DNA from: Candidatus Latescibacterota bacterium | Lineage (GTDB): Bacteria > Latescibacterota > UBA2968 > SICM01 | Assembly: GCA_965217865.1 (NCBI GenBank) | Contig: CBDCJO010000002.1 | Location: 256,001-320,000 of the forward strand | Direction of reading: 5' to 3' | DNA length: 64,000 nt | The notes under the pieces: generated by a model | The model's input: the letters and a program-made list of their open reading frames with translations, nothing else | Told to the model about the DNA's origin: nothing | The model's database searches: none | Made by a program: the position numbers and the translations under genes | Shown: positions 1 through 64,000 of the stretch, one piece after another | How positions within the stretch are numbered: the stretch's first letter is position 1 | Layout of the letters: each line of letters begins with the position of its first letter

Positions 1-2
1 AA

Positions 3-506
3 CTCCAGCTCGAGGCACAAATCTCCCCTCTGCCACCGGTGGTGCTGGGAGGATTGCTGGTCGTTCCCAAGGGGCTCATCGATGAAATGAGTGGGCGTGA
101 ACCGGCGGGCACAAGAACGGCCGTGGATACGCAGGAATCGGCCGGCCGGGCGCGCAACATCATTATGGAGGTCGAGCGGAGTCTTGGATTTGACCCGACT
201 GACCGGGAGTTCGAGAAACTGGGGTACGACATCGAAAGCCGGGTGCCGGACACGGGCAAGCTTCGATTCATCGAGGTCAAGGGACGGGCCAGCGGCGCCT
301 CAACGATCACCGTCACGCGCAACGAGATTCTGTACTCCCTGAACAAGCCCGAGGACTTCATCCTCGGAATCGTGGAGTTCCAGGACGGCGGCCGGCATCA
401 GGTCCACTACGTTCGCGAACCCTTTCAGCGCGAGCCGGATTTCGGGGTGACGAGCGCCAACTACGATTTTACAGAGCTGCTTGCGCGAGCGGAAGAGCCG
501 TCATGA
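3..506 (+). CDS. C-terminus of SNF2-type helicase with DUF3883 (NOV_C-like PD-(D/E)xK nuclease) domain; runs off the window start
   Basis: Open frame from position 3; motif GYDIES...RFIEVKGR...TITVTRNE typical of DUF3883; lies directly upstream of DUF1156 methylase. Confidence 0.85.
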   Translation, partial: LQLEAQISPLPPVVLGGLLVVPKGLIDEMSGREPAGTRTAVDTQESAGRARNIIMEVERSLGFDPTDREFEKLGYDIESRVPDTGKLRFIEVKGRASGASTITVTRNEILYSLNKPEDFILGIVEFQDGGRHQVHYVREPFQREPDFGVTSANYDFTELLARAEEPS

Positions 507-531
507 AGGGGTCAGCAGAAGACAGAACGGC

Positions 532-3531
532 ATGAAGATCAAGAAGAAGCTGATTGAAGTCGCCTTGCCGCTGGATGCCATCAATAAGGCTGCTGCCTAC
601 GAGAAGATGCCCGGAATCGGGCCACATCCACGAGGCTTGCATCTTTGGTGGTCGCGTAAACCGTTAGCTGCGGCACGGGCGGTGATCTTTGCACAGATGG
701 TGGATGACCCGTCCGGGTATGTGGACGTGCTGCTGTCGGACACGAAAAAAAGGAGGGCTGCAGAGCGAGAGCTCAAGAAGCGCGTTGCGGGACATGCGGC
801 GAAGCGGGCATTGGCCCGCGACGACGCGATCGCCGAACCTCAGCCGACGCTGGAAGAGGTCATCGCTGAGCAGGAGCGTAACCGATTGTTCACCCTACTC
901 GAAGAATTGGTTCTTTGGGAGAACACTACGAGCGAAGAGGTGCTCGAACGGGCGCGGCGGGAGATCCGGCAGAGTTGGCGGCGGGCGTGTGCTGAGAACG
1001 CCGGCCATCCGCGTGCCAGGGAGTTGTTCGATCGTCACAAGCTCCCGGCTTTTCACGATCCGTTTGCGGGCGGAGGAGCGCTCCCGCTGGAGGCGCAGCG
1101 GTTGGGGCTGGAAGCGCATGCCAGCGACCTGAACCCGGTGGCCGTTCTGATCAACAAGGCCATGATCGAGATTCCGCCGAAATTCGCCGGCCGGGCGCCG
1201 ATGAATCCGGAGTTCCGAAAGGACAAGAACCTTTTCTCCCGAGAGGGGAAAGGGGCGCAGGGTTTAGCCGCAGACGTACGCTACTACGGCCAATGGATGC
1301 GCGACCAGGCCGAGAAGCGCCTCGGCCATCTCTACCCGAAAATCGAGGTCACCGCCGAAATGACAAAGGAGCGGCCCGACCTTGAACGCTATAAGGGACG
1401 ACGGCTGACGGTGATCGCCTGGCTGTGGGCGCGGACGGTGAAAAGCCCCAACCCCGCGTTTGCTGATGTCGAGGTGCCGCTGGCATCCACCTTCATGCTG
1501 TCGACGAAGAAGGGGAAAGAGGTTTATGTCGAACCGGTAATCGAGGACCGCGGGTATCGGTTTACAGTGAAGGTAGGCGCACCACCGAATTCTGCTAAGG
1601 CCGGGACGAAGCTATCGCGCGGGGCGAACTTCAAATGCTTAATATCTGGTACACCGATCGGGGGCGACTATATCAAAGCCGAAGGCAACGGCGGGCGCAT
1701 GGATGCACGGCTGATGGCTATCGTGGCCGAGGGCGACCGTGGTCGGGTCTACCTCGCACCGACTACCGATCATGAGCTGGCGGCGCGCCAAGCGAAGCCG
1801 GAGTGGATCCCAGGAAACGAGCTTGTCGGCAAATGCCGGGATCAGCTACCGCTCTACGGTATGAGTACCTTCGCCGACCTCTTCACCCCCCGCCAGCTCG
1901 TGGCGCTGACGACTTTCTCCGACCTGGTGACTGAGGCGCGGGCGCGGGTGGAGTGTGACGCCATCGTTGCTGGCCTCCCCGACGACAACCGACCGCTGCG
2001 CGAAGGTGGTGCAGGGGCAAAAGCCTATGCCGAGGCGGTGGGAGTGTATTTGGCGTTTGCAGTGGATCGTTGTAGCGACTTCAATAACGTCTGCACACGA
2101 TGGGTTCCCGGCAATCAGAAGGTGATGAGCCTATTCGGAAAACAAGCTATCGCTATGATCTGGGATTTTCCGGAAGCAGCCATTCTTCATGAGACGGTCG
2201 GTGGATTCGTTCCTACATCTAGATTCATTGCTGATTGCATTCTGAAACTGCCACAGCAAGGGACTGGGGGAGCCACACAACAAGATGCAATGACGAGCGT
2301 GCAAGCGAACGAAAAAGTAGTTTCAACAGACCCGCCTTACTACGACAACATCTGCTACGCTGATCTGTCCGATTTCTTCTACCTCTGGCTGCGCCGCTCG
2401 TTGCAGCCCATCTTTCCCGATCTCTTCTCCACACTCGCCGTCCCCAAAGCTGAGGAGTTGGTTGCCACCCCCTATCGTCACGGGGGTAAGAAACAGGCCG
2501 AGCAGTTTTTTTTGGACGGTATGACCCGGGTAATGCATCGCGTGGCGGAACAGGCTCACCCGGCTTTTCCCGTAACGATTTACTATGCGTTCAAGCAGTC
2601 CGAGGTCCGGGACGGCACCGGCACTGCGAGTACCGGCTGGGAAACGTTCCTCGACGCAGTGGCTCGTTCCGGCTTCGCGATTAGCGGTACGTGGCCGCTT
2701 CGGAGTGAACAGCAGTATCGAATGAACAGCTTGGCCGCGAATGCCCTCGCCTCCAGCATTGTCCTGGTCTGCCGCCGGCGTCCTTCCAACGCCCCGCTGG
2801 CCAGTCGCCGCGAGTTCATTGTCGCGCTGAAGGCAGAGCTGCCCGCCGCGCTCGCCCAGCTGCAAGCCGGTAACATCGCCCCGGTTGACCTCGCCCAGGC
2901 CGCCATTGGCCCGGGCATGGCGGTCTACACCCACTACGCCAAGGTGCTGGACGCCGAAGGCAACGCCCTCTCGGTGCGCGAAGCGCTGGTGCTGATCAAC
3001 CAAACTCTCGATGAAACGCTGGTCCAACAGGAGGGCGACTTCGACTCCGACAGCCGCTGGGCGTTCGCGTGGTTCGAGCAGTCCGGCTTCGACGAGGGCG
3101 AGTACGGCATCGCCGAGACGCTTTCCAAGGCCAAGAACACGAGCGTCACGGGTATGGTGGAGGCGGGGATTCTGGCCTCAAAGGGAGGGACGGTCCGGCT
3201 GCTGAAGCCCGAGGAACTGTCCGCCGTGTGGGATCCAACAACCGACCCGAGGCTGACCGCTTGGGAGATGGTTCATCATCTCGTACGAGCGCTGGAGACC
3301 GACGGTGAAAGCGCCGCAGCCGAGCTCGCGGCCCAACTCGGCGCCAAGGCCGAGGCAGCTCGCGAGTTGTGCTACCGCCTGTACACGCTATGTGAGCGCA
3401 GGAAACGCGCGGCGGAGGCGCTCTCCTACAACAGCCTGGTGCAGAGCTGGCCCGAGATCAGTCGCTTGGCGCGAGAAGAGCAGAAGGCCGAAGCTGAACA
3501 GACTACCCTGTTTGAGGGTGGGGAGAACTGA
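532..3531 (+). CDS. DUF1156-domain adenine-specific DNA methyltransferase
   Basis: KKKLIEVALPL and LHLWWSRKPLAAARAV N-terminus, DPFAGGGA SAM motif, TDPPYYDN catalytic motif; ATG at 532 preferred over the TTG at 481. Confidence 0.93.
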   Translation: MKIKKKLIEVALPLDAINKAAAYEKMPGIGPHPRGLHLWWSRKPLAAARAVIFAQMVDDPSGYVDVLLSDTKKRRAAERELKKRVAGHAAKRALARDDAIAEPQPTLEEVIAEQERNRLFTLLEELVLWENTTSEEVLERARREIRQSWRRACAENAGHPRARELFDRHKLPAFHDPFAGGGALPLEAQRLGLEAHASDLNPVAVLINKAMIEIPPKFAGRAPMNPEFRKDKNLFSREGKGAQGLAADVRYYGQWMRDQAEKRLGHLYPKIEVTAEMTKERPDLERYKGRRLTVIAWLWARTVKSPNPAFADVEVPLASTFMLSTKKGKEVYVEPVIEDRGYRFTVKVGAPPNSAKAGTKLSRGANFKCLISGTPIGGDYIKAEGNGGRMDARLMAIVAEGDRGRVYLAPTTDHELAARQAKPEWIPGNELVGKCRDQLPLYGMSTFADLFTPRQLVALTTFSDLVTEARARVECDAIVAGLPDDNRPLREGGAGAKAYAEAVGVYLAFAVDRCSDFNNVCTRWVPGNQKVMSLFGKQAIAMIWDFPEAAILHETVGGFVPTSRFIADCILKLPQQGTGGATQQDAMTSVQANEKVVSTDPPYYDNICYADLSDFFYLWLRRSLQPIFPDLFSTLAVPKAEELVATPYRHGGKKQAEQFFLDGMTRVMHRVAEQAHPAFPVTIYYAFKQSEVRDGTGTASTGWETFLDAVARSGFAISGTWPLRSEQQYRMNSLAANALASSIVLVCRRRPSNAPLASRREFIVALKAELPAALAQLQAGNIAPVDLAQAAIGPGMAVYTHYAKVLDAEGNALSVREALVLINQTLDETLVQQEGDFDSDSRWAFAWFEQSGFDEGEYGIAETLSKAKNTSVTGMVEAGILASKGGTVRLLKPEELSAVWDPTTDPRLTAWEMVHHLVRALETDGESAAAELAAQLGAKAEAARELCYRLYTLCERRKRAAEALSYNSLVQSWPEISRLAREEQKAEAEQTTLFEGGEN

Positions 3532-5477
3532 GCGGATAGTCACTCTGATACCACTCGGTACGCTTACTTCAAAGCGTCGAAGCAAGTCGGACGACCTGGG
3601 ATTCAAAGTGCGAAGGGGTGTTGATGTTTTTCCATCGGTAGGCGACCCCGTGTTACTTCCGACAGATGTCCAGCTACGCGCACTGATTGAGGGTGAGAGC
3701 GGCGATGTCGGTGGACGTATCCAGATTGGAGTATGCCCGACGGCTGGCGGCGAGCCCGTCCACGTCGATCCGGACAAGCTATTCGGCCGGCACTTGGCCG
3801 TGCTAGGCAATACCGGGGCGGGAAAATCCTGCACGGTAGCAGGATTGGTTCGGTGGTCACACGAAGCCGCGCAAGAGGCACGTGCGGAAGGCAACCCGAA
3901 TGCCAGATTCATCATTCTGGACCACAATGGAGAGTATGCTCGGGCATTCAGCGATCTTAGTCCACGTGTATTTCAGGTGGAGGGCAGTGGCTCCGCAAGC
4001 GCACTCAAGGTACCGGCGTGGCTGTGGAATGGAGAGGAATGGTCTGCGTTTACCGGCGCTGCGCCGGGGGTGCAACGACCGATCCTGTTTGACGCGATCC
4101 GAAGACTAAGGTCTGGCGCTGGTGAACCGGATGCCTTTGCAACGCGGGTTCGCGGACGAGTAAGGCGATATCGCACTGAGCTGTCGCTAAGAATTCAGAG
4201 AGGCGACCACCTGCAACTTGGACGACGAGAGGGCGTCGCTCAGCTGTTGATCAATCTGGCGTCCGATTTCGAAGAACTTGCTGGGGATTCCGAGAACCCG
4301 TTATATATGAATCTACTACAGACAGTCGTCGACTGTTCGCGCAATCTTGAAGAAGCTGCAAGAGGCCAGGAAAAGCAAGACGGAGGCTTTTGGCACAACG
4401 ACTTTGCAGAAGTGAATCTTGGAGAAGTTCAGCAAGCTCTGAAAGCAATGGCACAGCAAGCTGGACTGTCTGATGAGGACATCATCTCCGGAGAGGATAC
4501 CCCGAAGTTCTTCCCCGCTCGGGAGCTTCCTAGGTTCGTGGAGGCACTCGCCGCGGATGCTGCAGGACGCGATGTCTCCCAATTTGTTGACTCGTTGAAC
4601 CTCAGAATTCGAGGCCTATTTGCGGCTGGTCCTCTCGCGTCAATCGCAGACCCTGGTCACGTAGCGTCGTCGCTGGAGGAGTGGCTCAAGGATCACGTCG
4701 GCGCCGACCAGGCTGCGAACGGTCCGCTAGCTGTGCTGGACCTCTCACTTGTCCCGTCCGAGGCCGTACATGTCGTAGTGGCCGTGTTAGCGCGCATGGT
4801 CTTCGAAGCAGTTCAACGCCACAGAAGGTTAACGGGCGGAACTTCCCACAGTGTTGGTGCTTGATGAGGCCCACACATTTGTGCACCGGGAGCTTACATC
4901 CGAGACGGCCACGGCTGCCGGGAGAACATGCTGTCGGATGTTTGAGCGAATTGCGCGAGAGGGAAGGAAATTCGGGCTCGGATTGGTGCTGGCTTCTCAA
5001 CGCCCGTCGGAAATATCGCCGACCGTTCTCTCCCAATGCAACACGTTCCTGTTGCACCGCATTGTCAACGACCGAGACCAAGATTTGGTGAAACGCCTCG
5101 TCCCGGATGGGTTGTGTGATCTCCTTCGAGAACTGCCGAGTCTCCCATCTAGTACCAACCTGCGGAAATTCGCGTAATCTGATTTCCTAGCAAAAACAGG
5201 ATGTTAAGGGCGGATTTGCACGCATAAACTTGCGCAGCTAATTACTAGACGGGCGATTCTTCTGGGCTGGGGAGCACCGGCACCGCTTCTTTCGGAGGTG
5301 CGGGAGCTCCCGAATGCCCACCGCCCGCATTCGCCAGATCCGGCTTTTTGGGATGTCTGGACTGGGACCAAAGAATGCGGAATTGACTGGTCAAAGATTT
5401 CTAATCTCTGGGGTTCATCTCCTGAACCGAAGGGTGCAATACCAAACCCTGAAGCCCCTCACGAGACTCAGGAGTAA
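3532..5477 (+). pseudogene. herA: HerA/DUF87-type ATPase-helicase; 5'-truncated, frameshifted near 4840 and interrupted by a MITE at 5149-5248
   Basis: FPSVGDPV, HLAVLGNTGAGKS (Walker A), VLDEAH (Walker B), RIAREGRKFGLGLVLASQRPSE; no start codon; C-terminus RRAILLGWGAPAP...DPAFWDVWTG resumes after the MITE and stops at 5477. Confidence 0.88.
5153..5244. mobile_element. 92-bp MITE, copy 1, flanked by CTAG duplication (5149-5152 / 5245-5248)
   Basis: Near-identical copy at 21915-22006; imperfect terminal inverted repeats; removal restores the HerA frame (tct aga cgg). Confidence 0.92.
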
Positions 5478-5480
5478 CGT

Positions 5481-8400
5481 ATGGCGATAACGAATCACGA
5501 ACGGGTCGGCAAGGCGCTGGATCTGCTCAAAGCGGGTCTGGGGCCGTTTGTCGAACGCGAGATCAGGAGTGCCTTGGAGTCACGCCAATTGGACGCCCAT
5601 CAATTGCGCGACTACGGGGAAGATCGCGTGTTGGGAAACAAGCCTATCCCTGAGCAGGACGTGGCCGGACTGCTCAAGCTGATGTGGGAAACCTGGAACG
5701 AGGTCTTTCGAAAGATTCTGGGACCGGCGGAGCGGGGTTTCGTCGGCGAGTTGCGCGGCCACCGCAACCAGTGGGCACACCAGGAGAGTTTCTCCAGCGA
5801 TGACGCCTATCGAGCTTTGGATTCGGTGGGCCGACTCCTTGCCGCGGTATCCGCACCGCAGTCAGAAGAGCTCGAGAAGCGCAAGCTGGAGCTGCTGCGG
5901 GTGCGTTTCGACGAACAGACGCGCGGGGAACGGCGCAAGCAGGCGGGAACGGCGATTGAAAGCGCCTCCGCGGCCAGCCTGAAGCCCTGGCGGGAAATCG
6001 TCACCCCCCACAAGGACGTTGCAAGTGGGCGATACCAACAAGCCGAGTTTGCCGCCGATCTCTGGCAGGTGCACCTGGGTGAAGGGACAGACGAGTATCG
6101 AGAACCCGTCGAGTTCTTCCGGCGAACGTATCTGACGGAAAGCCTGAAGGGTCTGTTGGTTGGGGCCATCCACCGTCTTGCAGGCAAAGGAGGCGATCCC
6201 GTCGTTCATCTCCAGACGAACTTCGGCGGCGGCAAGACCCACTCCATGCTGGCCCTGTATCACTTGTTCTCCGGGGTAGCCTCCGGGGAACTGGACGGGA
6301 TCGACCCCGTTTTGCAGGAGGCGGAGGCCACGGAGCTTGCGACGGTTCGCCGGGTCGTGTTGGTTGGAAACAAGATCTCCCCGGGGAACCCGGTCACCAA
6401 ACCGGATGGCACGGTCGTCCGAACACTCTGGGGTGAGCTGGCGTGGCAACTGGGCGGCAAGAAGGCGTTCAAGCGCGTCGCGGCCGACGACGAAAAGGCG
6501 ACCAGTCCAGGCGATGCACTGCGGGAACTCTTCAATGCATATGGTCCTTGTCTGATCCTCATCGATGAGTGGGTTGCCTACGCCAGACAGCTGCACGATC
6601 AGAGCGACCTCCCCGCCGGAGGCTTCGAGACCCAGTTCAGTTTTGCCCAGGTGCTCACGGAATCGGCCAAACTCGCCAACAACTGCCTACTCGTAATCAG
6701 CTTGCCGGCTTCGGACACGGCCAGGTCCCCCCACGCCCAGGCCGATGACGTCGAGGTCGGTGGGCAACGCGGGCGGGAGGCACTCGACCGCCTGCGGAAC
6801 GTCGTTGGGCGTATCGAATCGTCCTGGCGGCCGGCCAGTGCCGAGGAAAGCTTCGAGATTGTTCGCCGGCGGCTTTTCGAGCCCTTCACGGACCCTGTCC
6901 AATTCAGGGATAGGGACGTGGTTGCACGGGCATTTTCCGAGTTCTATCGGACCCAGCAGCAAGAGTTTCCGCCTGAGTGCCGGGACGCGGACTACGAGAA
7001 GCGGATCAAGGCAGCCTATCCGATACACCCCGAGATCTTCGATCGCCTGTACACGGATTGGTCGACGCTGGTGAAGTTCCAGCGCACGCGGGGCGTGTTG
7101 CGGTTGATGGCGGCCGTGATTCACAGCCTGTGGGAGAAAGGCGACAGGAACCCGCTGATTCTGCCGGCGAACATAGCGATCGATGATCCACGCGTACAGT
7201 TCGAGCTGACCCGGTATCTCCCCGAAAACTGGGTGCCGGTAATCGAGAAAGACGTGGACGGGCCCAACTCGCTGCCGCTCAAGATTGACGGCGCGCTTCC
7301 GAACCTGGGAAAGTTCCACGCTTCCAGACGCGTCGCGCGAGCGATTTATCTCGGATCCGCACCCACTGCCGATGCGGCGCATCGAGGTATCGAGGACCGT
7401 CGCGTCAAACTCGGCTGTGTCATGCCGGGAGAGTCTCCAGCGGTCTTCGGCGATGCACTGCGACGTCTGGCGAGTTCGGCGACGTACCTCTACCAGGATG
7501 GTCCTCGTTACTGGTACTCCACGCGGCCAACCGTCACCAAGCTGGCGGAGGATCGCGCCGAGCAGTTGAAGCATAACCCAGACAAGGTAGTGCAGGAGCT
7601 CGGTTGGCGACTCCGCTCGGATCTCCGCAAAACGGGTGACTTCAAACGGGTTCATCCTCTCCCGCAGTCCGGGCAGGACGTTCCGGATGATCGTGAGGCA
7701 CGACTTGTGGTGCTCGGAGTCGACACGCCCTACAGCAAAGAGAAGGGAAACCCCGCAGAGACCACGGCTCAGGCCATCCTGAAATTGCGGGGTAGCGCGC
7801 CGAGGATTTATCGCAACACGCTGGTGTTTCTGGCCGCGGACAAGACGAGGCTGCAGGATCTGGATGAGGCGGCCCGGCGGTACTTGGCATGGGAATCGAT
7901 ACTCGGCGATCGGGAACAGCTCAACCTTCCTCCTGATCAGGTCAAGCAGGCCGAAAACCGAAAGGAAGACGCGTCCAGCGCGGTTACGGCCCGGCTCCCG
8001 GAGACGTACCAGTGGCTCCTGGTTCCGGTTCAGAGCCGTCCCGAGGCCTCGATGGAGTGGCAGGCCATGAGGCTGTCGGGCCAGGATTCGCTCGCAGCCA
8101 AGGCGAGCAAGAAGCTGAAAACCGATGAGCTGCTGGTCACCGGCTTTGCCGCCACTCGGCTACGGATGGAGCTTGATCGCGTGCCTCTCTGGCGCGGCGA
8201 CCACGTGTCGATCCAACAAATCGTCGAGGATTTTGCGCGGTATCTCTATCTGCCACGGGTCAGCGACCCGACGGTTCTGCTGAACGCAATCAGCAACGGA
8301 ATCCCCCTTCTTACCTGGGAACAGGAGACGTATGCGTTCGCGGACAGCTTTGATGATGAGGCAAAGCGATATCGTGGTTTACGTGGTGGGCAAGTGGTTT

Positions 8401-8822
8401 CGTTACCGGATGCAGATGCTCCCGGATTGCTCGTCAAGCCGGATATCGCGCGTCAACAGCTCGATGCCGAGAGGGCACCCTCGGCCAGCAGTAGAGAAGT
8501 CGCCGGCGCAGGGACGGGTGGCGAGAGCCCGGTTCCCGGCGGAGGACCGAGTTCCGGGGAGGTTCCGTCGGGCACACCGCCGCCACAACCTACCCGGTTC
8601 CATGGGACCGTTGCTCTTGATTCCGCCCGGGTAGGCCGCGACGCGAGCCGGATTGCGGATGAGGTGATCTCACATCTTTCCGGCTTGGTGGGGGCTAAGG
8701 TCAAGGTGACCCTCGAAATAGAAGCCGAGGTGCCGTCAGGTGCCCCGGATCAGGTCATTCGCACGGTCACGGAGAACAGCCGGACACTGAAGTTCACGAG
8801 TCAGGGCTTTGAAAAAGAATAA
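5481..8822 (+). CDS. DUF499-family AAA+ ATPase with N-terminal Swt1-like HEPN domain
   Basis: RNQWAH HEPN motif, LKPWREIVTPHKDV, EFAADL, LQTNFGGGKTHS Walker A, ILIDEW Walker B; GGAG upstream of ATG. Confidence 0.93.
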   Translation: MAITNHERVGKALDLLKAGLGPFVEREIRSALESRQLDAHQLRDYGEDRVLGNKPIPEQDVAGLLKLMWETWNEVFRKILGPAERGFVGELRGHRNQWAHQESFSSDDAYRALDSVGRLLAAVSAPQSEELEKRKLELLRVRFDEQTRGERRKQAGTAIESASAASLKPWREIVTPHKDVASGRYQQAEFAADLWQVHLGEGTDEYREPVEFFRRTYLTESLKGLLVGAIHRLAGKGGDPVVHLQTNFGGGKTHSMLALYHLFSGVASGELDGIDPVLQEAEATELATVRRVVLVGNKISPGNPVTKPDGTVVRTLWGELAWQLGGKKAFKRVAADDEKATSPGDALRELFNAYGPCLILIDEWVAYARQLHDQSDLPAGGFETQFSFAQVLTESAKLANNCLLVISLPASDTARSPHAQADDVEVGGQRGREALDRLRNVVGRIESSWRPASAEESFEIVRRRLFEPFTDPVQFRDRDVVARAFSEFYRTQQQEFPPECRDADYEKRIKAAYPIHPEIFDRLYTDWSTLVKFQRTRGVLRLMAAVIHSLWEKGDRNPLILPANIAIDDPRVQFELTRYLPENWVPVIEKDVDGPNSLPLKIDGALPNLGKFHASRRVARAIYLGSAPTADAAHRGIEDRRVKLGCVMPGESPAVFGDALRRLASSATYLYQDGPRYWYSTRPTVTKLAEDRAEQLKHNPDKVVQELGWRLRSDLRKTGDFKRVHPLPQSGQDVPDDREARLVVLGVDTPYSKEKGNPAETTAQAILKLRGSAPRIYRNTLVFLAADKTRLQDLDEAARRYLAWESILGDREQLNLPPDQVKQAENRKEDASSAVTARLPETYQWLLVPVQSRPEASMEWQAMRLSGQDSLAAKASKKLKTDELLVTGFAATRLRMELDRVPLWRGDHVSIQQIVEDFARYLYLPRVSDPTVLLNAISNGIPLLTWEQETYAFADSFDDEAKRYRGLRGGQVVSLPDADAPGLLVKPDIARQQLDAERAPSASSREVAGAGTGGESPVPGGGPSSGEVPSGTPPPQPTRFHGTVALDSARVGRDASRIADEVISHLSGLVGAKVKVTLEIEAEVPSGAPDQVIRTVTENSRTLKFTSQGFEKE

Positions 8823-9039
8823 GTTGAGGATCTCTCCCACCCACAATTCGCGGGCCACGTGTTCGGTCAGCGCGGCCCAGTTCACAGGGGTCGTCCCGCT
8901 GTGGCTCCCAAGTAGGTCCGATTGGTGCGCGATGGGGCTTGAATCTGAGGTCTTCACGGCGGTTGCACTATCCTGGGACGATGGCTTCGCGGATCCCTTT
9001 CACCGGACCACTCAGGCTGGAGAAAGCTTCTCTGGTGGC

Positions 9040-10023
9040 AGCCATGCGCGAAGTTGTAACTACCGGCAACGGGCTCAAGCTGATCCTGGCCTTTACGCAC
9101 TTCGACGAGGTCAAAGGAGATAATCTCCCCAGCGACAAGAGCGTCCTTGAGGAGATATTCGAAGAGGAACTCGACAACCTGTTGAGGGATGATGATACCT
9201 TCCAAAAGGTCGCCGATGCCCTGATGGATGAGATCGAGAAGCGCTTCGATCTGCTCCCTCCGTGGGTAAGGATCTCGGTCCTTATGCAGAGCGCATTTTG
9301 CGGAAGCGTATCAACGAGGCCCGCTTCTTTCTCGCCAACCTCCAGGAGCCCCTTACGGAGGAAACTAGCGCGGGTAGGCGAACCTTGGGTCAGCTCCGAA
9401 AGCTCCTCGGAGCCATCGATCAAGTCGTCGAGAAACCTCAGCTCTCGGAGGCAAAACCGGTTTACGACCGGATGAATCTCGCCCTCGAAATACGTAGTGC
9501 AGCCGAGGCCTTCCACGAGAAATGGCGTTCCAGGCTCGGTCTCGAGTACCGGCCGGAGATCAGGAAAGAACACTGGACACGAGTCAAGGCACTGAACCGT
9601 CGGCTCGCCACGATGGGGATGGATGAGTACGACTCGCTGAAGCCAGTCGCCGACCTCCGGACGGAGTTGATGGAGCGACTCTACGTATTCGTCCAGAATC
9701 CATTGCGCTGGGAAGCACATGAGCCTTCAGTTGAGGAGCGTCAGGGTATTTTTGACAATTTTGCCGACAACCTAAATCGACGTATCCGCGAGCTATCGAC
9801 TCGCCGGGTATGGCTGGAGCGCATGAGCGAGTGGGAGCACGCCTATTACAAATCTGGAAGAGGCTCCACGTTTGACCGAGCCCGCGTTATCGGGAACGAC
9901 ATCTACGAGTTAGCTGCACCGGTTCCGGACAGCACTCCTTTGCCGAACCGCAATCAGTTTCTTCGGGAAGTGGTTGATGAGGTCGATAAGGCGGTGGGGG
10001 AAGTTGGAGCAAAGCTGTTGTAG
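9040..10023 (+). pseudogene. Fragmented P-loop (dynamin/GTPase-like) protein, C-terminal part
   Basis: LILAFTHFDEVKGDNLP (G4-like) in one frame, 253-aa helical C-terminus in another; no N-terminus. Confidence 0.5.
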
Positions 10024-10152
10024 CGAAGAAGTTAAAAAGTATGAGGCCACTTGGCTTTGCGTACGTAATTCATCGTTGGCGGCAGGCCCCCACCACACGG
10101 AGTAAAGCGCAGGTCGCATCGGGCCCTGGCCCCTCCCGAACAGCAGGCTGTC

Positions 10153-11134
10153 TTGGATCTGTTGCACTGCGAACGGTTTATGGATAAAGCCCCTCCTCAG
10201 GTCTGGGCCGAGTTGCTGGATGAAGGCCTGTATTTCTGCTCACTCAGCACGATGTATCGCATCCTGAAGGCACACGAGGAAGTCCGGGAACGCCGAAACC
10301 AGCTCAGACATCCGAACCATCCAGCGCCTCGCCTGGTGGCAACGGCGCCTAACCAGGTGTGGTCTTGGGATATCACGAAGCTGCTGGGGCCTGTCAAGTG
10401 GACGTTCTACTATCTCTACGTGCTCCTGGACATCTACAGCCGCTATGTCGTCGGCTGGATGGTCGCACGCCTGGAATCAGAGGTGCTGGCCAGGCGCCTC
10501 ATCGAGGAGAGTTGTAAAAAACAAGACGTTGTGCCGGGCCAATTGACCCTACACGCTGACCGGGGCGCTTCGATGACCAGCAAACCCGTGGCACTCCTGC
10601 TGGCCGATCTGGGGCTGACCAAATCGCACTCACGACCGCACGTGTCGAACGACAACCCCTACTCTGAGGCGCAGTTCAAGACCCTGAAGTATCGCCCGGA
10701 CTTCCCGGAACGCTTCGCTGGACTCGAACACGCCCGTTCATTCTGCCATGAGTTCTTCACCTATTACAACACAGAGCATCGCCACTCAGGCCTGGGCTTG
10801 CTGACCCCGGAATCTGTGCACTATGGCTACGCCAAGGAAATCCTTGACGCCCGTGAACAGACCCTGTGGCGTGCCTATATCGCCCACCCCGACCGTTTTG
10901 TGCAGGGTCCCCCGCAGCCAACCGACCTGCCTTCCGAGGTCTGGATCAATCCACCCCGGATCTCGGATAAGTCCCAGCAGGATCCAATCGTTATTACGCC
11001 AGGTGATACCAAATCGAACCCGGTCCCGATACCTGCACGGGGATCCACGGTTGCCGATGACACCTCTTATGGAGACGGCCGGAAACTTCACTGAATTCCA
11101 ACTTTCAGTGTCTCAAAATTGTTGAAATGTTCCG
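10153..11134 (+). mobile_element. IS3-family element, 5'-truncated (integrase-core transposase ORF 10153-11094 plus right end)
   Basis: PNQVWSWDITKL, LHADRG, DNPYSEAQFKTLKY rve/DDE motifs; IS-like end tgtctcaaaattgttgaaatgttccg. Confidence 0.85.
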
Positions 11135-11251
11135 AAGTGGGAAATCTATGGATATCACGTGGGGCATAGAACTGTCTGTTTGCCTTCCCACTTAAGTGGC
11201 TAAATTTCAATAAGCTCGGCAGTATGAGCTACAAATAGACGAGGACAACGA

Positions 11252-12688
11252 ATGATTGAAACTATTCGTCACAATTGTGGGATATGTGTAGCACACACAT
11301 TACATGATACATACTCTTTCATCGAATCTCTTCAACATAGAGGAAGGGATGCAACTGGGATAGCAGCAGTTGGCAAGGAAAAATTAGATGTCATAAAGTG
11401 GAAAGGGGGAGTAAGTAAGGTAGATTTAGTTGATCTCCACAAAATATTCCCCGCGTCTCAATACCATACTTTTATGGCTCACGTAAGATATGCCACTCGT
11501 GGAAAGAAGCAAGACATACTACAGGAAGCTCATCCACATACAATTGGAGGGAGAGTCACGAATAACGGAGACCACATTATCATATCTGATTGCGATGTTG
11601 TTGGAGTGCATAATGGTCAGGTAGATAATAAATATTTCGCCTCCATTGATGTAAGTTCCTTAACTACTGAGTGTGACACAGAAGCTCTTCTACATTTCTA
11701 CATGCATTATGGCGAGGAAGAGCTGATTAGGCAAATCCCAGGAGCATATACTTTAGCAATCGCTGATAAAAGGGTGGAAGAGATAATGGTTATGAGAGAT
11801 CGGACAGGTATCAGGCCAGGCGTGTTGGGCTGGAAAGACGGGAACCACTGTGTAGTGTCTGAGGATATAGCGCTTCGCCAGAATGGTGGTGAATATTTGG
11901 AGGATCTCGATCCCGGATCTGTCTATTATTTACATCCAAACGGTGGGTTCACCAAGAAAAGGGTTCTAGATCCGCAGTTGTCGCATTGCTTTTTCGAATG
12001 GAACTATATGGCACACAGGGATACGGTACTGGAAGGAATATATGTTAAGAACATCCGGAGAATCCTGGGTGAGACTCTCGCGAAGGAGTTCAAGGTACAG
12101 AACTGTGACATCGTGACGTTCTTGCCGAGGGCCCCGGAGGATGCTGCTCGAGGCTATACCAAGAATAGAGGAATTCATTATGATTCAGTATTCTTTAAGT
12201 TAAGAGGCGAGAGAGCTTTTCAGGGACCCACAAGTGAGGAGAGGAGGAAATCAATTTCGAATAATTTGTTCCTTCTTCCTCAGGTTAAGGAAACTCTCAA
12301 AGGGAAGGTCGTGGTTGTTATTGATGACAGCACTGTAAGAGGGAATAATATCGAGAGAGAAAGGTTGTTGCTTCAAGACGCTCAAGTGAGGAAGATTTTC
12401 CATATAAACTATACCCCACCGATTGGTATCGTTGGTCCTGACAATGTACCGAGAGGATGCATGTTCGGGGTAGACATCTCGCCAAATGATAACTTCATTG
12501 CCCGAGGAAGGACATTGGCGGAAATCTCTCATGAAACAGGTATAGAGATGTCATATATTTCCGTCGAAGGATTGTTACGAGCGTTTGAAAAATTAGGAAT
12601 GCCGAGAGAACATCTGTGCACATACTGCATAGGAGGTTGTCACCCTTTTCTTGAAATAGAGACAGTTGGTCAATTTAACTCTGACTAG
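11252..12688 (+). CDS. purF: Divergent amidophosphoribosyltransferase-like protein (Ntn glutaminase + type I PRTase)
   Basis: Propeptide then CGI, LQHRG, HVRYAT, HNG, CFFE, VIDDSTVRG PRPP motif, CMFGVD and CxxC; GAGGA RBS; no other pur gene nearby. Confidence 0.85.
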   Translation: MIETIRHNCGICVAHTLHDTYSFIESLQHRGRDATGIAAVGKEKLDVIKWKGGVSKVDLVDLHKIFPASQYHTFMAHVRYATRGKKQDILQEAHPHTIGGRVTNNGDHIIISDCDVVGVHNGQVDNKYFASIDVSSLTTECDTEALLHFYMHYGEEELIRQIPGAYTLAIADKRVEEIMVMRDRTGIRPGVLGWKDGNHCVVSEDIALRQNGGEYLEDLDPGSVYYLHPNGGFTKKRVLDPQLSHCFFEWNYMAHRDTVLEGIYVKNIRRILGETLAKEFKVQNCDIVTFLPRAPEDAARGYTKNRGIHYDSVFFKLRGERAFQGPTSEERRKSISNNLFLLPQVKETLKGKVVVVIDDSTVRGNNIERERLLLQDAQVRKIFHINYTPPIGIVGPDNVPRGCMFGVDISPNDNFIARGRTLAEISHETGIEMSYISVEGLLRAFEKLGMPREHLCTYCIGGCHPFLEIETVGQFNSD

Positions 12689-12815
12689 AGACAGCGTGCC
12701 ATTACCAGAGGCGTTTCAGATTGACGATCCTTGGGGTAACAGGCTTCACGTTGAACAGTAAGCATAACCTTACGAAGACTTTGCACGGCAGCTTCGCTTC
12801 TTTTTATTTTCCTAA

Positions 12816-14342
12816 CAGCCTGTTGAAAAAGTGCATTTATGTCAAGATGACTGTTGTCTTTCCTTGTGGTTTGGTCCTATGATATATCAGGTTCAAACTG
12901 AGAAGGGAGGACGAGCAAATGGCAATGGGAAAACGAGGACGACAGAGACAGGAAAACCTGTTCATCGCATCGAACACTTTGGTGAAATCTCCGGGTCATC
13001 CGTTCTACGAGAAGCTGAATCAGGTATTGGAGGCGAACGGGTTCGACGAGTTCGTCGAAGGGCTTTGCCAGCGGTATTACGCTCCTCATATGGGTCGCAA
13101 GGGCATTCCGCCCGGGGTTTATTTTCGGATGCTTTTGATTGGGTATTTCGAGGGACTTGATTCGGAACGTGGGATCGAATGGCGTGTATCCGACTCGCTG
13201 ACGTTGCGCCGGTTTTTGGGGTACGACCTTGACGAACAGACCCCGGATCATTCAAGCCTGTCTCGCATCCGGCATCGGCTTCCCTTGGAAGTTCACGAAG
13301 CGGTTTTCAAGTGGATCCTGAGGGTCTTGTGCAAAGCGGATCTGGTGAAGGGGAAGACGTTGGGCGTGGATGCTACGACACTGGAGGCCAACGCCGCGAT
13401 GCGCAGCATTGTACGCCGTGACACGGGTGAAGGCTACCAGGCATTCCTTGAGAATCTGGCCAAGGCCTCGGGCATTGAAACGCCTACCCGCGAGGACTTG
13501 TCCAAGATCGATAAGAAGCGACCGAAGAAGGGATCGAACCAGGACTGGGAGCACCCGCACGACCCGGATGCCAAGATCGCTAAAATGAAGGACGGTCGCA
13601 CGCACATGGCGCACAAGGTGGAGCACGCGGTGGATCTGGACACCAATGCCATTGTGGCAGTGGCGTTGTCGGGAGCAGATGAAGGAGATACCGGGTCGTT
13701 GTCCTGGACGCTGCTCGAGGCGCAGCTCAATCTCAAGCAGGTCGCGAAGGACGAAAAAGCTGCCAAACGTTTGCACAGACAGCGTATACGGGAGGTGGTT
13801 GCGGACAAAGGATATCATAGCAACGATGTATTGACCAGTCTGAAGCAAGGCGGCATCCGGAGTTACATTTCTGAACCGGATCGGGGACGCCGCAAGTGGA
13901 ACGGCCGACGAGATGAGCAGGCCGCGGTATATGCGAATCGACGCCGGATCAAGGGAGATCGCGGCAAGGTCTTGCGCCGAAGTCGTGCAGAACGGGTGGA
14001 AAGAACCATCGCTCACACATATGATACCGGTGGCATGCGCAGGTTGCACTTGAGAGACCGCGGCAATATCCTCAAGCGTTTGCTGATCCATATCGGGGGC
14101 TGCAACCTGGCTCTGCTCATGCGCAAAGTGATGGGCGTAGGTACTCCGAAGGCCCTCCAGGACCTGGCCAAGGCCTTGCAGCGTCTACTGCTCGTCCTAC
14201 AATCACGCTTTGCTGCCCTCGGTCACCTTTTTAACCTCTTATCAGCGTCTCCTGCTCAATCTCCTTACCTTGATTTATCCGACCCGCACTCCAGGCGTCT
14301 TTTCCGTTTATGTGTGTTGAAACGTAGTTCTTCAACGGGCTG
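12816..14342 (+). mobile_element. Complete IS (IS1182/IS5-like) with CTAA direct repeats
   Basis: Ends cagcctgttgaa / ttcaacgggctg are inverted repeats; CTAA at 12812-12815 and 14343-14346. Confidence 0.9.
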
Positions 14343-14346
14343 CTAA
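12919..14346 (+). CDS. DDE transposase (DUF772 + DDE), IS1182/IS5-like
   Basis: PDHSSLSRIR, GVDATTLEANA, DPDAKI, VVADKGY motifs; stop codon lies in the target duplication. Confidence 0.9.
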   Translation: MAMGKRGRQRQENLFIASNTLVKSPGHPFYEKLNQVLEANGFDEFVEGLCQRYYAPHMGRKGIPPGVYFRMLLIGYFEGLDSERGIEWRVSDSLTLRRFLGYDLDEQTPDHSSLSRIRHRLPLEVHEAVFKWILRVLCKADLVKGKTLGVDATTLEANAAMRSIVRRDTGEGYQAFLENLAKASGIETPTREDLSKIDKKRPKKGSNQDWEHPHDPDAKIAKMKDGRTHMAHKVEHAVDLDTNAIVAVALSGADEGDTGSLSWTLLEAQLNLKQVAKDEKAAKRLHRQRIREVVADKGYHSNDVLTSLKQGGIRSYISEPDRGRRKWNGRRDEQAAVYANRRRIKGDRGKVLRRSRAERVERTIAHTYDTGGMRRLHLRDRGNILKRLLIHIGGCNLALLMRKVMGVGTPKALQDLAKALQRLLLVLQSRFAALGHLFNLLSASPAQSPYLDLSDPHSRRLFRLCVLKRSSSTGC

Positions 14347-14631
14347 CCATCTCAGGGCTTCTCAGAAATGGGGGGCTACTAAAGATATGAGGTGGTGCAA
14401 ATGGCATCAAACCAAAATGAGTGGGTTTCGTAGAACCTGAAATCTGGAAACCTGAAAAGGAAGGAGACTCTGTTGATTTCAGCTTTTTTCTCAGTATTGG
14501 ATCATTAATTGGCTAAATGTGATTAAACGTTTTGTTTTTTCTGATCGGGATCTACATAACACAATCTGATAATCGAAACCGAGTGCGAACGCTTACAACT
14601 ATTTCCTGGTGGCTTCTCCATCGTATCCTTG

Positions 14632-15345
14632 TGATATGCCCCTGGGAAAAGTGGACAGTGGTTTAAGCCGCTTTCTGCAGCGATAGGCGTTCAAAAAGGG
14701 CCGGGGACACATAGTCCAGGTAAGCGTGCAGCCGCTGATTGTTGTAAAACATTTCGATGTACTCGAAGAGTTCGCGCTCTGCATGATCGAGGTCGATCAA
14801 GTCGACGTGATACAGCCATTCGGTCTTCAAGGTATTGAAGAATGACTCGGAGACGGCATTGTCCCAGCAATCGGCCTTCTTGCTCATGCTTTGAACAAAC
14901 TGATGCGCGTTCGACGGCCTTTCGGAAGCCATCGCAGCAAAGTGGTGGGCCTTTATGAACCTGAATCTGCTTTCGGTGTCTTTGAGAAGATGGCCACTAC
15001 TTTGTTTAGGATGTCCCGTTCTTCCCGCGCGATGTCAAGCTCTCGACGTAAACAGCGGTTCTCCTCCTCCAAAGGCTTCTGGTGACCTGTACCTGGGAAC
15101 GCATCGATCGGGTCTGCCTCCAGCTCATCACGCCAGCGCCGGATCGCCCCCTGGTATAATCCCAGGTCCCGTTCTATCTGCCGGTCCGTCTTTCCACTGG
15201 TGTCAGCCAGACGCACCGACTCTCTCTTGAACTCAGAATCATACCGCTTTCCCGGATGTGAAGCTCCTTGACCTTTCATAGACACACCTCCTATACCTAC
15301 AAAATATACTACCTCTTGGTGTGTCCACAATCCCCAAACAGGTCA
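14632..15345 (-). mobile_element. IS3-family element with internal deletion (orfA 14953-15279 intact, orfB lacks its 5' two-thirds)
   Basis: Both ends match the full copy at 32805-34078; deletion junction near 14940. Confidence 0.92.
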
Positions 15346-16025
15346 GTTGTTTGAGTGGAGTGAGCACTCGAAACTTTCGTCGTTCCGACGCGATGTCCTC
15401 CGACCAATGCATAAGGACAAAGTCATCGAGTATGACGAGGTGGACGATATTTTCTATCTATCACCGCTTGGGGTAGATGAAGTGGAGACGTTACTGCTGA
15501 CCGATTCTACGGTCGCCTAGGGCGTTCGTGGTCTCCACGTTCGCGGTCCAACAGGCCTTATATCGGATTCCCCGAACCTTTTATAGGAGGAAGTTTCGGG
15601 TCGTGCTCAGATCACGCAGACATGGAGTAAGATTTCTTGGGAGCGTAAACTTCGCCCAATAGTCCGTGAAATAGCAAAGTCCTCAAACGTATCATACCAA
15701 AAAGGCCTTCAAAAGCTGGCTCAATCCCTATCAGTGATCCAGCAAGTTCCCTACCATTCCAGTACATTCGGTTTGAAAAGGAAAACGCTCAACGCGTTGG
15801 ATTCTCGGGAGGCCGCTATATCTTATGTCCGTGAGGTTCTTGTCCCGAGAGCGAAAAGTGGAGAAATAACGATAATTGTTGCTCGCAGGGCGCGGGACTG
15901 GGGTGTTCCGAATGGAAGACATATCATTGTGTACAGGTCATCTGAATCCCGTGGGCAACATCTATCACTTAATAGTCGAGGAGGAAAGGCCATTACGAAA
16001 AGGCTTGGGATATGACCATTCTCCT

Positions 16026-16290
16026 TCAGCTCTCCGGCACATATGGCGATTTCCATAATTGACGAATATCATCGATTTCCTGCTTGATCATGGCAATCCG
16101 CTCTATTCCCAGCCCAAAAGCAAATCCGCTTACCCTCTTTACATTGAAACCCGCCTTGCGTAACATATCTTCTTTCAGAAGCCCGCAGCCGCCCATTCCA
16201 AACCATTTTTCGTTCCATCTGATATCGAATTCAATACCAGATTCGACGAACTTGAAATCATGATTGCGCCAACGGATCTCGACTTCTCCG
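16026..16290 (-). pseudogene. pheS: C-terminal fragment of a phenylalanyl-tRNA synthetase alpha-like protein
   Basis: GGCG...SGFAFGLGIERIAMIKQEIDDIRQLW (class II aaRS motif 3). Confidence 0.75.
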
Positions 16291-17086
16291 AACACCGCTG
16301 CTGAAGTGGATTGCAGCCGAGAAGGCGCGGTTGGTGGAGGCGAGGATTCGGAGGGGAAAGGTACTTCCCACTATCGACTGTGATGAGGCTCTTTTCGGGA
16401 TTCCTTCGGAGTGGTGTTGGGTGAGGTTTGGAAGCATCGCCGACTTCTCGGCTGGTCGCACACCAACTCGAAACGAGCCGTCCTTCTGGAATACCGGCGA
16501 CCACCCGTGGGTCAGCATCGCAGACATGAACGATGGCGAGACACTCACAGCGACAAAGGAAGCGATCAGCAGGGAGGCGGCCAAGCGGATCTTTCGGTCT
16601 CAGCCCGAACAAGTCGGCACGATGATTATGAGCTTCAAGCTGACGATCGGAAAAATCGCGAGACTTGGTATTCCTGCCTACCATAACGAAGCCATCATCG
16701 CGATACGTCCGTATATTGAGGAAGTAGACCCTTACTTGATCAAGGCATTGCCGTTTTTCGCGCGTCAAGGCGACACGAAAGGGGCAATAAAGGGCGCAAC
16801 CCTAAATCGAGAATCGATTTCCAACATACCCATTCCTCTCCCACCCCTAGCCGAACAACACCGCATCGTCGCCAAGGTCGATGAACTCATGGCCCTGTGC
16901 GATCGACTGGAGGAGAGTCTTGCCGCTGGCGACGACACCCGCAGCCGCCTGCTTGACGCACTGCTGCACGAAGCACTGTCGCCGAGCAAGGAGGAAATCC
17001 GGCAGGTTACGAACACGATCGCTCAAAAAGTGCCGGACAAACCGTCACCGAAAGTGCTGACCGAGTCAACACCGATCCGTACGTGA
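16271..17086 (+). pseudogene. hsdS: Type I restriction specificity subunit, C-terminal half
   Basis: FGIPSEWCWVRFG, IPLPPLAEQHRIVAKVDELMALCDRLE conserved helices; N-terminal TRD absent. Confidence 0.88.
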
Positions 17087-17272
17087 ACTGAATGAGCCTT
17101 CCAAACATCAATTTCGAGAATATTCGCCCGTTCAACGGAAGATGCTCGGCTGGATTCGAGAGTAATGTGTTGCCAAATCGCCTCTTTGGAACCAGCATCG
17201 TCGGGAGAAAACTGCTATCGAAAGGGCTGTGGCGGGGACGGAGGTGCCAACGTCGACTAGTGGAGCGTAGGC

Positions 17273-17695
17273 ATGAGGTTTAAGAGCGCCACAATCAAAG
17301 ACTTTAAACGGTTCACCAACCTGACCGTTCAGGGCATCCCCGACACCGCGCGCCTGATTGTGCTCGCAGGTCCGAACGGGTGTGGCAAGTCCTCCTTCTT
17401 CGATGCGCTGCAGACCTGGCACAATTGGACATCAAAGAAACATCCAGCATGGGACATGGATTATCGCGTCAAAGCTGGTTCACCCAGCCGCGACCAATGG
17501 ACCAACGATGTCGTGTTGGAGTTTCACGATTCTTTTCCTGAAGAGCGAAAAAAGGTCTTCTACGTGAGGTCCGCGTATAGAAACGACCCCGACTTTCAGA
17601 TTCATCAACTCAAACGGACTGGAGATCCTTTGGATGAAGTACGCGTCAGCCGCATGATCGACAACGATGCCGCCGTCAGTCGAAACTATCAGGGA
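17273..17695 (+). pseudogene. N-terminal fragment of an ABC/AAA ATPase
   Basis: IKDFKRF...LAGPNGCGKSS Walker A; after ~17695 the ORF is only antisense of the DUF3326 remnant. Confidence 0.75.
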
Positions 17696-18755
17696 CTCGG
17701 TAGTCCGAGGCATCCGTCGGGAATAACTACGCACGAAACATCCTCCGCCGTGAAACCCCCCGGTCGGCTCATTGCCGTCGGATCAGTGATGATACGGGGA
17801 CTTCGTTGTAAGCCTTTGAGTGTGCATTGTAGGAAAGTCGCTGATACTGCCTCCGCTGCCATTCGAGGGTCAACTATTCCTGGGTCCATATTGGCTATCT
17901 CTCGCGATTCAAACATGGGCGAATGGGCGGTCGGAATGTTGTACATACTGGAGAGAGCGTGCGTTAGCATGGCCTCGACGCCCCCCCAAGGATTCACCAT
18001 GGCACCCCGAGCGTCGAAAGTAACCTTGGTGAAACTCAGGAGGCACGTCGATCACGGAAGAAATCGCTACGGCATCATACTGTCCACGACGATCGTCGAG
18101 CAGTCTGCAAAGGCTTTCCATGTCCTCGACACGACCCGCAGCTCTCCCCGAGGGCGAATGACGAGCCCGAAGTTTCACAGGTGGATCAAGGCAAACCACC
18201 TCTGGACACAAGAGACCATAAGCTGCCCGTGCGCCGCTTACCGCGTTAACTGCTGAATTAACGAACATCTCGTCTTCATGGGTGTCAATCACTACCAGAA
18301 CTCGATTGGAGCGGACCCGTTGAAGCCCAGCCGTCCCCATTAACAGCCACGTTATGACACTTCCCTCGACATAGAGAGCACTTTGCGGCATCTCGTTCAG
18401 GTCCGAAGCGTTGACCACGTTCGGATGGAGGACGAGCGTGTCCGATACTTCAGCGAGCATTCGGGCGACTGGACCGGCATCGCCGGCATGTCCACCGATC
18501 TCCGCACCTACTCCGGTTGGTACGAGAAGCACCACATTGAATTGGCTCCCGTTTTCTACAAACCGTAACTGAAAATCGAATATCGAACCATTTTGTAAGT
18601 GTCGTTCGGACGAGCTGCGGATGGCTCCATACTCACACCGATAGCCCGCCGAACTTGTCGATGTCACCACGAACCTGACGACAGATTCTCCATCAGGTAC
18701 GTTCTGCTCATAAACATGCCTGAGATGTGGCAGCAATCCCTTGTGTCCCGCAATA
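17696..18755 (-). pseudogene. DUF3326-family protein, truncated at both ends and frameshifted near 18010
   Basis: LVPTGVGAEIGGHAGDA, HPNVVNASD, NPWGGVEA, PTAHSP, DPRMAAE motifs split over two frames. Confidence 0.8.
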
Positions 18756-18799
18756 GATGCCTTCAGGTCGTGCTTCGTATCCGTGGTCGTTGCGGATTG

Positions 18800-19503
18800 A
18801 AACCCCCAATGTGTTTTTGGAACCGGCGTCACTGCGCGCAGGATTGTCAACAGCGTTTGGTCAAGCGCTGCAGGACCCGGCAAATGCTCAACTGGCAGAG
18901 GCTCTGGCAGCGCTGGATGCGCCCACACTGGGTGGAAATGGCAATGGGTCAGTGGTAGACGAACTGACCACAACGTTTACGACCAATACGGCGAGAATCC
19001 CGTATGGGACCATCACGGCCGAGCAGGCAACCGATCCAGTGTCCGTGATGCTGACCTATCGAAATTTTGGCAAGGTGACGATCTACGGCGCGGATCTGGC
19101 CTTTGCCTATTATCCCGACGATGCCTGGACGGTTACGGGAAACTTTTCGTATGTTAGCGAAGATCTGTTTCCAAATCTGGACAACCTTGGGGATGTTGCG
19201 TTGAATGCGCCCACCCGGAAATTCAACCTTGGCATCGAATACAAAGTGCCCAATACCCGTTTGAGCCTGGGTGGGGAAGTGCGTTATCGTGGGAAATTCC
19301 CGATGAGTTCGGGCGTGTTTGTCGGACATGTGGATTCTTATGCGGTGGTGGATGGGAACGCCACCTACGAAATTCCTATGGAGCAGGCGCGTGTGACGTT
19401 GAGTTTGGATGCCAGCAACCTCCTGAACCGAAAATATCGGTCTTTTGTGGGGGCGCCGGAAATTGGACGGCTGGTGTCGGCAGGATTGGCGGTTCGTTTC
19501 TGA
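18800..19503 (+). pseudogene. C-terminal fragment of a TonB-dependent outer-membrane receptor
   Basis: Amphipathic beta-strands, NLLNRKY motif, terminal Phe (GLAVRF). Confidence 0.85.
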
Positions 19504-20038
19504 ATCGCAGAGGGCCGATGATCTCCTCGGCCCGACCCCGGAGGTGTGAAAACACTACGGTTGTTATTACGTTGGACACAATTTAAGGTAACATGGTGAT
19601 ATCAGTTTCAATGGCTGGACGTCTTCTACGCACAAAGACACGCCAGGGGGCAAAGACCCCTCTCATCAGCCCCTGCCGTGGGACACGCGTTAGCGTAGCC
19701 CCAAAGGGGCTGCTTCTATCCGCACCTATAATCGTAAACGCGGAGAAGGTTATGAGAACGAAGCCAAAGCCCCACGGCCTTCGGAGTTGTCCTCGCTCGT
19801 GCCTCAGCAAGGACGGGCCGGAGCTTAAAGTTCGCCTTCGGCGGAAGATTCCTCAGGTGGTTCTTCATAGGCTTCTGTCTCGCGATTCCACCACGCGTAG
19901 TCCCAGGCGTCGGCGTCACTAGAGGGTTCGACCGCCGATTCGGCGATCCATTGACGTACCGGCTGATGTCCGGGTTTCTGCAGCACTTTCACCTGATACA
20001 TGAGCCTCACTACCTACGGATCCCTTCTAGGCTAGACT

Positions 20039-23000
20039 ATGCGTGCAGCGATGTCGTTGGAGATGAACAACCTGCTTGAACAAGCCACTGTCGCTCTCTG
20101 CGGGGCATTGGAGGAGTTCCTCCCTTCGCTCTCGGACACGTGGTGGGAAACCTGCGTGAAATCAAAGCTCTCTTTTCAACAGCACCAGCGCGTTATGCAG
20201 CGCAGCATTTCCCGCCTCGACCAACTTGACTTGGCAACACTACTTCGTCTCGTGGGCCAAAACTGGTATGAGTTGGCTGATTCGCACAACTGGCCATATC
20301 AGGGCCGCAACTTCGTCAAGGAGATGCAAACGGTCCGCAACCGCTGGGCGCATGCCGAGGTTACCGCGCCCCCGAGAGAGGATATCTATCGGGACCTCGA
20401 CACACTCCATCGCTTTCTAGCCCTTGTTTGTCCGGAATCAGAGCTGACGGAACGTGTGGCTGACGAGAAGAAGCAGATCCTCACCGAACAGCCGGAGCAC
20501 CCGCAACAGCCTCATCCATCCAAGAGTGCCTCGACACAGTTCTCTTTGGGGGATGTGGTAAGGCTACGGGCAGATCCTGAGAAGTCCGGCGCCGTTACAT
20601 CCGTCCACCCGATGGGACAGGAAACGCGCTATCAGGTCTTCATCAACGGGAAGGTTGGCTCCTTCTATGAAAGCCAGCTTCAGCTTGCAGAGGCAACTTC
20701 GGAGGCGGATTGGGTCGTCCCGCTCCAGGAATTCCACGCACGCTTGACCGCTCTACAGCTTCTCCATCCGAGCGTCTCGAAACTCTATTCACTCCACGCA
20801 GCGCGCATTGATCTCATCCCTTACCAGTTCCGTCCGGTCCTGAAGTTTATTCAATCTGACCGACCCAGGCTACTGATTGCCGACAGCGTTGGTGTCGGGA
20901 AGACGATTGAAGCCGGTTTGATTCTGCGCGAGTTGCAGGCGCGTCGCGACATACGCCGTGTTCTAATTGTCTGTCCCCGCCCACTCGTAACCGAGGAGAA
21001 ATGGCGCCTTGAGATGAAGCGGTTCGACGAGCGCTTCGAACACCTGGATGGCCCTAAATTGCGATACTGCATTTCGGAAACGGATCTGGACGGCGGATGG
21101 CCTCAGCAGTACGAGAAGGCAATTCTACCTTTTACGCTTTTGGCCGAGGAGTTCCTGCACGGCCGAGGTAAAAGGAAGGGTATTCTCGACTTGGACCCGC
21201 CACCGCAGTTCGATTTAGTCATCGTCGATGAGGCGCACCACATCCGTAACACAGAGACTCAGCGCCATCAAGCGGTCCGCTTCTTGTGCGACCACGCCGA
21301 AGCCGTCGTCTTCCTCACGGCTACCCCCATCCAATTGGGTGAACGTGACCTGTATGTCCTTCTCAACACCCTCCGTCCTGATGTCATCATCGATCAGGCT
21401 GGTTACACCGCGATCACGGAACCCAATGTGCACATCAATGAAGCTGCACTCATTGCCAGAGCCGGCGAGCCGGGCTGGGCCGGTCAGGCGAAGGCCGCAT
21501 TAGGCCGGGCGGCCGAGACTCCATGGGGGACAACCGTCCTCCAAGAAGACCCCCACTTTCAGAACATCTATGACGCACTGGGTGATTTCGGCGACGATCG
21601 GTCCAGGCGAGTCCAGGCCATACGCGAGATTGAACAGCTGCACACGTTGTCCGGTTTGATGAACCGGACACTTCGTCGAGATATTGGCGAGTTCACTCAG
21701 CGCAAGCCCGAAACGGTGCCCGTAGATTTCACTCCAGAGCAGCGCCAACTACATGACGCCGTGCTCGCTGCTCAGGCGTCGATCTATACGGCCCTCCACG
21801 GGGACTGGGCAGTGAATTTCCTACTGACCACAATCCGCCGCCAGGCCGCCAGCTGCATCCACGGTCTGGCTCCGCTTCTCCGCGACATCCTCACCCGAAG
21901 GATCGGAGAACTAGTACCAACCTGCGGAAATTCGCGTAATCTGATTTCCTAGCAAAAACAGGATGTTAAGGGCGGATTTGCACGCATAAACTTGCGCAGC
22001 TAAGTACTAGAATGGGACGAACTGGTGGACGCTGAGGGAGCGTCGGCAGGTGCCGACGATGCCGTCCCGAGGATCCGAGAGCTGGTGAACGAGGCGCTGG
22101 CCTTGGCGGAGAGACTGCCGCTCGGGACGGCTCGAGATCCGAAGTTCCAGGCTCTACGGAAAGTGCTGGAACAGAAGAAGGCCCTCACTAATAACAAGGT
22201 CATGCTGTTCAGCACCTTCCGCCACACACTCGCCTATCTCAACGGGGCCCTTCGAGAATCCGGATACCGTGTCGGTCTCATTCATGGGGGAGTCGATGAC
22301 GATGAACGTATCGCACTCCGCGCGTGCTTCGAGAAGGACCCACAGGATCCCGAGGCTCTTGATATCCTTCTTTTCTCCGAAGTCGGTTGCGAAGGTCTTG
22401 ACTACCAGTTCTGCGACTGCATTGTAAATTACGATCTTCCATGGAATCCTATGCAAATCGACCAACGCATCGGGCGCATCGACCGATGGGGTCAGGCGAG
22501 TGAAGCCATCGCGATCTATAATCTGATTACTTCCGGCACGGTTGACGCTGACATTTACGAGCGGTGTCTTCTCCGCATCGGGGTCTTCGAACGCGCCCTG
22601 GGAGCAAACGAGGTCATTCTCGGCAAAATCACACGGGAACTCACGAGTGTCGGTGAGAACCTGATGCTCACCAAGGAGGAACGACAAGCCAAGCTTGATC
22701 AACTAGCCGACAACAGCATCCGTCTGGTCAAGGAACAGCGGGACCTCGAGAACCGTCAGACGGAGCTATTCGGTTTACGGCTTCCGGCAGACCAGTTCCA
22801 ACAAGACGTAGACGACGCCACAAGTTACTGGCTGACCCCCGACTCTATCGACCGCCTCGTCACCCACTATCTGAAATCCGTCACCGGAAAAGAAGAGGCC
22901 CCTGTCCTCGGCGACGGGCCGAAGAAGACGCTGCGCATTTCGAGAACGGGCCGGGATGCGTTGCTCGCTGACTTCGTCAAACTAACAAGCCGCGTATCCA

Positions 23001-23683
23001 CCGTCGCACGGGAGTGGGAAATGTGGCTGAAGGGAGCTGAGCCCAATCTTTCCGTGACCTACGATTCAGCCTGCGCAAAGGATGACAGAACCGTGACCTT
23101 GATTACACCAGTCCATCTGCTAGCGCAACAAGCTGCCCACGCGGTGGCGGACGCAGACCAGGGACGCCCGTTGACCGGAATCGAGGTCTCAACCCCCAAT
23201 ATCACGCCGGGTGACTATCCATTTGCTGTCTACCAGTGGCAGTTCCACGGAATTCGCAACGACATCGAGTTCCAGCCGGTGACTACGCAGCCTGACCTAA
23301 CGGCCGAGTTTATTCGGCTCTTGCCGGGTGGCAGGGAATGCGCTCTATCCGGTGGTGGTCTCTCCCAACAGGACCGGGACAGTATCGAACAGCAGCATTA
23401 CCGGTTCTGGTCCGATGCCCGCGCCGAGCATGTTGAAGAAACCACTCGACTAGCCGATTTCCGGCGAGGAAGCCTTGAGACAAGTCACAAAGCCCGCATG
23501 GCCATCCTCGAATCTCAGCTTACCCAAGCGGCGAACGAACGCATCCGAATCATGAAGGCATCTCAACAAAAAAACGCCCAAGCCGACTACGAACGCCGGT
23601 CCAAGGAAATAGACGAGGCTACAAACAAGGCTGACATCACCGCCAAGCCCATCGCATGGGGAATCATCCGCGTGAGTACGTAG
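20039..23683 (+). pseudogene. Swt1-HEPN + SNF2/RapA-like helicase, split by the 92-bp MITE
   Basis: RNRWAH HEPN; LIADSVGVGKT, IVDEAH, LTATP in ORF 20039-21952; GCEGLD, YDLPWNP, QRIGRIDR in ORF 22025-23683; frames join when the MITE is removed. Confidence 0.92.
21915..22006. mobile_element. 92-bp MITE, copy 2, flanked by CTAG duplication (21911-21914 / 22007-22010)
   Basis: One substitution versus copy 1; removal gives gaa cta gaa tgg (ELEW) in frame. Confidence 0.92.
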
Positions 23684-23686
23684 ACC

Positions 23687-26600
23687 ATGTCAAGCGACTA
23701 CGAAGCGATCACTCGCGACAATATCCGTCGGCGCGGCGAGGAGTTCGACGATATCGGCAATCTTCTCGCCGAAAAACTGTACGGAGACCGTGCTCACTTC
23801 ATCTATGAGCTGCTGCAGAACGCGGAGGATGCCCTTGCCTTACGTTACCAGAAGGACCCTAGCGTCTCAGGCGAGGTTACGTTCCGGTTATGCAGCGACC
23901 ACCTAGAAGTGAGCCATTACGGGAAGCTCTTCGATGAAGATGACGTGAAAGGTATCTGCGATGTTCTTCGCGGCACCAAGAATGAGCGTCTGGACCAAAT
24001 CGGCACGTTCGGTATTGGGTTCAAGTCCGTTTATGCCTTCACCCGTTCGCCTGAAGTTCATTCCGGCGACGAGCATTTCGTCATCAGGCACTTCATCCGC
24101 CCTCAGGCTGTGGAGCCACGTCCCCTCCAAGACCCTTTACAAACCTTATTTTATTTTCCCTTCGACCATCCTGACTTTGGAGCACCCGCTGTTTTTGACC
24201 TCATACAGAGCAGGCTGAAGTCCCTCGGCCCCAGGTCGCTTCTCTTCCTGCATCACGTCAAAGAGCTTCAATGGATAGTTGAAGGAGGTGACAGCGGTTT
24301 CTGCATGCGCGACCACCAGCCGAGTGAGAACGGCGGTGCCCTAGTTCAAATCATTGGAGAGGGCACTAACCAGGACGACTCTGAGGAGGAATGGCTGGTT
24401 GTACGTCGGGATGTCAATCACCCGTCTCGTCTTGAGAAGCTCCCCGTCAAGGTGGCATACAGTATAGAAGCGGATAAAGATGGTAGATTCATTGCCGCTC
24501 TTCACCGTTCGCCACTGACTGCGTTCTTCCCAACCGCGAAAGAGACGGGCCTCGGTTTTCTGATACACGGCCCCTTCGCCTCCACACCTGCCCGTGACAA
24601 CATCGCAACTGACTCGGATTGGAACAACTTGCTCTTGAATGAGCTTGCAACGTTGGTTTCTGACAGCCTAAGCGTGTGCAGACGGCACGGGTTTCTCACG
24701 CCGCAGTTTCTAACCGTGCTCCCGATCGACCAGGAGAGCTTCCCTGTAGGGTCGCCATTTCGCCCCATCTATGAGTCTGTTCTCAAAGCTTTCAAGACTC
24801 AATCCCTAATACCACGAGTCGGGGATGGCCACATAGAGGCGGACCGAGCGGTCTTAGGCCGCTCGCAGGAACTACGGGACCTGCTGTCTCCCGCGCTCCT
24901 GGCGGAGCTGCTCGGCACTTCCGCTCAGAATAGGCGCTGGGTTGATGCCGCCGTCACAGAGAACCGTTTTTCCAAAGTCTGGAAGTACTTGCGCGACGAA
25001 TGCGATGTTCCTGTCCTGGACGGTGATGCGTTCGCACGGCAGATCACAGGCCACTTTTTGGAAGCCCGCGATGATAAATGGATGGTGCGCTTTTATGCTT
25101 TTCTGAACGGGCAAGAGGCCCTCTGGAGAGATCAAGGAGTATCTCGCTACGCTCTCGAAGGCCCCCTGCGCAAGAAGGCGATTATTCGATGCCAGGACGG
25201 ACAACATCGTACGCCTTTTGATAGCGCGGGGAATCCCTTTGTCTTTCTCCCAGTAAAATCAAAGGCCGACTACCATGTCGTGCACAGATCCATCTATGCG
25301 AATGAAGAGGCAGCGGAGTTCATGCACCGGCTCGGGTTGGTCCCACCCGACATCTGCACCCGCGTTCTCAATGAAATTATCCCGCTGTACCAGGATGACT
25401 CGGAAATCGAGAACGAGGCCCACGAAGAGCATCTCTCAGTAATCGCCACGGCCATGGACCTGGAGGACTCCCCGCGCTATACCGCGATGTTGTCGGAGCT
25501 GAAAACGACTACTTGGGCTCTGGCCACCAACGCAGGAACTGGCGACCAATACTACGAAGCACCCACAAAACTGTTCTTCCCGTCGTCTGAGCTACAAACC
25601 TTCTTTAAACTTAACGAGGACGTGTCGTTCCTGGCCGAAGAGGAAAAGCAAATCGACTGGCAGAAACTCGGCGTACGCAGAGATCCAGTCATTCACTGTC
25701 GGGGGCTCCGTACGAAGCGTAATTCCTTCGTGTCCCTATATTCCTCTTACGGCTGGCACCAGCGCGGTTACGACGGCTTCGACCCGGAAACAGCTGTTGG
25801 CGGTCTCGACTATGCTCTCACCAACATCACGCACCCCAGGGCAGCATACATTTGGAATGATCTGTTACCTCCCATCATGCGATTCCTCCATGGCCGCTAC
25901 CAGCGGGCAACACACCAGAACTACGACAATGCAACCACCCATGAAAAAGATTCCGTCGTCTGCAAGATGCTGAAGAGCCATGCCTGGATTCCGGTACGAA
26001 GTGGCGAGTTCAAGAAACCTGCCGAGTGCACACTTGCCGACTTGGCCGGCGAATTGAAACGGAATGAAGATCTGGCAGAGGTTCTTGGCGTCCATCCCGA
26101 TCCTGCGAAGGTGGCCGGGGAGAGGCCCGAAAGTGAACAGAACCTTGTTGCCAAGGCAGGATTCTCCCCTGAGGTTGCCACCCTCCTCGTCAACAACAAA
26201 GCGGTTCTAACGCCGGAACTTATCAACGAGATGCTGGCCAGCTTGGCAAGTCCGCCCCCGTTTCCCGAGCGGCCCGTTACCGACAAAGAGCGCCGAGTTG
26301 ATCGGGTCTGTGAACGCGTGAAGAAGGCGGCCCCCCCCAAGGCTTGCGACAAACGAAAGCGCTCCATTCGTACTCCCAAACTCGAAATCCCGGCAGACGT
26401 TTGGCTTCGCGAGATGTACACGAACCAAGAGGGTACGACTATTTGCCAAATGTGCCGCAAGGCAATGCCCTTCAAACTTCCCTGGACGGGAGAGTATTAC
26501 TTTGAAGCCGTTCAGATAGCGGACAATTTTCCTATCGAGGACCATTGTCTGTACTTGGCTTTGTGCCCGCTGTGTGCAGCCAGGTACAAGGTATTGGTGA

Positions 26601-26764
26601 AGCGAGGCGAGCATTATCTCAAGGAGTTCATTTGGGCGATAAAGGTGGCGAGGGAGCGGGTTGTTTCAGTAGGGAAGGACGGCAGTTCGTGTACGGTACG
26701 TTTCGTTGAATCCCATCTTCTTGACGCGAAGACGGCCTGTCAGAATGCCTATCCTGATGACTAG
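23687..26764 (+). CDS. Sacsin-like GHKL ATPase with C-terminal Zn-binding HNH-like domain
   Basis: ELLQNAEDA and IGTFGIGFKSVY GHKL motifs, FLIHGPF...R; C-terminal CQMC...LALCPLC; starts 3 nt after helicase stop. Confidence 0.85.
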   Translation: MSSDYEAITRDNIRRRGEEFDDIGNLLAEKLYGDRAHFIYELLQNAEDALALRYQKDPSVSGEVTFRLCSDHLEVSHYGKLFDEDDVKGICDVLRGTKNERLDQIGTFGIGFKSVYAFTRSPEVHSGDEHFVIRHFIRPQAVEPRPLQDPLQTLFYFPFDHPDFGAPAVFDLIQSRLKSLGPRSLLFLHHVKELQWIVEGGDSGFCMRDHQPSENGGALVQIIGEGTNQDDSEEEWLVVRRDVNHPSRLEKLPVKVAYSIEADKDGRFIAALHRSPLTAFFPTAKETGLGFLIHGPFASTPARDNIATDSDWNNLLLNELATLVSDSLSVCRRHGFLTPQFLTVLPIDQESFPVGSPFRPIYESVLKAFKTQSLIPRVGDGHIEADRAVLGRSQELRDLLSPALLAELLGTSAQNRRWVDAAVTENRFSKVWKYLRDECDVPVLDGDAFARQITGHFLEARDDKWMVRFYAFLNGQEALWRDQGVSRYALEGPLRKKAIIRCQDGQHRTPFDSAGNPFVFLPVKSKADYHVVHRSIYANEEAAEFMHRLGLVPPDICTRVLNEIIPLYQDDSEIENEAHEEHLSVIATAMDLEDSPRYTAMLSELKTTTWALATNAGTGDQYYEAPTKLFFPSSELQTFFKLNEDVSFLAEEEKQIDWQKLGVRRDPVIHCRGLRTKRNSFVSLYSSYGWHQRGYDGFDPETAVGGLDYALTNITHPRAAYIWNDLLPPIMRFLHGRYQRATHQNYDNATTHEKDSVVCKMLKSHAWIPVRSGEFKKPAECTLADLAGELKRNEDLAEVLGVHPDPAKVAGERPESEQNLVAKAGFSPEVATLLVNNKAVLTPELINEMLASLASPPPFPERPVTDKERRVDRVCERVKKAAPPKACDKRKRSIRTPKLEIPADVWLREMYTNQEGTTICQMCRKAMPFKLPWTGEYYFEAVQIADNFPIEDHCLYLALCPLCAARYKVLVKRGEHYLKEFIWAIKVARERVVSVGKDGSSCTVRFVESHLLDAKTACQNAYPDD

Positions 26765-26974
26765 AGCGCGCTACTCTGCGTTCATGACGCAACACAGAAC
26801 GTCGATCGGAAGATGAAATATTCTCAGGACAAGTGGCGAATCCCGGTGCCCCTGATCGTGCGACGACACCTTGGATACGGACCTTGCGCAAAGTGGAGGC
26901 TCTGCGCCGGCTACGATTCCGGGCTCCGGACGCACAGCCCGCTTCCGTTGTCCGGTGGGCTGCCGTAAGCTGGT

Positions 26975-27119
26975 GACCGGACCCACCGGGTCCGGCTTCC
27001 AGTGAATACGTACCGGAGGACCTTCCCAAACGTCGAACCAGGCTGTTAAATAAGGCCGACGGGAAAAACAGAGAATCAGAGAATCCGGAGGAGATATCTC
27101 TGCTCAGCGGACGCAACCC
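26975..27119 (+). repeat. 145-bp non-coding repeat, short copy (longer context at 39167-39500)
   Basis: Matches 39167-39311 with three substitutions. Confidence 0.9.
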
Positions 27120-27159
27120 TAAGCATGGGTTCTGGAACGCGCCTGCGGCTACTCCCGTG

Positions 27160-27389
27160 ACCAGATCGCGACCATATTGGAAGAACTGGCGGCGACCGAG
27201 GGTCTCGTAATCGAGGCAGCCGACGACGTGGCCCGTGCGGCCTTCCGCTACCGCGCGGGCGGCGCAGGGTTTTCCGGCCTGATGATCCTGGCCGCTGCCG
27301 AAAGATCGGGAGCCCACCCTCTGTACACCTTCAATCAGAAGGCGGCACGCCACCGTCTTCGGGGATCGACTGGAACAAGGAATACATGA
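27160..27389 (+). pseudogene. PIN/VapC toxin C-terminal fragment
   Basis: AGFSGLMILAAAERSGAHPLYTFNQKAA resembles the PIN C-terminus with degenerate acidic residues. Confidence 0.6.
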
Positions 27390-27441
27390 CGCCCGTCGTT
27401 CGCCCCACCAAGATCGCCAACGTTCGGGGATCTCGCCGGAG

Positions 27442-28848
27442 ATGGCAATCCGCCTGGACAAGGCGTTCGGTCAGATACGTGCAATGGCGGAGAGAAGCGA
27501 GCCTACGCCATTGTTTACTCGCTTGGTGAAGGAAACGAAAGCAAAATATGCCAAGTGCCCCGATCGCGAGGAAGATGACAACTGGCGACGCTCTGTTGAG
27601 CATGTCTTGCGACGGGCGAGGATCTATGCTGACGCATTAGACGGCAATCGTTCCGCTGAGGAGCTTTTTCGAAGTTTTGTTGCCGCCTTTACGGGGAGCG
27701 ATATCAGCACTGACATCCTGGCTCCACTTGAGGGTGTCGAGTTCTCGCCTGATGCTCCCCTTGACTTCGACTCCTTCCGTGTAACGAAGTTCTCCGAGCA
27801 GGAACTGAGCACAATCATAGAGAACGACACTCGCGAGATCTTCTATCCAGATTCGACACTAGATATGCACCTGCTCAGCCAATACTGGTGGCTTGTCGCC
27901 AGTGAGAAAAACCAGCCTTGCTACGCAGGGCAACTTTTTAAACTACTTGAAGTTGAGTCCGGACAGTCTGTTGAGCGCAGCTATGGACATTTCCCTTCAG
28001 CTATCGCACGTGTCCTGCAGGCGCTTGTCCTGTATGACTGGGACGGAATCTCGCGCGCGGACCCGAGGGATGTCGGCCGTTACCTTCTGGATGGACAGGA
28101 TAGCTATCGCTGGTTAGGGTTCACCCTACCCTTTGTCCTGCGATCCGGCGGGAGCCTGTTCCGCCCTCCCGATCAAGTGCCGGACATCTCCTCCCTTGAA
28201 CTTGTGCCTGACTTCGACCACGATGGTGTTGAGCGTGGCGAATGTCCGCCGATGCCCATCCATTATCTTAACGCTACAGAAACATGCTCCTTCTCCCGCA
28301 CGGTGACTGAGTTCGAGATCCAACTCAACACGATCCGCTCTCGGACTGCCCGGTGGCAGTTCATTGACGTCGCAGTCAGTTACTTGGTCAAGGCGTTTTT
28401 TTCTGACGATCTGGATCAGCTTCTTTGGCACATAACGGCAATAGAGGCACTGCTGGGACAGCACACAGAGGCACTGACCGAGACGCTCGCTCGAAGATGC
28501 GGATTGATCCTGGGCTCCTCCAAGGAGGACCGTAAGAAAATACACAGGTTGTTCAAGAATCTATACGCGCTCCGGTCGGACGTTGTACACGGAAACACGA
28601 AACAAAAAAAAGCCCATGAAAGGAATCTTGCCATTGCCAGATACATTGCTCGCGATGTCGCCGTGTGGTTCTTGCAGTACTTGTGCTTCCTGGCTGAGGA
28701 CTTTCCGGCTAAAGATGAGCGCCACCCGAAGCGTGCTGAGCTTCTCTCTGCACTTGAGATGAAGCAAGAAGAGCGCGAACGTCTTTCATACCTGATAGGC
28801 CGTGTACCATGTAGCTTTCCGGGCAAGCAGTGCTGGGACAAGAGATAA
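27442..28848 (+). CDS. ApeA-like HEPN-domain protein; first residues derive from a HigA antitoxin scrap
   Basis: AIEALLG...LYALRSDVVHG (RxxxxH); GISPEMAIRLDKAFG at the 5' end is a HigA motif, so the native start is probably lost. Confidence 0.7.
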   Translation: MAIRLDKAFGQIRAMAERSEPTPLFTRLVKETKAKYAKCPDREEDDNWRRSVEHVLRRARIYADALDGNRSAEELFRSFVAAFTGSDISTDILAPLEGVEFSPDAPLDFDSFRVTKFSEQELSTIIENDTREIFYPDSTLDMHLLSQYWWLVASEKNQPCYAGQLFKLLEVESGQSVERSYGHFPSAIARVLQALVLYDWDGISRADPRDVGRYLLDGQDSYRWLGFTLPFVLRSGGSLFRPPDQVPDISSLELVPDFDHDGVERGECPPMPIHYLNATETCSFSRTVTEFEIQLNTIRSRTARWQFIDVAVSYLVKAFFSDDLDQLLWHITAIEALLGQHTEALTETLARRCGLILGSSKEDRKKIHRLFKNLYALRSDVVHGNTKQKKAHERNLAIARYIARDVAVWFLQYLCFLAEDFPAKDERHPKRAELLSALEMKQEERERLSYLIGRVPCSFPGKQCWDKR

Positions 28849-28954
28849 AATGTCCTTTGCTATGTGCAAGGAGAAGAATCGAAATGGATGCGAGCTTATG
28901 GATACTTGCTGTGATTATGGCGTTTCCGTTTGCGTATACGATGCAGTTTACGGC

Positions 28955-29060
28955 TATCTTTTGTCTGAGATCGCCCGAAAAAACGGGGGCAAGGTCGAAG
29001 CAAGATCCTGGTTGCCTGTAGGGTTGAGAAGGGATACATATTTTGGGATATCCCTGACCT
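28955..29060 (+). mobile_element. Isolated 106-bp left end of the IS3-type element found at 57808-59372
   Basis: Reverse complement of 59267-59372, starting exactly at the element terminus. Confidence 0.88.
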
Positions 29061-29610
29061 GGAGTTACCCCGGTTTAGCGGACGGTTTATCAGTTGCGAT
29101 TCAGTCGGCTGCAAGGGCGACATCGCTGGAGGTCTTCTCGAAGTTCATTGGAGAGAGATATCCGAGTGCTGAGTGTCGCCGATGGAGGTTGTACCAGTCC
29201 TCGATGTATTGAAATACGGACATCCGGGCTTCGGCCTGTGTGTGGTAGTTTCGGCGATCCAGGCGTTCGCATTCAAGCGTGGCGAAGAAGCTCTCGCATA
29301 ACGATTTCTATATTGAGTAAGGAGAAAAAACAGCGTTGAGGGGCTGAATCTTCCCTTGCAAGGCAAGGCGTCTTAAGATTCAGCAAGCGCAAGCAAACTG
29401 AAAAGCTAAAGAGCTTATCCTTTGATATCCCAAAATATCAAACGCCCTCATTTGAGGGAGAAAAGGACACGCTCTATGGAAGAATATACCTCATTAGAAG
29501 AGGCCCTGCCGCTTCGGGCATAGTCTTTGATCGCCTGTTGTGAACCCCGTTGTCAATCGCTTGTGTCCAATTTTCGTTGTTCACTGTCAAAATTACGATG
29601 AAGTGAGGCG

Positions 29611-29730
29611 ATGATCGGGAATTATATGACAATTGCCGCTCGCAATTTGATAAGAGACAAAACTTACTCTGTCGTTAATGTCGTAGGGCTCACGACTGGC
29701 ATGACGTGCTGTATTCTTATTCTGCTCTAC
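29611..29730 (+). pseudogene. N-terminal scrap of a MacB/FtsX-like ABC permease
   Basis: MIGNYMTIAARNLIRDKTYSVVNVVGLTTGMTCCILILLY. Confidence 0.7.
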
Positions 29731-29797
29731 TCTCCATGATTCGGTGAAGACCCCTCTGACAACCTCGAACATCACTCCGGCGGCGTTGTTCCGTAGC

Positions 29798-30129
29798 ATC
29801 GGGAAGGCGCTTTCGGCGAGCAATCCCGGCCATTCGTCGGCTGGATGATGCTTCTGGAAGATGCCAAGAAATCGCGGTTGCCGGTCCGCGACGTGTCGCC
29901 TCACTTCCGGGTTTTCCCGGAGTTTGAACGGGCATCGTCCGCGGACGCTACAACATTCTGTGCCGCAAGCTCGTGCAAGAACAGCTCTATACCGCAGCGT
30001 CGGTTATTGTTTCTCCGCGCTCTGCGGCCAATACAAGCGAATATTCAGAGCTGAGCGAGATGACGGGTTTGCGGGCCTTCGTAAGCGAACTGGCAGGCCA
30101 TGTAGCAGCGGAGGCCGCACGACGATAAG
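29798..30129 (+). pseudogene. C-terminal fragment of a PaeR7I/XhoI-like type II restriction endonuclease, frameshifted
   Basis: [21 protein letters not shown]...[10 protein letters not shown] then [19 protein letters not shown] in a second frame. Confidence 0.7.
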
Positions 30130-30377
30130 CGGCCATGGCCACGCTCCCAAGTTTTTCCATTGAACTTTATTCCATTGATTCTCATGCCTGATTCCATCTA
30201 CTTTCTAACCGCAACCGCGGCCACCCTCGGATTCTTTCACAGCCTCCTGCCCCCCGATCGAAGCGGCAGTCTCAGAGCGTCAGATACGCTTGGCGCATCA
30301 GGTAGGGATGGCTTGATGAGAGATTCGAGCGAGGGCGGGATTCTTTACGCACCCGGTTGCGGCAGGTGCCGCCCGAG

Positions 30378-30561
30378 GGAAGCACGGCAGATCGTAGAAG
30401 AGATCGGTAAAGAGCTGGAACCTAAGCACCCATTAGGTTGGCAGAACGGTCAACTTTTAGTTACCTTTGAGCATGGTTGCCCGAACAACATTCTTCCGAT
30501 CTTCTATAAAAGGGGTGGTACCTATCGTAGGAAGGAATGGAGACCGCTGTTTCCGCGTTAG
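30378..30561 (+). pseudogene. C-terminal fragment of a phosphoribosyltransferase-like (PRTase-CE) protein
   Basis: PLGW...LLVTFEHGCPNNILPIF...WRPLFPR. Confidence 0.6.
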
Positions 30562-30794
30562 TGTACGTCTTCAGCATGAATGAGACATTTGGGGTGTCCA
30601 GCTCGCCTTGCGATCGACAATCAGATTCACGAAGGAACATTTTTCGAGTTATTCCTGCGTGAACTGCTTACTCGTTTTAGGATGCAGAGATTTTGGAGAG
30701 CTACATTCCAGAACTTCGTTGGTAGCAATAGTGGGGTATCCACCTTTGGAAACGAGTCAATACCAACAACCCTTGTATGTCAAAGAGGAATCCC

Positions 30795-31889
30795 ATGACC
30801 ATGCTCGACGGAATCATCATTGAAGGCTTCAAGAGCATAGCGTGCGCCTCGGTAAATTTGCGTCCGCTCAATGTGCTGATAGGAGCCAACGGATCAGGCA
30901 AATCGAATTTCATTGGCGCGTTCTCGTTCCTGCACACCCTCAGTCAGGGACAGTTGCAGAGCTATGTTGGACAAGCGGGCGGGGCTGATAGAATTCTGCA
31001 CTTCGGGTCGAAAGTGACCTTGAAATTGGAAATACAAGTCTCCTTGGACCGGAACCGCGCCGGCTATTCAGTTGCACTGAGTCGAGACAAATCCGACGGC
31101 CTTTACCTTACCATGTGTGGATATCATCCACCAAGCGACGATGGAGACGAACAGGTCCATCTATCAGAAAGGGAAGGCTACCTTCTGCCACCGGAGCACA
31201 TTCGCGAGCATATTGGAAATTGGCAGCTATACCACTTTCACGACACCAGTTCGACATCGCCGATGAAGAAGACGGCTGACGTGAATGACAATCGCTATCT
31301 GCGGCCCGACGGTTCGAATCTCGCGGCGTTCCTGTACTACCTGCGGGAAAAGCATGATCGTTCTTATCGCCTGATACGACGCACTGTGCAGCTCGTGGCG
31401 CCGTTTTTCGAGGATTTCCTGCTTGAGCCACAAGCGTTGAACGAAGACAAGATCCGCCTTGAGTGGCGGCACCGGGGAACGGACGCTTATTTCGACGCAT
31501 CATCCTTTTCGGACGGCTCCCTGCGGTTCGTTGCCCTCACGACGTTGCTGCTTCAACCGGTGTCGCTCCGGCCTTCACTCATCCTTTTGGATGAACCGGA
31601 GCTCGGACTGCACCCTTACGGGATTGCGATGTTGGCTTCCCTTCTCAAACAAGCATCGGCCGAGACGCAGATTGCGCTTGCAACCCAGTCGCCGTTGCTG
31701 TTGGATCATTTCCAACCGGGTGATGTGCTCGTGGCTGACCGTGTGTGTGGAGCGACCGAGGTCCGCAGACTGGACGAACAAGATCTGAAGAATTGGTTGA
31801 AAGATTACAGCCTTGGTCAACTCTGGGAAAAGAATGAACTCAATGGCCGCCCGGCGGTAGAAAAGGGAAGCGATTGGGATGGCTCGTAA
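30795..31889 (+). CDS. AAA_21/ABC-type ATPase
   Basis: LIGANGSGKSN, FSDGSLR signature, LLDEPELGLHP, ATQSP; GAGGA RBS before ATG 30795. Confidence 0.9.
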   Translation: MTMLDGIIIEGFKSIACASVNLRPLNVLIGANGSGKSNFIGAFSFLHTLSQGQLQSYVGQAGGADRILHFGSKVTLKLEIQVSLDRNRAGYSVALSRDKSDGLYLTMCGYHPPSDDGDEQVHLSEREGYLLPPEHIREHIGNWQLYHFHDTSSTSPMKKTADVNDNRYLRPDGSNLAAFLYYLREKHDRSYRLIRRTVQLVAPFFEDFLLEPQALNEDKIRLEWRHRGTDAYFDASSFSDGSLRFVALTTLLLQPVSLRPSLILLDEPELGLHPYGIAMLASLLKQASAETQIALATQSPLLLDHFQPGDVLVADRVCGATEVRRLDEQDLKNWLKDYSLGQLWEKNELNGRPAVEKGSDWDGS

Positions 31890-32602
31890 TGACCCGTCTG
31901 CTCGTTCACGTTGAGGGGGAAACCGAAGAGGTTTTCGTAAACAAGGTGCTTGCATCCCATCTCTATTGTTGTGGTTATTCTCGTGTGAGTGCACGACTTG
32001 TGGGGAATGTCCGCCAGCGTGAAAGGCGCGGTGGAATCAGGCCATGGGCAACAGTCCGGAGAGATATTGTCAATCACCTTCGAGACGATCAAGAAAGCGT
32101 CGCTACCACGTTGGTGGACTACTATGGTCTTCCACAACGCGGCTCCGGAGCTTGGCCAGGACGCTCGGAAGCTTCGAGACGCGTCTTTCCGGAGAAGGCC
32201 GGATCAGTGGAGAGGGCTTTATTGGCCGATGTTCGTAGCCACATGGACAATAACTTCGATCCACGGCGTTTCATTCCTTATGTGATGATGCATGAATTCG
32301 AGGCGATGCTGTTCAGTGATTGTGAGCGGTTCAGTGCCAGCATTGGCCGTCCGGATCTTGCTCCGAGGTTTCAGGCCATTCGACGCTCATTCAACAGTCC
32401 GGAGGAGATCGACGATTCATCGATCAACGCGCCCTCCAAGCGAATCGAAGCTCTGATAGGCGGGTATCAGAAACCGCTGCTAGGGACTATCGCCGTTTTG
32501 GAGATCGGAATGAGACGAATCCGCAAGGAGTGTCCGCATTTTTCCGCTTGGCTGGATACCCTTGAGAACCTGTCGCGCGCGCGCCGAGACGGGTCGGCTT
32601 GA
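31889..32602 (+). CDS. DUF4276-family (TOPRIM-like) protein
   Basis: VEGETEE, DYYGLP, MHEFEAMLFSD, PEEIDD, APSKRI, CPHFSAW; coupled to the ATPase stop. Confidence 0.85.
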   Translation: MTRLLVHVEGETEEVFVNKVLASHLYCCGYSRVSARLVGNVRQRERRGGIRPWATVRRDIVNHLRDDQESVATTLVDYYGLPQRGSGAWPGRSEASRRVFPEKAGSVERALLADVRSHMDNNFDPRRFIPYVMMHEFEAMLFSDCERFSASIGRPDLAPRFQAIRRSFNSPEEIDDSSINAPSKRIEALIGGYQKPLLGTIAVLEIGMRRIRKECPHFSAWLDTLENLSRARRDGSA

Positions 32603-32804
32603 CTCCGATGGCGTATTCGGATTGCGGATACGTTCGCCGACGGTGGCGGACGCTCTCGGGAAGGGCACCGGAAATCGCTCCCGATACGCGGTTTCCCTTG
32701 TCTGGACCTTCACGTCGCCGAACCGGCGAATGCGGGACTACGCCACTAAGGCACTCACGCAGCTTCTTTCCGGGAGTCTGTCGGTGCGCCCAACACCACC
32801 AGAT

Positions 32805-34078
32805 TGATATGACCCGGGAAAAGTGGACAGTGGATTAAGCCGCTTTCTGCAGCGATAGCCGTTCAAAAAGGGCCGGGGGTACATAGTCCAGGTAAGCGTG
32901 CAGCCGCTGATTGTTGTAAAACATTTCGATGTACTCGAAGAGTTCGCGCTCTGCATGATCGAGGTTGGTCAAGTCGACGTGATACAGCCATTCGGTCTTC
33001 AAGGTTTTGAAGAATGACTCGGAGACGGCGTTGTCCCAGCAATCAGCCTTCTTGCTCATGCTTTGAACAAACTGATGCGCGTCGACGGCCTTTCGGAAGC
33101 CATCGCAGCAATACTGAATACCTCGATCGGAATGAATCATCAGACCCGGTTGCGGTCTGCGTTGCCATACTGCACGTGACAGGGCCGTGAGTACCGTTTC
33201 GTGCGCCAGCGAGGTGCTGACGCACCAGCCAACCACGCGACGCGAAAACAGGTCAATAAATACAACCAGATACAGCCATCCCGATCGACTGGACAAATAC
33301 GTGATATCGCTGACCCACACTTCGTTGGGACGACCCGCGTCAAAGGCCCGGTTCAGCAAGTTCGGGGATGCCTTCAGGTCGTGCTTCGTATCCGTGGTTA
33401 CCACGAACTTCCGACGTACCTTTGACCGCAGGCCCTGACGACGCATCGAAAAGGCCACGCGGTTGCGCCTATACGGCTTTCCCTGTGCCGCCAGCGCACG
33501 GCTGATCTTCAGGCTCCCATACCGGCCACGGCTGGCCTCGCAGGCCGCTTTTACCAGGACATCCAGAAGAAGTCGTTCCTGCTCGCGCTCGCTCTCAGGG
33601 CGGGGAAACCAGCCATAGTAACCGCTTGTTGACACATCGAGCAACTTCGCCATCCTCTCCACCGAAAACTCCAAGTGGTGGTCCTTTATGAACCTGAATC
33701 TGCTTTCGGTCCCTTTGAGAAGATGGCCACTACTTTTTTTAGGATGTCCCGTTCTTCCCGCGCGATGTCAAGCTCTCGAAGTAACCGGCGGTTCTCCTCC
33801 TCCAAAGGCTTCTGGTGACCTGTGCCCGGGAACGCATCAATCGGGTCTGCCTCCAGCTCATCACGCCAGCGCCGGATCGCCCCCTGGTATAATCCCAGGT
33901 CCCGTTCTATCTGCCGGTCCGTCTTTCCGCTGGTATCAGCCAGACGCACCGACTCTCTCTTGAACTCAGCATCATACCGCTTTCTCGGATGTGAAGTTCC
34001 TTGACCTTTCATAGACACACCTCCTATACCTACAAAATATACTGCCTCTTGGTGTGTCCACAATCCCCAAACAGGTCA
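32805..34078 (-). mobile_element. Full-length IS3-family element (orfA 33686-34012, orfB 32835-33674)
   Basis: TG...CA ends with inverted repeats; WVSDITY, HSDRGIQY, WDNAVSESFF; no matching target duplication. Confidence 0.95.
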
Positions 34079-35653
34079 CCTGCGTCTCTTGGTGCGCAGC
34101 TCGCTCCATCCTGTACTTGTTACTCTCCTCCTTCTTGATCTCTTCCGTCACCCGCTTGAGCGTCTCCGTGATCGTCTGCTCGGTTAAGGCGTCCTCTTCG
34201 CCGAGCGTCAAGTTCATCAGTTCAGCTTGGGCCAACTGACTGCTTCGTAGGAGTTGGTGATCGCGCGCGGTGATCTTCCCTTGCTTCTCAAGCTTTTCAA
34301 TCTCGCTCAGGTACTTCTCAAATAGTCCCATCGATGGTTGAAGTGCCGCATAGGAGAACGCCAACAACTCTGTCATAGGGACGGCGGGGGCACCGAGTGG
34401 AGCCTTCAACCACGCCATGTTCGCCAGGCTGAAGTCCGTGATCACGCTCGATACCTCCCGCGACGCCTCGTGCCTCTGCCCATACTGAAATGCCGCCCGA
34501 GAGAACCCAGCATTGCTTGTGACAAGAGCAGCCTTCGACCGCTCGACAATTGCCGGTGACGTGCCCGCCCTGAGCACATAGATGCTGCGAACAGAGTTGA
34601 TGTCGTGTTCCTTAGCGCGAGGATTGAGATACGATACTTCGTCATCGAGCGCCTTTTCGAATGCCGTCTCGTCAATCTGACAACCCTCGATATACCGTGG
34701 AGTGCTGAGCACGTCGATCCGAGCATCTCTGAGCTTGTCGTCAATCTGGCCCGCCAAGACGAGCAAGTCCGATCTGGTCGTTCGGCGTCGGCGCGCGTCC
34801 ATCACGATGGCCCCACGTCCGTTCGGAGATTCGATATGTTGAGCAGCTCCCGTAATCACGCGCTCAAGTTCATCGCGCGAGTGTGAAAACGTCGCAACGG
34901 TGGCACCTAGTTCGAGAAGCAACGCGACCAAGCTGTTGACGGCCGCTTGCTTTGGTTCTCCTTCAAGTCCCAACTGCCGAACAAGAAGTGGCGTATCAAA
35001 ATAGAACGTTACACCCTTGTAGGACATTGGGGCGTTTTTGAGGTCTGGACAAAGAAAGCGTTTGCCAGCATGTGTCCCTTGACGACCACGAGGAAGCTCT
35101 CAAAGCGTTCTGGATCTGTGTTCTGTAAAGCTAGGACGTATTTGCTCACAAGAACGATCTGCGAGTGGTGTTGACCCTCGATGGTTGGAATTGACGTCCC
35201 ACGAACGTATGCGCGTAGGCACGGGATGTTGAACTGCGTGAGGAAGGCGCAGATTGCGGTCACGGCTTCATCGCGGCTCCCAATGGGCTTGGCGGTGCCC
35301 TTGGAGAACTCGCTAAGGCCTGATATCACGGCTTGGATGTGCCGGATGGCATCGGCCTTTTTGGTGGCAATGCAAGGGTCTGGCAGCTCCCCTGTGATCC
35401 GATAAACGCCGCTCTCCTTCTTCAACGGATATTGGCGCGATAGCCGCTTGAGCACGACCTGAACGGCGCGGTCAGGAATCTCCAGTCCGAAATCGGCCCT
35501 GATAAGATCCCGGACGATGGTGTCCGTTACCGGGTCCGGCGTGTGTACGACAAGTATCTGAAGAATGAAGGGCCGAAGATAGTCCAGGTAATCCTGCCCC
35601 TGGTCCACATGAACCTTCAGCATTGCCAAGCTTGTTAGAGTTTCAGCGGACAC
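34079..35653 (-). pseudogene. Hypothetical protein, frameshifted near 35020 and truncated by IS3
   Basis: Two consecutive long ORFs (35009-35653, 33972-35027) overlapping at the shift; 3' end runs into the IS end. Confidence 0.65.
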
Positions 35654-36100
35654 TTGGAGTTACCCCGATTTACCTGTGTCAGGCGATAGCGCTGGTTCCT
35701 GCTGCGTGGTTTGTCCGGAATGGTCATTTCGATCAGCCCGACGTGAAGGGCGGGTAAGAGATACGCCTTGCGAAAGTGCTCGTCATTCTTCAACCCAAGC
35801 GCCTTCCGGAGGTCTTGCCTGGTCATTTCGCCCGAGATCGCTTGTAGTAGTTGAACTTCCGTCGTGACGTGCTCCACCGAACGCACATCCGCTGTTCTTG
35901 CCCGCACATCGGGGCTGGGCCAAAAGGTGGCGGTGAAGAAGCCGTTGACCTCGAATTCGGGCTCGGGGCAGCCCTGCGCGCGAGTCTCGTTCCGGATGCG
36001 CCGAATGCCGGTGCCCGCCTTCTCTATGAAGTCGATGCGATGGAGCAGGTCGGCGATCAGCGCGTTCCGACGAACACTCTTGCTCCCAAGATCCGATAAA
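35635..36100 (-). pseudogene. C-terminal fragment of an ATP-binding (RecG_C-like) protein with Fic-associated wHTH tail
   Basis: RNALIADLLHRIDFIEKAGTGIRRI and YLLPAL...IEMTIPDKPRSRNQRYRLT. Confidence 0.7.
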
Positions 36101-36276
36101 AGGTACGAGCGATCAGTGGGTTCCAGGGCCGACTCACCTCCCTGTAATTATAACCTAAGATGAGCGGTTCTTAGCGAAAAAAATAAGGGAATTCCTCTGT
36201 ACATGTGATGGATAAAGGCTTATAGTAAGTCAGAAGGTAGAAAGAAGACTTCACCCATCACGTGAAAGGAATTCCC

Positions 36277-37020
36277 ATGGCTAAATATAGGTTTTCTTCG
36301 CCTCTGAGCAAAGTGGAAACGACGTCGGATACCCTGGAAAATCGTGGAGGATTGAGCATCTTCAGCAGGTATCTCGAACAGACGCGCATTTTCGATTTGC
36401 TTGAAGTGGCATTCGGTTCCCTGCGCAAGAGCAGCAAAGGGCTTGCTGTCTGGCATCTGTTCCATCAGTTGCACTGCTTTTTCGCCGACGGGACGAGCCG
36501 GCATCTGTCCTGCTTTGATCAGATCAAGGAAGATCCGGGCTACGCAGCGTCTATTCAGGTCGCTTCGGAGGAGATGGCGTCATCCCACACCGTCAAGCGG
36601 TTCTTCAGACTGTTCTCCTGGACGACAGGGAAGATCTTCCGGCGGATCCTCAAAGAACTGTTCGTGTGGCGTCTCCACTTCACTTCACACGACCCGCGGC
36701 GTCACGCCGACCTACAGGAAGAAGAAAGGCTTTCAGCCGATCCAGTTCACCTGGAAGGGCACGATCATTGACGCGGTGTTCCGCAGCGGCAAGTGGCACG
36801 GAATGACGAGGGGGACAGCCAAGGAGATGATCAAAGAGCTTGTGCATCTCATCCGAAGCCGCTATCGATCGGACGCCACGATCGTGCTCGAGATGGATGC
36901 CGGATTCTTCGACCAGATGTATTTCAAGCTGTGCGACGACCTGAACGCCGGCTTCGTGGCTTCAGGGAAAATGCATCCTGGCGTGAAAAAACACGTAGGC
37001 CAGACGGGAACACCGTGGAC
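36277..37020 (+). mobile_element. IS1380-like transposase remnant, internally deleted and truncated
   Basis: RGGLSIF, PTYRKKKGFQP, FRSGKWH, MDAGFFD motifs over two frames. Confidence 0.7.
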
Positions 37021-37483
37021 GTCCTCCGGTGTGTTGCCGAGCCCATACTTGGCCGCCATACCGACTTCCATAGCGGCGAACGCGGTCGACACAGAATGTG
37101 GACCGGGATTCTGCGGTCATAGGGCCACTGAGCCTTCTAAAACCGGATTGAGGTTAAGCATAAGCCAGAACGGCTTCAATTATCTTTTTCGCTGCGCCCG
37201 GCGAAGGCGACAACTCTGTCAAAGCCTGAAAGATCCGCTGGTAAGTGGCAACGTCGGAACGCCGGACATTTCCGAGTGGCGGTCGGCCACGCCTAGGCCG
37301 GAAGTCCCTCAGTTTCGTATCCAGATTTTCCAACCGTGCGATGTCCTCCAGGGCCGAGGGACAACTGAGCATATGACCTGCAGGGATCGTGGTTGTCGTG
37401 CGAAGGAATTCCAGGGCATCCGCTTTGTTTCTCGTCAACAGCCCCATCTGTGCCTTTCCTGCTGACGGGAAACACAAAGAACC

Positions 37484-37900
37484 TCATATCGGCTTCACTT
37501 TATCGCCATTCACGACATCATCGAAAGGCTCTATCTCGCCAGGAATCGTAATCGTTTCCCGCTCACTCCCGAAGCTATACATAATCCCACGCCTAACCAC
37601 TTCCCGTCGCTCATTTGGGCCTTTGCGATCTGAAGACACCGTCGTTAAATTCTCCTGAACGTGGGTTGCAACGCCCGTGCCCCTAACAATCTCGAGCAGC
37701 CCCAAGTCTTGTCCTGTTTCTGGGTCCTTTATGGGATTTGTGTCCAGGTGGTACACCAAGAAGCGTTGTTCCTTCTGAATGCCATGCTTTGCACCTCGGT
37801 TGATGATAACCTTATGGTTGTCGATGACACGGACAACTGTGGCTGGAAAACTTACTGTGGCTGCTTTTGCTTCAGTCATCAAGGCCTCCACTCTCCCCAC
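37484..37900 (-). CDS. Small beta-rich protein resembling FlgT C-terminal domain
   Basis: VIINRGAKHGI...IKDPETGQDLG motif; overlaps the upstream membrane-protein gene. Confidence 0.6.
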   Translation of the reverse strand: MGRVEALMTEAKAATVSFPATVVRVIDNHKVIINRGAKHGIQKEQRFLVYHLDTNPIKDPETGQDLGLLEIVRGTGVATHVQENLTTVSSDRKGPNERREVVRRGIMYSFGSERETITIPGEIEPFDDVVNGDKVKPI

Positions 37901-38459
37901 TATTCATGGCAAAGGCTGGATTCATGGCAAAGGCTGGCACGCTTGGTTTCACGATCAACCGTTGCAACGTGTCCGAGTTGTTCTCTTGCAGTTTGTCCAC
38001 AATAGCCTCCTGCCCTTTTGCTACTTGTTTCAATCCGACCTGAATTCTGAGGTCATCCTGAACATTCAGCACAAGCCCTATTCCGATCAAGACCTCGAAC
38101 TCCCCCGAATCCTTGAAATAGAACGAAACCACTACGCCGTGACTGAACAGCTCCGACTGCTCAAGAAGGCAAACGACATGGTAATCCTCGGAGGCACCGG
38201 TCCCTTTGCGCGAGAGAATGACACGAGGAAGTCGGCCTGAAAGTTCTTGGAGCGCCGAATAAGCCATGTGGGCAAGCGTGACCAGTATTGCGATACCAAA
38301 CATGTCAGTGACGATTACCATTCCGAGTGGCACTTGTATAGTCGGTGGGAAATACCAGGGTAAAAGAGCCAATGGCATGGACAAGATAGCGACCAGTGCC
38401 CCGTATGATCTCTGAGTGCTACACCAGAACCTTCTCCAGAATGACTGGTTCATGATCAT
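37872..38459 (-). CDS. Hypothetical protein with two N-terminal transmembrane segments
   Basis: Two hydrophobic stretches within the first ~65 residues; 18-bp tandem duplication at 37902-37937. Confidence 0.65.
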   Translation of the reverse strand: MIMNQSFWRRFWCSTQRSYGALVAILSMPLALLPWYFPPTIQVPLGMVIVTDMFGIAILVTLAHMAYSALQELSGRLPRVILSRKGTGASEDYHVVCLLEQSELFSHGVVVSFYFKDSGEFEVLIGIGLVLNVQDDLRIQVGLKQVAKGQEAIVDKLQENNSDTLQRLIVKPSVPAFAMNPAFAMNSGESGGLDD

Positions 38460-38587
38460 ATCGTGCGCTGCCGGGGTTCGGCGCCGCCATTCTTGCTCGG
38501 CCGATTCAACTCGAACCAGCGTTGAAAATCGTCGAACGCTTCAGAAACAGTCCAACTCCGTAATTCGAGTTCGTCGGCCAGCGCCTG

Positions 38588-38773
38588 TGGCCTGTTTGGG
38601 GATTGTGGACACACCAAGAGGTAGTATATTTTGTAGGTATAGGAGGTGTGTCTATGAAAGGTCAAGGAACTTCACATCCGGGAAAGCGGTATGATTCTGA
38701 GTTCAAGAGAGAGTCGGTGCGTCTGGCTGACACCAGTGGAAAGACGGACCGGCAGATAGAACGGAACCTGGGA
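38588..38773 (+). mobile_element. Left-end fragment of the IS3 element (third copy)
   Basis: Matches the reverse complement of the left ends of the 32805-34078 and 14632-15345 copies. Confidence 0.9.
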
Positions 38774-39166
38774 GCCCTGATTGTTGTGAGAATATACCAA
38801 TATAACAGGGAATGACAGGTCACACCAGTCTAAATTGAGGCAGGCTGGACAAAGGACACATCGGGAGGGAAGTGATGGCTGTGCCCCTTGTAGTCCGTGA
38901 ATTGGGTCACTTCGACGCCGGAACAGGCATCCTTAACGATTCGCATTTCCGGGGACATTTCAAAAGCAGGTCGACGGAGTGCTGGCCGCCAGGGAACTGA
39001 CCGACATGATACTCCTCGAATGACCCGGAGCACATTCCCACGTACGTGATGGCGTGTATTCATTCGGACGTGCCATGCTGCTTGCAGGAAGCGCATCGTC
39101 TCGAACTGGACGAGCGTGAACTCGGCATGGAACTTGTGCCCCTTCACGAAGGGAATCGCCAGCAGG

Positions 39167-39500
39167 GACCGGACCCACCGGGTCCGGCTTCCAGTGAATA
39201 CGTATCGGAGGACCTTCCTAAACGTCGAACCAGGCTGTTAAACAAGGCCGACGGGAAAAACAGAGAATCAGAGAATCCGGAGGAGATATCTCTGCTCAGC
39301 GGACGCAACCCCACGGTTGTGCTCGAACACCGGGGGGAACGCTTCGAAACAGAGAATCGGCAGAGAGGGGAAGGAGGTGGCACAAGTGTTTGTGAATACG
39401 GCAGAAACGACAGGACCCCGAAGGGTTGCCCCACGGGGTCTTGCGTTAACGGACGACCGCCTAAGTTGGCGGATGAGAATATGGCTCCCCATATGATCCT
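39167..39500 (+). repeat. Structured non-coding segment, possibly a transposon end
   Basis: First 145 bp repeated at 26975; hairpins ccggaccc-a-ccgggtccgg and gacccc...ggggtc; no credible ORF. Confidence 0.5.
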
Positions 39501-39990
39501 CTCCCCGGAACCATTCTCTGTTCGTCAGTGGTAACATGCTGTATTGAAAGGATATATCGTAATTACGCCCGCACCGTCGAGGCGGAAACCATGTCAAGAC
39601 GTCAAGACCGATTCCCGTTTTTCCAGTCATATCAGTCGTTTCTCCCACATTGAGACCGGCTCCCCAACTGCACCCTTTTCCTAACCGCTCACCCTCACGC
39701 CAGAGAGAGAAACCTCTTGTATTTGAGGAAGTTGTGGAACATGGACGCCTGGAGGGTGCGGGAAGCAGTCAACTTTTTGTCACTGGCTTCAGGTCGGCGT
39801 GACGGCCCTGGAGTTTTTGGAGATCCAGAAAAGGTCGGGGCGAAGCTCAATGTCTCGAACCTGGCCGTCATCCAACGGGCCGCGGCCGCTTCTGATCGCT
39901 TGGATCTGAAGCCTCCCTGGTTGACAGCTTCCGGCCAAACGGCTATATTACTGCATTCCGGGGGAGGGGGAGAGGGGATTTGATCGAAAT

Positions 39991-40263
39991 TTGAGGAACA
40001 ACCCTGTGCAAAGTCTATTGCCCATGCACCGGAGCCCGCGATGCGGTGCCAGGACGAGAAGCGGGATGCCGTGCCGGTCACCCGCGATGACGAACGGCCG
40101 TTGCCGGATGCACGGGGGAACATCGCCCGGCGCACCGGCCGGTAACACGAACGCCTTCAAACACGGTCTTTTCACCGCCGCGGCGACCGCCGAGCGGCGG
40201 GAAGTGGCTGCGCTCATTCGTGGGATGAAGAGCCTTGTCGAGCAGGTCGACGGTCAAGACTGA
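39991..40263 (+). CDS. HGGxSTG-domain small protein (phage/ICE associated)
   Basis: RCGARTRSG..C...AM.NGRCRMHGGTSPGAP.GN.NA.KHG. Confidence 0.8.
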   Translation: MRNNPVQSLLPMHRSPRCGARTRSGMPCRSPAMTNGRCRMHGGTSPGAPAGNTNAFKHGLFTAAATAERREVAALIRGMKSLVEQVDGQD

Positions 40264-40814
40264 CCAGCCGTGCAGCCTGTTGGGGGGCAACTCCGGGGCC
40301 AGTTTGCCGCGGCCGGAGGGAGGCAGAGTTGCGCAAGCGTAGGGCAAATCAGCCGGACCCTGAAAGGAGTGTTTCATACCTCAAAGAATGTTGCGCCGGC
40401 GCGAAGTCGAAGCGTGAACCACCTGTTCCCGGCGAAAGACCTGAAAGGTCGGAAGCTGCGCCAAGCCAAGCCACGCCGGGTGCTGGTCCAACCTGCCGAC
40501 GGACTTCGAGGGCGTCTACCCCTGTTGCGACCCCGACGGGGAACGATTACGCGCGAACCTGTCGTTACCCTGCCGGTCTACCCGGCCGATCCCTGCCGAC
40601 GCAACGGCGAGGCGTGGGCGCATCGCATGCCCGGGCATCGCTTTCCGTACCGCGTCGAGACGCTGACCGGCGACGGACGGACGGTGCTGATCGTCGAAGG
40701 CGAAAAGTGCGCGGACGTGGCGGCCCGGGTTTTCAACCGTATCTGACGCTGGGCCTGGCTGGCGAAGGGGACCGGTGATCCTTCCCAACGAGTTGGAGAG
40801 AGTGATCGGCCCGG

Positions 40815-41836
40815 ATCGTGCGATGAACTTCTTGCGGAGTTTCCCGGCATCTGTAAGGGTGTTGGCGTAGGGGATCTGAACGAGCAACGCCCGAGCCTGG
40901 ACCTGTTGGCGCTTATGGATCTGGTTGACCACGTTGAGGACCTTGTGGTTCCAGCACCGCTGCTGCCGGGTCTGTGGCCAGACCTGATTGACCGCGGACC
41001 AGATTCCCATATTGCCGTCGGCGACGACGAGAGCAGGGGGGCTCAAGCCACGATCACGTAAGCCTCTGAGGACCTCCAGCCAGGACTCGGTAAACTCCCT
41101 GTATCCGGGCACCATGGCGAGAACCTCTTTGCGGCCGTCGCTCGTGGCCCCGATGACGATCAGCAGGCACGCCTTATCCTTCTCGAGCCCGGCCTTGACG
41201 TAGATGTCGTCGGCCCAGGCGTAGACCAACTCGCGATCATCCAGGCGTCGTTCCTGCCAGGTTTGGTAGTCGGTTTCCCATTGGCCGCGGAGTCGGGCAA
41301 TCGACGATGAAGACAACGGTGCCCCATCTCCGAGCAGACCCCGCAGGGCCAGCTCGAAGTCGCCTTGAGCCAGACCGTGCAGATAGAGCTCTGGCAGCAG
41401 TGCTCCCACCTCTTTTGTGCGACGCGCGAACAAAGGCAGGATCCGGCTCTCGAAGCGCTCCTTCAACCCACGAACACGGGGTCGCTTGATCTTTATCGTG
41501 CCACAGCAGGTCGACAATCGGCGCGGTTTCCCATAGCCGTTGCGATAACCGGGGGCCGCATCGACAACTCCTTTACGCTCATACCACCCTCGGCCGAGGA
41601 ACTGGGTCACTTCCTCCCCGGCAATCGACTGGATGCGAACCTCGATCTCATCTCGAATCCACCCTTCCAGGGCCTCCCAGGTAGGTATGGACAAAGGCGG
41701 TGCGTGTGATATATGTTTCTTCAAGGCCGATCCTCCTTCCCACCGGGGCCCAATGCCCGGAAGCGTGAATAGTGACTATCTCACGGGAAGTTGAGGGTCG
41801 CCTCCTCTCTTTTTTCACACCTTTCGAATGTAGCTC
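40815..41836 (-). mobile_element. IS256-family element, 5' part with left end; 3'-truncated
   Basis: YRNGYGKPR, LYLHGLA, VADG, QRCWNHK motifs; terminus gagctacattcgaaaggtgtg. Confidence 0.9.
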
Positions 41837-41857
41837 CAACAGCGGAAAGGATTACGT

Positions 41858-42878
41858 ATGGCCGTTCAGAAAATGGTAGCACTTTTCGATGAGTCTGGAA
41901 GGCCGGCTATAAAAGACGACGAGAGGACGGATTGGTTTTTGGGCGTCGGTGTAGGCTACGAGCAATCGGCGGAGAAGGCTATCTTTGCGGAGTGCGAAAG
42001 TGCTTCTGGGTTGGCGGAAAAGGAGCCTCTGAAAAACCACTGCATTACAAACTCCCGTGCGGTATGTATTGCAACAATCTTAGCAGACTTGCCCGCATGG
42101 ATCTCTGTTTCTCGCGTGAACACGGCAAATCCGACATATCGTAACGTGGTTGTTGATTACGAGGTTTTTGGTAACAAAATTAGGCAGTCGCGCCATTTCC
42201 CACGACGCCGCAAAGCCCACATTATCCATTCCCATGTACTTGACCACTGTCTATTTCATGAAAGTATTTGAACTTGGATACCCCTTCCTTTGGAAGGGGA
42301 GGAAAAGTTTAGCTTGCTGAGGGTAAGCTAAAAGGCTGTTTTGTCCGTACCGTAGTCGAAAAGGTAACTTCTAAAGTGATCAGAGGATATATTCGGTTTC
42401 ATCTTCAAGAGCAGAAAGGGCCCCTACAGTTGGATCTGTTTGGGGAGGGGAGTGGTTAATGCCCCGCCCTTTGGGCGGGGTGATTTACTTGATCACGCGC
42501 CCTTTTGAGACAGGTGAAGGCGACGCAGTCTTCTCGGTATTCATTGACAATTGGTCCATCCCTAAGAAAGACATTGATATTTACCTTAAGGAAAGGACTA
42601 CATTACTGCGCAAATCCATATCGTCACTCTGTGGCAAGTATGGCCTAAGTCAACCAGTTTCGATAGCACCTATTCAACTGCTTAAGGAGGATACCAGCAG
42701 GAAGAGGTTCGTCGATGTCGTTGCCAGTGTCGTCAGCAGGGCATACCTGAAGACGGACAACCGGAGATACTCGTGCGAAGCGGCGAATATTCTTATGGAA
42801 TGTGGAAAGGCGTTATTTCAAGACGCAACAAACTACTCCATAAATCTTATGCGAAAAACGATGAACCAGACGATCTGA
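41858..42878 (+). pseudogene. DUF3800-like (RNase H fold) protein split by a miniature IS200/IS605 element
   Basis: N-terminal FDESG; removing 223 or 226 bp at ~42268-42493 joins HESI to TRPFETG in frame. Confidence 0.7.
42268..42491 (-). mobile_element. Internally deleted IS200/IS605-family element (PATE-like)
   Basis: Subterminal hairpins ccccttcc-ttt-ggaagggg and ccccgccc-ttt-gggcgggg; TnpA-like tail TSKVIRGYIRFHLQEQKGPLQLDLF; minus-strand ends TGAT|CAAG and TTCA(A). Confidence 0.8.
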
Positions 42879-42933
42879 CCAACAAGCCCGCCGGACAAGA
42901 TGAATCCGTTGGATTGAGCGTCGTAGGCGATTC

Positions 42934-44069
42934 TTCTGTTTCGTTCCGACGGGTATCGGACGGAAACGTCAAAGTCGATCGTTCGTCGTTAATTTCAGCA
43001 GGGGCTAGGAAGTGCCAGTTTTTGATCTTTTTTCATATCGCAAACGGCGGGCCGAGGGCGAAAGACCGGATGTATTCGTCTACGACACGCTTCCCCAGCC
43101 ACTCCGAGTGCAAATCGTCCGAATTATGCAAGATGCTATCGGCCGATTTCATGTCTATAATTCCCCGTTCGATGGCGCGATCGAGAACAATAAAGGCTGG
43201 CAAATTATCCACGATACGGTTGCCCGGGAGCATGGTGTATTCCGGTTAGCGGATGAAATAAAACTAGATGCTCGTTGCGCGTATTTTCTTCTCAACTGTG
43301 ATTCGGTGAAACGAGTGCTTGATCTTGTTGAATTCAGCTTTCGCTACGTCGATAAGATTGCCCGGATATTCAACGAACATGATCGCCAGAGAAAAGGGAT
43401 AGAGGTGACAGCAAGCGATGCAATTGCTGAGCTCAACGAGCGTTTCCGACGTGCTGGCGTGGGATATCAATTTGAGGAGGGAAAGATCTTTCGTGTCGAC
43501 TCAGAATTGATTCACTCCGAAGTGGTGCGGCCCGCGCTTCGACATCTCCACCAAAAGGGCTTTGAGGGGCCACGTGATGAATTCATCCGCGCGCACAAGC
43601 ATTACCGTGCTGGCGAAATGCAAGATGCAATCACGGATGCCAACAACGCGTTCGAAAGCACATTGAAGGCGATTTGCGATCAGAAAGGTTGGCGGTATCC
43701 AGAGGGTGCCCGTGCTTCGGATCTTCTCAAGCTAGTGCGCGCGAAGGATCTTTTGCCAGACTATCTGGACCGGTCGTTCGACCAGCTGATTGCTACACTT
43801 AAGTCGGGTCTTCCGGAAGTGAGGAACGAGGAGGGTGCTCATGGCCAAGGAGCAACACCGCGGAAGACACCCAATTATGTGGCGGCCTACGCGCTCCATT
43901 TGGCGGCCGCCAACATACTGTTTCTCGCTGAAGCGCATAAAGCGATGAAATAAATAAGGCATACCGTGATGTTTCGCTTCATCAGACGGCTGTTCGGGAA
44001 CGATGTCACCACGGCCGATAGCCGGGGCGGCGACGACACGGAGTTGGTCGTTCATCGATCGTCCCGCGC
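42934..44069 (+). repeat. 1.14-kb direct repeat, copy 1 (copy 2 at 61569-62720)
   Basis: Near-identical sequence; copy 2 is 16 bp longer. Confidence 0.95.
43012..43953 (+). CDS. Abortive-infection family protein (AbiJ-like N-terminus + Abi_C/HEPN; STM4504/CBY_0614-like), copy 1
   Basis: DVFVYD.LP..LRVQI, AFESTLKAI, VRNEEGAHGQG. Confidence 0.85.
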   Translation: MPVFDLFSYRKRRAEGERPDVFVYDTLPQPLRVQIVRIMQDAIGRFHVYNSPFDGAIENNKGWQIIHDTVAREHGVFRLADEIKLDARCAYFLLNCDSVKRVLDLVEFSFRYVDKIARIFNEHDRQRKGIEVTASDAIAELNERFRRAGVGYQFEEGKIFRVDSELIHSEVVRPALRHLHQKGFEGPRDEFIRAHKHYRAGEMQDAITDANNAFESTLKAICDQKGWRYPEGARASDLLKLVRAKDLLPDYLDRSFDQLIATLKSGLPEVRNEEGAHGQGATPRKTPNYVAAYALHLAAANILFLAEAHKAMK

Positions 44070-44412
44070 ACACAAGCCCTGCGTCAGCGACACCTATTTC
44101 GACACCATGTCCCGGATGCAGGCGGCCGTCTCGAACCGGGATTACGAGGGGGCCGCACGGCTTGTGTGCGAGTCTCAAGTGCTACTGCGAACGCGATCTG
44201 AATATCGTGATTTAAGAGAAGAAAGCCTGGATGGTACGAAGCTGGAATTTATCCCCAGGTCCAGTCAACTATCACGATTATTTGCACCCGGTTAACGAGG
44301 GTGTATTAGCATTAGGTCCGTCTTATAGGTTGACAGTCCACATCTTTATCGAGTTGCGCGAATTCTACAATTTCTAGAACTTGAACTCGACCGCCGTTTC
44401 GAAGGAAGGCAA

Positions 44413-45207
44413 ATGGTTAATAGAGATTTTACTTCCATAGCTGAGTCATACGACTCGTCAAGGAACATTCCGGATCACGTATTGAGCACCGCATTTGATC
44501 GACTCGTGGCCAACGACCTCCTACCCGACCGCGGTCGGGTCCTCGATATAGGCTGTGGAACGGGCCAACTGGCTCTTCCGTTGGCGAGGCGAGGGTACGA
44601 CGTAGTCGGAGTAGATATCTCCGAGGCCATGCTTCGAATCGCTACTGAAAAAGCAGACCCATCGTGGTCCCTTGACTTGCAGGTGGGCAAGGCTGAGTCA
44701 CTTGAGTTTCCCGACGCCTCTTTTGATGCGATCGTTATTTCCAAATTGCTCCAGCACGTGGGGGAATGGAAAGCTGCAATAACCGAAATGGTGCGAGTTG
44801 TACGCCCCGGTTCACATATTATCCACGTCAACGAGACCGGCGCTTTTCGACACTCAGTGCGGCGTCGCATGGAGCACCTGGCCGACGAAGCGAGCTACAC
44901 CCATAGATACGCCGGCACAATTGACCATAACGAGATAGCGGCAGCGTTCGAGGAGCTTGGTTGTATACGGCAAGAAATCAACTGGCCGGATCTCACCTGG
45001 AAATTCCAAATTAGTTTTGGTGCCGCGATCGAAGCATTTGGGTACCGCCAGTTCGCAGAATTCTGGTGTATTCCAAATGACCTATACGACGCGATGATGG
45101 AAAAACTGCGCGCCTGGGCGGAATCCCTTGAAGGCGGCTTCGAGACAACGGAAACTATGGCTCCATGTTTGAAGATCGTAGTCTTCACTGTCGCGAGCGA
45201 GCGATGA
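44413..45207 (+). CDS. Class I SAM-dependent methyltransferase
   Basis: VLDIGCGTG, VGVDISEAML, FPDASFDAI, RVVRPG; AAGG RBS. Confidence 0.9.
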   Translation: MVNRDFTSIAESYDSSRNIPDHVLSTAFDRLVANDLLPDRGRVLDIGCGTGQLALPLARRGYDVVGVDISEAMLRIATEKADPSWSLDLQVGKAESLEFPDASFDAIVISKLLQHVGEWKAAITEMVRVVRPGSHIIHVNETGAFRHSVRRRMEHLADEASYTHRYAGTIDHNEIAAAFEELGCIRQEINWPDLTWKFQISFGAAIEAFGYRQFAEFWCIPNDLYDAMMEKLRAWAESLEGGFETTETMAPCLKIVVFTVASER

Positions 45208-45274
45208 TAATATCCACTAGCCCTGATCGCGCTTAGGAATCAGCACGCTCCCAGACCTTGGACCTAGGTGAAGG

Positions 45275-45516
45275 GTCCTCCATATGTTCGCTACGATTAC
45301 CAGATCTTCAATCTCATGAGGTTCTGTGAGGCAGTTGCACCTGACAAAGGCAATGTCAAAGTGGAGCTTGTAACAGCAGCGGATTCAGACTTTGAAACAA
45401 CTGAACTGTCCGCCAAGTTTGAAGAACTCCAAAATAACCTTATACAGGGTCGGGTCCTATTTACGTATAGCTTTGACAGTAATCTACACGACCGTTGGAT
45501 TGAGTCTAATACTGGA
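45275..45516 (+). pseudogene. MIT_C/PLD-like domain scrap (as at the C-terminus of BrxL)
   Basis: PYVRYDYQIFNLMRFCE...LHDRWIESNTG; cut by IS256. Confidence 0.65.
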
Positions 45517-46405
45517 TGCGGGGTCTGCTCGGAGATGGGGCGCCGTTGTCTTCATCGTCGATTGCCCGACTCCGCGGCCAATGGGAAACCGACTACCAAA
45601 CCTGGCAGGAACGACGCCTGGATGATCGCGAGTTGGTCTACGCCTGGGTCGACGACATCTACGTCAAGGCCGGGCTCGAGAAGGATAAGGCGTGCCTGCT
45701 GATCGTCATCGGGGCCACGAGCGACGGCCGCAAAGAGGTTCTCGCCATGGTGCCCGGATACAGGGAGTTTACCGAGTCCTGGCTGGAGGTCCTCAGAGGC
45801 TTACGTGATCGTGGCTTGAGCCCCCCTGCTCTCGTCGTCGCCGACGGCAATATGGGAATCTGGTCCGCGGTCAATCAGGTCTGGCCACAGACCCGGCAGC
45901 AGCGGTGCTGGAACCACAAGGTCCTCAACGTGCTCAACCAGATCCATAAGCGCCAACAGGTCCAGGCTCGGGCGTTGCTCGTTCAGATCCCCTACGCCAA
46001 CACCCTTACAGATGCCGGGAAGCTCCGCAAGAAGTTCATCGCACGATACCAAAGCCAGTTCCCCAAGGCAGTTAAAGCCCTTGATCGAGACTGGGATCGA
46101 ATGCTCACCTTCTTCGACTTTCCGGCAAAACACTGGAGACACCTGAGAACCACCAATGTCGTCGAAAGCCCCTTTGCCTCCGTCCGCCTGAGAACCAACG
46201 CGGCCAAGCGATACAAAAAGATCGTTGCGGAAAGCGCCCTGATCTGGCGCACACTGATGGTCGCTGAAAAACGCTTCCGACGACTCAACGCACCCCATCT
46301 GCTAAAGGATGTCTACGCACAGCACCACCGCAAAAACAAGATCACTATCGACTCGGGGAAGAAGCTGGCCGCCTGACCTTTTTACACACCTCTTGACGAG
46401 AGCTC
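45517..46405 (+). mobile_element. IS256-family element, 3' part with right end; 5'-truncated
   Basis: ~530 bp inverted match to 40815-41345; LRTTNVVESPF; terminus cacacctcttgacgagagctc. Confidence 0.9.
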
Positions 46406-46537
46406 CCTTGGAACAAAATTCTCAGCTTAGCAAGAGACACACATTCATCAATCAGGACAGGACGATCTCGGTGAGGGACGTGAGATTGAAATCACTCAAC
46501 CCTTTTGGAGACAGAGATCGAATCTAAGAGGAATACC

Positions 46538-49129
46538 ATGGAGCAACCGAAGAACAAGAAAAAGCGTGAGGTTGAGAACTACATGCATACCGGCAAGGAG
46601 CGTCTAAACAACCCGCCCGTTGGCTTGGTCACGCCGGAGACGGACAAGGATGCGGGCAAGAAGACCTACGTTTATGATCCACACCTAGATCCGCAACTCG
46701 TCTGGGCCGGGAAGGCCGAGTACACCTCGTTCGATGTCCCCACCGTATCCCTGCATGTCCACGAGCGCATTGACCCGTGCGTCATCGTGCAGGTGGTGAG
46801 AAAGCGCAACGGAGCGGGGACGCAGATATCCATGTTCGCGGCTCCGGAAGAAAACCCGCCGATCCGCCAAGCCATTGAGTTCTACAAGCACAGGCACAAT
46901 TGGAAGAACCGCCTGATCGCGGGCGACAGCCTGCTGGTGATGAACAGCCTGCTTGAGAAGGAGGGCCTCGGTGGGCAGGTGCAGATGGTCTATATCGACC
47001 CACCCTACGGCATACGCTACGGCTCGAATTTCCAGCCCTTCGTCAATAAGCGCGACGTGACCGACGGCAGGGACGAGGACCTGACCCAGGAGCCGGAGAC
47101 GATCCGCGCCTTCCGCGATACATGGGAGCTCGGCATCCATTCCTACTTGGCCTATCTGCGGGATCGCTTGCTATTAGCGCGGGAGCTTCTTCACGAAAGT
47201 GGAAGCTGTTTCGTGCAGATCGGAGATGAAAACGTCCATCGTGTAGGCTTAGTGATGGACGATATATTCGGCGCGGAGAATCGGTTGGCGACCATCTCGT
47301 TCGCCACGACGAGTGGCAGTTCTACGTCTCACTTGCCACAGGTAGCAGATTATTTGCTGTGGTACGCCAAGGACAAAGATCAAGTGAAGTATAGGCAATT
47401 GTATGAACCGCTCACGCGGCGCGAGGTGATCGAGTCCTTCAGTTGGCACGTGATGATAGAATTACCCGACGGGCAATGCCGCAAGCCGACGCCCGAAGAA
47501 AGTTTCGACCCAGACAAGTATCTACCGAATGGCGCGCGCATCTACCGGCGTACAGGTCTGGATTCGCAAGGTGTTTCCATGACCGGCCGTTCAGAACCCT
47601 ATGAGTGGAACGGCCGCGTCTTTCGTTGCGGCAATGCTCGGCACTGGGCGATCTCCAGAGAAGGCATGGACCGACTCTCCGAACTGAACCGGTTGGAGGC
47701 GCTGGAGGGACAGGCCTCATTGATGTGGAAAAAATACGAGGACGAGGTGCCGGGTCGAAGAATTAACAACATTTGGCCGGCACAGATGTATCCGAGTGAC
47801 AAGCGCTATGTGGTCCAGACCTCCGCAAAGGCGATTCAGCGCTGTATCCTGATGACCACGGACCCAGGCGATCTGGTATTTGATCCCACTTGCGGGTCAG
47901 GCACCACGGCCCATGTCAGCGAGCAGTGGGGCCGAAGGTGGATCACTTGCGACACCTCCCGCGTGGCGACAGCCTTGGCCAAGCAACGCCTCATGACGGC
48001 GAATTTCGACTATTACGAACTGGCTCATCCGGATGAAGGGGTTGGGGCCGGTTTTCGTTACCACAGCGTCGCCACCGTATCGGCGAAGACACTCGGCTAC
48101 CGCGAGCCCCCCGCCGAAATCATGCTTTACGACCGTCCCAGGATCGACCGGGGCAAGGCTCGTGTCACCGGTCCTTTTACGGTCGAAGCGGTGCCCGCGC
48201 CTGCGGTTAAGCCTCTGGACGAAATTGAAGAGTCCGCAGCGCCCCCTGCGGACGCCTCCGTGTCGCGTGCGGGGCAAACCTTGCGTCAGGCTGATTGGCG
48301 GGACGAACTGTTCAAAACGGGCATCCGCGGCAAGGCCGGGCAGCGTATCTCATTCGCTCGTCTGGAGCCGTTGCCTGGAACCCGGTGGTTGCATGCCGAG
48401 GGCGAGACCCGCCCTGACGAATCCATGGCTGAGGCGTCCCGCGAACCCGCGCACGATCCCGAGCGCCTCGTGGCCTCTTTCGGGCCGGACCACGCGCCGA
48501 TGGAACAGCGGCAAGTGGCTCTCGCCATCGAGGAGGCACAAAGCCTCGTCCCCAAGCCGAAGGTCATCGTCTTTGCGGCTTTCCAGTTCGACCCCGAGGC
48601 GTCCAAGGACATCGACGAGACCAATTGGCCCGGCGTCACTTTGTTGAAGGCGCAGATGAACGCCGATTTGCTGACCGACGATCTCAAGAAGGAGCGCGCG
48701 AACAACGAGAGCTTCTGGCTGATCGGCCAGCCGGACGTGGAGGCCGAGCGAATCACGGAAGGTGGTGACAAAGGCAAGCTCCGCGTCTCGGTCCGGGGTT
48801 TTGACTATTACAACACCAAGACCGGCAACGTGGAATCGGGCGGTAGGGACAGGATAGCCATGTGGATGCTCGACACCGACTATGACGGGCGCAGCCTGTT
48901 TCCCCGCCAAGTGTTCTTTCCCATGGTCGGCGACAAGGATGGCTGGGCCAAGCTCGCACACAATCTCAAAGCTGAGATCGACACGGACCTGATCGAAGCC
49001 TATCGCGGCGTCGTCTCCCTGCCATTTGAGCTTGGCAAGCACGGACGAGCGGCGGTCAAGATCGTGGACGATCGCGGCATCGAGAGCCTGAAAGTGGTCG
49101 AGGTGGATGGCGCATGCGACAGGAGTTGA
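46538..49129 (+). CDS. mod: Type III restriction-modification DNA methyltransferase (Mod)
   Basis: NRLIAGDSL, YIDPPYGI, FDPTCGSGTT, WMLDTDY, AVKIVDDRG; GAGG RBS. Confidence 0.92.
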   Translation: MEQPKNKKKREVENYMHTGKERLNNPPVGLVTPETDKDAGKKTYVYDPHLDPQLVWAGKAEYTSFDVPTVSLHVHERIDPCVIVQVVRKRNGAGTQISMFAAPEENPPIRQAIEFYKHRHNWKNRLIAGDSLLVMNSLLEKEGLGGQVQMVYIDPPYGIRYGSNFQPFVNKRDVTDGRDEDLTQEPETIRAFRDTWELGIHSYLAYLRDRLLLARELLHESGSCFVQIGDENVHRVGLVMDDIFGAENRLATISFATTSGSSTSHLPQVADYLLWYAKDKDQVKYRQLYEPLTRREVIESFSWHVMIELPDGQCRKPTPEESFDPDKYLPNGARIYRRTGLDSQGVSMTGRSEPYEWNGRVFRCGNARHWAISREGMDRLSELNRLEALEGQASLMWKKYEDEVPGRRINNIWPAQMYPSDKRYVVQTSAKAIQRCILMTTDPGDLVFDPTCGSGTTAHVSEQWGRRWITCDTSRVATALAKQRLMTANFDYYELAHPDEGVGAGFRYHSVATVSAKTLGYREPPAEIMLYDRPRIDRGKARVTGPFTVEAVPAPAVKPLDEIEESAAPPADASVSRAGQTLRQADWRDELFKTGIRGKAGQRISFARLEPLPGTRWLHAEGETRPDESMAEASREPAHDPERLVASFGPDHAPMEQRQVALAIEEAQSLVPKPKVIVFAAFQFDPEASKDIDETNWPGVTLLKAQMNADLLTDDLKKERANNESFWLIGQPDVEAERITEGGDKGKLRVSVRGFDYYNTKTGNVESGGRDRIAMWMLDTDYDGRSLFPRQVFFPMVGDKDGWAKLAHNLKAEIDTDLIEAYRGVVSLPFELGKHGRAAVKIVDDRGIESLKVVEVDGACDRS

Positions 49130-49443
49130 GCCGGATGCTTGGCCGGGAGGTGGATCTGATCGAACCCAGCGCCATCGAACGGAACCGCAACTACATTCGC
49201 CGCGTCGCCTGCACCAGAACGCTATTCTCAAAGCCATCGAGATCATCGGCGAGGCCACGGCCCGTATCGGCTGGGACAGACAGATGCGCCCCGGTATTTC
49301 ATGGCCGAAATCATCGGAATGCGGAATCGTCTCGTACATGCCCATTTCGAGGTGGACCTGAAGCGTGTATGGAAGACCGCACAACAGAATATCCCCCGTC
49401 TCATCTCCCTCATCGAACGCTGGTACCGCCGGAGGCTGTATGA
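49114..49443 (+). pseudogene. Remnant of MNT-HEPN (DUF86/HepT) toxin-antitoxin pair
   Basis: LGREVDL..., AIEIIGEA, IIGMRNRLVHAHFEVD in shifting frames. Confidence 0.75.
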
Positions 49444-49764
49444 TGGACCGGACAACTATTGACCGCCTGTCTTCGACCTTATTCCTCTGTCAACCGGATT
49501 CGGCCGGGGGATCACGAAGCGACTGGTTGGGGCACGAACTCAGAGTTCGATAGCCATCGGTTTTTCTTCTGCCAACTGGGGGCCGCCGAGACGCTGATCT
49601 GGCTCGTCGAGGCGCCAGCGGCCGATAAAGTTGGCGTGGAGTTTCCGTCCGATGGCGGAGCGTTCCAGCGTTTATGCACGAAGATGGCGACCGGCTCGGT
49701 GAAGACCGTCGTCATGGCCATGTTCATCGCATGGCGCACCTGGAAGGGCTGCTGGCAGGGTTGA
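49440..49764 (+). pseudogene. Remnant of type III Res subunit
   Basis: RFFFCQLGAAETLIWL and RLCTKMATGSVKTVVMAMFIAW (degenerate Walker A). Confidence 0.75.
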
Positions 49765-50289
49765 AGTTGTTCCGGTAGAGTTCTCGATTCATTGCCTTGC
49801 CTCCAATGGCCCTGCCATGTCGGCCTGACCGGGCTTCGACGCGGGCCGAGACCGACGCCTTGCTGGCCCAGTCCGCCTCAGAAAGATTGACAGATCCGGA
49901 CGACATGCCCGATCCGCCCCACGGCGTCGGCTATGAGCCGGCTTGGCGCACTAGGCACTTTCCGGAAAACCCGACGCACCGGTGAGATCCTCTGTTTGCA
50001 CACTGGCGAACCGAGTCAGCGGCTGGGCGATAATGCCAGACACCGTCATCAGGAACACTGGGTAGTGTCTCAGTTTAAAAAGCTTAAAATATGTATATGG
50101 CGATCGTTGATCGCATCGCTCTAAGGAAGGAGTAAACATTTCGAAGGGCCGAATGGAGAGCGCCGGCAAGCCAGTGTAATAGGCTACGCCGTGACGGTGG
50201 CTCGTGTCGCCATCGGCGAAATCGAGGAAACAAGCTACAAGTAGACCGCTAAGGTCAAGAGTGGCAGGACCGGGGTGATGGCAGGACAC

Positions 50290-50378
50290 GGCCTGGAAAA
50301 TGATGATGCAGATTCGCAAGGCAATGAAGGAGGCCGATCAACACGAACTTCTGACGGGCGTGATTGAGATAGACGAGC
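50290..50378 (+). mobile_element. Short IS1595-type transposase scrap
   Basis: TAWKMMMQIRKAM...LTGVIEIDE. Confidence 0.55.
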
Positions 50379-50479
50379 ATCTTGTGGGCCTTATTGACTG
50401 TCTTAAGGCGATTCAGACGGACGCCCTTCAGCCCCCTGCTGATCACCAAAGCGAACACGTAAGATAACGTGAGAAAGCG

Positions 50480-52801
50480 ATGAACAACAAAACACGACTC
50501 CTCGGCCCGCTCTTGACCGATCCTGACAAGCTCAAGAGACAAGCCGCCAAGTGTCGGGATGTCTTTGGCCAAGTTTCCGTAGCAAAATCGGATGTAGAAG
50601 CCTATCTCAAAGATGGCTGGGAAGTCGACAAGGAGCTTAAGCACAAGACGCATCTCAAACGAAGACGTGCGGCTGACGAGTTGCTGGAGAATCGCGTCTG
50701 GCTGCTTCTGTTTCTCTTGGGCTACCATGAACTCAATGATGGACGCAAGTTTTCTATCCTTGTCGAGCGTAAAGGTGCAGATCCAATCCGAAAGCAAATC
50801 GACGTCTTCGCAAAGGACGAGGAAACGGTGATTGTGGCTGAATGCAAAGCATCAGAAAAGTTGAAATGTAGGAGCTTGCAGAAGGATATTAAGGAACTCG
50901 CAAACCTGAAGGGCCCTCTTGCGAATGCCATAAAGAAACACTACGGTTCTAGTTTCAAGCCGAAAATCATATGGCTCTTTGTGACTCAGAACATAATCTG
51001 GTCCAAGCTGGACAAAGAACGTGCTGCAGGGGAAAAAATCCGCACGATCACAGAGAAAGAGCTTCCCTACTACAGCCAAATCGCTAATCATCTGCGCATG
51101 GCTGCCCGGTTCCAGTTCTTGGCAGAGTTTCTGAAGGATCAGAAGATCCCAGAACTCGCGAATCGGAAAGTCCCAGCGATCCGCGGCAAGCTCGGCGGTC
51201 ATACCTTCCATTGTTTTGTCACAACGCCAAAGGAGTTATTAAAAATTTCTTTTATTAACCATCGGTCCCTGAATGACCCAGACGGCGCACCTACTTATCA
51301 GCGACTCGTCACCCGTTTCCGAATGAAACAGATCAAACTGTTCTTGCTCGACGGGGGATTCTTTCCAACGAACATCCTCATTAACTTCACGAGACAGGTC
51401 CGCTTCGAGACTGTTTCCAAAGATGACAAGGCAGACGTTGCGTACGGGTACCTCTACATGCCCGATCGATACAGATCTGCGTGGGTCATCGACGGACAGC
51501 ACCGCCTCTATGGATTCGCCCTACTCAATGAGAAGCATCTCAGCCAAAACATCGTCGTCATTGCTTTTCATAGACTGAGCAAGGAACATGAAGCGAATCT
51601 CTTTGTGACAATCAACCATGAACAGAAATCTGTTCCAAAGAGTTTGTTGGACGACTTGGAAGGTGAACTGAAATGGGACTCCGATGTCCCCTCAGAACGC
51701 GTGGGAGCGATCAGCGCCCGTTTGATTGGCGGCCTCAATGCAGATATAAACGGGCCCCTCTATGAACGCGTAACACAGCAAGGCATAATAGCAACCGAGA
51801 AAACCTGCCTCACGGTCCCCGCGCTCAAAGATGGATTGCGGCGGTCTGGGCTCGTCGGCAAGTCCATACTGAAACGTAAGGAATACGAGCCCGGGGCGTT
51901 GTGTGGAACAACAGATTCAGAAACTCTTGACCGGGCTAGAGCAGCGTTGAATCAGTATTTCTCCCTCATACGATCCAGTTCTCCGACGCAATGGGAAATG
52001 GGGACAAGCGGGTTCTTTTGCTCCAACGTCGCGCTCCAAGCATATCTGCAGCTCTTGGCTGCCCTCGTGGCTTACATGGAGACGAACAAAGGCCTGAACG
52101 CACAAGAGTTGACACCGGAAGAGATCCTCTCGAATGTAGAGGAGTACTTGGACCCAATCCTCAAATGGCTATCTGATGCAACGCCCGTTGACATAGAAAA
52201 AACATTTAAGGTCCAGTTTGGGTCTGGTGGTCCTCGAGAGTACTTCTTTAGATTGTGCCGAATCATCAAGGCGGAGTTTTCTGATTTCGAGCCAGAAGGC
52301 ATGGGCGCGTGGGAACAAGAACAGTCGACAGAGCGCATCGAAATGGCAGATCGAAAGTTGAAGGAACTCAACATCCTTGTACAAAAGTCTATATTTGGCC
52401 AGTTCAAGGCGAAATATGGCACCGAAAAAAACGCATATTGGGAGAAAGGGGTTACCGACAGGAAGATTAAAATGCGTGCATATGAGAAGTCCCAAGATGA
52501 CGACATGGAAAAACGACTTCCTCTTGAGAATTACCTCAACTTCATTGAGTATAAGAATATCGTGGACAATAAGACTCATTGGCGCCTTTTCAAGCCCGTC
52601 TTCGACATTCCGGAACCTGGAGAAAAGGGATACTCCAAGAACGTGCGCTGGATGGAGAGGGTCAACAAACTACGGAGGATTCAAGCGCATCCTACTGAAA
52701 GCCGACGTTATAGGCTTGATGACTTTGAGTATATCGACTATATATACGAGCAATTCACCACCAAGCGGCAGGAGGCCGTTTCCACCGGGGAATTGGAGTG
52801 A
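50480..52801 (+). CDS. DGQHR/DndB-domain protein with N-terminal PD-(D/E)xK nuclease and C-terminal Swt1-like HEPN domain
   Basis: QIDVF...VAECK; YQR, FPTNI, VIDGQHRL, LFVTIN.EQK; LRRIQAHP. Confidence 0.88.
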   Translation: MNNKTRLLGPLLTDPDKLKRQAAKCRDVFGQVSVAKSDVEAYLKDGWEVDKELKHKTHLKRRRAADELLENRVWLLLFLLGYHELNDGRKFSILVERKGADPIRKQIDVFAKDEETVIVAECKASEKLKCRSLQKDIKELANLKGPLANAIKKHYGSSFKPKIIWLFVTQNIIWSKLDKERAAGEKIRTITEKELPYYSQIANHLRMAARFQFLAEFLKDQKIPELANRKVPAIRGKLGGHTFHCFVTTPKELLKISFINHRSLNDPDGAPTYQRLVTRFRMKQIKLFLLDGGFFPTNILINFTRQVRFETVSKDDKADVAYGYLYMPDRYRSAWVIDGQHRLYGFALLNEKHLSQNIVVIAFHRLSKEHEANLFVTINHEQKSVPKSLLDDLEGELKWDSDVPSERVGAISARLIGGLNADINGPLYERVTQQGIIATEKTCLTVPALKDGLRRSGLVGKSILKRKEYEPGALCGTTDSETLDRARAALNQYFSLIRSSSPTQWEMGTSGFFCSNVALQAYLQLLAALVAYMETNKGLNAQELTPEEILSNVEEYLDPILKWLSDATPVDIEKTFKVQFGSGGPREYFFRLCRIIKAEFSDFEPEGMGAWEQEQSTERIEMADRKLKELNILVQKSIFGQFKAKYGTEKNAYWEKGVTDRKIKMRAYEKSQDDDMEKRLPLENYLNFIEYKNIVDNKTHWRLFKPVFDIPEPGEKGYSKNVRWMERVNKLRRIQAHPTESRRYRLDDFEYIDYIYEQFTTKRQEAVSTGELE

Positions 52802-53637
52802 ACACATTCTCAGAGACATCTGTTAAGCCGTTTCTAAAGTGGGCTGGCGGTAAAAGATGGTTTGTTGCCAATCACTCCCGTATCCTTACCGCGTCATATC
52901 GGCGGTACTTTGAGCCCTTCGTTGGGAGCGGAGCCGTCTTTTTCCACCTCCGACCGCTGAGAGCTGTATTGGCAGATAGCAATGCAGCGTTGATCAACAC
53001 CTATCAGGCTATCCGTAGCGACTGGCGAAGTGTCTGGAAGAAACTGCGCAACCATCAGAGACAACATTGTGTTGCCTATTATTACCACGTACGTAGTTCT
53101 CAACCGATATCGCCAGCGGGTATGGCTGCGCGTTTTATCTACTTGAATAGGACCTGTTTCAACGGGCTATACCGAGTCAATCGGAATGGTGAATTCAACG
53201 TTCCAAAGGGTACTAAGAAAACCGTCGTCTTTCCGGATGACAACTTCCGTGCTGTGGCTATGGCGTTGCGCAACTGCGAACTTCGTGTGGCAGATTTTGA
53301 GGAAGTACTCGACAGGGCACAGAACGGAGACTTCGTTTACATAGATCCACCGTACACGGTGCGCCATAACAACAATAATTTCTTGAGGTACAACGAGAGT
53401 ATCTTTCGTTGGGAGGATCAGGTCCGGCTGGCTAAAGCCATGTATAGAGCCAATCGACGTGGCGCACTGATAGTCATGAGTAATGCCAACGCCAGTTGCA
53501 TTCGAGAACTCTATCGCGAGTTTGGTGTCATGTTGGAAGTATCACGGTGCAGTGTACTGGCAGCGGATTCGACGAAGCGCAGGAATACTACAGAGTTGAT
53601 CGTGACAAACATGAAGGAAGTGGGAATTGAGAGATAG
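52798..53637 (+). CDS. dam: Dam-family (D12 class) adenine methyltransferase
   Basis: PFLKWAGGKR, EPFVGSGAV, LNRTCFNGLYRVN..GEFNVP, YIDPPY; GTGA overlap with upstream stop. Confidence 0.92.
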   Translation: MNTFSETSVKPFLKWAGGKRWFVANHSRILTASYRRYFEPFVGSGAVFFHLRPLRAVLADSNAALINTYQAIRSDWRSVWKKLRNHQRQHCVAYYYHVRSSQPISPAGMAARFIYLNRTCFNGLYRVNRNGEFNVPKGTKKTVVFPDDNFRAVAMALRNCELRVADFEEVLDRAQNGDFVYIDPPYTVRHNNNNFLRYNESIFRWEDQVRLAKAMYRANRRGALIVMSNANASCIRELYREFGVMLEVSRCSVLAADSTKRRNTTELIVTNMKEVGIER

Positions 53638-53709
53638 GATTTCGGGGAAAGAAGGAAAAAGCAAACCAACCAGTCCAACTGACCGTCAAGTGCCAGGCGG
53701 TCCCCCGTG

Positions 53710-53935
53710 GGAGGGTGTAAATTTCTTTGTGTAAATGGCCATAATCTCCCAGAATTCCTAATAGTATGGAACCCATCAACAAAGGAGGAGATATGGCAAA
53801 ACCAGAAGAAGAGCGTGACCAGCTGCTCAATGAGTTGGTAGACGAGTTTGTCGAAGACTGCAAGAGTGCTGAAGATCTACTGTGGTGAAAACGGGATCGT
53901 CAAGCAGTTGATGAAACGGGTGTTGGAGCAGAAAT
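53710..53935 (+). mobile_element. Left end and first codons of a different IS256-family element
   Basis: ggagggtgtaaatttctttgtgta end; EDLL-GENGIVKQLMKRVLE with frameshift. Confidence 0.6.
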
Positions 53936-54149
53936 TATGGAATCCAGCCCCCCCTTGGCCCGGAATCGGCCGCTGAGGCACGGAATCCGGCCCGTGTGCG
54001 ACTTTAATTCGGAATCCGGGCAACGGATGCGACCTCCACAAAAAAAGCGACCGTGGCAGCCTGGTTCGACGTTTGGGAACGTCCCCCGGTATGTATTCAC
54101 TGGAGCCGGACCAGTTCTCCCGAATTTGAGCAGTTCCGCGTCGGGGTTG

Positions 54150-54410
54150 AACGAAGCTCGCCCCGCGCCCGCGACATCCTCGCGGGCAAGAACCCCGCCG
54201 AGGACATCCGCATGGAGAAGCAGACGCCGACCTTCCGCGAGTTCACTGACGAGTATCTGCGCCGTGCGGTCCGCACTGGAAGCCTTCGGGACGCAAGACC
54301 GTGCGTATATACCTCAAGGCCCGCATCCTGCCCGCCTTCGGCAAGATGCCCATCGACCGAATCGGTCCCGAAGACGTGGCCGCGTGGTTCGACACGGCGA
54401 GCAGGCGGCA
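54150..54410 (+). pseudogene. Tyrosine integrase N-terminal scrap
   Basis: TPTFREFTDEYLRR; YLKARILPAFGKMPIDRIGPEDVAAWF. Confidence 0.65.
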
Positions 54411-55068
54411 ACCGTCATCGCCCGCGCCATGAGGTTCCGGGTCAAGATCGCCATTCCCTATACACTGTTACTCGCCAATTTCGAATTTTTCCTCTTCGCT
54501 GTGAACATACTTTCCCAACCAGTTCCAAAAATCTTGTTTGAATATCGACAGAAGTTTGTCAGGTGTTTCTTCGCCATCTAAGGAATATTTGGGAAATTTT
54601 AAATTTGAGATTTCGGGAAGAAGGTTGTCTAGTTCTTTATGATCTCCTTGCCAGGAGGATTATCGAAGGCAGGCCATACAAAACTATCGAAGAGCTTCTA
54701 AATGTGAGAGACATCAGACCGGCAAAACTGAATGCCATCCGGCCGCACATAACCACAAACTAGCACTTACCCTCTAAAGAGGGTGCGATCCATGGGGAGC
54801 TAATATCGAGTTGGTGGGCCGGGTGAGTTTCTTTCAGAGCGCGTCAGCGATCGTCTTCTGTGGGGGCTTGTCTCAGGGGCTTGGGAGAATGGACAGACTG
54901 ATTGGGGGAAAGCATGAGCGTTGAGCCAATCAGCATATTGACCGCGATCGTGGCGGTGGGAGTGGTCTTGGCCGAGGCGGCGATGTTCGCCTGTCTGAGC
55001 TTCGCCCGCCTGCAAGGCGTCGAGGCTGATCGCGGGCGGCCCTAACTGCGGTGGGAAGGGCGGTACGA

Positions 55069-55669
55069 ATGTCCGTGTTTCGGGCAAATTGTCCATATTG
55101 CGGCACCAAAGAGGTTGCGTTCACGATTCTCTGTGAAGAGTGCTTGGATAACAAGGGCCACTGGGATACATTTGCTAAATGCGGCTACTGCGACCGTGGG
55201 ATTGTCGCGACATTTGACGTGTTCGGCGGGCGGGCTCCAAGTGTAAGCCTCAAACTCCATCTTCTGGGAATTGCTCCGCCGCTTCCCGACACCGGTGCGC
55301 CGGACTATACTCCTGAAAATGTCGCGCGCTTCTCCGAGCAAGCTATTGATAACCTGCCTAAAAACTGGGACGCCGCCGGCAGTATGTTCCGCAAGGTGCT
55401 GGATACTGGCTTGAAAAGCAAGTTTCCCGAGATGAAAGGCACATTGTACAATCGCATAGAGGAGGCTGCCAAGAAACAGGATTTGACGCCCGCTTTGGCC
55501 GAATGGGCGCATCAGATTACGGCTTGGAGGCAATGACGCCGCACATGAGGAAGAGCCAATTTCTAAAAATGATGCGGAGAAATTATCCAAATTTACCAGG
55601 CTTGTTTTCCTCTACTTGTTCACACTGCCTGGCATGCTGGAGGAAGCTCAAAAGCGAACCGGAGAATAG
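55069..55669 (+). pseudogene. Zn-ribbon + DUF4145 (HEPN) protein, frameshifted near 55518
   Basis: CPYC/CGYC; AAGSMFRKVLD; RLGGNDAAH continues in a shifted frame to a stop at 55669. Confidence 0.75.
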
Positions 55670-55794
55670 ACCGGTGATTTTGGAGGAAGCAAGTTTCGGC
55701 GAGGGAATCAACATACGCTGGCGGGCGTCGCAGATAAGGGGCTGTTCATCACCACAGGAGGGTTCACCAAGGATGCGGAGCGCGAGGCCGCGTG

Positions 55795-56142
55795 ACTCCA
55801 AGAGAATAGACATCAGAGCTAGCATCAACGGGTTCGCCAGCTTGTTGTTCGGGCGACATATAGCCTGGTGTTCCGATAACCCATCCGGACTTTGTGAGTT
55901 TCTTGGCGTCTTCTGCGGAAAGAGCAATTCCAAAATCAACGAGATAGGTGGATTCCCGGTCAGGCCGGATAATGATGTTTTCGGGCTTAATGTCTCGATG
56001 CACAATAGATAAACCGTGGGCGTGCTCCAAGGCCAATGCAACCTGATTAAACCAGACCCGGGCTTCACTAATCGAGCAAGGCCCCTCATTGAGTATTCCT
56101 CTGAGATCTGAACCTTCTATGAACTGAAAAATAATAAGAAAT
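55795..56142 (-). pseudogene. Ser/Thr protein kinase, catalytic part (downstream of IS1595 insertion), 3'-truncated
   Basis: HRDIKPEN, DFG, GTPGYMSPE, SDVYSLG. Confidence 0.9.
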
Positions 56143-56190
56143 GGTGATTATGCACTTGACTAAGGTTGGCAGGTTTGGTAAATTGATGGG

Positions 56191-56709
56191 ATGGAATGGA
56201 AAAGTGTTTTTCGGAACCCGCTTTGCGCCTTGTCGGTGCTGGCTATGTTCGCAGGTTTACTGGTCGATTTTCAGGGGGCGGCGTCTAAAATGGCACGAGC
56301 TATTCCCCTAATAGAAGCCTTACTGCCATTGATAGCCCTTGGGGGGGTTACGTTCTTTGGGTTGTGGTCAATATGGGCGGTTCCATCATTCTTCTGGGCG
56401 CGTCGCCCTGCTGCCAAGTTTGGAACAAATTACTATTTCATAGTGAAATGCCGCAATGCCGTTGAAGGTCGCATTATCGGCATATTGGACAACAATTCTC
56501 ACTTGTATGCCGGAATGACGGAACTTTCCAATACGTTGAGTCGATTCCGAATCCAATGTCCCAATATAAATCCTGACGATAAATATTACGCAGTAGTATG
56601 GTTCAACTTTCTTGCACAATTAGCGCCATTGGCACGGCACGATGATTTGTACAATGCACGCAAACTTGGATTACGGGGAAATGAATCACATGACCGAACC
56701 CAACTTTAA
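56191..56709 (+). CDS. Hypothetical membrane protein (IS1595 passenger)
   Basis: 172-aa ORF, two N-terminal hydrophobic helices, overlaps methylase start. Confidence 0.7.
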   Translation: MEWKSVFRNPLCALSVLAMFAGLLVDFQGAASKMARAIPLIEALLPLIALGGVTFFGLWSIWAVPSFFWARRPAAKFGTNYYFIVKCRNAVEGRIIGILDNNSHLYAGMTELSNTLSRFRIQCPNINPDDKYYAVVWFNFLAQLAPLARHDDLYNARKLGLRGNESHDRTQL

Positions 56710-59641
56710 GAACCGCACGATATGGACGGGCGACAACCTGGACATCATGCGTGGCATGAACTCCGAAAGCGTTGATCTGATCTACCTTGATCCGCCCTTC
56801 AACTCCAATCGCACCTACTCCGCGCCCGTAGGAAGCAAGGCGGCGGGGGCTGCCTTCAAGGATTCATGGTCGTTATCCGATTTGGATGTTGCCTGGATGG
56901 GGATCATTGCCGACAAACATCCGGGCATGTATAAGGTTCTGGAAGCGTCTGGCGTCGCTCACGGAAAAGGGATGCAATCCTATCTTTGCATGATGGGTGT
57001 CCGAATCCTTGAAATGCATCGTCTCTTGAAGCCTGCGGGGAGCATCTATCTTCATTGCGATCCCACGGCCAGTCACTACCTCAAGCTGCTTATGGACGCG
57101 GTATTCGGGCAGGAAAATTTTCGGAGTGAGATCACGTGGCGCCGTACCAATGCGAAAGGATTGGCGTTCAAGAGCTACCCGAACAACGCTGACTTTCTGT
57201 TGTACTACAGCAAAGCCGAATCTTTTACGTGGAATCGTCCATTTCGCTCCCATGATCCGACCTATTTAAAAAAATTTTACCGACATGTTGATCCAAAAAC
57301 CGGACGGCGCTATCTACTCGACAATCTGGCGAACCCGAACTCGGATCGCCCTAATTTGACATACGAGTTTCTCGGAGTAACCAGAGTTTGGCGTTGGACA
57401 CGAAAACGAATGCAGAAAGCCTACGAACAGGGTCTCGTTGTGCAGCAACGTCCGGGTGCAGTTCCAAGACTCAAAAGGTATTTGGATGAGATGAAAGGCG
57501 CCCCGGTTGATACGATTTGGGACGATGTAAAGCCAGTACAGGCTCAATCCGGGGAGCGCATCGGCTATCCCACCCAGAAGCCCCTTGTCCTCCTGAACAG
57601 GATCATCCAGGCAAGCAGCGACATCAACGATATGGTCATGGACCCATTCTGCGGATGCGCAACGACCTGCGTGTCGGCGGACAAGCTGAACCGCCAATGG
57701 GTCGGAATAGACATCTCGCATAAAGCTTCCGAGCTTGTCAACATGAGACTTCAATCGGAATTGGGAGACCTTTATCATTCCCGCCTGGTTGCGGTCCGAA
57801 CCGACGTTGTATCTATTCTGAGATAACAAGAGAAAAGCAGATAAAGGTCCAAGCAAGATTCAGGCAGCCTTGTGGATGGTCTGGGATGTTCTTTGCCGAT
57901 TGATTTCTATGCGGCGCTGCCGAGCCTCCTCCTTTCGACCTTGTCGGTGGTGAAGAATCTTTTGATGCTGGCCTTTATGCCTCTGAAGAGGCGTGACATA
58001 CTGTATTGCCCCGTGATAGCGTTCGGCGTTGTAGCTGTGAATGAAGGAATCAATCAGGCCTTCCAGTTGATGGAATGTGAAGATGTCCTGGAAGCGCAGC
58101 CAGTCGTATTTGAATGTCCGGAAAAAGGCTTCGATCCAGGCGTTGTCCGTGGGTGTTTGATATCGGGCAAACAGCTGCGAGATGCCCAGGTCCTTGAAGA
58201 ATTGGGCCATCGATTTGGCCTTCATCTGAGATCCGTGATCTGAGAGGGCTGTCAAGCTTATGGGCCCAGTGTCCAGGTCCAGCAGTCCTTCGTTGGCAAG
58301 GGCTTGATCCCAGGCCTGTTTGACCTGCTCCACGGTCGCGTTGAAGGAGAGCTTCCATCCTACGATCTTCCTGGAATACACGTCGAGAATGGCGGTAAAA
58401 TACAGGAACAAACCGAAAAATGGGATGTAGGTCAGGTCCCAGCTCCAGACCTGATTAGGACCTTCAGGTTTGACCTGGGGCTTGCTCTGCTTGACCGGCG
58501 TCCTCACCTGTTTCCTGCGTGCCAGACGTTCTTTCCTGGCCTGTCGGTAGAAGCTGGAGGCCGAGGCCTGCACTACCCCCTTCTCTGAGGCTACCACCGC
58601 CAGCTGATGGGGAGGCAGATCGGCATAGGTCTCATCCCTTAAGAGGGCCGGGATTTGCTCTTTCTCCTCCCTCAGCAATCCGTGTGGGGCCTCATCAGGG
58701 GCGGGCCCGGGCTTCCCATCCAAAAGCGGGTCCGACACCCCATCCAGCTTCTCTTCTCGATCTCGCCGGCTCCAGGCACAATACCGCTGGAGGGGAAGCT
58801 GTAGGATCTCGCAAGAACGGGTGAGTTTCACCCCTTTCTCCTTGGCCCGATGGACCATTAAGAGGATCTCGCGTTTGACCTCAGCTTGCACCCGGTGGCC
58901 CTTGATCGGGCCTGTCAGATCCCATTCACACTTTTTTTTAGCAGGGAAAGTTCCACAGATTGCTCAATGATCGTTTGCTCCAGGCGTGCCCGCTCTTTGC
59001 GCAGCTGCTCCACCTCCTCAGCCGATACCATCGGCTTGCGGCTCCGGCGACCCTTGAACTCCTTGAGGGCCCCGGACTTGACCGACTCACGAATACGCTT
59101 TAGATCCGAGGAATGAATGCCCCATTTCCGCAGCACCTGTGCAATGGGAACATCTCCCCGGCTGGCTTCAAGGAAAATCTCATACTTCTGTTCCGGGGAC
59201 AAGCTCCTGCGCTTCTTGACCGGGTCACTGTTTGAGGACAGTTGCTCCATCTTTACTCCTCCTGTGAGGTCAGGGATATCCCAAAATATGTATCCCTTCT
59301 CAACCCTACAGGCAACCAGGATCTTGCTTCGACCTTGCCCCCGTTTTTTCGGGCGATCTCAGACAAAAGATAACGTTCCAAAGCGCACTGACTTGGGCGA
59401 ACTTCCCGATTACCGAACGTACAAGCATATCCTGTTCGGCAAGCAGGAAGGAGTATGCGGTGGTTGTCGTTCAACGTTCCAGTTCAGGAACTTCACGGTG
59501 GATCATATCGTACCCAAAATCAAAGGAGGAACCAACCACCAAGACAACCTGCAACTGCTCTGCGGAGCCTGTAACAGCTTGAAAGGTGATAGGCCGCAAG
59601 CCTATCTGGTGGCGAGATTGAAAGGCTTGGCCACACCTTAG
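56690..59641 (+). pseudogene. N6/N4 DNA methyltransferase-HNH nuclease fusion (IS1595 passenger), interrupted by IS3-type element
   Basis: DLIYLDPPF, YPTQKP, DPFCGCATT; after the IS, CGGC...DHIVP...N...CGACN; joins as RTDVPKRTD. Confidence 0.9.
57808..59372 (-). mobile_element. IS3-family-like element (orfA 58915-59250, orfB 57860-58891) with ACGT target duplication
   Basis: PNQVWSWDLTY, SDHGSQ, DNAWIEAFF; imperfect IRs sharing tctgagat; ACGT at 57804-57807 and 59373-59376. Confidence 0.92.
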
Positions 59642-60531
59642 GCCGCCGTCAGGTTCCGGTACGTGATGTTGTCCGTGTTCATGATCCGGCGAAGCGTATC
59701 GTGGAACAGGCGAGGATTGTTACGATTGTTGAACCTCCATTCAAGCTCTTCAAGATAACGGTCCATATGCTTAGTGCTCATCTTGTGAAACGTCCCTACG
59801 ATGGAACGCTTGAACAGGGACCAGACGCCCTCGACGCTGTTGGTGTGCACGTCGCCGACAACCCATTGCTCTTCGGAATGCCTGACGGTTTCATGACGGG
59901 TGTCATGGTCCTCGACTCCGAGATAGGATTTCAACTCGTCCGTGTAAATGGCTTCCGCTTCGTCCTTGACGGTTCGCCGGATAAAGTCATGAAGCGTCTG
60001 GCGTCTGACGTTGGAGATGCGCTCGATTCGGATGTTTCCGCCCCTCTGGACGGCCCCTGCGATCCAGGTTTTGTTTCCCTTGTAGGCGCGCCCCTTGTTC
60101 TTTGTCCTGCCTCCTACAAGCGTTTCGTCCACTTCCACGACGCCGAGCAGCGTCGGCCCCTCAAACGGATCGTTGCCCATAGCCTTCCGGATTCTGTGGC
60201 AGAGATACCAGGCCGACCGGTAGGCGACGCCGAGCGTTCGTTGAAGTTGAAGCGCGGAGATGCCTTTTTTGGATTCGCACATCAGGTAGATCGCCAGGAA
60301 CCATTTGCGAAGCGGCAGATGAGAATCATGCATGATGGTCCCGGACATAACGCTGAACTGGTACTCGCATGACCGGCATTCCCACAGGTTGTAATCGTGA
60401 AGCTCGTTTACCCCCGTGTCTCCGCAGCGCGTGCAACATACGCCGTTCGGCCAGCGGATGCGCTCAAGGGCTTCCCTGCACTTCCCGTCATTGCCGAACC
60501 GGTCAATCAAGGAGATAATATTGACGTCCAT
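59638..60531 (-). CDS. IS1595-family transposase
   Basis: Zn ribbon CTRC/CRSC, VEVDET, IYTDE, HTNSVEGVWSLFKR, YLEELEWRFN. Confidence 0.95.
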   Translation of the reverse strand: MDVNIISLIDRFGNDGKCREALERIRWPNGVCCTRCGDTGVNELHDYNLWECRSCEYQFSVMSGTIMHDSHLPLRKWFLAIYLMCESKKGISALQLQRTLGVAYRSAWYLCHRIRKAMGNDPFEGPTLLGVVEVDETLVGGRTKNKGRAYKGNKTWIAGAVQRGGNIRIERISNVRRQTLHDFIRRTVKDEAEAIYTDELKSYLGVEDHDTRHETVRHSEEQWVVGDVHTNSVEGVWSLFKRSIVGTFHKMSTKHMDRYLEELEWRFNNRNNPRLFHDTLRRIMNTDNITYRNLTAA

Positions 60532-60682
60532 GGATCACACTCCTAAGAAGAAGAAGAAATTGCCTAAGGATTTCGCCGAGCGGACCGACCACGAGCTCAT
60601 GGAGCTGCTTTTCGGAAAACAGGTCATGAAAGCCGTTGACAAGATCGTCGATGACCGGTCACAAGGCTTTGACAGTAAGTAA
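60530..60682 (+). CDS. 50-aa basic ORF divergent from the IS1595 transposase
   Basis: MDHTPKKKKKLPKDFAER...; ATG overlaps transposase start; AGGAG upstream but distant. Confidence 0.4.
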   Translation: MDHTPKKKKKLPKDFAERTDHELMELLFGKQVMKAVDKIVDDRSQGFDSK

Positions 60683-60744
60683 GTAACGTCGTCCATAGAC
60701 TTAATATAACAATATTCTTATCCTTAGTCAAGTGCATAATAACC

Positions 60745-60925
60745 TAAGAAATACTTTTCCAGCACTGAAAGAGACATCGTAGATCGAAGGAATGTTCGGA
60801 TGGGAGAGGCTCGCTAGGATACGGGCCTCTCTACGAAATCTCTCTTGCTCAGTTTCAGAGAACTCGGTTGCCAGTGGAGTCAAAACCTTGACCGCAACAT
60901 CACGCTCTAGAGCGGTGTCAGCCAA
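60745..60925 (-). pseudogene. Ser/Thr protein kinase N-lobe (upstream of IS1595 insertion), 5'-truncated
   Basis: DTALERDVAVKVL...RFRREARILASLSHPNIPSIYD; joins in frame to FLIIFQFIEG across the TSD. Confidence 0.9.
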
Positions 60926-61104
60926 GGGCGAACTTCGACAACGCCGTTAGCGCCCTTCCGTCGAGAAGCCGTTCGCCGATCGTTGCCGATCCGGTCAGAC
61001 CTTCGCGTAGCGTCTCGATGATTTCTTCCAGTAATGGCCGGTGGTCCTTGCCATCGGAGAAATCCTGGAGTGCCAACGCGGAAATGGCCCTCGTCCAACG
61101 GGCG

Positions 61105-61513
61105 ACCGCTGATCGCATTTTAACTGCTCCGCACCGAGGCGAACGTCACGACGATATTCTGCCGGGCCTGCGGCATCTGACGATCAATCGTGCGATCTAC
61201 TGGTTTGACGTTAGTGAAGCCACGTCGAGCCACCGCCTCCGGCGCGGCTCGACCTTGGCCCTTCGCGGGCGGGGCATCAAACCCCGCCCTTGACCAAAGG
61301 GGAACACATCCCCTTTGGAAACCCCAGGCTTAGGGAGCTTCGCGCCCCCTAAGAACCCCCGCGAGCAGTGTCGATTCCTCCCCGCGCAAAGCGCGGGGTA
61401 TCCTCGACAGAAAAACCATGCATGAAGAAAAGAAAAGCATACGTATCCTGGCCGTGTTTTTCGGTCGACAGGATCACGTCCGACACATGCTGACTCGGCT
61501 CATCGGTAGCTGA
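61105..61513 (+). pseudogene. RelE/ParE toxin remnant split by a 208-bp structured insertion
   Basis: PHRGERHDDILPGLRHLTINRAIYWFD ... EEKKSIRILAVFFGRQD. Confidence 0.75.
61210..61417 (+). mobile_element. 208-bp hairpin-rich miniature element, probably IS200/IS605 (IscB-type) derived
   Basis: Five consecutive stem-loops; removing 208 bp restores the ParE frame. Confidence 0.7.
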
Positions 61514-61568
61514 GGAAGTCCATTCATGACAAGTGGATCGACAAACCTATATCGAGGTTTCCGTCTTT

Positions 61569-62720
61569 TTCTGTTTCGTTCCGACGGGTATCGGACGGAA
61601 ACGTCAAAGTCGATCGTTCGTCGTTAATTTCAGCAGGGGCTAGGAAGTGCCAGTTTTTGATCTTTTTTCATATCGCAAACGGCGGGCCGAAGGCGAAAGA
61701 CCGGATGTATTCGTCTACGACACGCTTCCCGAGCCACTCCGAGTGCAAATCGTCCAAATCATGCAAGATGCTATCGGCCGATTTCATGTCTATAATTCCC
61801 TGTTCGATAATTCCCCGTTCGATGGCGCGATCGAGAACAATGTAGGCTGGCAATTTATCCACGATACGGTTGCCCGGGAGCATGGTGTATTCCGGTTAGC
61901 GGATGAAATAAAACTAGATGCTCGTTGCGCGTATTTTCTTCTCAACTGTGATTCGGTGAAACGAGTGCTTGATCTTGTTGAATTCAGCTTTCGCTACGTC
62001 GATAAGATTGCCCGGATATTCAACGAACATGATCGCCAGAGAAAAGGGATAGAGGTGACAGCAAGCGATGCAATTGCTGAGCTCAACGAGCGTTTCCGAC
62101 GTGCTGGCGTGGGATATCAATTTGAGGAGGGAAATATCTTTCGTGTCGACTCAGAATTGATTCACTCCGAAGTGGTGCGGCCCGCGCTTCGACATCTCCA
62201 CCAAAAGGGCTTTGAGGGGCCACGTGATGAATTCATCCGCGCGCACAAGCATTACCGTGCTGGCGAAATGCAAGATGCAATCACGGATGCCAACAACGCG
62301 TTCGAAAGCACATTGAAGGCGATTTGCGATCAGAAAGGTTGGCGGTATCCAGAGGGTGCCCGTGCTTCGGATCTTCTCAAGCTAGTGCGCGCGAAGGATC
62401 TTTTGCCAGACTATCTGGACCGGTCGTTCGACCAGCTGATTGCTACACTTAAGTCGGGTCTTCCGGAAGTGAGGAACGAGGAGGGTGCTCATGGCCAAGG
62501 AGCAACACCGCGGAAGACACCCAATTATGTGGCGGCCTACGCGCTCCATTTGGCGGCCGCCAACATACTGTTTCTCGCTGAAGCGCATAAAGCGATGAAA
62601 TAAATAAGGCATACCGTGATGTTTCGCTTCATCAGACGGCTGTTCGGGAACGATGTCACCACGGCCGATAGCCGGGGCGGCGGACGACACGGGGTTGGTC
62701 GTTCATCGATCGTCCCGCGC
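61569..62720 (+). repeat. 1.15-kb direct repeat, copy 2
   Basis: Matches 42934-44069. Confidence 0.95.
61647..62603 (+). CDS. Abortive-infection family protein, copy 2 (5 aa longer)
   Basis: Near-identical to 43012-43953; 15-bp imperfect tandem repeat at 61792-61821. Confidence 0.85.
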   Translation: MPVFDLFSYRKRRAEGERPDVFVYDTLPEPLRVQIVQIMQDAIGRFHVYNSLFDNSPFDGAIENNVGWQFIHDTVAREHGVFRLADEIKLDARCAYFLLNCDSVKRVLDLVEFSFRYVDKIARIFNEHDRQRKGIEVTASDAIAELNERFRRAGVGYQFEEGNIFRVDSELIHSEVVRPALRHLHQKGFEGPRDEFIRAHKHYRAGEMQDAITDANNAFESTLKAICDQKGWRYPEGARASDLLKLVRAKDLLPDYLDRSFDQLIATLKSGLPEVRNEEGAHGQGATPRKTPNYVAAYALHLAAANILFLAEAHKAMK

Positions 62721-63029
62721 GATGAAATCTGGTTGTACATGGCTTCTGTCTAGCTTGAATCCTTCCTCTACGAGTGCTGCAAACAAGTATAGCTCCCATA
62801 GGCGGCTGTTGAAGCCTGTGGTTTGAATATCCTTGACGAAGTTGCCATCTGGTTCGTCAAAGACGTTCGCCATTTCAGTAATTATCTCTCGCGCTGCTGA
62901 ACAATCCGGGTCGTCAGCAAGAATCAGAAAGTTGGAATGGAGCCGATCATTAGACAGTGGCGTAAAGAAATCGAGGTGCTTTTCGGTCTCGTCTCCTTGT
63001 TCGAACGCTGTATCTTCTTTGGCATGCAC
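62721..63029 (-). pseudogene. Internal fragment of a conserved hypothetical protein
   Basis: DEPDGNFVKDIQTTGFNSRLWELYL; cut at the repeat boundary. Confidence 0.55.
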
Positions 63030-63129
63030 CTCGTTCGATAATGCGGTACTGGGAGCCGAACGCGGCTCTCGTGTCAGACTTTATCGGAATGGTAACAAGT
63101 GTGTGTTCCCGAGTGCCTCCGGTCCTTGT

Positions 63130-63315
63130 GCGCGAAACGAGCGGCACGGTGCAGGACCGGGCCGGCGTCGTCGCCGCCCTGCAAGGAGGCGGGCTTCGAC
63201 GTGCCGCGCCAGGGCAAGAACTACGTGACCGCCCACGACCCGGACAGTGGGAAGCGGTGGCGGCTGAAAGGAGCGCTGTACGAGCATGACTTCCAACGCG
63301 AACGATTTGAGCGCC
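63130..63315 (+). pseudogene. Relaxase (MbeA/MobA-like) scrap
   Basis: DRAGVVAAL/EAGFDVPRQGKNYVT...RWRLKGALYE. Confidence 0.6.
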
Positions 63316-63357
63316 CGATGGCGCGCCTGGGGGATCCCAGTGCGATGCGGTGCGGGC

Positions 63358-63699
63358 ATGGTGGCCCTGCAAACCCTCCTCGCGCTCTACCGCCTTGGAG
63401 ACAGCACGGCCCTGCTGCAGTTGGTGAATCCGCTGATGTGGATCGGGCTGGGTCTGTTCTTCGTCACGGGCTGGGTCATTGGCTGGGTGGTGGAACGCCT
63501 TCTCCGCGGCACGACCGGTCGGTTCCGCACGCTGCTGCTGGGCGCGACGTTCCTGGCCACCCCCGTGGCGGTCGCCGGGAGCCTCGTGGGGGGGCTATTC
63601 GGCCCTCCGGGGGTCCTGCTCTATGGCCTGATCCCGTATCTCCTCCTGGTGGGGATTCCCAGACTGATTGGGGTCGTGTGGACCCGGCATGGCTCCTGA
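63358..63699 (+). CDS. Small membrane protein, possibly partial
   Basis: Three hydrophobic segments, GC-rich codon pattern. Confidence 0.5.
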   Translation: MVALQTLLALYRLGDSTALLQLVNPLMWIGLGLFFVTGWVIGWVVERLLRGTTGRFRTLLLGATFLATPVAVAGSLVGGLFGPPGVLLYGLIPYLLLVGIPRLIGVVWTRHGS

Positions 63700-63749
63700 G
63701 CTTCCGGAAGCAGAGTACGAACAACTCGAGGCGGTGTAGGACCTCCCAC

Positions 63750-63945
63750 CAGTTGGACCGCCCTCCTGATTCTGAACGAACCTGGGCTGGCCAAGCGACG
63801 CTGGACGAGGACCTTGCGCGGTTCCCATACGTCAATGGCCGGTTGTTCGAGGAGCCGCTACGCATCCCGGCCTTCAACGCAGAGATGCGGACAGCGTTGC
63901 TGGACGCTTGCCGTTTCGACTGGTCGAACATCTCACCCGCCATCA
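63750..63945 (+). pseudogene. MmeI-like type IIG restriction-methylase scrap
   Basis: LDEDLARFPYVNGRLFEE...DWSNISPAI. Confidence 0.75.
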
Positions 63946-64000
63946 TCTTGCGGCGCTGAAATTTGCATCAGCTTCCCCACCAAGCCCCCAGAGCATCGAG

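Follow-up and report, generated by a model that had tools for sequence, protein, structure and literature searches.

A CTAG-flanked 92-bp MITE in a HerA remnant and an SNF2 helicase gene, and its probable IS630-family helper

Genes at the two insertion sites

The window, that is, the whole stretch of 64,000 nucleotides analysed, begins with part of an Hma operon, in which a remnant of a HerA-type ATPase gene lies between hmaB and hmaC (Table 1). Further downstream, a gene combining Swt1-HEPN and SNF2 helicase parts is followed by a sacsin-domain gene. As the earlier note had recognised, the HerA remnant and the SNF2 gene carry the same 92-bp element, in both cases enclosed by two CTAG tetranucleotides (5149-5248 and 21911-22010) and in the same orientation, with a single substitution between the two copies (T at 5242, G at 22004).

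Table 1. Coordinates of the genes and elements discussed (window positions unless a contig is named)
Feature	Position	Strand	Remarks
hmaA 3' end, SNF2 helicase of Hma system	1..506	+	1303-codon frame, uninterrupted; PADLOC E 0
hmaB, Hma methylase	481..3531	+	PADLOC HmaB E 0
HerA-type ATPase remnant	3533..5477	+	matches residues 95-710 of 710-aa homologues; frameshifted; carries MITE
Frameshift in HerA remnant	4836..4838	+	separate from and upstream of MITE
Left CTAG of copy 1	5149..5152	+	read from the sequence
MITE copy 1	5153..5244	+	in HerA remnant; junctions present in X1 and X5 contigs that show 0 differences
Right CTAG of copy 1	5245..5248	+	read from the sequence
hmaC, Hma ATPase	5481..8822	+	PADLOC HmaC E 0
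Swt1-HEPN + SNF2 helicase gene	20039..23683	+	no lesion seen other than the MITE
Left CTAG of copy 2	21911..21914	+	read from the sequence
MITE copy 2	21915..22006	+	in SNF2 gene; equals family majority sequence
Right CTAG of copy 2	22007..22010	+	read from the sequence
Sacsin-domain, TmtA-like gene	23687..26764	+	directly after SNF2 gene
IS-A, intact IS630 element, ISRj1 type	C2:2238054-2239221		1168 bp; transposase of 355 aa at C2:2238147-2239211

Compared with each of four homologues (710-712 aa), the HerA sequence has no match before residue 95; its reading frame changes at about 4837, and the element follows downstream. Residues 1-94 have no copy elsewhere in the genome. The frameshift is crossed by contigs with 0 differences in all four of the public runs concerned, from two studies, from position 4808 onward, these contigs starting 30 letters ahead of the shift, one below the 31-letter bridging threshold. 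Intact HerA and SNF2 homologues contain the words PSRRAILLGW and IGELEWDEL, respectively, and the element appears against them as one 32-residue gap. Deletion of copy 1 in silico repairs the reading frame locally and brings back PSRRAILLGW, yet the gene as a whole, which lacks its N-terminus and is frameshifted, is not restored. The proposal that the element is what knocked out HerA is therefore not supported, and for the same two reasons its excision could not revive the gene; the gene had likely lost its function, or was losing it, before copy 1 inserted. Inserted genes are described in about two thirds of Hma systems (PMC11232893). In contigs of runs X3 and X4 hmaB is joined directly to hmaC (window 3512-5453), so that the HerA remnant is an optional part of this operon.

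In alignments with five of five homologues the SNF2 gene matches over its whole length, the gap at the element being its sole interruption, and in-silico deletion of copy 2 restores IGELEWDEL. Partial PADLOC matches and the TmtA-like neighbour point to a defence role of this gene. The TmtA-like protein (1025 aa) covers positions 30-803 of a 1302-position profile and may be truncated.

Structure and copies of the element

The element measures 92 bp, or 94 bp if the duplication consists of TA only. The net insert of 96 bp, in which stops had been reported for the three forward frames, contains stops in all six, and an element as short as this, stopped in every frame, is non-coding. Its ends, TACCAACC and TACTTAGC, form the imperfect inverted repeat that had been described, agreeing at 11 of 16 positions after CTAG, and they pair in the predicted fold (z -2.8).

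A BLASTN search with the 92-mer against its own genome assembly (G000; 6.43 Mb, 96% complete, 9.3% contamination) gave 29 matches, comprising 19 full copies, two truncated copies (71 and 45 bases) and eight short chance matches. The full copies are 93-100% identical, with E values of 1e-36 or better, which excludes chance resemblance. The 18 ungapped copies carry 0-6 changes relative to the family majority; four of them, the SNF2 copy among these, show no change, and copy 1 has one, in its right end. One pair of copies represents a passive 1.9-kb duplication, so the full copies occupy 18 distinct insertion sites, with flanks that are distinct and unrelated to one another. The suspicion that a young, multi-copy MITE was at hand is borne out by these figures. 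Four element flanks found in public runs are missing from the assembly, indicating further copies in DNA outside it; the depth of the element in the runs, 40-140 times that of the flanks, is a summed contig depth and gives no copy number.

Contamination of the assembly, its many broken genes and the lack of a filled SNF2 junction among the 15 of 38 joints listed might raise the question of whether the insertions are assembly artefacts. Such an origin is scarcely conceivable, as the element has been recovered with 18 different flanks, all showing a target duplication, and contigs of runs X1 and X5 read across the HerA junctions with 0 differences (the 31-letter rule is satisfied by one contig and missed by 1-3 letters in three others). 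The evidence from public runs consists of contigs throughout, and the best-matching run may be the source sample.

The following searches beyond the genome found no copy of the element. Rfam contained no family, plasmid and phage collections gave 0 matches, and a DNA-level search of 40 relatives gave none. The exact end pattern had 0 matches in 124 other genomes of the phylum; with one mismatch allowed it had two in 131 other genomes of the class, neither of them an element. An internal pattern had 0 matches in a collection of genome contigs, and viral scans for the patterns of the element returned 0, 2 and 1 matches, none an element. The one metagenome match (L014) shares about 27 terminal bases only and was taken as a chance match. 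Neither a promoter-like nor a terminator-like site was found in 21880-22040, and no RNA run is among the listed carriers of the sequence. The literature searches, in full text and with three end motifs of the element, found no paper on it or on precise excision of IS630 at CTAG. Judged by the Rfam, plasmid, phage and literature searches, the element appears to be a new MITE of a familiar type, in line with the earlier note, which took it as probably uncatalogued; it may already be listed in the supplements of a survey that reports MITEs in 56.5% of 183,232 genomes (bioRxiv 10.1101/2024.01.18.576219).

Gene-inactivating MITEs are well described (PMC10969869), and two of them resemble the present element. 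RUP of Streptococcus pneumoniae is likewise about 100 bp long, non-coding and multi-copy, with ends similar to those of the resident IS630-Spn1, and it occurs near IS elements and pseudogenes and disrupts genes strain by strain (PMC3049150). The likeness is one of description; unlike RUP, the element requires the full CTAG, and whereas RUP is apparently dormant according to the same source, the element has copies identical to the majority and flanks that vary between samples. MITEPsy1 of Pseudomonas syringae, with 100 nt, a CTAG or YTAA target and a 4-nt duplication, also inactivates genes, but its ends, GGAAGGTCTG... and GTATCCTCTG..., are tied to the IS5-family ISPsy2, while those of the element are of IS630 type; with a net gain of 104 it disrupts the reading frame, whereas the 96 bp inserted here keep the frame but bring in stops (PMC3189936). 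The element is useful as a strain marker and is a source of split gene calls, and is otherwise an unsurprising IS630-linked MITE of an uncultured bacterium.

Target site and genomic distribution

CTAG, with the expected TA target within it, is found at both ends of 18 of the 19 full copies. Three paralogous empty sites in all, covering two copies, contain a single CTAG; together with a joint at the SNF2 site that skips 96 bases (see below), they demonstrate target-site duplication. Recognisable genes are interrupted by five of the 19 copies, namely the HerA remnant, the SNF2 gene, an SRAP gene, a SAM methyltransferase and a type III restriction-like gene. Two copies lie on the stop codons of genes (nuclease, integrase) and five on the terminal CTAG of other elements (remnants of IS-A and IS-C, two IS1380 ends and a second MITE); one is in a dispersed repeat, and the other six are intergenic or unresolved. 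That repeat family is represented in the window at 26975-27132, 39167-39324 and 54057-54104 and has 29 long matches in the genome, with short and long variants.

The first 600 kb of contig C2 holds 12 of the 19 copies of this contig, truncated ones included, but 16.8% of its CTAGs (p 8e-6, with a boundary picked after inspection and copies that are not independent). At C2:530459-533127, three MITE copies with two common variants, an IS1380 end and an IS-C remnant are joined via shared CTAGs. Three copies within 2 kb having two variants in common suggest that the element may hop locally. A 1303-bp stretch between two MITE copies, considered as a possible IS, proved to be a single-copy mosaic.

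Both copies in the window lie in HerA and SNF2 genes, and, with the type III restriction-like gene, three of the 19 copies lie in genes of defence type. It is nevertheless very improbable that the element targets anti-phage helicase genes or is under selection within them. The probability that random choice among CTAGs would place both window copies in HerA and SNF2 is 0.033, in a test chosen after seeing the data; since 23 of the 47 CTAG sites in the window lie in defence-type genes, two hits in such genes have a probability of 0.23. The other targets include the SRAP gene, the methyltransferase, stop codons, IS ends and a repeat, and hmaA, the Hma helicase gene, has an uninterrupted frame. 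The three hits in defence genes follow from the richness of the window in such genes, and with 3/19 copies there is no case for aiming at them.

Helper transposase

In agreement with the earlier note, the window contains no cognate transposase: the genome has 33 matches to DDE_3, the IS630 domain, none of which lies within the 64 kb. Elsewhere on contig C2 the IS630 element IS-A is present in one complete copy. Its transposase scores 254.7 bits against NF033545 (IS630; cut-off 100), contains PF13358 and a helix-turn-helix domain, and retains the complete DDE triad (D176, D259, E294). When each of the 5,386 non-MITE CTAG reads of the genome was scored over its next 26 bases against the ends of the element, IS-A ends occupied ranks 1-3 for the left end (17, 16 and 16 of 26), while for the right end IS-A reached the joint top score of 15 of 26, tied by two unrelated sites. 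The ends match in register, left with left, and blastn of the element against IS-A gave no match, the interior included. The moderate end identity (17 and 15 of 26) and the lack of an interior match mean that the element may descend from a sister of IS-A that has been lost or is missing from the assembly. As far as the ends can tell, IS-A itself is a likely candidate for the helper, acting in trans.

The closest named relative of IS-A is ISRj1 of Bradyrhizobium, with a transposase 56% identical and ends that also begin CTAGTACC; a duplicated CTAG target is reported for it (PMC8692435). IS630 of Shigella sonnei likewise targets CTAG, with a 2-bp duplication (PMC2577343). Both are autonomous, unlike the element, and the ends of ISRj1 diverge from those of the element after about base 12. 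Of the genome's 64 CTAGTAC reads, those that were examined and carry a transposase are IS630. Independent support for an IS630-type helper comes from genome G200, where an autonomous IS630 of 1148 bp, 60% identical to IS-A, has ends CTAGTACCTACTTGC, so that ends of this family enclose an IS630 gene there. A search of viral sequences with the IS-A protein gave no viral locus.

G200 is of the same class as a deltaproteobacterial MAG bearing repeats of 145-180 bp with nearly the same end. Such repeats, with IS630-type ends CTAGTACC...TTGC around a palindromic core that we take to be REP-like, occur at L159-L188 in genome G132 and at L235, L242 and L244 in G241. G132 has these related repeats, yet no DDE_3 match.

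Of the three helper families named at the outset, IS630, IS701 and IS5, the first is well supported and the others are not. IS701 (PF13546) has 0 matches in the 96%-complete genome, and the same search was positive in three of 14 genomes serving as a control. MITEPsy1 provides a precedent for an IS5-linked MITE that duplicates CTAG (PMC3189936), but TACCAACC and TACTTAGC are unlike the published ends of MITEPsy1 and ISPsy2 when compared by eye, and dependence on IS5 is not supported. The most plausible competitor would be an abundant IS1380-like element (1841 bp, NF033539), 22 of whose 24 full copies have CTAG at both ends. Its ends share 4-8 of 16 positions with those of the MITE, which is within the genome background, and other resident CTAG elements also share 4-8 of 16; against the IS630 nature of the CTAGTAC-bearing transposase genes and the G200 end family, a helper from any other CTAG-targeting family is very unlikely.

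The copies of the IS1380-like element (C2:2630029-2631869 and 23 more sites) vary in the base just inside each CTAG and are otherwise 99% identical. A second MITE, of 192 bp between CTAGs, is present in 18 full copies (C2:524612-524811 and 17 more sites); its ends match the right end of IS-C, a nine-copy IS630 element, and one of its copies reads CTAC/CTAC.

Overall, the non-coding 92-bp element has in our view quite probably been moved in trans into CTAG by an IS630-family transposase of the ISRj1 type, and its hits in genes would be one-way, tolerated damage. The transposase would bind the element ends of about 30 bp through its helix-turn-helix domain and then excise the element, and host repair would produce the target duplication. 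Copies would be gained by repair from the sister chromosome, and local hopping and tolerance would let them build up in the first 600 kb of C2, which is rich in islands.

Excision and the state of the SNF2 gene

ISY100, a model for the IS630/Tc1/mariner elements, supplies the chemistry expected of such a helper: its transposase cleaves at the 3' ends and 2 nt in from the 5' ends, inserts into TA targets generally, duplicating the dinucleotide on both sides, and leaves a re-joined donor that reads TATATA (PMC2170065). Applied here, this chemistry would leave four extra bases and the gene would stay broken; excision of the MITE would thus not restore the frame. The corresponding footprints, CTAGTTAG, are not enriched in the genome (4 observed, 4.9 expected).

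Several ends found here break the ISY100 rule. Read by eye, 74 of 80 copies of related IS630 elements have CTAG at both ends. Among the odd ones, CTAG/CTAT and ATAG/CTAT (L105, L143) fit a duplication of TA only, while GTAG/GTAG and TTAG/TTAG need a longer one; the remainder are CTGG/CTAG and one irregular case. Two further sites read CTAC/CTAC; in all, a duplication of 3-4 bp is needed at four sites, L086, L148, L179 and C2:3831230. In IS-C, two of nine copies (99.7-99.8% identical) read CTAG/CTGG, and two of the 24 IS1380 copies have one CCAG, one of these sites being shared with IS-C. The MITE copy at C2:244187 reads CTAT/CCAG, although short-form empty paralogues of its site have CCAG in 13 of 15 cases and CTAG in 0 of 15; this odd copy lies in one paralogue of the dispersed repeat represented at window 26975-27132. 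As no fixed duplication of TA or of 4 bp fits all of the non-CTAG ends, the ISY100 chemistry may not apply.

The earlier note had suggested that precise excision could act as an on/off switch for the helicase gene, and proposed looking for empty CTAG alleles at both sites. For HerA, which has two further lesions, the switch does not hold, and no empty joint at 5149 was found in any of four runs (X3 and X4 having no flank coverage). At 21911 an empty site does exist in contigs: a joint that skips 96 bases, from 21909 to 22006, is present in X1 and X4, which belong to two studies, at depths of 18.6 and 6.66, respectively, among the 15 of 38 joints listed; among the same 15 of 38, none comes from X3 or X8. 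These depths resemble those of contigs with 0 differences, of same-strain-like origin, in X1 and X4, and the run contigs at this locus were aligned at 90% likeness, so that the empty ones may come from relatives. With the SNF2 gene whole apart from the element, the empty sites would suit a switch, but they could equally be pre-insertion alleles. The simpler reading is that they are pre-insertion alleles in lineages lacking a young insertion, and copy 2 is likely to be a very recent insertion that is not carried by all lineages.

A different chemistry would make the switch workable. If transposases of the ISRj1 type broke the TA rule and used four-base CTAG overhangs, as piggyBac, which excises without a footprint (PMC3064801), does at TTAA, excision would be clean and the SNF2 gene could be turned off and on in the population. 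Overhangs carried along with the element would explain the mixture of odd ends, in which the odd base stands on both sides in four cases (L086, L148, L179 and C2:3831230) and elsewhere on a single side. The CTAT/CCAG copy at C2:244187, inserted where empty paralogues mostly read CCAG, the unremarkable number of footprints, and the precise empty site in two of four runs, at depths near those of 0-difference contigs, in a gene that is otherwise whole against five of five homologues, are all compatible with clean excision. We nonetheless regard it as unlikely. In the one bacterial IS630 for which there is in vitro work, the cut lies 2 nt inside and TA is duplicated (PMC2170065), the empty SNF2 contigs may derive from relatives at 90% likeness, and HerA stays broken even after excision. 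One-sided CCAG ends occur on the IS1380-like element too (2/24), and the genome has two vsr genes and is depleted in CTAG (observed/expected 0.43-0.47), so that host repair could explain one-sided ends and is a fair rival as their source. That the MITE leaves without a scar and toggles an intact SNF2 gene in wild populations is accordingly a doubtful proposition; if true, it would mean that a DDE transposase of bacteria can excise its element scarlessly and that a gene is reversibly knocked out in nature. One-way insertion by an IS630-family helper remains the preferred account.

Other features of the window

Two identical copies of a 106-bp sequence lie in inverted orientation at window 28955-29060 and 59267-59372, and the genome has 47 matches to it of at least 90 bases; the second copy adjoins an IS1595-type transposase. 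Two near-identical AbiJ-NTD4/HEPN genes are located 18.6 kb apart (window 42931-44069 and 61566-62720). The region at window 50480-53637 comprises a DndB/DpdB-like gene (773 aa) followed by a Dam-type methylase.

Follow-up and report, generated by a model that had tools for sequence, protein, structure and literature searches.

A Tiamat-like ATPase and an SNF2 helicase with an optional HEPN domain: a conserved, likely anti-phage or anti-plasmid gene pair in a copy interrupted by a 96-bp insertion

The gene pair and its interruption

The window, which is the whole stretch of 64,000 nucleotides analysed in this study, is a defence island and contains two neighbouring genes on the forward strand (Table 1). 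Gene 1 encodes an SNF2 helicase with an N-terminal HEPN domain and is interrupted by a short mobile element, and gene 2, which starts 3 nt past the gene 1 stop, encodes a sacsin-type GHKL ATPase.

Table 1. Positions of the features of the gene pair in the window
Feature	Positions	Strand	Remark
Gene 1, Swt1-HEPN and RapA/DrmD-like SNF2 helicase	20039..23683	+	Interrupted; 1182 aa if the insertion is skipped
First ORF of gene 1	20039-21952	+	637 aa
Second ORF of gene 1	22025-23683	+	552 aa
Swt1-like HEPN, aa 26-129	20114..20425	+	Predicted RNase; optional across the family
HEPN motif RNRWAH, aa 100-105	20336-20353	+	
Helicase Walker A (GVGKT, aa 285-289) to Walker B (DEAH, aa 397-400)	20891..21238	+	Intact
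Non-autonomous mobile element, 96 bp, core 21915-22006	21911..22010	+	CTAG on both flanks (21911-21914 and 22007-22010); contributes the stop at 21950-21952
Helicase motif VI (QRIGRIDR)	22463..22486	+	3' of the insertion, severed from Walker A/B
Gene 2, Tiamat-like (sacsin-type) GHKL ATPase, 1025 aa	23687..26764	+	Intact
GHKL ATPase and transducer, about aa 24-330	23756..24676	+	
Variable middle region, about aa 335-810	24690..26115	+	Swapped among close relatives; putative sensor
McrA/TagI-like HNH fold, about aa 885-1020	26339..26746	+	Zinc cysteines retained, catalytic histidines lost

Gene 1 is split into two ORFs, and when 96 bp were taken out an open frame of 1182 aa was obtained, which is 90% identical to an intact homologue (P0121) over 1181 aa with zero gaps. 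The helicase of about 1180 aa that the original prediction had expected after removal of the element was thus recovered. Its Pfam domains are HEPN_Swt1, SNF2-rel_dom and Helicase_C, of which the first matches with E 2.8e-14 (53.8 bits, against a cut-off of 27.5), and the RxxxxH motif of the HEPN, which had likewise been foreseen, is retained in 117 of 120 homologues. The domain is a predicted Swt1-like RNase with an intact motif. For the following part (about aa 170-1040), DrmD of DISARM and RapA/HepA were the top profile and structure-sequence matches, and the closest solved structure is RapA. A sigma-70-like promoter was not found in positions 19500-20100, a result of low weight.

The interrupting element is repeated in the genome: BLAST of the 6.43 Mb gave 21 matches, namely 19 full-length and 2 partial copies. 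Its autonomous partner was not found in a search with both 16-nt ends and 2 mismatches allowed. In run X7, one contig (depth 3.5) was without exactly 96 bases at the insertion site. Since the insertion parts the two motor lobes, the copy of the gene pair in this genome is most likely inactivated by it. No further lesion was visible, in agreement with the original prediction: among the columns kept in at least 95% of homologues, the read-through helicase has an atypical residue at 5 of 349, none of them in a catalytic motif, and gene 2 at 0 of 101.

Gene 2 is the 1025-aa GHKL ATPase that had been anticipated directly downstream, with matches to SACS, P_loop_sacsin and the PADLOC model TmtA (E 2.6e-59, aa 24-780). 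The residues E41, N45, D48, H77, G79, G109, G111, K113 and R303 are invariant (129/129), and the closest solved structure to the ATPase is Hsp90. In a Foldseek search with the full gene 2 model all matches were taken up by Hsp90, so that it was uninformative for the middle region. The Pfam scan matched neither DUF3684, the region of the TPR-like/Fold B middle in the Tiamat-like type IV-A proteins discussed below, nor NOV_C in gene 2, though the relatives L025 and L037 match NOV_C.

Distribution and neighbourhood of the pair

The pairing of the two genes recurs elsewhere. In 168 genomes of this phylum, the helicase was present in 25 of the 25 genomes with a strong match to the tail of gene 2, and the reverse was true in 25 of 26; a second helicase copy in genome G140 and the helicase of G126 were left out of the closer examination. 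At loci of this genome's class, both genes lie on the same strand and at most 1.6 kb apart in all 24 evaluable cases, with less than 30 nt between them in 15. In addition, among the GTDB loci of the helicase clade a sacsin-type gene is next in 16 of 17 evaluable cases; L084, a member of this clade, is without a GHKL partner. The pair was also found in 4 of 5 fetched matches from two other lineages, on four plasmids, one of which is archaeal, and in other bacterial phyla, and its distribution is patchy (25/168, 4/400 and 2/301). In 80 metagenome loci, the helicase lies upstream of relatives whose tail is an HNH fold without catalytic histidines (dead HNH) in 24 of 24 evaluable cases, versus 0 of 32 for the NOV_C type, which is like canonical Tiamat. 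On the ATPase tree this contrast comes down to no more than 2 changes of label, so that the counts are close to one evolutionary event and not to 56 trials, and the direction of the change is not readable from this unrooted tree.

In this genome's class (L184-L207), the majority of loci are found among housekeeping genes. One partner is broken in 6 of 24 loci among kin. A PADLOC match lies within two genes in 25 of 62 loci, a figure without background control. A conserved third gene was considered and rejected: among defence-type neighbours the most frequent is a RecD-like PDC-S68 gene, present in 10 of 50 loci. No methylase is adjacent to the pair, as had been noted before; the nearest ORFs with a methylase domain that were found in the window occupy 481-3531 and 46505-49129, with an orphan HsdS fragment at 16331-17086. 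Furthermore, the idea of a methylase-independent unit was borne out by the wider sample: of 62 loci, only 2 have a DNA methylase, and 1 has DrmA/DrmB, at a distance of two genes or less. Genes 1 and 2 are one copy of a conserved, mobile two-gene unit without a methylase.

The same counts weigh against the alternative that survives best, according to which the pair would be an accessory of methylation-based systems (DISARM or restriction type) located elsewhere, with the SNF2 protein as the equivalent of DrmD and with self and non-self told apart by host methylation. DrmD is indeed the best helicase model, the L014 pair stands immediately before drmA and drmB, the L084 helicase precedes a DEAD helicase and an MZB gene, and the closest solved relatives of the gene 2 tail are modification-dependent enzymes. 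However, the RapA/DrmD-like SNF2 helicase is far under the NCBIfam cut-offs (154 and 168 bits for its two halves, against 610 for DrmD), and it differs from DrmD and RapA/HepA by a HEPN or other N-terminal module. In a scan of the window ORFs, the class I DISARM genes drmA, drmB and drmC and a methylase were absent from the operon of the pair, and the part that aligns with the tail does not include the methyl-reading domains of McrA and TagI. We consider such an accessory role unlikely.

The gene 2 tail and the exchangeable modules

The CxxC...CxxC tail of gene 2 had been described as nuclease-like, and of this description the fold stood while the active site did not. The motif is CQMC...CPLC (aa 920-963), with the zinc cysteines C920, C923, C960 and C963. 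The tail profile matched 6ghc with E 2.4e-5, and comparison with EcoKMcrA's and TagI's HNH domains gave VIA Z of 6.4 (rmsd 3.7, 94 aligned) and 6.2 (rmsd 3.6, 99 aligned); a Z of about 6 is middling alone, and the sequence profile and fold searches concur on McrA. These domains, described in PMC6182155 and PMC6212794, share with the tail the fold and two CxxC motifs. Foldseek with the tail model gave nothing at E <= 0.001, with McrA on top at 6e-3. A Pfam scan of 42 tail sequences gave weak zinc-finger matches only, with HNH_2 in 3 of 42, and the ESM Atlas returned unnamed as well as HNH clusters at 0.84-0.90, which serve as a lead only. At 50% identity and E <= 1e-30, with fragments counted, the tail domain falls into 622 clusters, and it was not matched in 50,697 phage records.

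In McrA, each of H228, H229, H252 and H256 is required, as stated in the accessible part of PMC6182155. At the equivalent positions of the tail, histidine occurs in 0 of 329, 0 of 329, 1 of 328 and 3 of 328 distinct sequences, and mostly V, E/Q, A and K stand in its place; non-ligating residues occupy two of the three positions for metal ligands. The catalytic histidine is missing in 329 of 329 tails, so that a DNase output is unsupported, and 28 of the 52 intact pairs have no HEPN. The original prediction of both RNase and DNase outputs was therefore not upheld. These replacements also speak against the reading in which the tail, through a rebuilt and non-canonical active site, works as a DNase and the HEPN is a second output. 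It would draw on the strongly conserved polar residues of the tail (H1010 in 325/325, Q921 in 329/329, E940 in 312/329, E951 in 305/329 and D1013 in 299/325), it would provide the effector-less pairs with a nuclease, and it has a precedent in PacI, which cleaves without canonical residues according to the accessible text of a preprint by Yuan et al (bioRxiv 10.64898/2026.09.30.754977). However, the invariant H1010 sits in a C-terminal extension, and by its aligned range only it may be the counterpart of TagI His288, a residue remote from the active site according to the accessible part of the TagI report. We regard an active tail as improbable.

The HEPN is present in 24 of the 52 intact pairs and absent in all 24 evaluable loci of this genome's own class, and 7 gains or losses were counted on the helicase tree. 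A recognisable nuclease is wholly absent in 25 of the 52. The HEPN slot is filled in five related loci by PDC-M23A together with the N-domain of PDC-M23B, fused to the helicase; this PADLOC candidate is absent from the window, and a paper on PDC-M23 under that name was not found in the literature. By its motif shape PDC-M23 may resemble HamA/HamB of Hachiman, a likeness that PDB sequence searches with PDC-M23A and the fused N-domain did not confirm. Genes of 176-209 aa before HEPN-less plasmid helicases were considered as split HEPNs and rejected, as they gave no HEPN or Pfam match.

Gene 2 also changes part by part. The helicases of L190/L195 and L189/L193 are 93-97% identical while their ATPases share only 33-35%, and in L201/L205 the helicases are 95% identical and the tails 29%, a swap by which a role of the tail as a specific docking site is weakened. 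Over the 52 pairs, the Spearman correlation with helicase similarity was 0.74-0.78 for the tail, 0.46-0.55 for the ATPase and 0.22-0.41 for the middle. The three parts of gene 2, namely ATPase, middle and tail, are exchanged independently of one another, and the HEPN is gained or lost.

A non-immune function, either as a stress, repair or transcription-recycling module built from a RapA-like motor and an Hsp90-like chaperone or as a selfish addiction cassette, would suit the closest solved structures of both proteins, the many loci amid metabolic genes and the roughly 14% of Tiamat-like proteins that lie in non-defence neighbourhoods according to the accessible text of Yuan et al. Against it stand the patchiness among close kin, the frequency of broken partners, the exchange of internal modules and the swapping of nuclease effectors. 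Such features are typical of conflict genes and not of housekeeping genes. We regard this explanation as just as improbable as an active tail. Least probable of all is a latent toxin, in which gene 2 as a guard or antitoxin would restrain the HEPN-helicase, as in PARIS, until a phage protein binds the middle: the broken helicase beside an intact gene 2 is what one would expect if the toxic part has to be lost first, and the retention of RxxxxH fits as well, but gene 2 is broken with the helicase intact in 5 of 24 kin loci, though those helicases are without HEPN, and the pair persists without any toxin domain in about half of cases.

Relation to Tiamat and proposed mode of action

PADLOC gave TmtA and DrmD as the best models for the pair. 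The statement that the pair belongs to no named system holds in so far as no system-level model scored above cut-off (PADLOC-DB 2.0, NCBIfam), but gene 2 is related to Tiamat and a dead-HNH type is described in the accessible text of Yuan et al. With Tiamat (TmtA), gene 2 shares the sacsin-type GHKL ATPase, the catalytic Glu, the transducer Arg and a long variable middle. It differs by a dead HNH fold at the end, where Tiamat has a NOV_C/DUF3883 PD-(D/E)xK nuclease, and, unlike Tiamat, an anti-phage system of a single gene with ATPase and ssDNase activity, it is nearly always preceded by an SNF2 gene. In the accessible text of the preprint, type IV-A comprises Tiamat-like proteins of more than 900 aa with an HNH-like fold without catalytic residues, a definition that covers gene 2, and type IV-B has an adjacent helicase fused to a nuclease and no methyltransferase, a description into which both genes fit. 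On this text, which names neither the helicase nor the nuclease of type IV-B, the latter is likely the same as this pair. In its accessible passages HEPN is mentioned for sacsin only, the optional HEPN, the PDC-M23 hybrid and the exchange of modules among close kin were not found, and neither was an assay of any type IV protein. The same text reports that E44A abolished the protection by Tiamat and proposes the middle as the sensor, and its discussion states that the helicase-coupled model is still to be reconstituted. Our literature searches did not find an experiment on any member of the pair.

Our preferred reading, to which we give a probability of roughly 0.55, is that the pair is a conserved mobile module, likely directed against phages or plasmids, in which a Tiamat-like clamp is combined with an SNF2 motor and an optional HEPN, and that the present copy is broken. 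An anti-phage activity of the pair is thereby inferred. If Hsp90, McrA and the model of Tiamat are taken as guides, gene 2 would dimerise through its dead HNH fold, as McrA does through its HNH domains (accessible part of PMC6182155), so that the clamp is held and DNA perhaps gripped uncut. The fast-changing middle would recognise a molecule of the invader, and ATP turnover at E41 would open and close the clamp. Once triggered, the clamp would load or release the SNF2 motor on double-stranded DNA, and the motor alone could block replication or transcription of the invader, which would account for many effector-less copies. Where the N-terminal slot is filled, it may act as a kill switch, in which joined HEPN domains would cut RNA and the infected cell would be arrested; alternatively, a docked PD-(D/E)xK nuclease, as in the PDC-M23 hybrids, would cut DNA. 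The 25 nuclease-less pairs of the 52 are accounted for in this model solely by the putative block through the motor alone. A complex prediction with the helicase's C-terminal half (second ORF, aa 12-552) and the tail (aa 852-1025) scored 0.00 with its controls not folded either, and it speaks neither for nor against a complex.

More tentatively, and with considerable doubt, the family may be viewed as a widespread immune chassis. In this arrangement an Hsp90/sacsin clamp with swappable ATPase, sensor and dead-HNH modules would control the SNF2 motor and stop invaders, with no methylase and often no nuclease, and a HEPN RNase or a docked PD-(D/E)xK DNase would be plugged in at the N-terminus of the motor.

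The copy studied here is a HEPN-bearing member disabled by a recent insertion and adds little else, and intact homologues of 90% identity exist. The pair family is a minimal two-gene test case for the trigger and mechanism of Tiamat, with natural controls in members with HEPN, without HEPN and with a DNase plug-in, and in near-identical motors with different sensors. Culturable rhizobia carry intact copies on plasmids, such as the HEPN-less loci of Rhizobium and Ensifer. Protection by effector-less pairs, if it occurs, would point to a nuclease-free restriction by clamp and motor. The chassis, if this view is true, would correspond as a two-gene bacterial analogue to the MORC/sacsin-plus-SNF2 silencing of foreign DNA.

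Recurrence of the helicase-ATPase pair

Judged from gene order and sequence, the pair formed by the Swt1-HEPN/SNF2 helicase (gene 1) and the Tiamat-like GHKL ATPase (gene 2) is real and conserved, and represents a putative two-gene variant of Tiamat-like immunity. In the present study, 168 whole genomes of the phylum were surveyed with the HNH-fold C-terminal tail of gene 2 (strong match, E < 1e-25) and with the helicase (E <= 1e-100). Tail matches were obtained in 30 genomes (25 strong, 5 weak), and the helicase in 26, namely all 25 strong-tail genomes and G126, whose copy sits at the edge of a contig. Among the 27 loci fetched, leaving out a second helicase copy of G140, three run off contig ends; all 24 evaluable loci have the helicase followed by the ATPase on the same strand, with both genes intact in 18. 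In a GTDB scan with the helicase alignment, 19 of the best 80 of 589 matches belonged to the helicase clade (at least 40% identity), and a sacsin-type gene came next in 16 of the 17 with downstream sequence; among the other 61 SNF2 loci, which are more distant, just 3 had any GHKL-profile match. The matching records come from Thermodesulfobacteriota, Pseudomonadota, Bacillota, Chloroflexota, Actinomycetota and others.

The best 80 of 528 metagenome matches to the ATPase alignment comprised 29 dead-HNH tails, 33 NOV_C-type tails (assigned by a motif rule, with a Pfam check on two) and 18 unclassifiable ones. Within these, the helicase was upstream in all 24 dead-HNH loci having at least 300 nt of upstream sequence, whereas it was found in 0/32 evaluable NOV_C-type loci (0/25 with at least 1.5 kb); this contrast costs only two tree changes, and so does not represent many independent trials. 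Two genome samples, one around a Gammaproteobacteria record and the other around a Priestia record, gave 4/400 and 2/301 matches, respectively, and the helicase was directly upstream in four of the five loci fetched out of these six. In addition, 15 plasmid records match gene 2, and in the best four (two Rhizobium, Ensifer and Methanomethylovorans; three inspected closely) the helicase is immediately upstream. The neighbourhood conservation check proposed for the pair was borne out, four surveys concurring that the two genes occur together.

The interrupted helicase gene and its surroundings

The first two ORFs of the pair are halves of a single gene 1, split by a 96-bp element (see the table). 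Removal of the element restores an open frame of 1182 aa, 90% identical to the intact homologue P0121 with zero gaps, in agreement with the predicted ~1180-aa helicase. One low-depth contig of sequencing run X7 jumps exactly those 96 bases, which indicates an insertion-free allele in a related strain. The original prediction also took the MITE as the sole visible lesion, and this held: gene 2 departs at 0/101 highly conserved columns and the read-through helicase at 5/349, all outside the catalytic motifs, and GVGKT, DEAH and QRIGRIDR (helicase) and RNRWAH (HEPN) are undamaged. Since the insertion places HEPN and motor lobe 1 on one fragment and lobe 2 on the other, the copy in this genome is most likely inactive.

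The genome holds 19 full (93-100% identical) and 2 partial copies of the element. A second copy in the window lies at ~5149-5249, between the HerA-like and HEPN-DUF499 genes. The stretch at ~27025-27060 resembles an unoccupied site for a further copy (filled at contig position C2:244184-244286), whose flanks match a repeated stretch at window ~27037. CTAT stands to the left of the filled copy and CCAG to its right, and CCAG is also what the empty site shows; these ends fit short-core exchange and target duplication alike.

Features of the window
Feature	Position	Strand	Detail
DUF1156 methylase, HerA-like gene, Swt1-HEPN-DUF499 gene	481-8822
DDE transposase element	12811-14345
Three long ORFs	20039-26764	+	637, 552 and 1025 aa
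96-bp element in gene 1	21911-21914 and 22007-22010		CTAG at both positions
468-aa ORF	27442-28848		RSDVVHG motif
HEC-01-like pair (ABC-type ATPase, DUF4276)	30777-32602		PADLOC HEC-01A E 7.7e-131, HEC-01B E 2.3e-68; appears intact
Two near-identical AbiJ_NTD4 + DUF7014 (HEPN-like) genes	43012-43953, 61647-62603		AbiJ-like
773-aa gene with DndB-like domain, then D12-class adenine methylase	50480-53637

The window, which spans C2:256001-320000, can be described as a defence island in decay, crowded with IS elements, and it also holds an HsdS fragment, several methylases and an HNH. The DDE element, with roughly a hundred copies ~98% identical genome-wide among the matches listed, points to a recent IS expansion on a very large scale. 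SNF2 paralogues are encoded shortly before the start of the window (C2:253210-254949). The gene set in the first table row, with these paralogues ahead of it, resembles the Ava_2192-type operon in the part of the HEPN survey available (PMC3710099). The 468-aa ORF had no match in Pfam, PADLOC or NCBIfam; its nearest named Atlas clusters (0.87-0.88, a lead only) carry HEPN_Apea in 15-17% of members. It is possibly a solo ApeA-like HEPN RNase, and no such ORF was seen beside the pair at other loci.

Domains and probable loss of catalysis in the tail

Gene 1 matches the Pfam domains HEPN_Swt1, SNF2-rel_dom and Helicase_C, and its HEPN_Swt1 match and intact RNRWAH motif substantiate the predicted N-terminal Swt1-like HEPN. 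Its top PADLOC defence models are DrmD, BrxH, HmaA and DpdE; scores for DrmD, RapA and DpdE are all far under the NCBIfam cut-offs, and the closest solved structure by profile search is RapA. Among the best 120 of 4666 longer homologues (1170-1242 aa), HEPN_Swt1 is annotated in 119 and RxxxxH is preserved in 117.

Gene 2 begins 3 nt past the gene 1 stop, and the ORF, the spacing and the sacsin-type matches agree with the 1025-aa GHKL ATPase expected there. It matches SACS and P_loop_sacsin as well as nine TmtA (Tiamat) models, the best of them at E 2.6e-59. It is nearest to sacsin structures by sequence and to Hsp90 by fold (model pLDDT 89), and its ATPase residues (E41 and R303 among them) are unchanged in 129/129 aligned sequences. 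No NOV_C domain was found in it. A profile from the final 171 aa matches EcoKMcrA (E 2.4e-5), and McrA (Z 6.4) and TagI (Z 6.2) rank top for the predicted tail fold (pLDDT 92), most other rows being HNH domains. McrA requires all four of its histidines and dimerises via the HNH domain, according to the part of the source available (PMC6182155). In the profile alignment, McrA H228/H229/N243/H252/H256 correspond to V942/Q943/L955/A964/K968, and histidine occupies the four His positions in 0, 0, 1 and 3 of 329 distinct family sequences; the four tail cysteines are preserved in 314-329 of them. Because the McrA-essential histidines are all but absent from the family, the tail is most likely a non-cutting HNH fold. 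Less probably, it may have a rebuilt, non-canonical active site, as H1010 is invariant (325/325 tail sequences) and several acidic residues are conserved. Judged from the aligned range only, H1010 is a possible counterpart of TagI His288, a surface residue distant from the active site; mutating His288 has a damaging effect that the text available leaves unexplained (PMC6212794). With a probably non-cutting tail, the DNase half of the proposed RNase and DNase outputs is unsupported; the HEPN is present here, but it is an optional add-on in the family.

Exchangeable parts, neighbours and function

Of 52 intact pairs, 24 carry HEPN, 3 another domain and 25 no extra N-terminal domain, although a few of the latter calls sit near contig starts and may be truncations. 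Presence or absence of HEPN requires 7 changes on the helicase tree, 4 of them forced by well-supported branches. HEPN occurs in 0/24 loci from the genome's own class, where helicases are only ~55% identical to P0121, so the present copy and those of its kin fall into different subfamilies. In L186, L189, L192, L193 and L202, the helicase opens with the N-terminal domain of PDC-M23B (a PADLOC candidate system) as an in-frame fusion preceded by PDC-M23A, which by eye has a PD-(D/E)xK-like motif; the hybrid stands ahead of the Tiamat-like gene, and L188 is a broken example.

Pairwise identities show gene 2 itself to be a mosaic of separately exchanged parts. L190 and L195 share 93% in helicases, 35% in ATPases, 25/17% in middles and 69% in tails; L189 and L193 share 97% in helicases and 33% in ATPases; L201 and L205 share 95% in helicases and 29% in tails. 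Over the 52 pairs, helicase similarity follows the tail most closely and the middle least, a contrast inflated by middle saturation and shared ancestry. In L087:12895-19861 and L091:13612-20865, a single helicase precedes two different tandem Tiamat-like genes, both dead-HNH-tailed, as would be expected if gene 2 is an exchangeable specificity part.

For 62 pair loci, two genes per side were taken (185 flanking genes, 134 representatives; PADLOC at E <= 1e-25), and a defence-model match lay among these genes in 25 loci (a raw count, without background rate). A DNA methylase lay within two genes in only 2/62, which supports the earlier methylase-independent reading at gene-order level. A RecD-like gene (PADLOC PDC-S68) stands next to the pair in 10/50 loci (L023, L024, L028, L029, L031, L040, L074, L088, L018, L101), followed in L028, L029 and L031 by ADP-ribosylglycohydrolase and REase-ARP genes. 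At L014:1086-14430, the pair immediately precedes drmA and drmB, then a gene clustering with a cytosine methylase. At L084:9965-21361, a helicase of the clade has no ATPase next to it; a 726-aa unknown, a DEAD helicase and an MZB gene come after it instead. Nine loci (L020, L051, L185, L195-L200; e.g. L196:8307-8915) have a conserved 202-216-aa gene between helicase and ATPase, for which Pfam and PADLOC gave no convincing match. On rhizobial plasmids, a 176-184-aa gene with no Pfam match overlaps the helicase start (L081:8146-8676, L083:8172-8726); by eye, it may resemble an ECF sigma factor.

In the accessible part of their preprint, Yuan et al describe a type IV-A of Tiamat-like proteins, whose HNH-like fold is without catalytic residues, and list a type IV-B neighbourhood in which a helicase and a nuclease, neither of them named, are fused (bioRxiv 10.64898/2026.09.30.754977). 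It is rather likely that this type IV-B neighbourhood is the present pair, which is probably already catalogued in outline. The HEPN survey, in the part available, lists Swt1-like HEPN together with DUF499 and next to a SNF2-DUF3883 gene, and this pair was not found there (PMC3710099). A search of titles and abstract openings, with subscription journals outside its coverage, found no reported test of the pair. We consider that the pair would serve anti-invader defence of some kind (probability about 0.75-0.8). A clamp-plus-motor core with an optional effector is somewhat favoured as its design, and any detailed sequence of inferred steps is proposed with less confidence than that.

Follow-up and report, generated by a model that had tools for sequence, protein, structure and literature searches.

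A DGQHR-domain protein coupled to a Dam methylase is a putative sensor gated by methylation, with exchangeable effectors

The window, by which we mean the whole 64,000-nucleotide stretch of a Candidatus Latescibacterota genome that was analysed, contains the two overlapping genes described in Table 1. The original prediction was of a 773-aa protein with a PD-(D/E)xK motif, a DndB/DGQHR core and a C-terminal RxxxxH, sharing a GTGA start/stop overlap with an intact Dam-family gene. Profiles, motifs and the AF2 fold bear this out, and start/stop overlaps of this kind recur in many of the homologous genome loci that were compared. Also as predicted, no dndCDE genes and no gene of the DpnII/MboI type were present among the neighbouring ORFs scanned in the window. 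The methylase scores 243 bits against TIGR00571, for which the cut-off is 115, its nearest solved structure is DpnM (E 2e-56), and alignment to DpnM and EcoDam shows that the DPPY motif is intact. In a tblastn search of the host genome it was the sole Dam homolog found.

Table 1. Features of the effector-methylase gene pair, in window coordinates.
Feature	Position	Strand	Basis
Nuclease-DGQHR-HEPN sensor/effector gene (P0001), 773 aa	50480..52801	+	ORF, Pfam, NCBIfam, AF2 model
PD-(D/E)xK nuclease with small N-terminal beta domain, residues 5-221	50492..51142	+	fold alignment
Nuclease catalytic residues D108, E121, K123	50801, 50840, 50846	+	motif D108/E121-C-K123
DGQHR/DndB ParB-like nucleotide-binding domain, residues 231-390	51170..51649	+	PF14072, TIGR03187, ParB/Noc fold
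P271-T-Y273-Q274-R275 motif	51290-51304	+	within DGQHR domain
DGQHR motif	51491-51505	+	within DGQHR domain
Helical domain continuing DndB/DpdB-like core, residues 400-612	51677..52315	+	DSSP; DpdB profile 230-538
Swt1-like HEPN domain, residues 613-769	52316..52786	+	fold alignment and R732-x4-H737
HEPN motif R732-x4-H737, H codon	52688-52690	+	motif
GTGA start/stop overlap of effector and Dam genes	52798..52801	+	translational coupling inferred
Dam/DpnM-family m6A methyltransferase, 279 aa, GTG start, predicted GATC-specific	52798..53637	+	TIGR00571, PF02086

All the motifs of the effector are intact at this locus. No solved structure was found for it by sequence, and the folds described here are those of an AF2 model (pLDDT 94). 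Residues 5-221 of the model align with Can2, Card1, Cdn1 and VC1899 (7bdv/1xmx/9u49/6xl1; Z 8.8-9.4, rmsd 3.1-6.6, 116-168 aligned) and residues 65-198 with AF1548 (1y88; Z 11.9, rmsd 2.1, 113 aligned). The N-terminal part has a fold in common with the effector half of the CRISPR ancillary nucleases Can2 and Card1 (Z about 9), but the effector has neither a CARF domain nor a CRISPR link, and a ParB-like domain occupies the sensor position. This domain is matched above cut-off by Pfam DndB (PF14072, residues 231-390, E 7e-12) and by the DGQHR family TIGR03187 (residues 233-529, E 1e-39), and residues 234-384 align with the CTP domains of ParB/Noc (Z 7.5-8.0, rmsd 2.2-3.0, about 95 aligned). Although DndB and DpdB profiles match residues from about 230 to 540, the equivalog scores fall far under their cut-offs (NF041060, 72 against 300; TIGR04172, 63 against 450), no dnd or dpd operon is present and, unlike DndB and DpdB, the effector is fused to two nuclease domains. 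Residues 400-612, almost all helical by DSSP, are a candidate DNA-binding or dimer region. At the C-terminus, residues 613-769 align with the HEPN domain of sacsin (Z 6.2, rmsd 3.3, 104 aligned), and the C-terminal domain gave a Z of 5.6 with Csm6. No Pfam HEPN profile matches the effector itself, and the assignment is based on the motif, these middling Z values, a weak HEPN_Swt1 match in one homolog (E 8e-4) and an Atlas cluster in which 21% of the members carry HEPN_Swt1. HNH had no Pfam match, the C-terminus being helical with RxxxxH, and no REase profile in Pfam, PADLOC or NCBIfam matched the protein. PADLOC likewise assigned it to no named system, except for a DpdB domain.

The effector family is large, with homologs down to about 25% identity, and a survey of co-occurrence with dam showed that they commonly adjoin a methylase: Dam was present at 141 of the 175 loci examined. 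Among 80 genome loci, 67 have Dam, eight have another adenine methylase and five are cut by a contig edge, so that an adenine methylase adjoins the effector in 75/75 of the loci clear of contig edges. The eight substitutes are MT-A70 or long D12 enzymes, the latter at two loci and presumably of the CATG type. In 103 dereplicated pairs the identities of effector and Dam co-vary (Mantel rho 0.62, with p 0.002 being the permutation floor and the kin not independent). The gene pair is a co-inherited, horizontally moving two-gene module, found across many bacterial groups, and this co-inheritance together with the near-universal methylase neighbour supports the view, present in the original prediction, of a methylase-coupled unit with two effector domains. 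In a sample of one class, the pair was present in 4 of 401 genomes, including the one at the centre of this study. No full-length effector homolog was found in annotated phages, and a blastn search of E. coli with one gammaproteobacterial effector gene as the query, which is a weak test, gave no match. A radical SAM gene is the partner at six loci. That the radical SAM/GHKL module truly substitutes for the methylase is not established, since it also occurs without the effector: of 12 plasmid records with a full-length radical SAM match, seven lack a full-length effector match, and viral loci carry the module without any DGQHR gene.

It was of interest to compare the conservation of the three active sites. 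In the DGQHR domain, Y273, Q274, R275, the DGQHR motif, F375 and N379 are invariant in 131/131 homologs. In the same set the nuclease residues D108, E121 and K123 are kept in 127, 115 and 99 proteins, respectively, and the HEPN residues R732 and H737 in 110 and 106. In 125 full-length proteins encoded next to Dam, both catalytic motifs are kept in 90, while 11 have lost only a nuclease acid, 17 only the HEPN motif and 7 both. Because the nuclease or the HEPN site is often lost and the DGQHR pocket is invariant, the pair seems to be a sensor that is gated by methylation and whose effectors can be exchanged, and not a plain Type II restriction-modification (R-M) pair. Each output has been lost in many lineages and the switch never, so that either toxic output seems to suffice alone, as far as conservation can speak for function. 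The module is likely to be an anti-phage or anti-plasmid system.

In an ordinary Type II (IIS-like) system the PD-(D/E)xK domain would cut at unmethylated GATC and the HEPN domain would be a backup like PrrC, set free once restriction is blocked, perhaps by way of contact with the methylase. A pair of overlapping genes is what R-M systems typically show, the catalytic domains of FokI and Nt.BspD6I align with the model (Z 6.8-8.2), HEPN fusions to R-M nucleases have been proposed as backups (PMC3710099, in the text available), and at nine loci a broken effector lies beside an intact Dam. A DpnM-like methylase coupled to a PD-(D/E)xK gene also recalls the DpnII-type system (DpnM and R.DpnII), but the effector does not belong to the DpnII/MboI family and adds predicted NTP-binding and HEPN domains. 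Further, and in contrast to DpnII-type R-M, many lineages do without an intact nuclease site: the acid D108 or E121 is absent in 18 of the 125 Dam-adjacent proteins, in which the ORF and the pocket persist, and 17 changes of nuclease state were counted on the tree when K-to-R was included under a looser definition. The invariant part is the ParB pocket and not the nuclease. The 9:3 proportion of broken effectors to broken Dam genes equals the ratio of gene lengths and shows no asymmetry of the R-M type. We consider a Type II system quite improbable.

The reading that we tentatively favour, with a nearly even chance of being right, is that the effector is an NTP switch like that of DndI and SspE, responding to the GATC methylation state of DNA and firing when the methyl mark is missing. 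Dam would methylate GATC in the host, as expected from its family and its conserved recognition hairpin. The DGQHR domain and helical core, probably dimeric like DndB, would bind DNA and ATP or GTP, by analogy with DndB, DndI and SspE. On methylated self DNA, NTP hydrolysis and release would follow, as for DndI on phosphorothioated DNA, whereas on unmethylated incoming DNA the core would stay engaged and license the Can2/Card1-like nuclease, supposed to be non-specific, and the HEPN RNase. The invader would be damaged, the cell arrested, or both.

Three lines of evidence lead us to favour a mark read on DNA. First, the GATC-reading hairpin [LIV]xR is retained in 131 of 134 Dam partners. Second, the MT-A70 substitutes share about 70% identity with MT-A70 genes adjoining BglII/BstYI-family endonucleases, whose R-M systems have a GATC core, and RG(m6A)TCY has been shown for two systems of that family (PMC10287943 and PMC10734518, available sections). 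Third, characterised proteins of the DUF262/DGQHR fold bind NTPs and read DNA marks: DndB-like proteins bind ATP/GTP, DndB dimers bind a palindromic DNA sequence, and, in the DndI/SspE precedent, a ParB-like DUF262 NTPase reads a DNA mark through a P23/Y25/Q26 patch, according to the accessible part of PMC11662687. P271, Y273 and Q274 of the effector resemble this patch by motif, without a tool-made alignment, but YQR is found throughout the DGQHR/DUF262 family and is therefore not specific evidence. Position 271 seemed to follow the type of partner, with Pro beside m6A methylases but not beside radical SAM genes. When relatedness was taken into account this was not supported, as two of four independent pairs agreed (p 0.5). 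The clade of seven loci that has lost both the nuclease and the HEPN site lies in a DrmA/DrmB-like helicase operon, which fits a role at the level of DNA. The effector and the systems IscS-DndBCDE-DndI and SspABCD-SspE alike combine a ParB-like domain bearing DGQ[QH]R and a P-x-Y-Q motif with a nuclease and with DNA modification genes (PMC11662687 and PMC13251355, in the portions available). They differ in that the mark is phosphorothioate in those systems and predicted m6A here, the core is DUF262 there and of the DndB/DGQHR type here, and a C-terminal DUF1524 HNH nuclease is replaced by an N-terminal PD-(D/E)xK domain with an additional HEPN. Neither dndCDE nor sspBCD occurs among the window neighbours scanned or the recurring neighbour clusters listed.

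Several observations speak against reading of the mark on DNA. The DNA-binding and specificity element of the effector is a candidate only. Where methylases have been swapped between effectors 70-78% identical (L057 against L058/L059, L068 against L069), no consistent excess of divergence marks a swapped specificity region. The partners include the two long D12 and six radical SAM enzymes, and three loci have no methylase within the flank examined. GATC is not avoided in the host genome (o/e 0.98) or in the effector genes (0.91, equal to the flanks). Finally, at three loci (L108, L154 and L238) Dam is broken but the effector is intact, a state that should be lethal if the mark were read on DNA, unless these are assembly errors or the host has another Dam.

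An alternative, in essence one offered in the original prediction and possible if on the unlikely side, is that the module senses degraded self in the manner of Metis: Dam would fill the host genome with m6A, and m6dAMP or m6dATP, set free as phage break that DNA down, would bind the DGQHR pocket and activate the nuclease and HEPN, so that infection is aborted. The invariant pocket with its interchangeable effectors speaks for this, the nuclease half resembles the ligand-activated Can2/Card1, methylases of three families have been swapped with the sensor unchanged, and no other Dam scored above cut-off in the eight swap genomes. Solo and Dam-broken copies of the effector exist, and frequent 4-bp marks would maximise the signal. 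The pair shares with Metis (PUA-Cal-HAD) an expected dependence on adenine methylation and a sensor-plus-effector logic. Type III Metis systems, as predicted in the available text of the preprint, would carry a methylase of their own, and the pair likewise has one in its operon (bioRxiv 2025.11.05.686725). However, the known m6dAMP sensors are PUA domains, and for the effector neither a Pfam match to PUA/ASCH nor such a domain in the model was detected. The pair also lacks a calcineurin-like or membrane effector, and no MisB-like HAD phosphatase is present in the window unit or recurs among the neighbour clusters listed. Characterised ParB-fold pockets bind the triphosphates ATP, GTP or CTP, the partners are nearly all GATC-core despite 25-30% divergence of the effectors, and the clade lacking both effector sites still keeps its Dam. 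A further-reaching form of this alternative, also rather unlikely, would make the DGQHR/ParB fold a receptor for methylated deoxynucleotides in addition to PUA and independent of it. A self-contained system would then methylate its host, detect the m6dA nucleotides that phage set free, and set off both the nuclease of the Card1 kind and the HEPN RNase, while the radical SAM/GHKL sister clades would sense a different modification.

The clade lacking both effector sites bears on another proposal, that the work is done by the DGQHR domain, as a toxin that depletes NTP or as a regulator of the methylase operon like DndB, with nuclease and HEPN as accessories. In this clade the pocket is invariant even with both motifs lost, DndB is a repressor, and a role in depleting nucleotides has been suggested for it (PMC10853773, in the sections available). 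Against this, 130 of the 131 diverse homologs retain one or more nuclease motifs, for which a pure regulator would have no use, and we regard the proposal as very improbable.

The original prediction also held the system to be undescribed, and this stands in part. Our search, covering literature outside subscription journals and bioRxiv supplements, found no paper describing the pair, but the domain fusion had been noted in 2013. A Swt1-like HEPN fused to ParB (Saro_3948) is listed in Table 1 of Anantharaman 2013, and Makarova 2013 proposed that DGQHR domains fused to PD-(D/E)xK and HEPN act as cell-death modules in DNA modification systems. Saro_3948 is probably of the same family as the effector; SARO_RS17535, a full-length homolog (32% identity over 97%), lies on pNL1 of the same strain of N. 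aromaticivorans. These surveys, in their accessible portions, noted the fusion computationally and give no Dam pairing or experiment for the family.

The module is widespread, consists of two genes and is easily cloned, and since the predicted host mark is one that E. coli already makes, dam+ and dam- strains would separate the models directly. If the preferred reading of a mark on DNA is true, mark reading by ParB-NTPases would extend from phosphorothioate to ordinary m6A. If instead nucleotides are sensed, methylated nucleotides would have gained a receptor of a new fold. Either outcome would inform the role of DGQHR/DndB domains, which recur beside unrelated DNA-modification enzymes.

Re-reading of the ORFs in the window bore out the original prediction of two genes, with their lengths and GTGA overlap, that encode a 773-aa nuclease-DGQHR-HEPN protein (the effector) and a 279-aa Dam partner. 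The predicted DndB/DGQHR core of the effector matched its profile above the curated cut-offs, the DpdB profile being the protein's sole PADLOC match. The partner is, as had been claimed, a Dam-family methyltransferase; it possesses DPPY, is closest to DpnM among solved structures and contains a beta-hairpin that aligns to EcoDam and that we take to be the GATC-reading element. The AF2 model of the effector (pLDDT 94, pTM 0.87) has four parts, the first of which also resembles AF1548 in structural alignment (Z 11.9), with the catalytic domains of FokI and Nt.BspD6I ranking lower (Z 6.8-8.2).

Features of the window, of the effector protein and of other DGQHR modules
Location	Feature	Basis
Window 50480..52801 (+)	Effector gene	ORF
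Window 52798..53637 (+)	Dam partner gene; GTGA overlap at 52798-52801	ORF
Effector residues 5-221	Like effector half of Can2/Card1/Cdn1, Z 8.8-9.4	Structural alignment of AF2 model
Effector residues 234-384	Like ParB/Noc CTP domains, Z about 8	Structural alignment of AF2 model
Effector residues 400-612	Helical	AF2 model
Effector residues 613-769	Like HEPN domains, Z 5.6-6.2 (middling)	Structural alignment of AF2 model
Window 481-8822	DUF1156 methylase, HerA, HEPN_Swt1-DUF499 ATPase (further defence genes)	
Window 20039-26764	Swt1-HEPN-SNF2 helicase split over two ORFs, then sacsin-type GHKL protein (further defence genes)	
Window 30777-31889	AAA_21 ATPase (further defence gene)	
Window 43012-43953 and 61647-62603	AbiJ-NTD4/DUF7014 (STM4504-family) genes, near-identical	First by profile scan, second by sequence
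Window 46505-49764	Type III Mod-like methylase, then only a short ORF, a putative Res remnant	PADLOC MTase_III, E 1e-154
Window 56642-59641	N6_N4 methylase ORF, rve-transposase element, ORF with HNH-like motif; possibly one interrupted methylase-HNH gene	
L105 8347-12487; L106 8368-12591; L234 3983-8212; also L225, L230, L232, L088	DGQHR, radical SAM and GHKL type loci	
L233 1212-5137; also L139-L141	DGQHR protein (about 500 aa), helical protein (about 420 aa), long D12 methylase	

The effector family comprises 1707 matches among 7998 scored candidates, with 502 representatives (50% identity) at E < 1e-30, many of them full-length among the 150 listed, and FastTree splits it into several deep clades. 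Loci were drawn from the query's clade (the best 80 of 484 confirmed genome stretches), from a distant clade (the best 80 of 192 metagenome stretches), and from viral contigs, plasmids and a class sample of 401 genomes, 4 of which carry the effector. The proposed survey of co-occurrence with dam found Dam in 141 of 175 loci, a count that is weighted to two clades, draws few loci each from two more and includes near-identical copies. The effector-Dam module is real, intact and widespread.

In the genome set 67 of 80 loci carry Dam, mostly overlapping and downstream of the effector gene (one lies on the opposite strand, adjoining a truncated gene), and the other 13 present a long D12 methylase (4), an MT-A70 methylase (4) or a contig edge (5). 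Dam is found in 63 of the 80 metagenome loci, mostly upstream; among the remaining 17, a long D12 methylase occurs in two full-length loci, a radical SAM and GHKL ATPase pair in three and no methylase in the flank covered in three more, the rest being short or edge contigs. The identities of effector and Dam covary (rho 0.62, 103 dereplicated pairs). Elsewhere in the eight genomes in which another methylase replaces it, no Dam above the cut-off was found, though these genomes are MAGs. An MT-A70 that adjoins a BglII/BstYI-family endonuclease shares 68-73% identity with the MT-A70 substitutes, whose own loci yielded no endonuclease of that family; two of these loci stop shortly after the gene. 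Two BglII/BstYI-family systems have been shown to use RG(m6A)TCY, though their methylases are not stated there to be MT-A70 (PMC10287943, PMC10734518). Because the recognition hairpin [LIV]xR is kept in 131 of 134 Dam partners and the substitutes are akin to BglII/BstYI-linked MT-A70, almost every locus probably has a GATC-centred mark. In the effector genes of 103 loci CATG is rarer than expected (o/e 0.68, versus 0.94 in the flanks), perhaps through shared ancestry or codon use.

Across 131 diverse effectors, Y273, Q274, R275, F295, D338-R342, F375 and N379 are invariant. Both catalytic motifs are kept in 88 of these proteins, a nuclease acid alone is lost in 17, HEPN alone in 25 and both in 1, against about 3.6 expected under independence, a weak trend. 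The corresponding numbers for 125 Dam-adjacent proteins are 90, 11, 17 and 7, and all seven of the last class fall in one clade, within a DrmA/DrmB-like operon. Dam and the effector lie within such a (DISARM-like) helicase operon at L179, L182, L184 and L188-L193; the effectors of L184 and L188-L193 have lost both nuclease motifs and retain an intact DGQHR pocket. The window's effector retains all motifs and the pocket. This pattern of conservation fits an essential switch with exchangeable outputs; across the family the nuclease comes out as dispensable and the methylase as replaceable. It disfavours a plain restriction enzyme, and we consider a plain Type II restriction-modification pair with HEPN as a backup improbable.

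By analogy, the effector may instead read GATC methylation at the level of DNA and fire on unmethylated DNA, a reading we hold tentatively, at a little under an even chance. It is ranked first because binding of NTPs and of DNA has been characterised in relatives of the core: DndB dimers bind a palindrome (PMC4507180), ATP and GTP are ligands of a DndB-like protein (bioRxiv 2025.10.10.680097), and the ParB-like DUF262 domain of DndI and SspE senses a DNA mark, with NTP hydrolysis coupled to self-DNA release and nuclease activity (PMC11662687, PMC13251355). The signal was taken to be a missing mark, since variants with HEPN alone need a trigger specific to infection. Sensing of methylated nucleotides, rather than of a mark on DNA, is favoured by the Can2/Card1-like nuclease, the methylase swaps without change in the sensor, three solo effector copies and three intact effectors adjoining a broken Dam; however, the m6dAMP sensors known so far use a PUA domain alongside a HAD partner (bioRxiv 2025.11.05.686725; bioRxiv 2026.01.15.699771), neither of which is present here, and we regard this model as rather unlikely. 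A role for DGQHR as effector or regulator is very improbable, and like the Type II reading it trails the DNA-reader and nucleotide-sensing models.

The pair sits within an IS-rich defence island. In the 6.4-Mb host genome the effector is single copy, no Dam homolog other than its partner was found and the GATC count is neutral (o/e 0.98). Since no full-length effector homolog was found among 40 related genomes (two had weak matches to other DGQHR proteins), the evidence points to recent gain by horizontal transfer.

Other DGQHR modules were also noted. Alphaproteobacterial plasmids carry an operon of a small DGQHR protein, a B12-type radical SAM protein and a GHKL ATPase, a candidate modification or defence module, and full-length matches to the radical SAM protein occur in 12 records; at L225, L230 and L232 the large effector directly adjoins the last two genes, which also occur in viral contigs without DGQHR, twice downstream of a HerA-like gene. 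The three-gene module with a long D12 methylase uses the methylase family that replaces Dam in L058, L059, L073 and L075; its helical protein has no Pfam match and is HEPN-like by eye, and L236 has the first two genes only. At L012, L019, L020, L055, L058 and L072 an about 190-aa predicted membrane protein (no Pfam match) and an about 380-aa stand-alone DGQHR protein adjoin the pair, and L069 has the small DGQHR without the membrane-protein gene.

The system had been put forward as a strong candidate for one not yet described. Its domain fusions were already noted in 2013: Table 1 of Anantharaman 2013 lists a mostly active Swt1-like HEPN fused to ParB, Saro_3948, and Makarova 2013 suggests that fusions of DGQHR/DUF262 to PD-(D/E)xK and to HEPN could serve modification systems as cell-death modules. 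A full-length effector homolog on pNL1 of the Saro_3948 strain is probably that entry. The Dam pairing is another matter, as neither it nor any test of the effector was found in a literature search that left aside preprint supplements and subscription papers, and the module is apparently uncharacterised. Within ParB-NTPase modification-gated defence it would be a variant that has two outputs and is predicted to use m6A as its mark.
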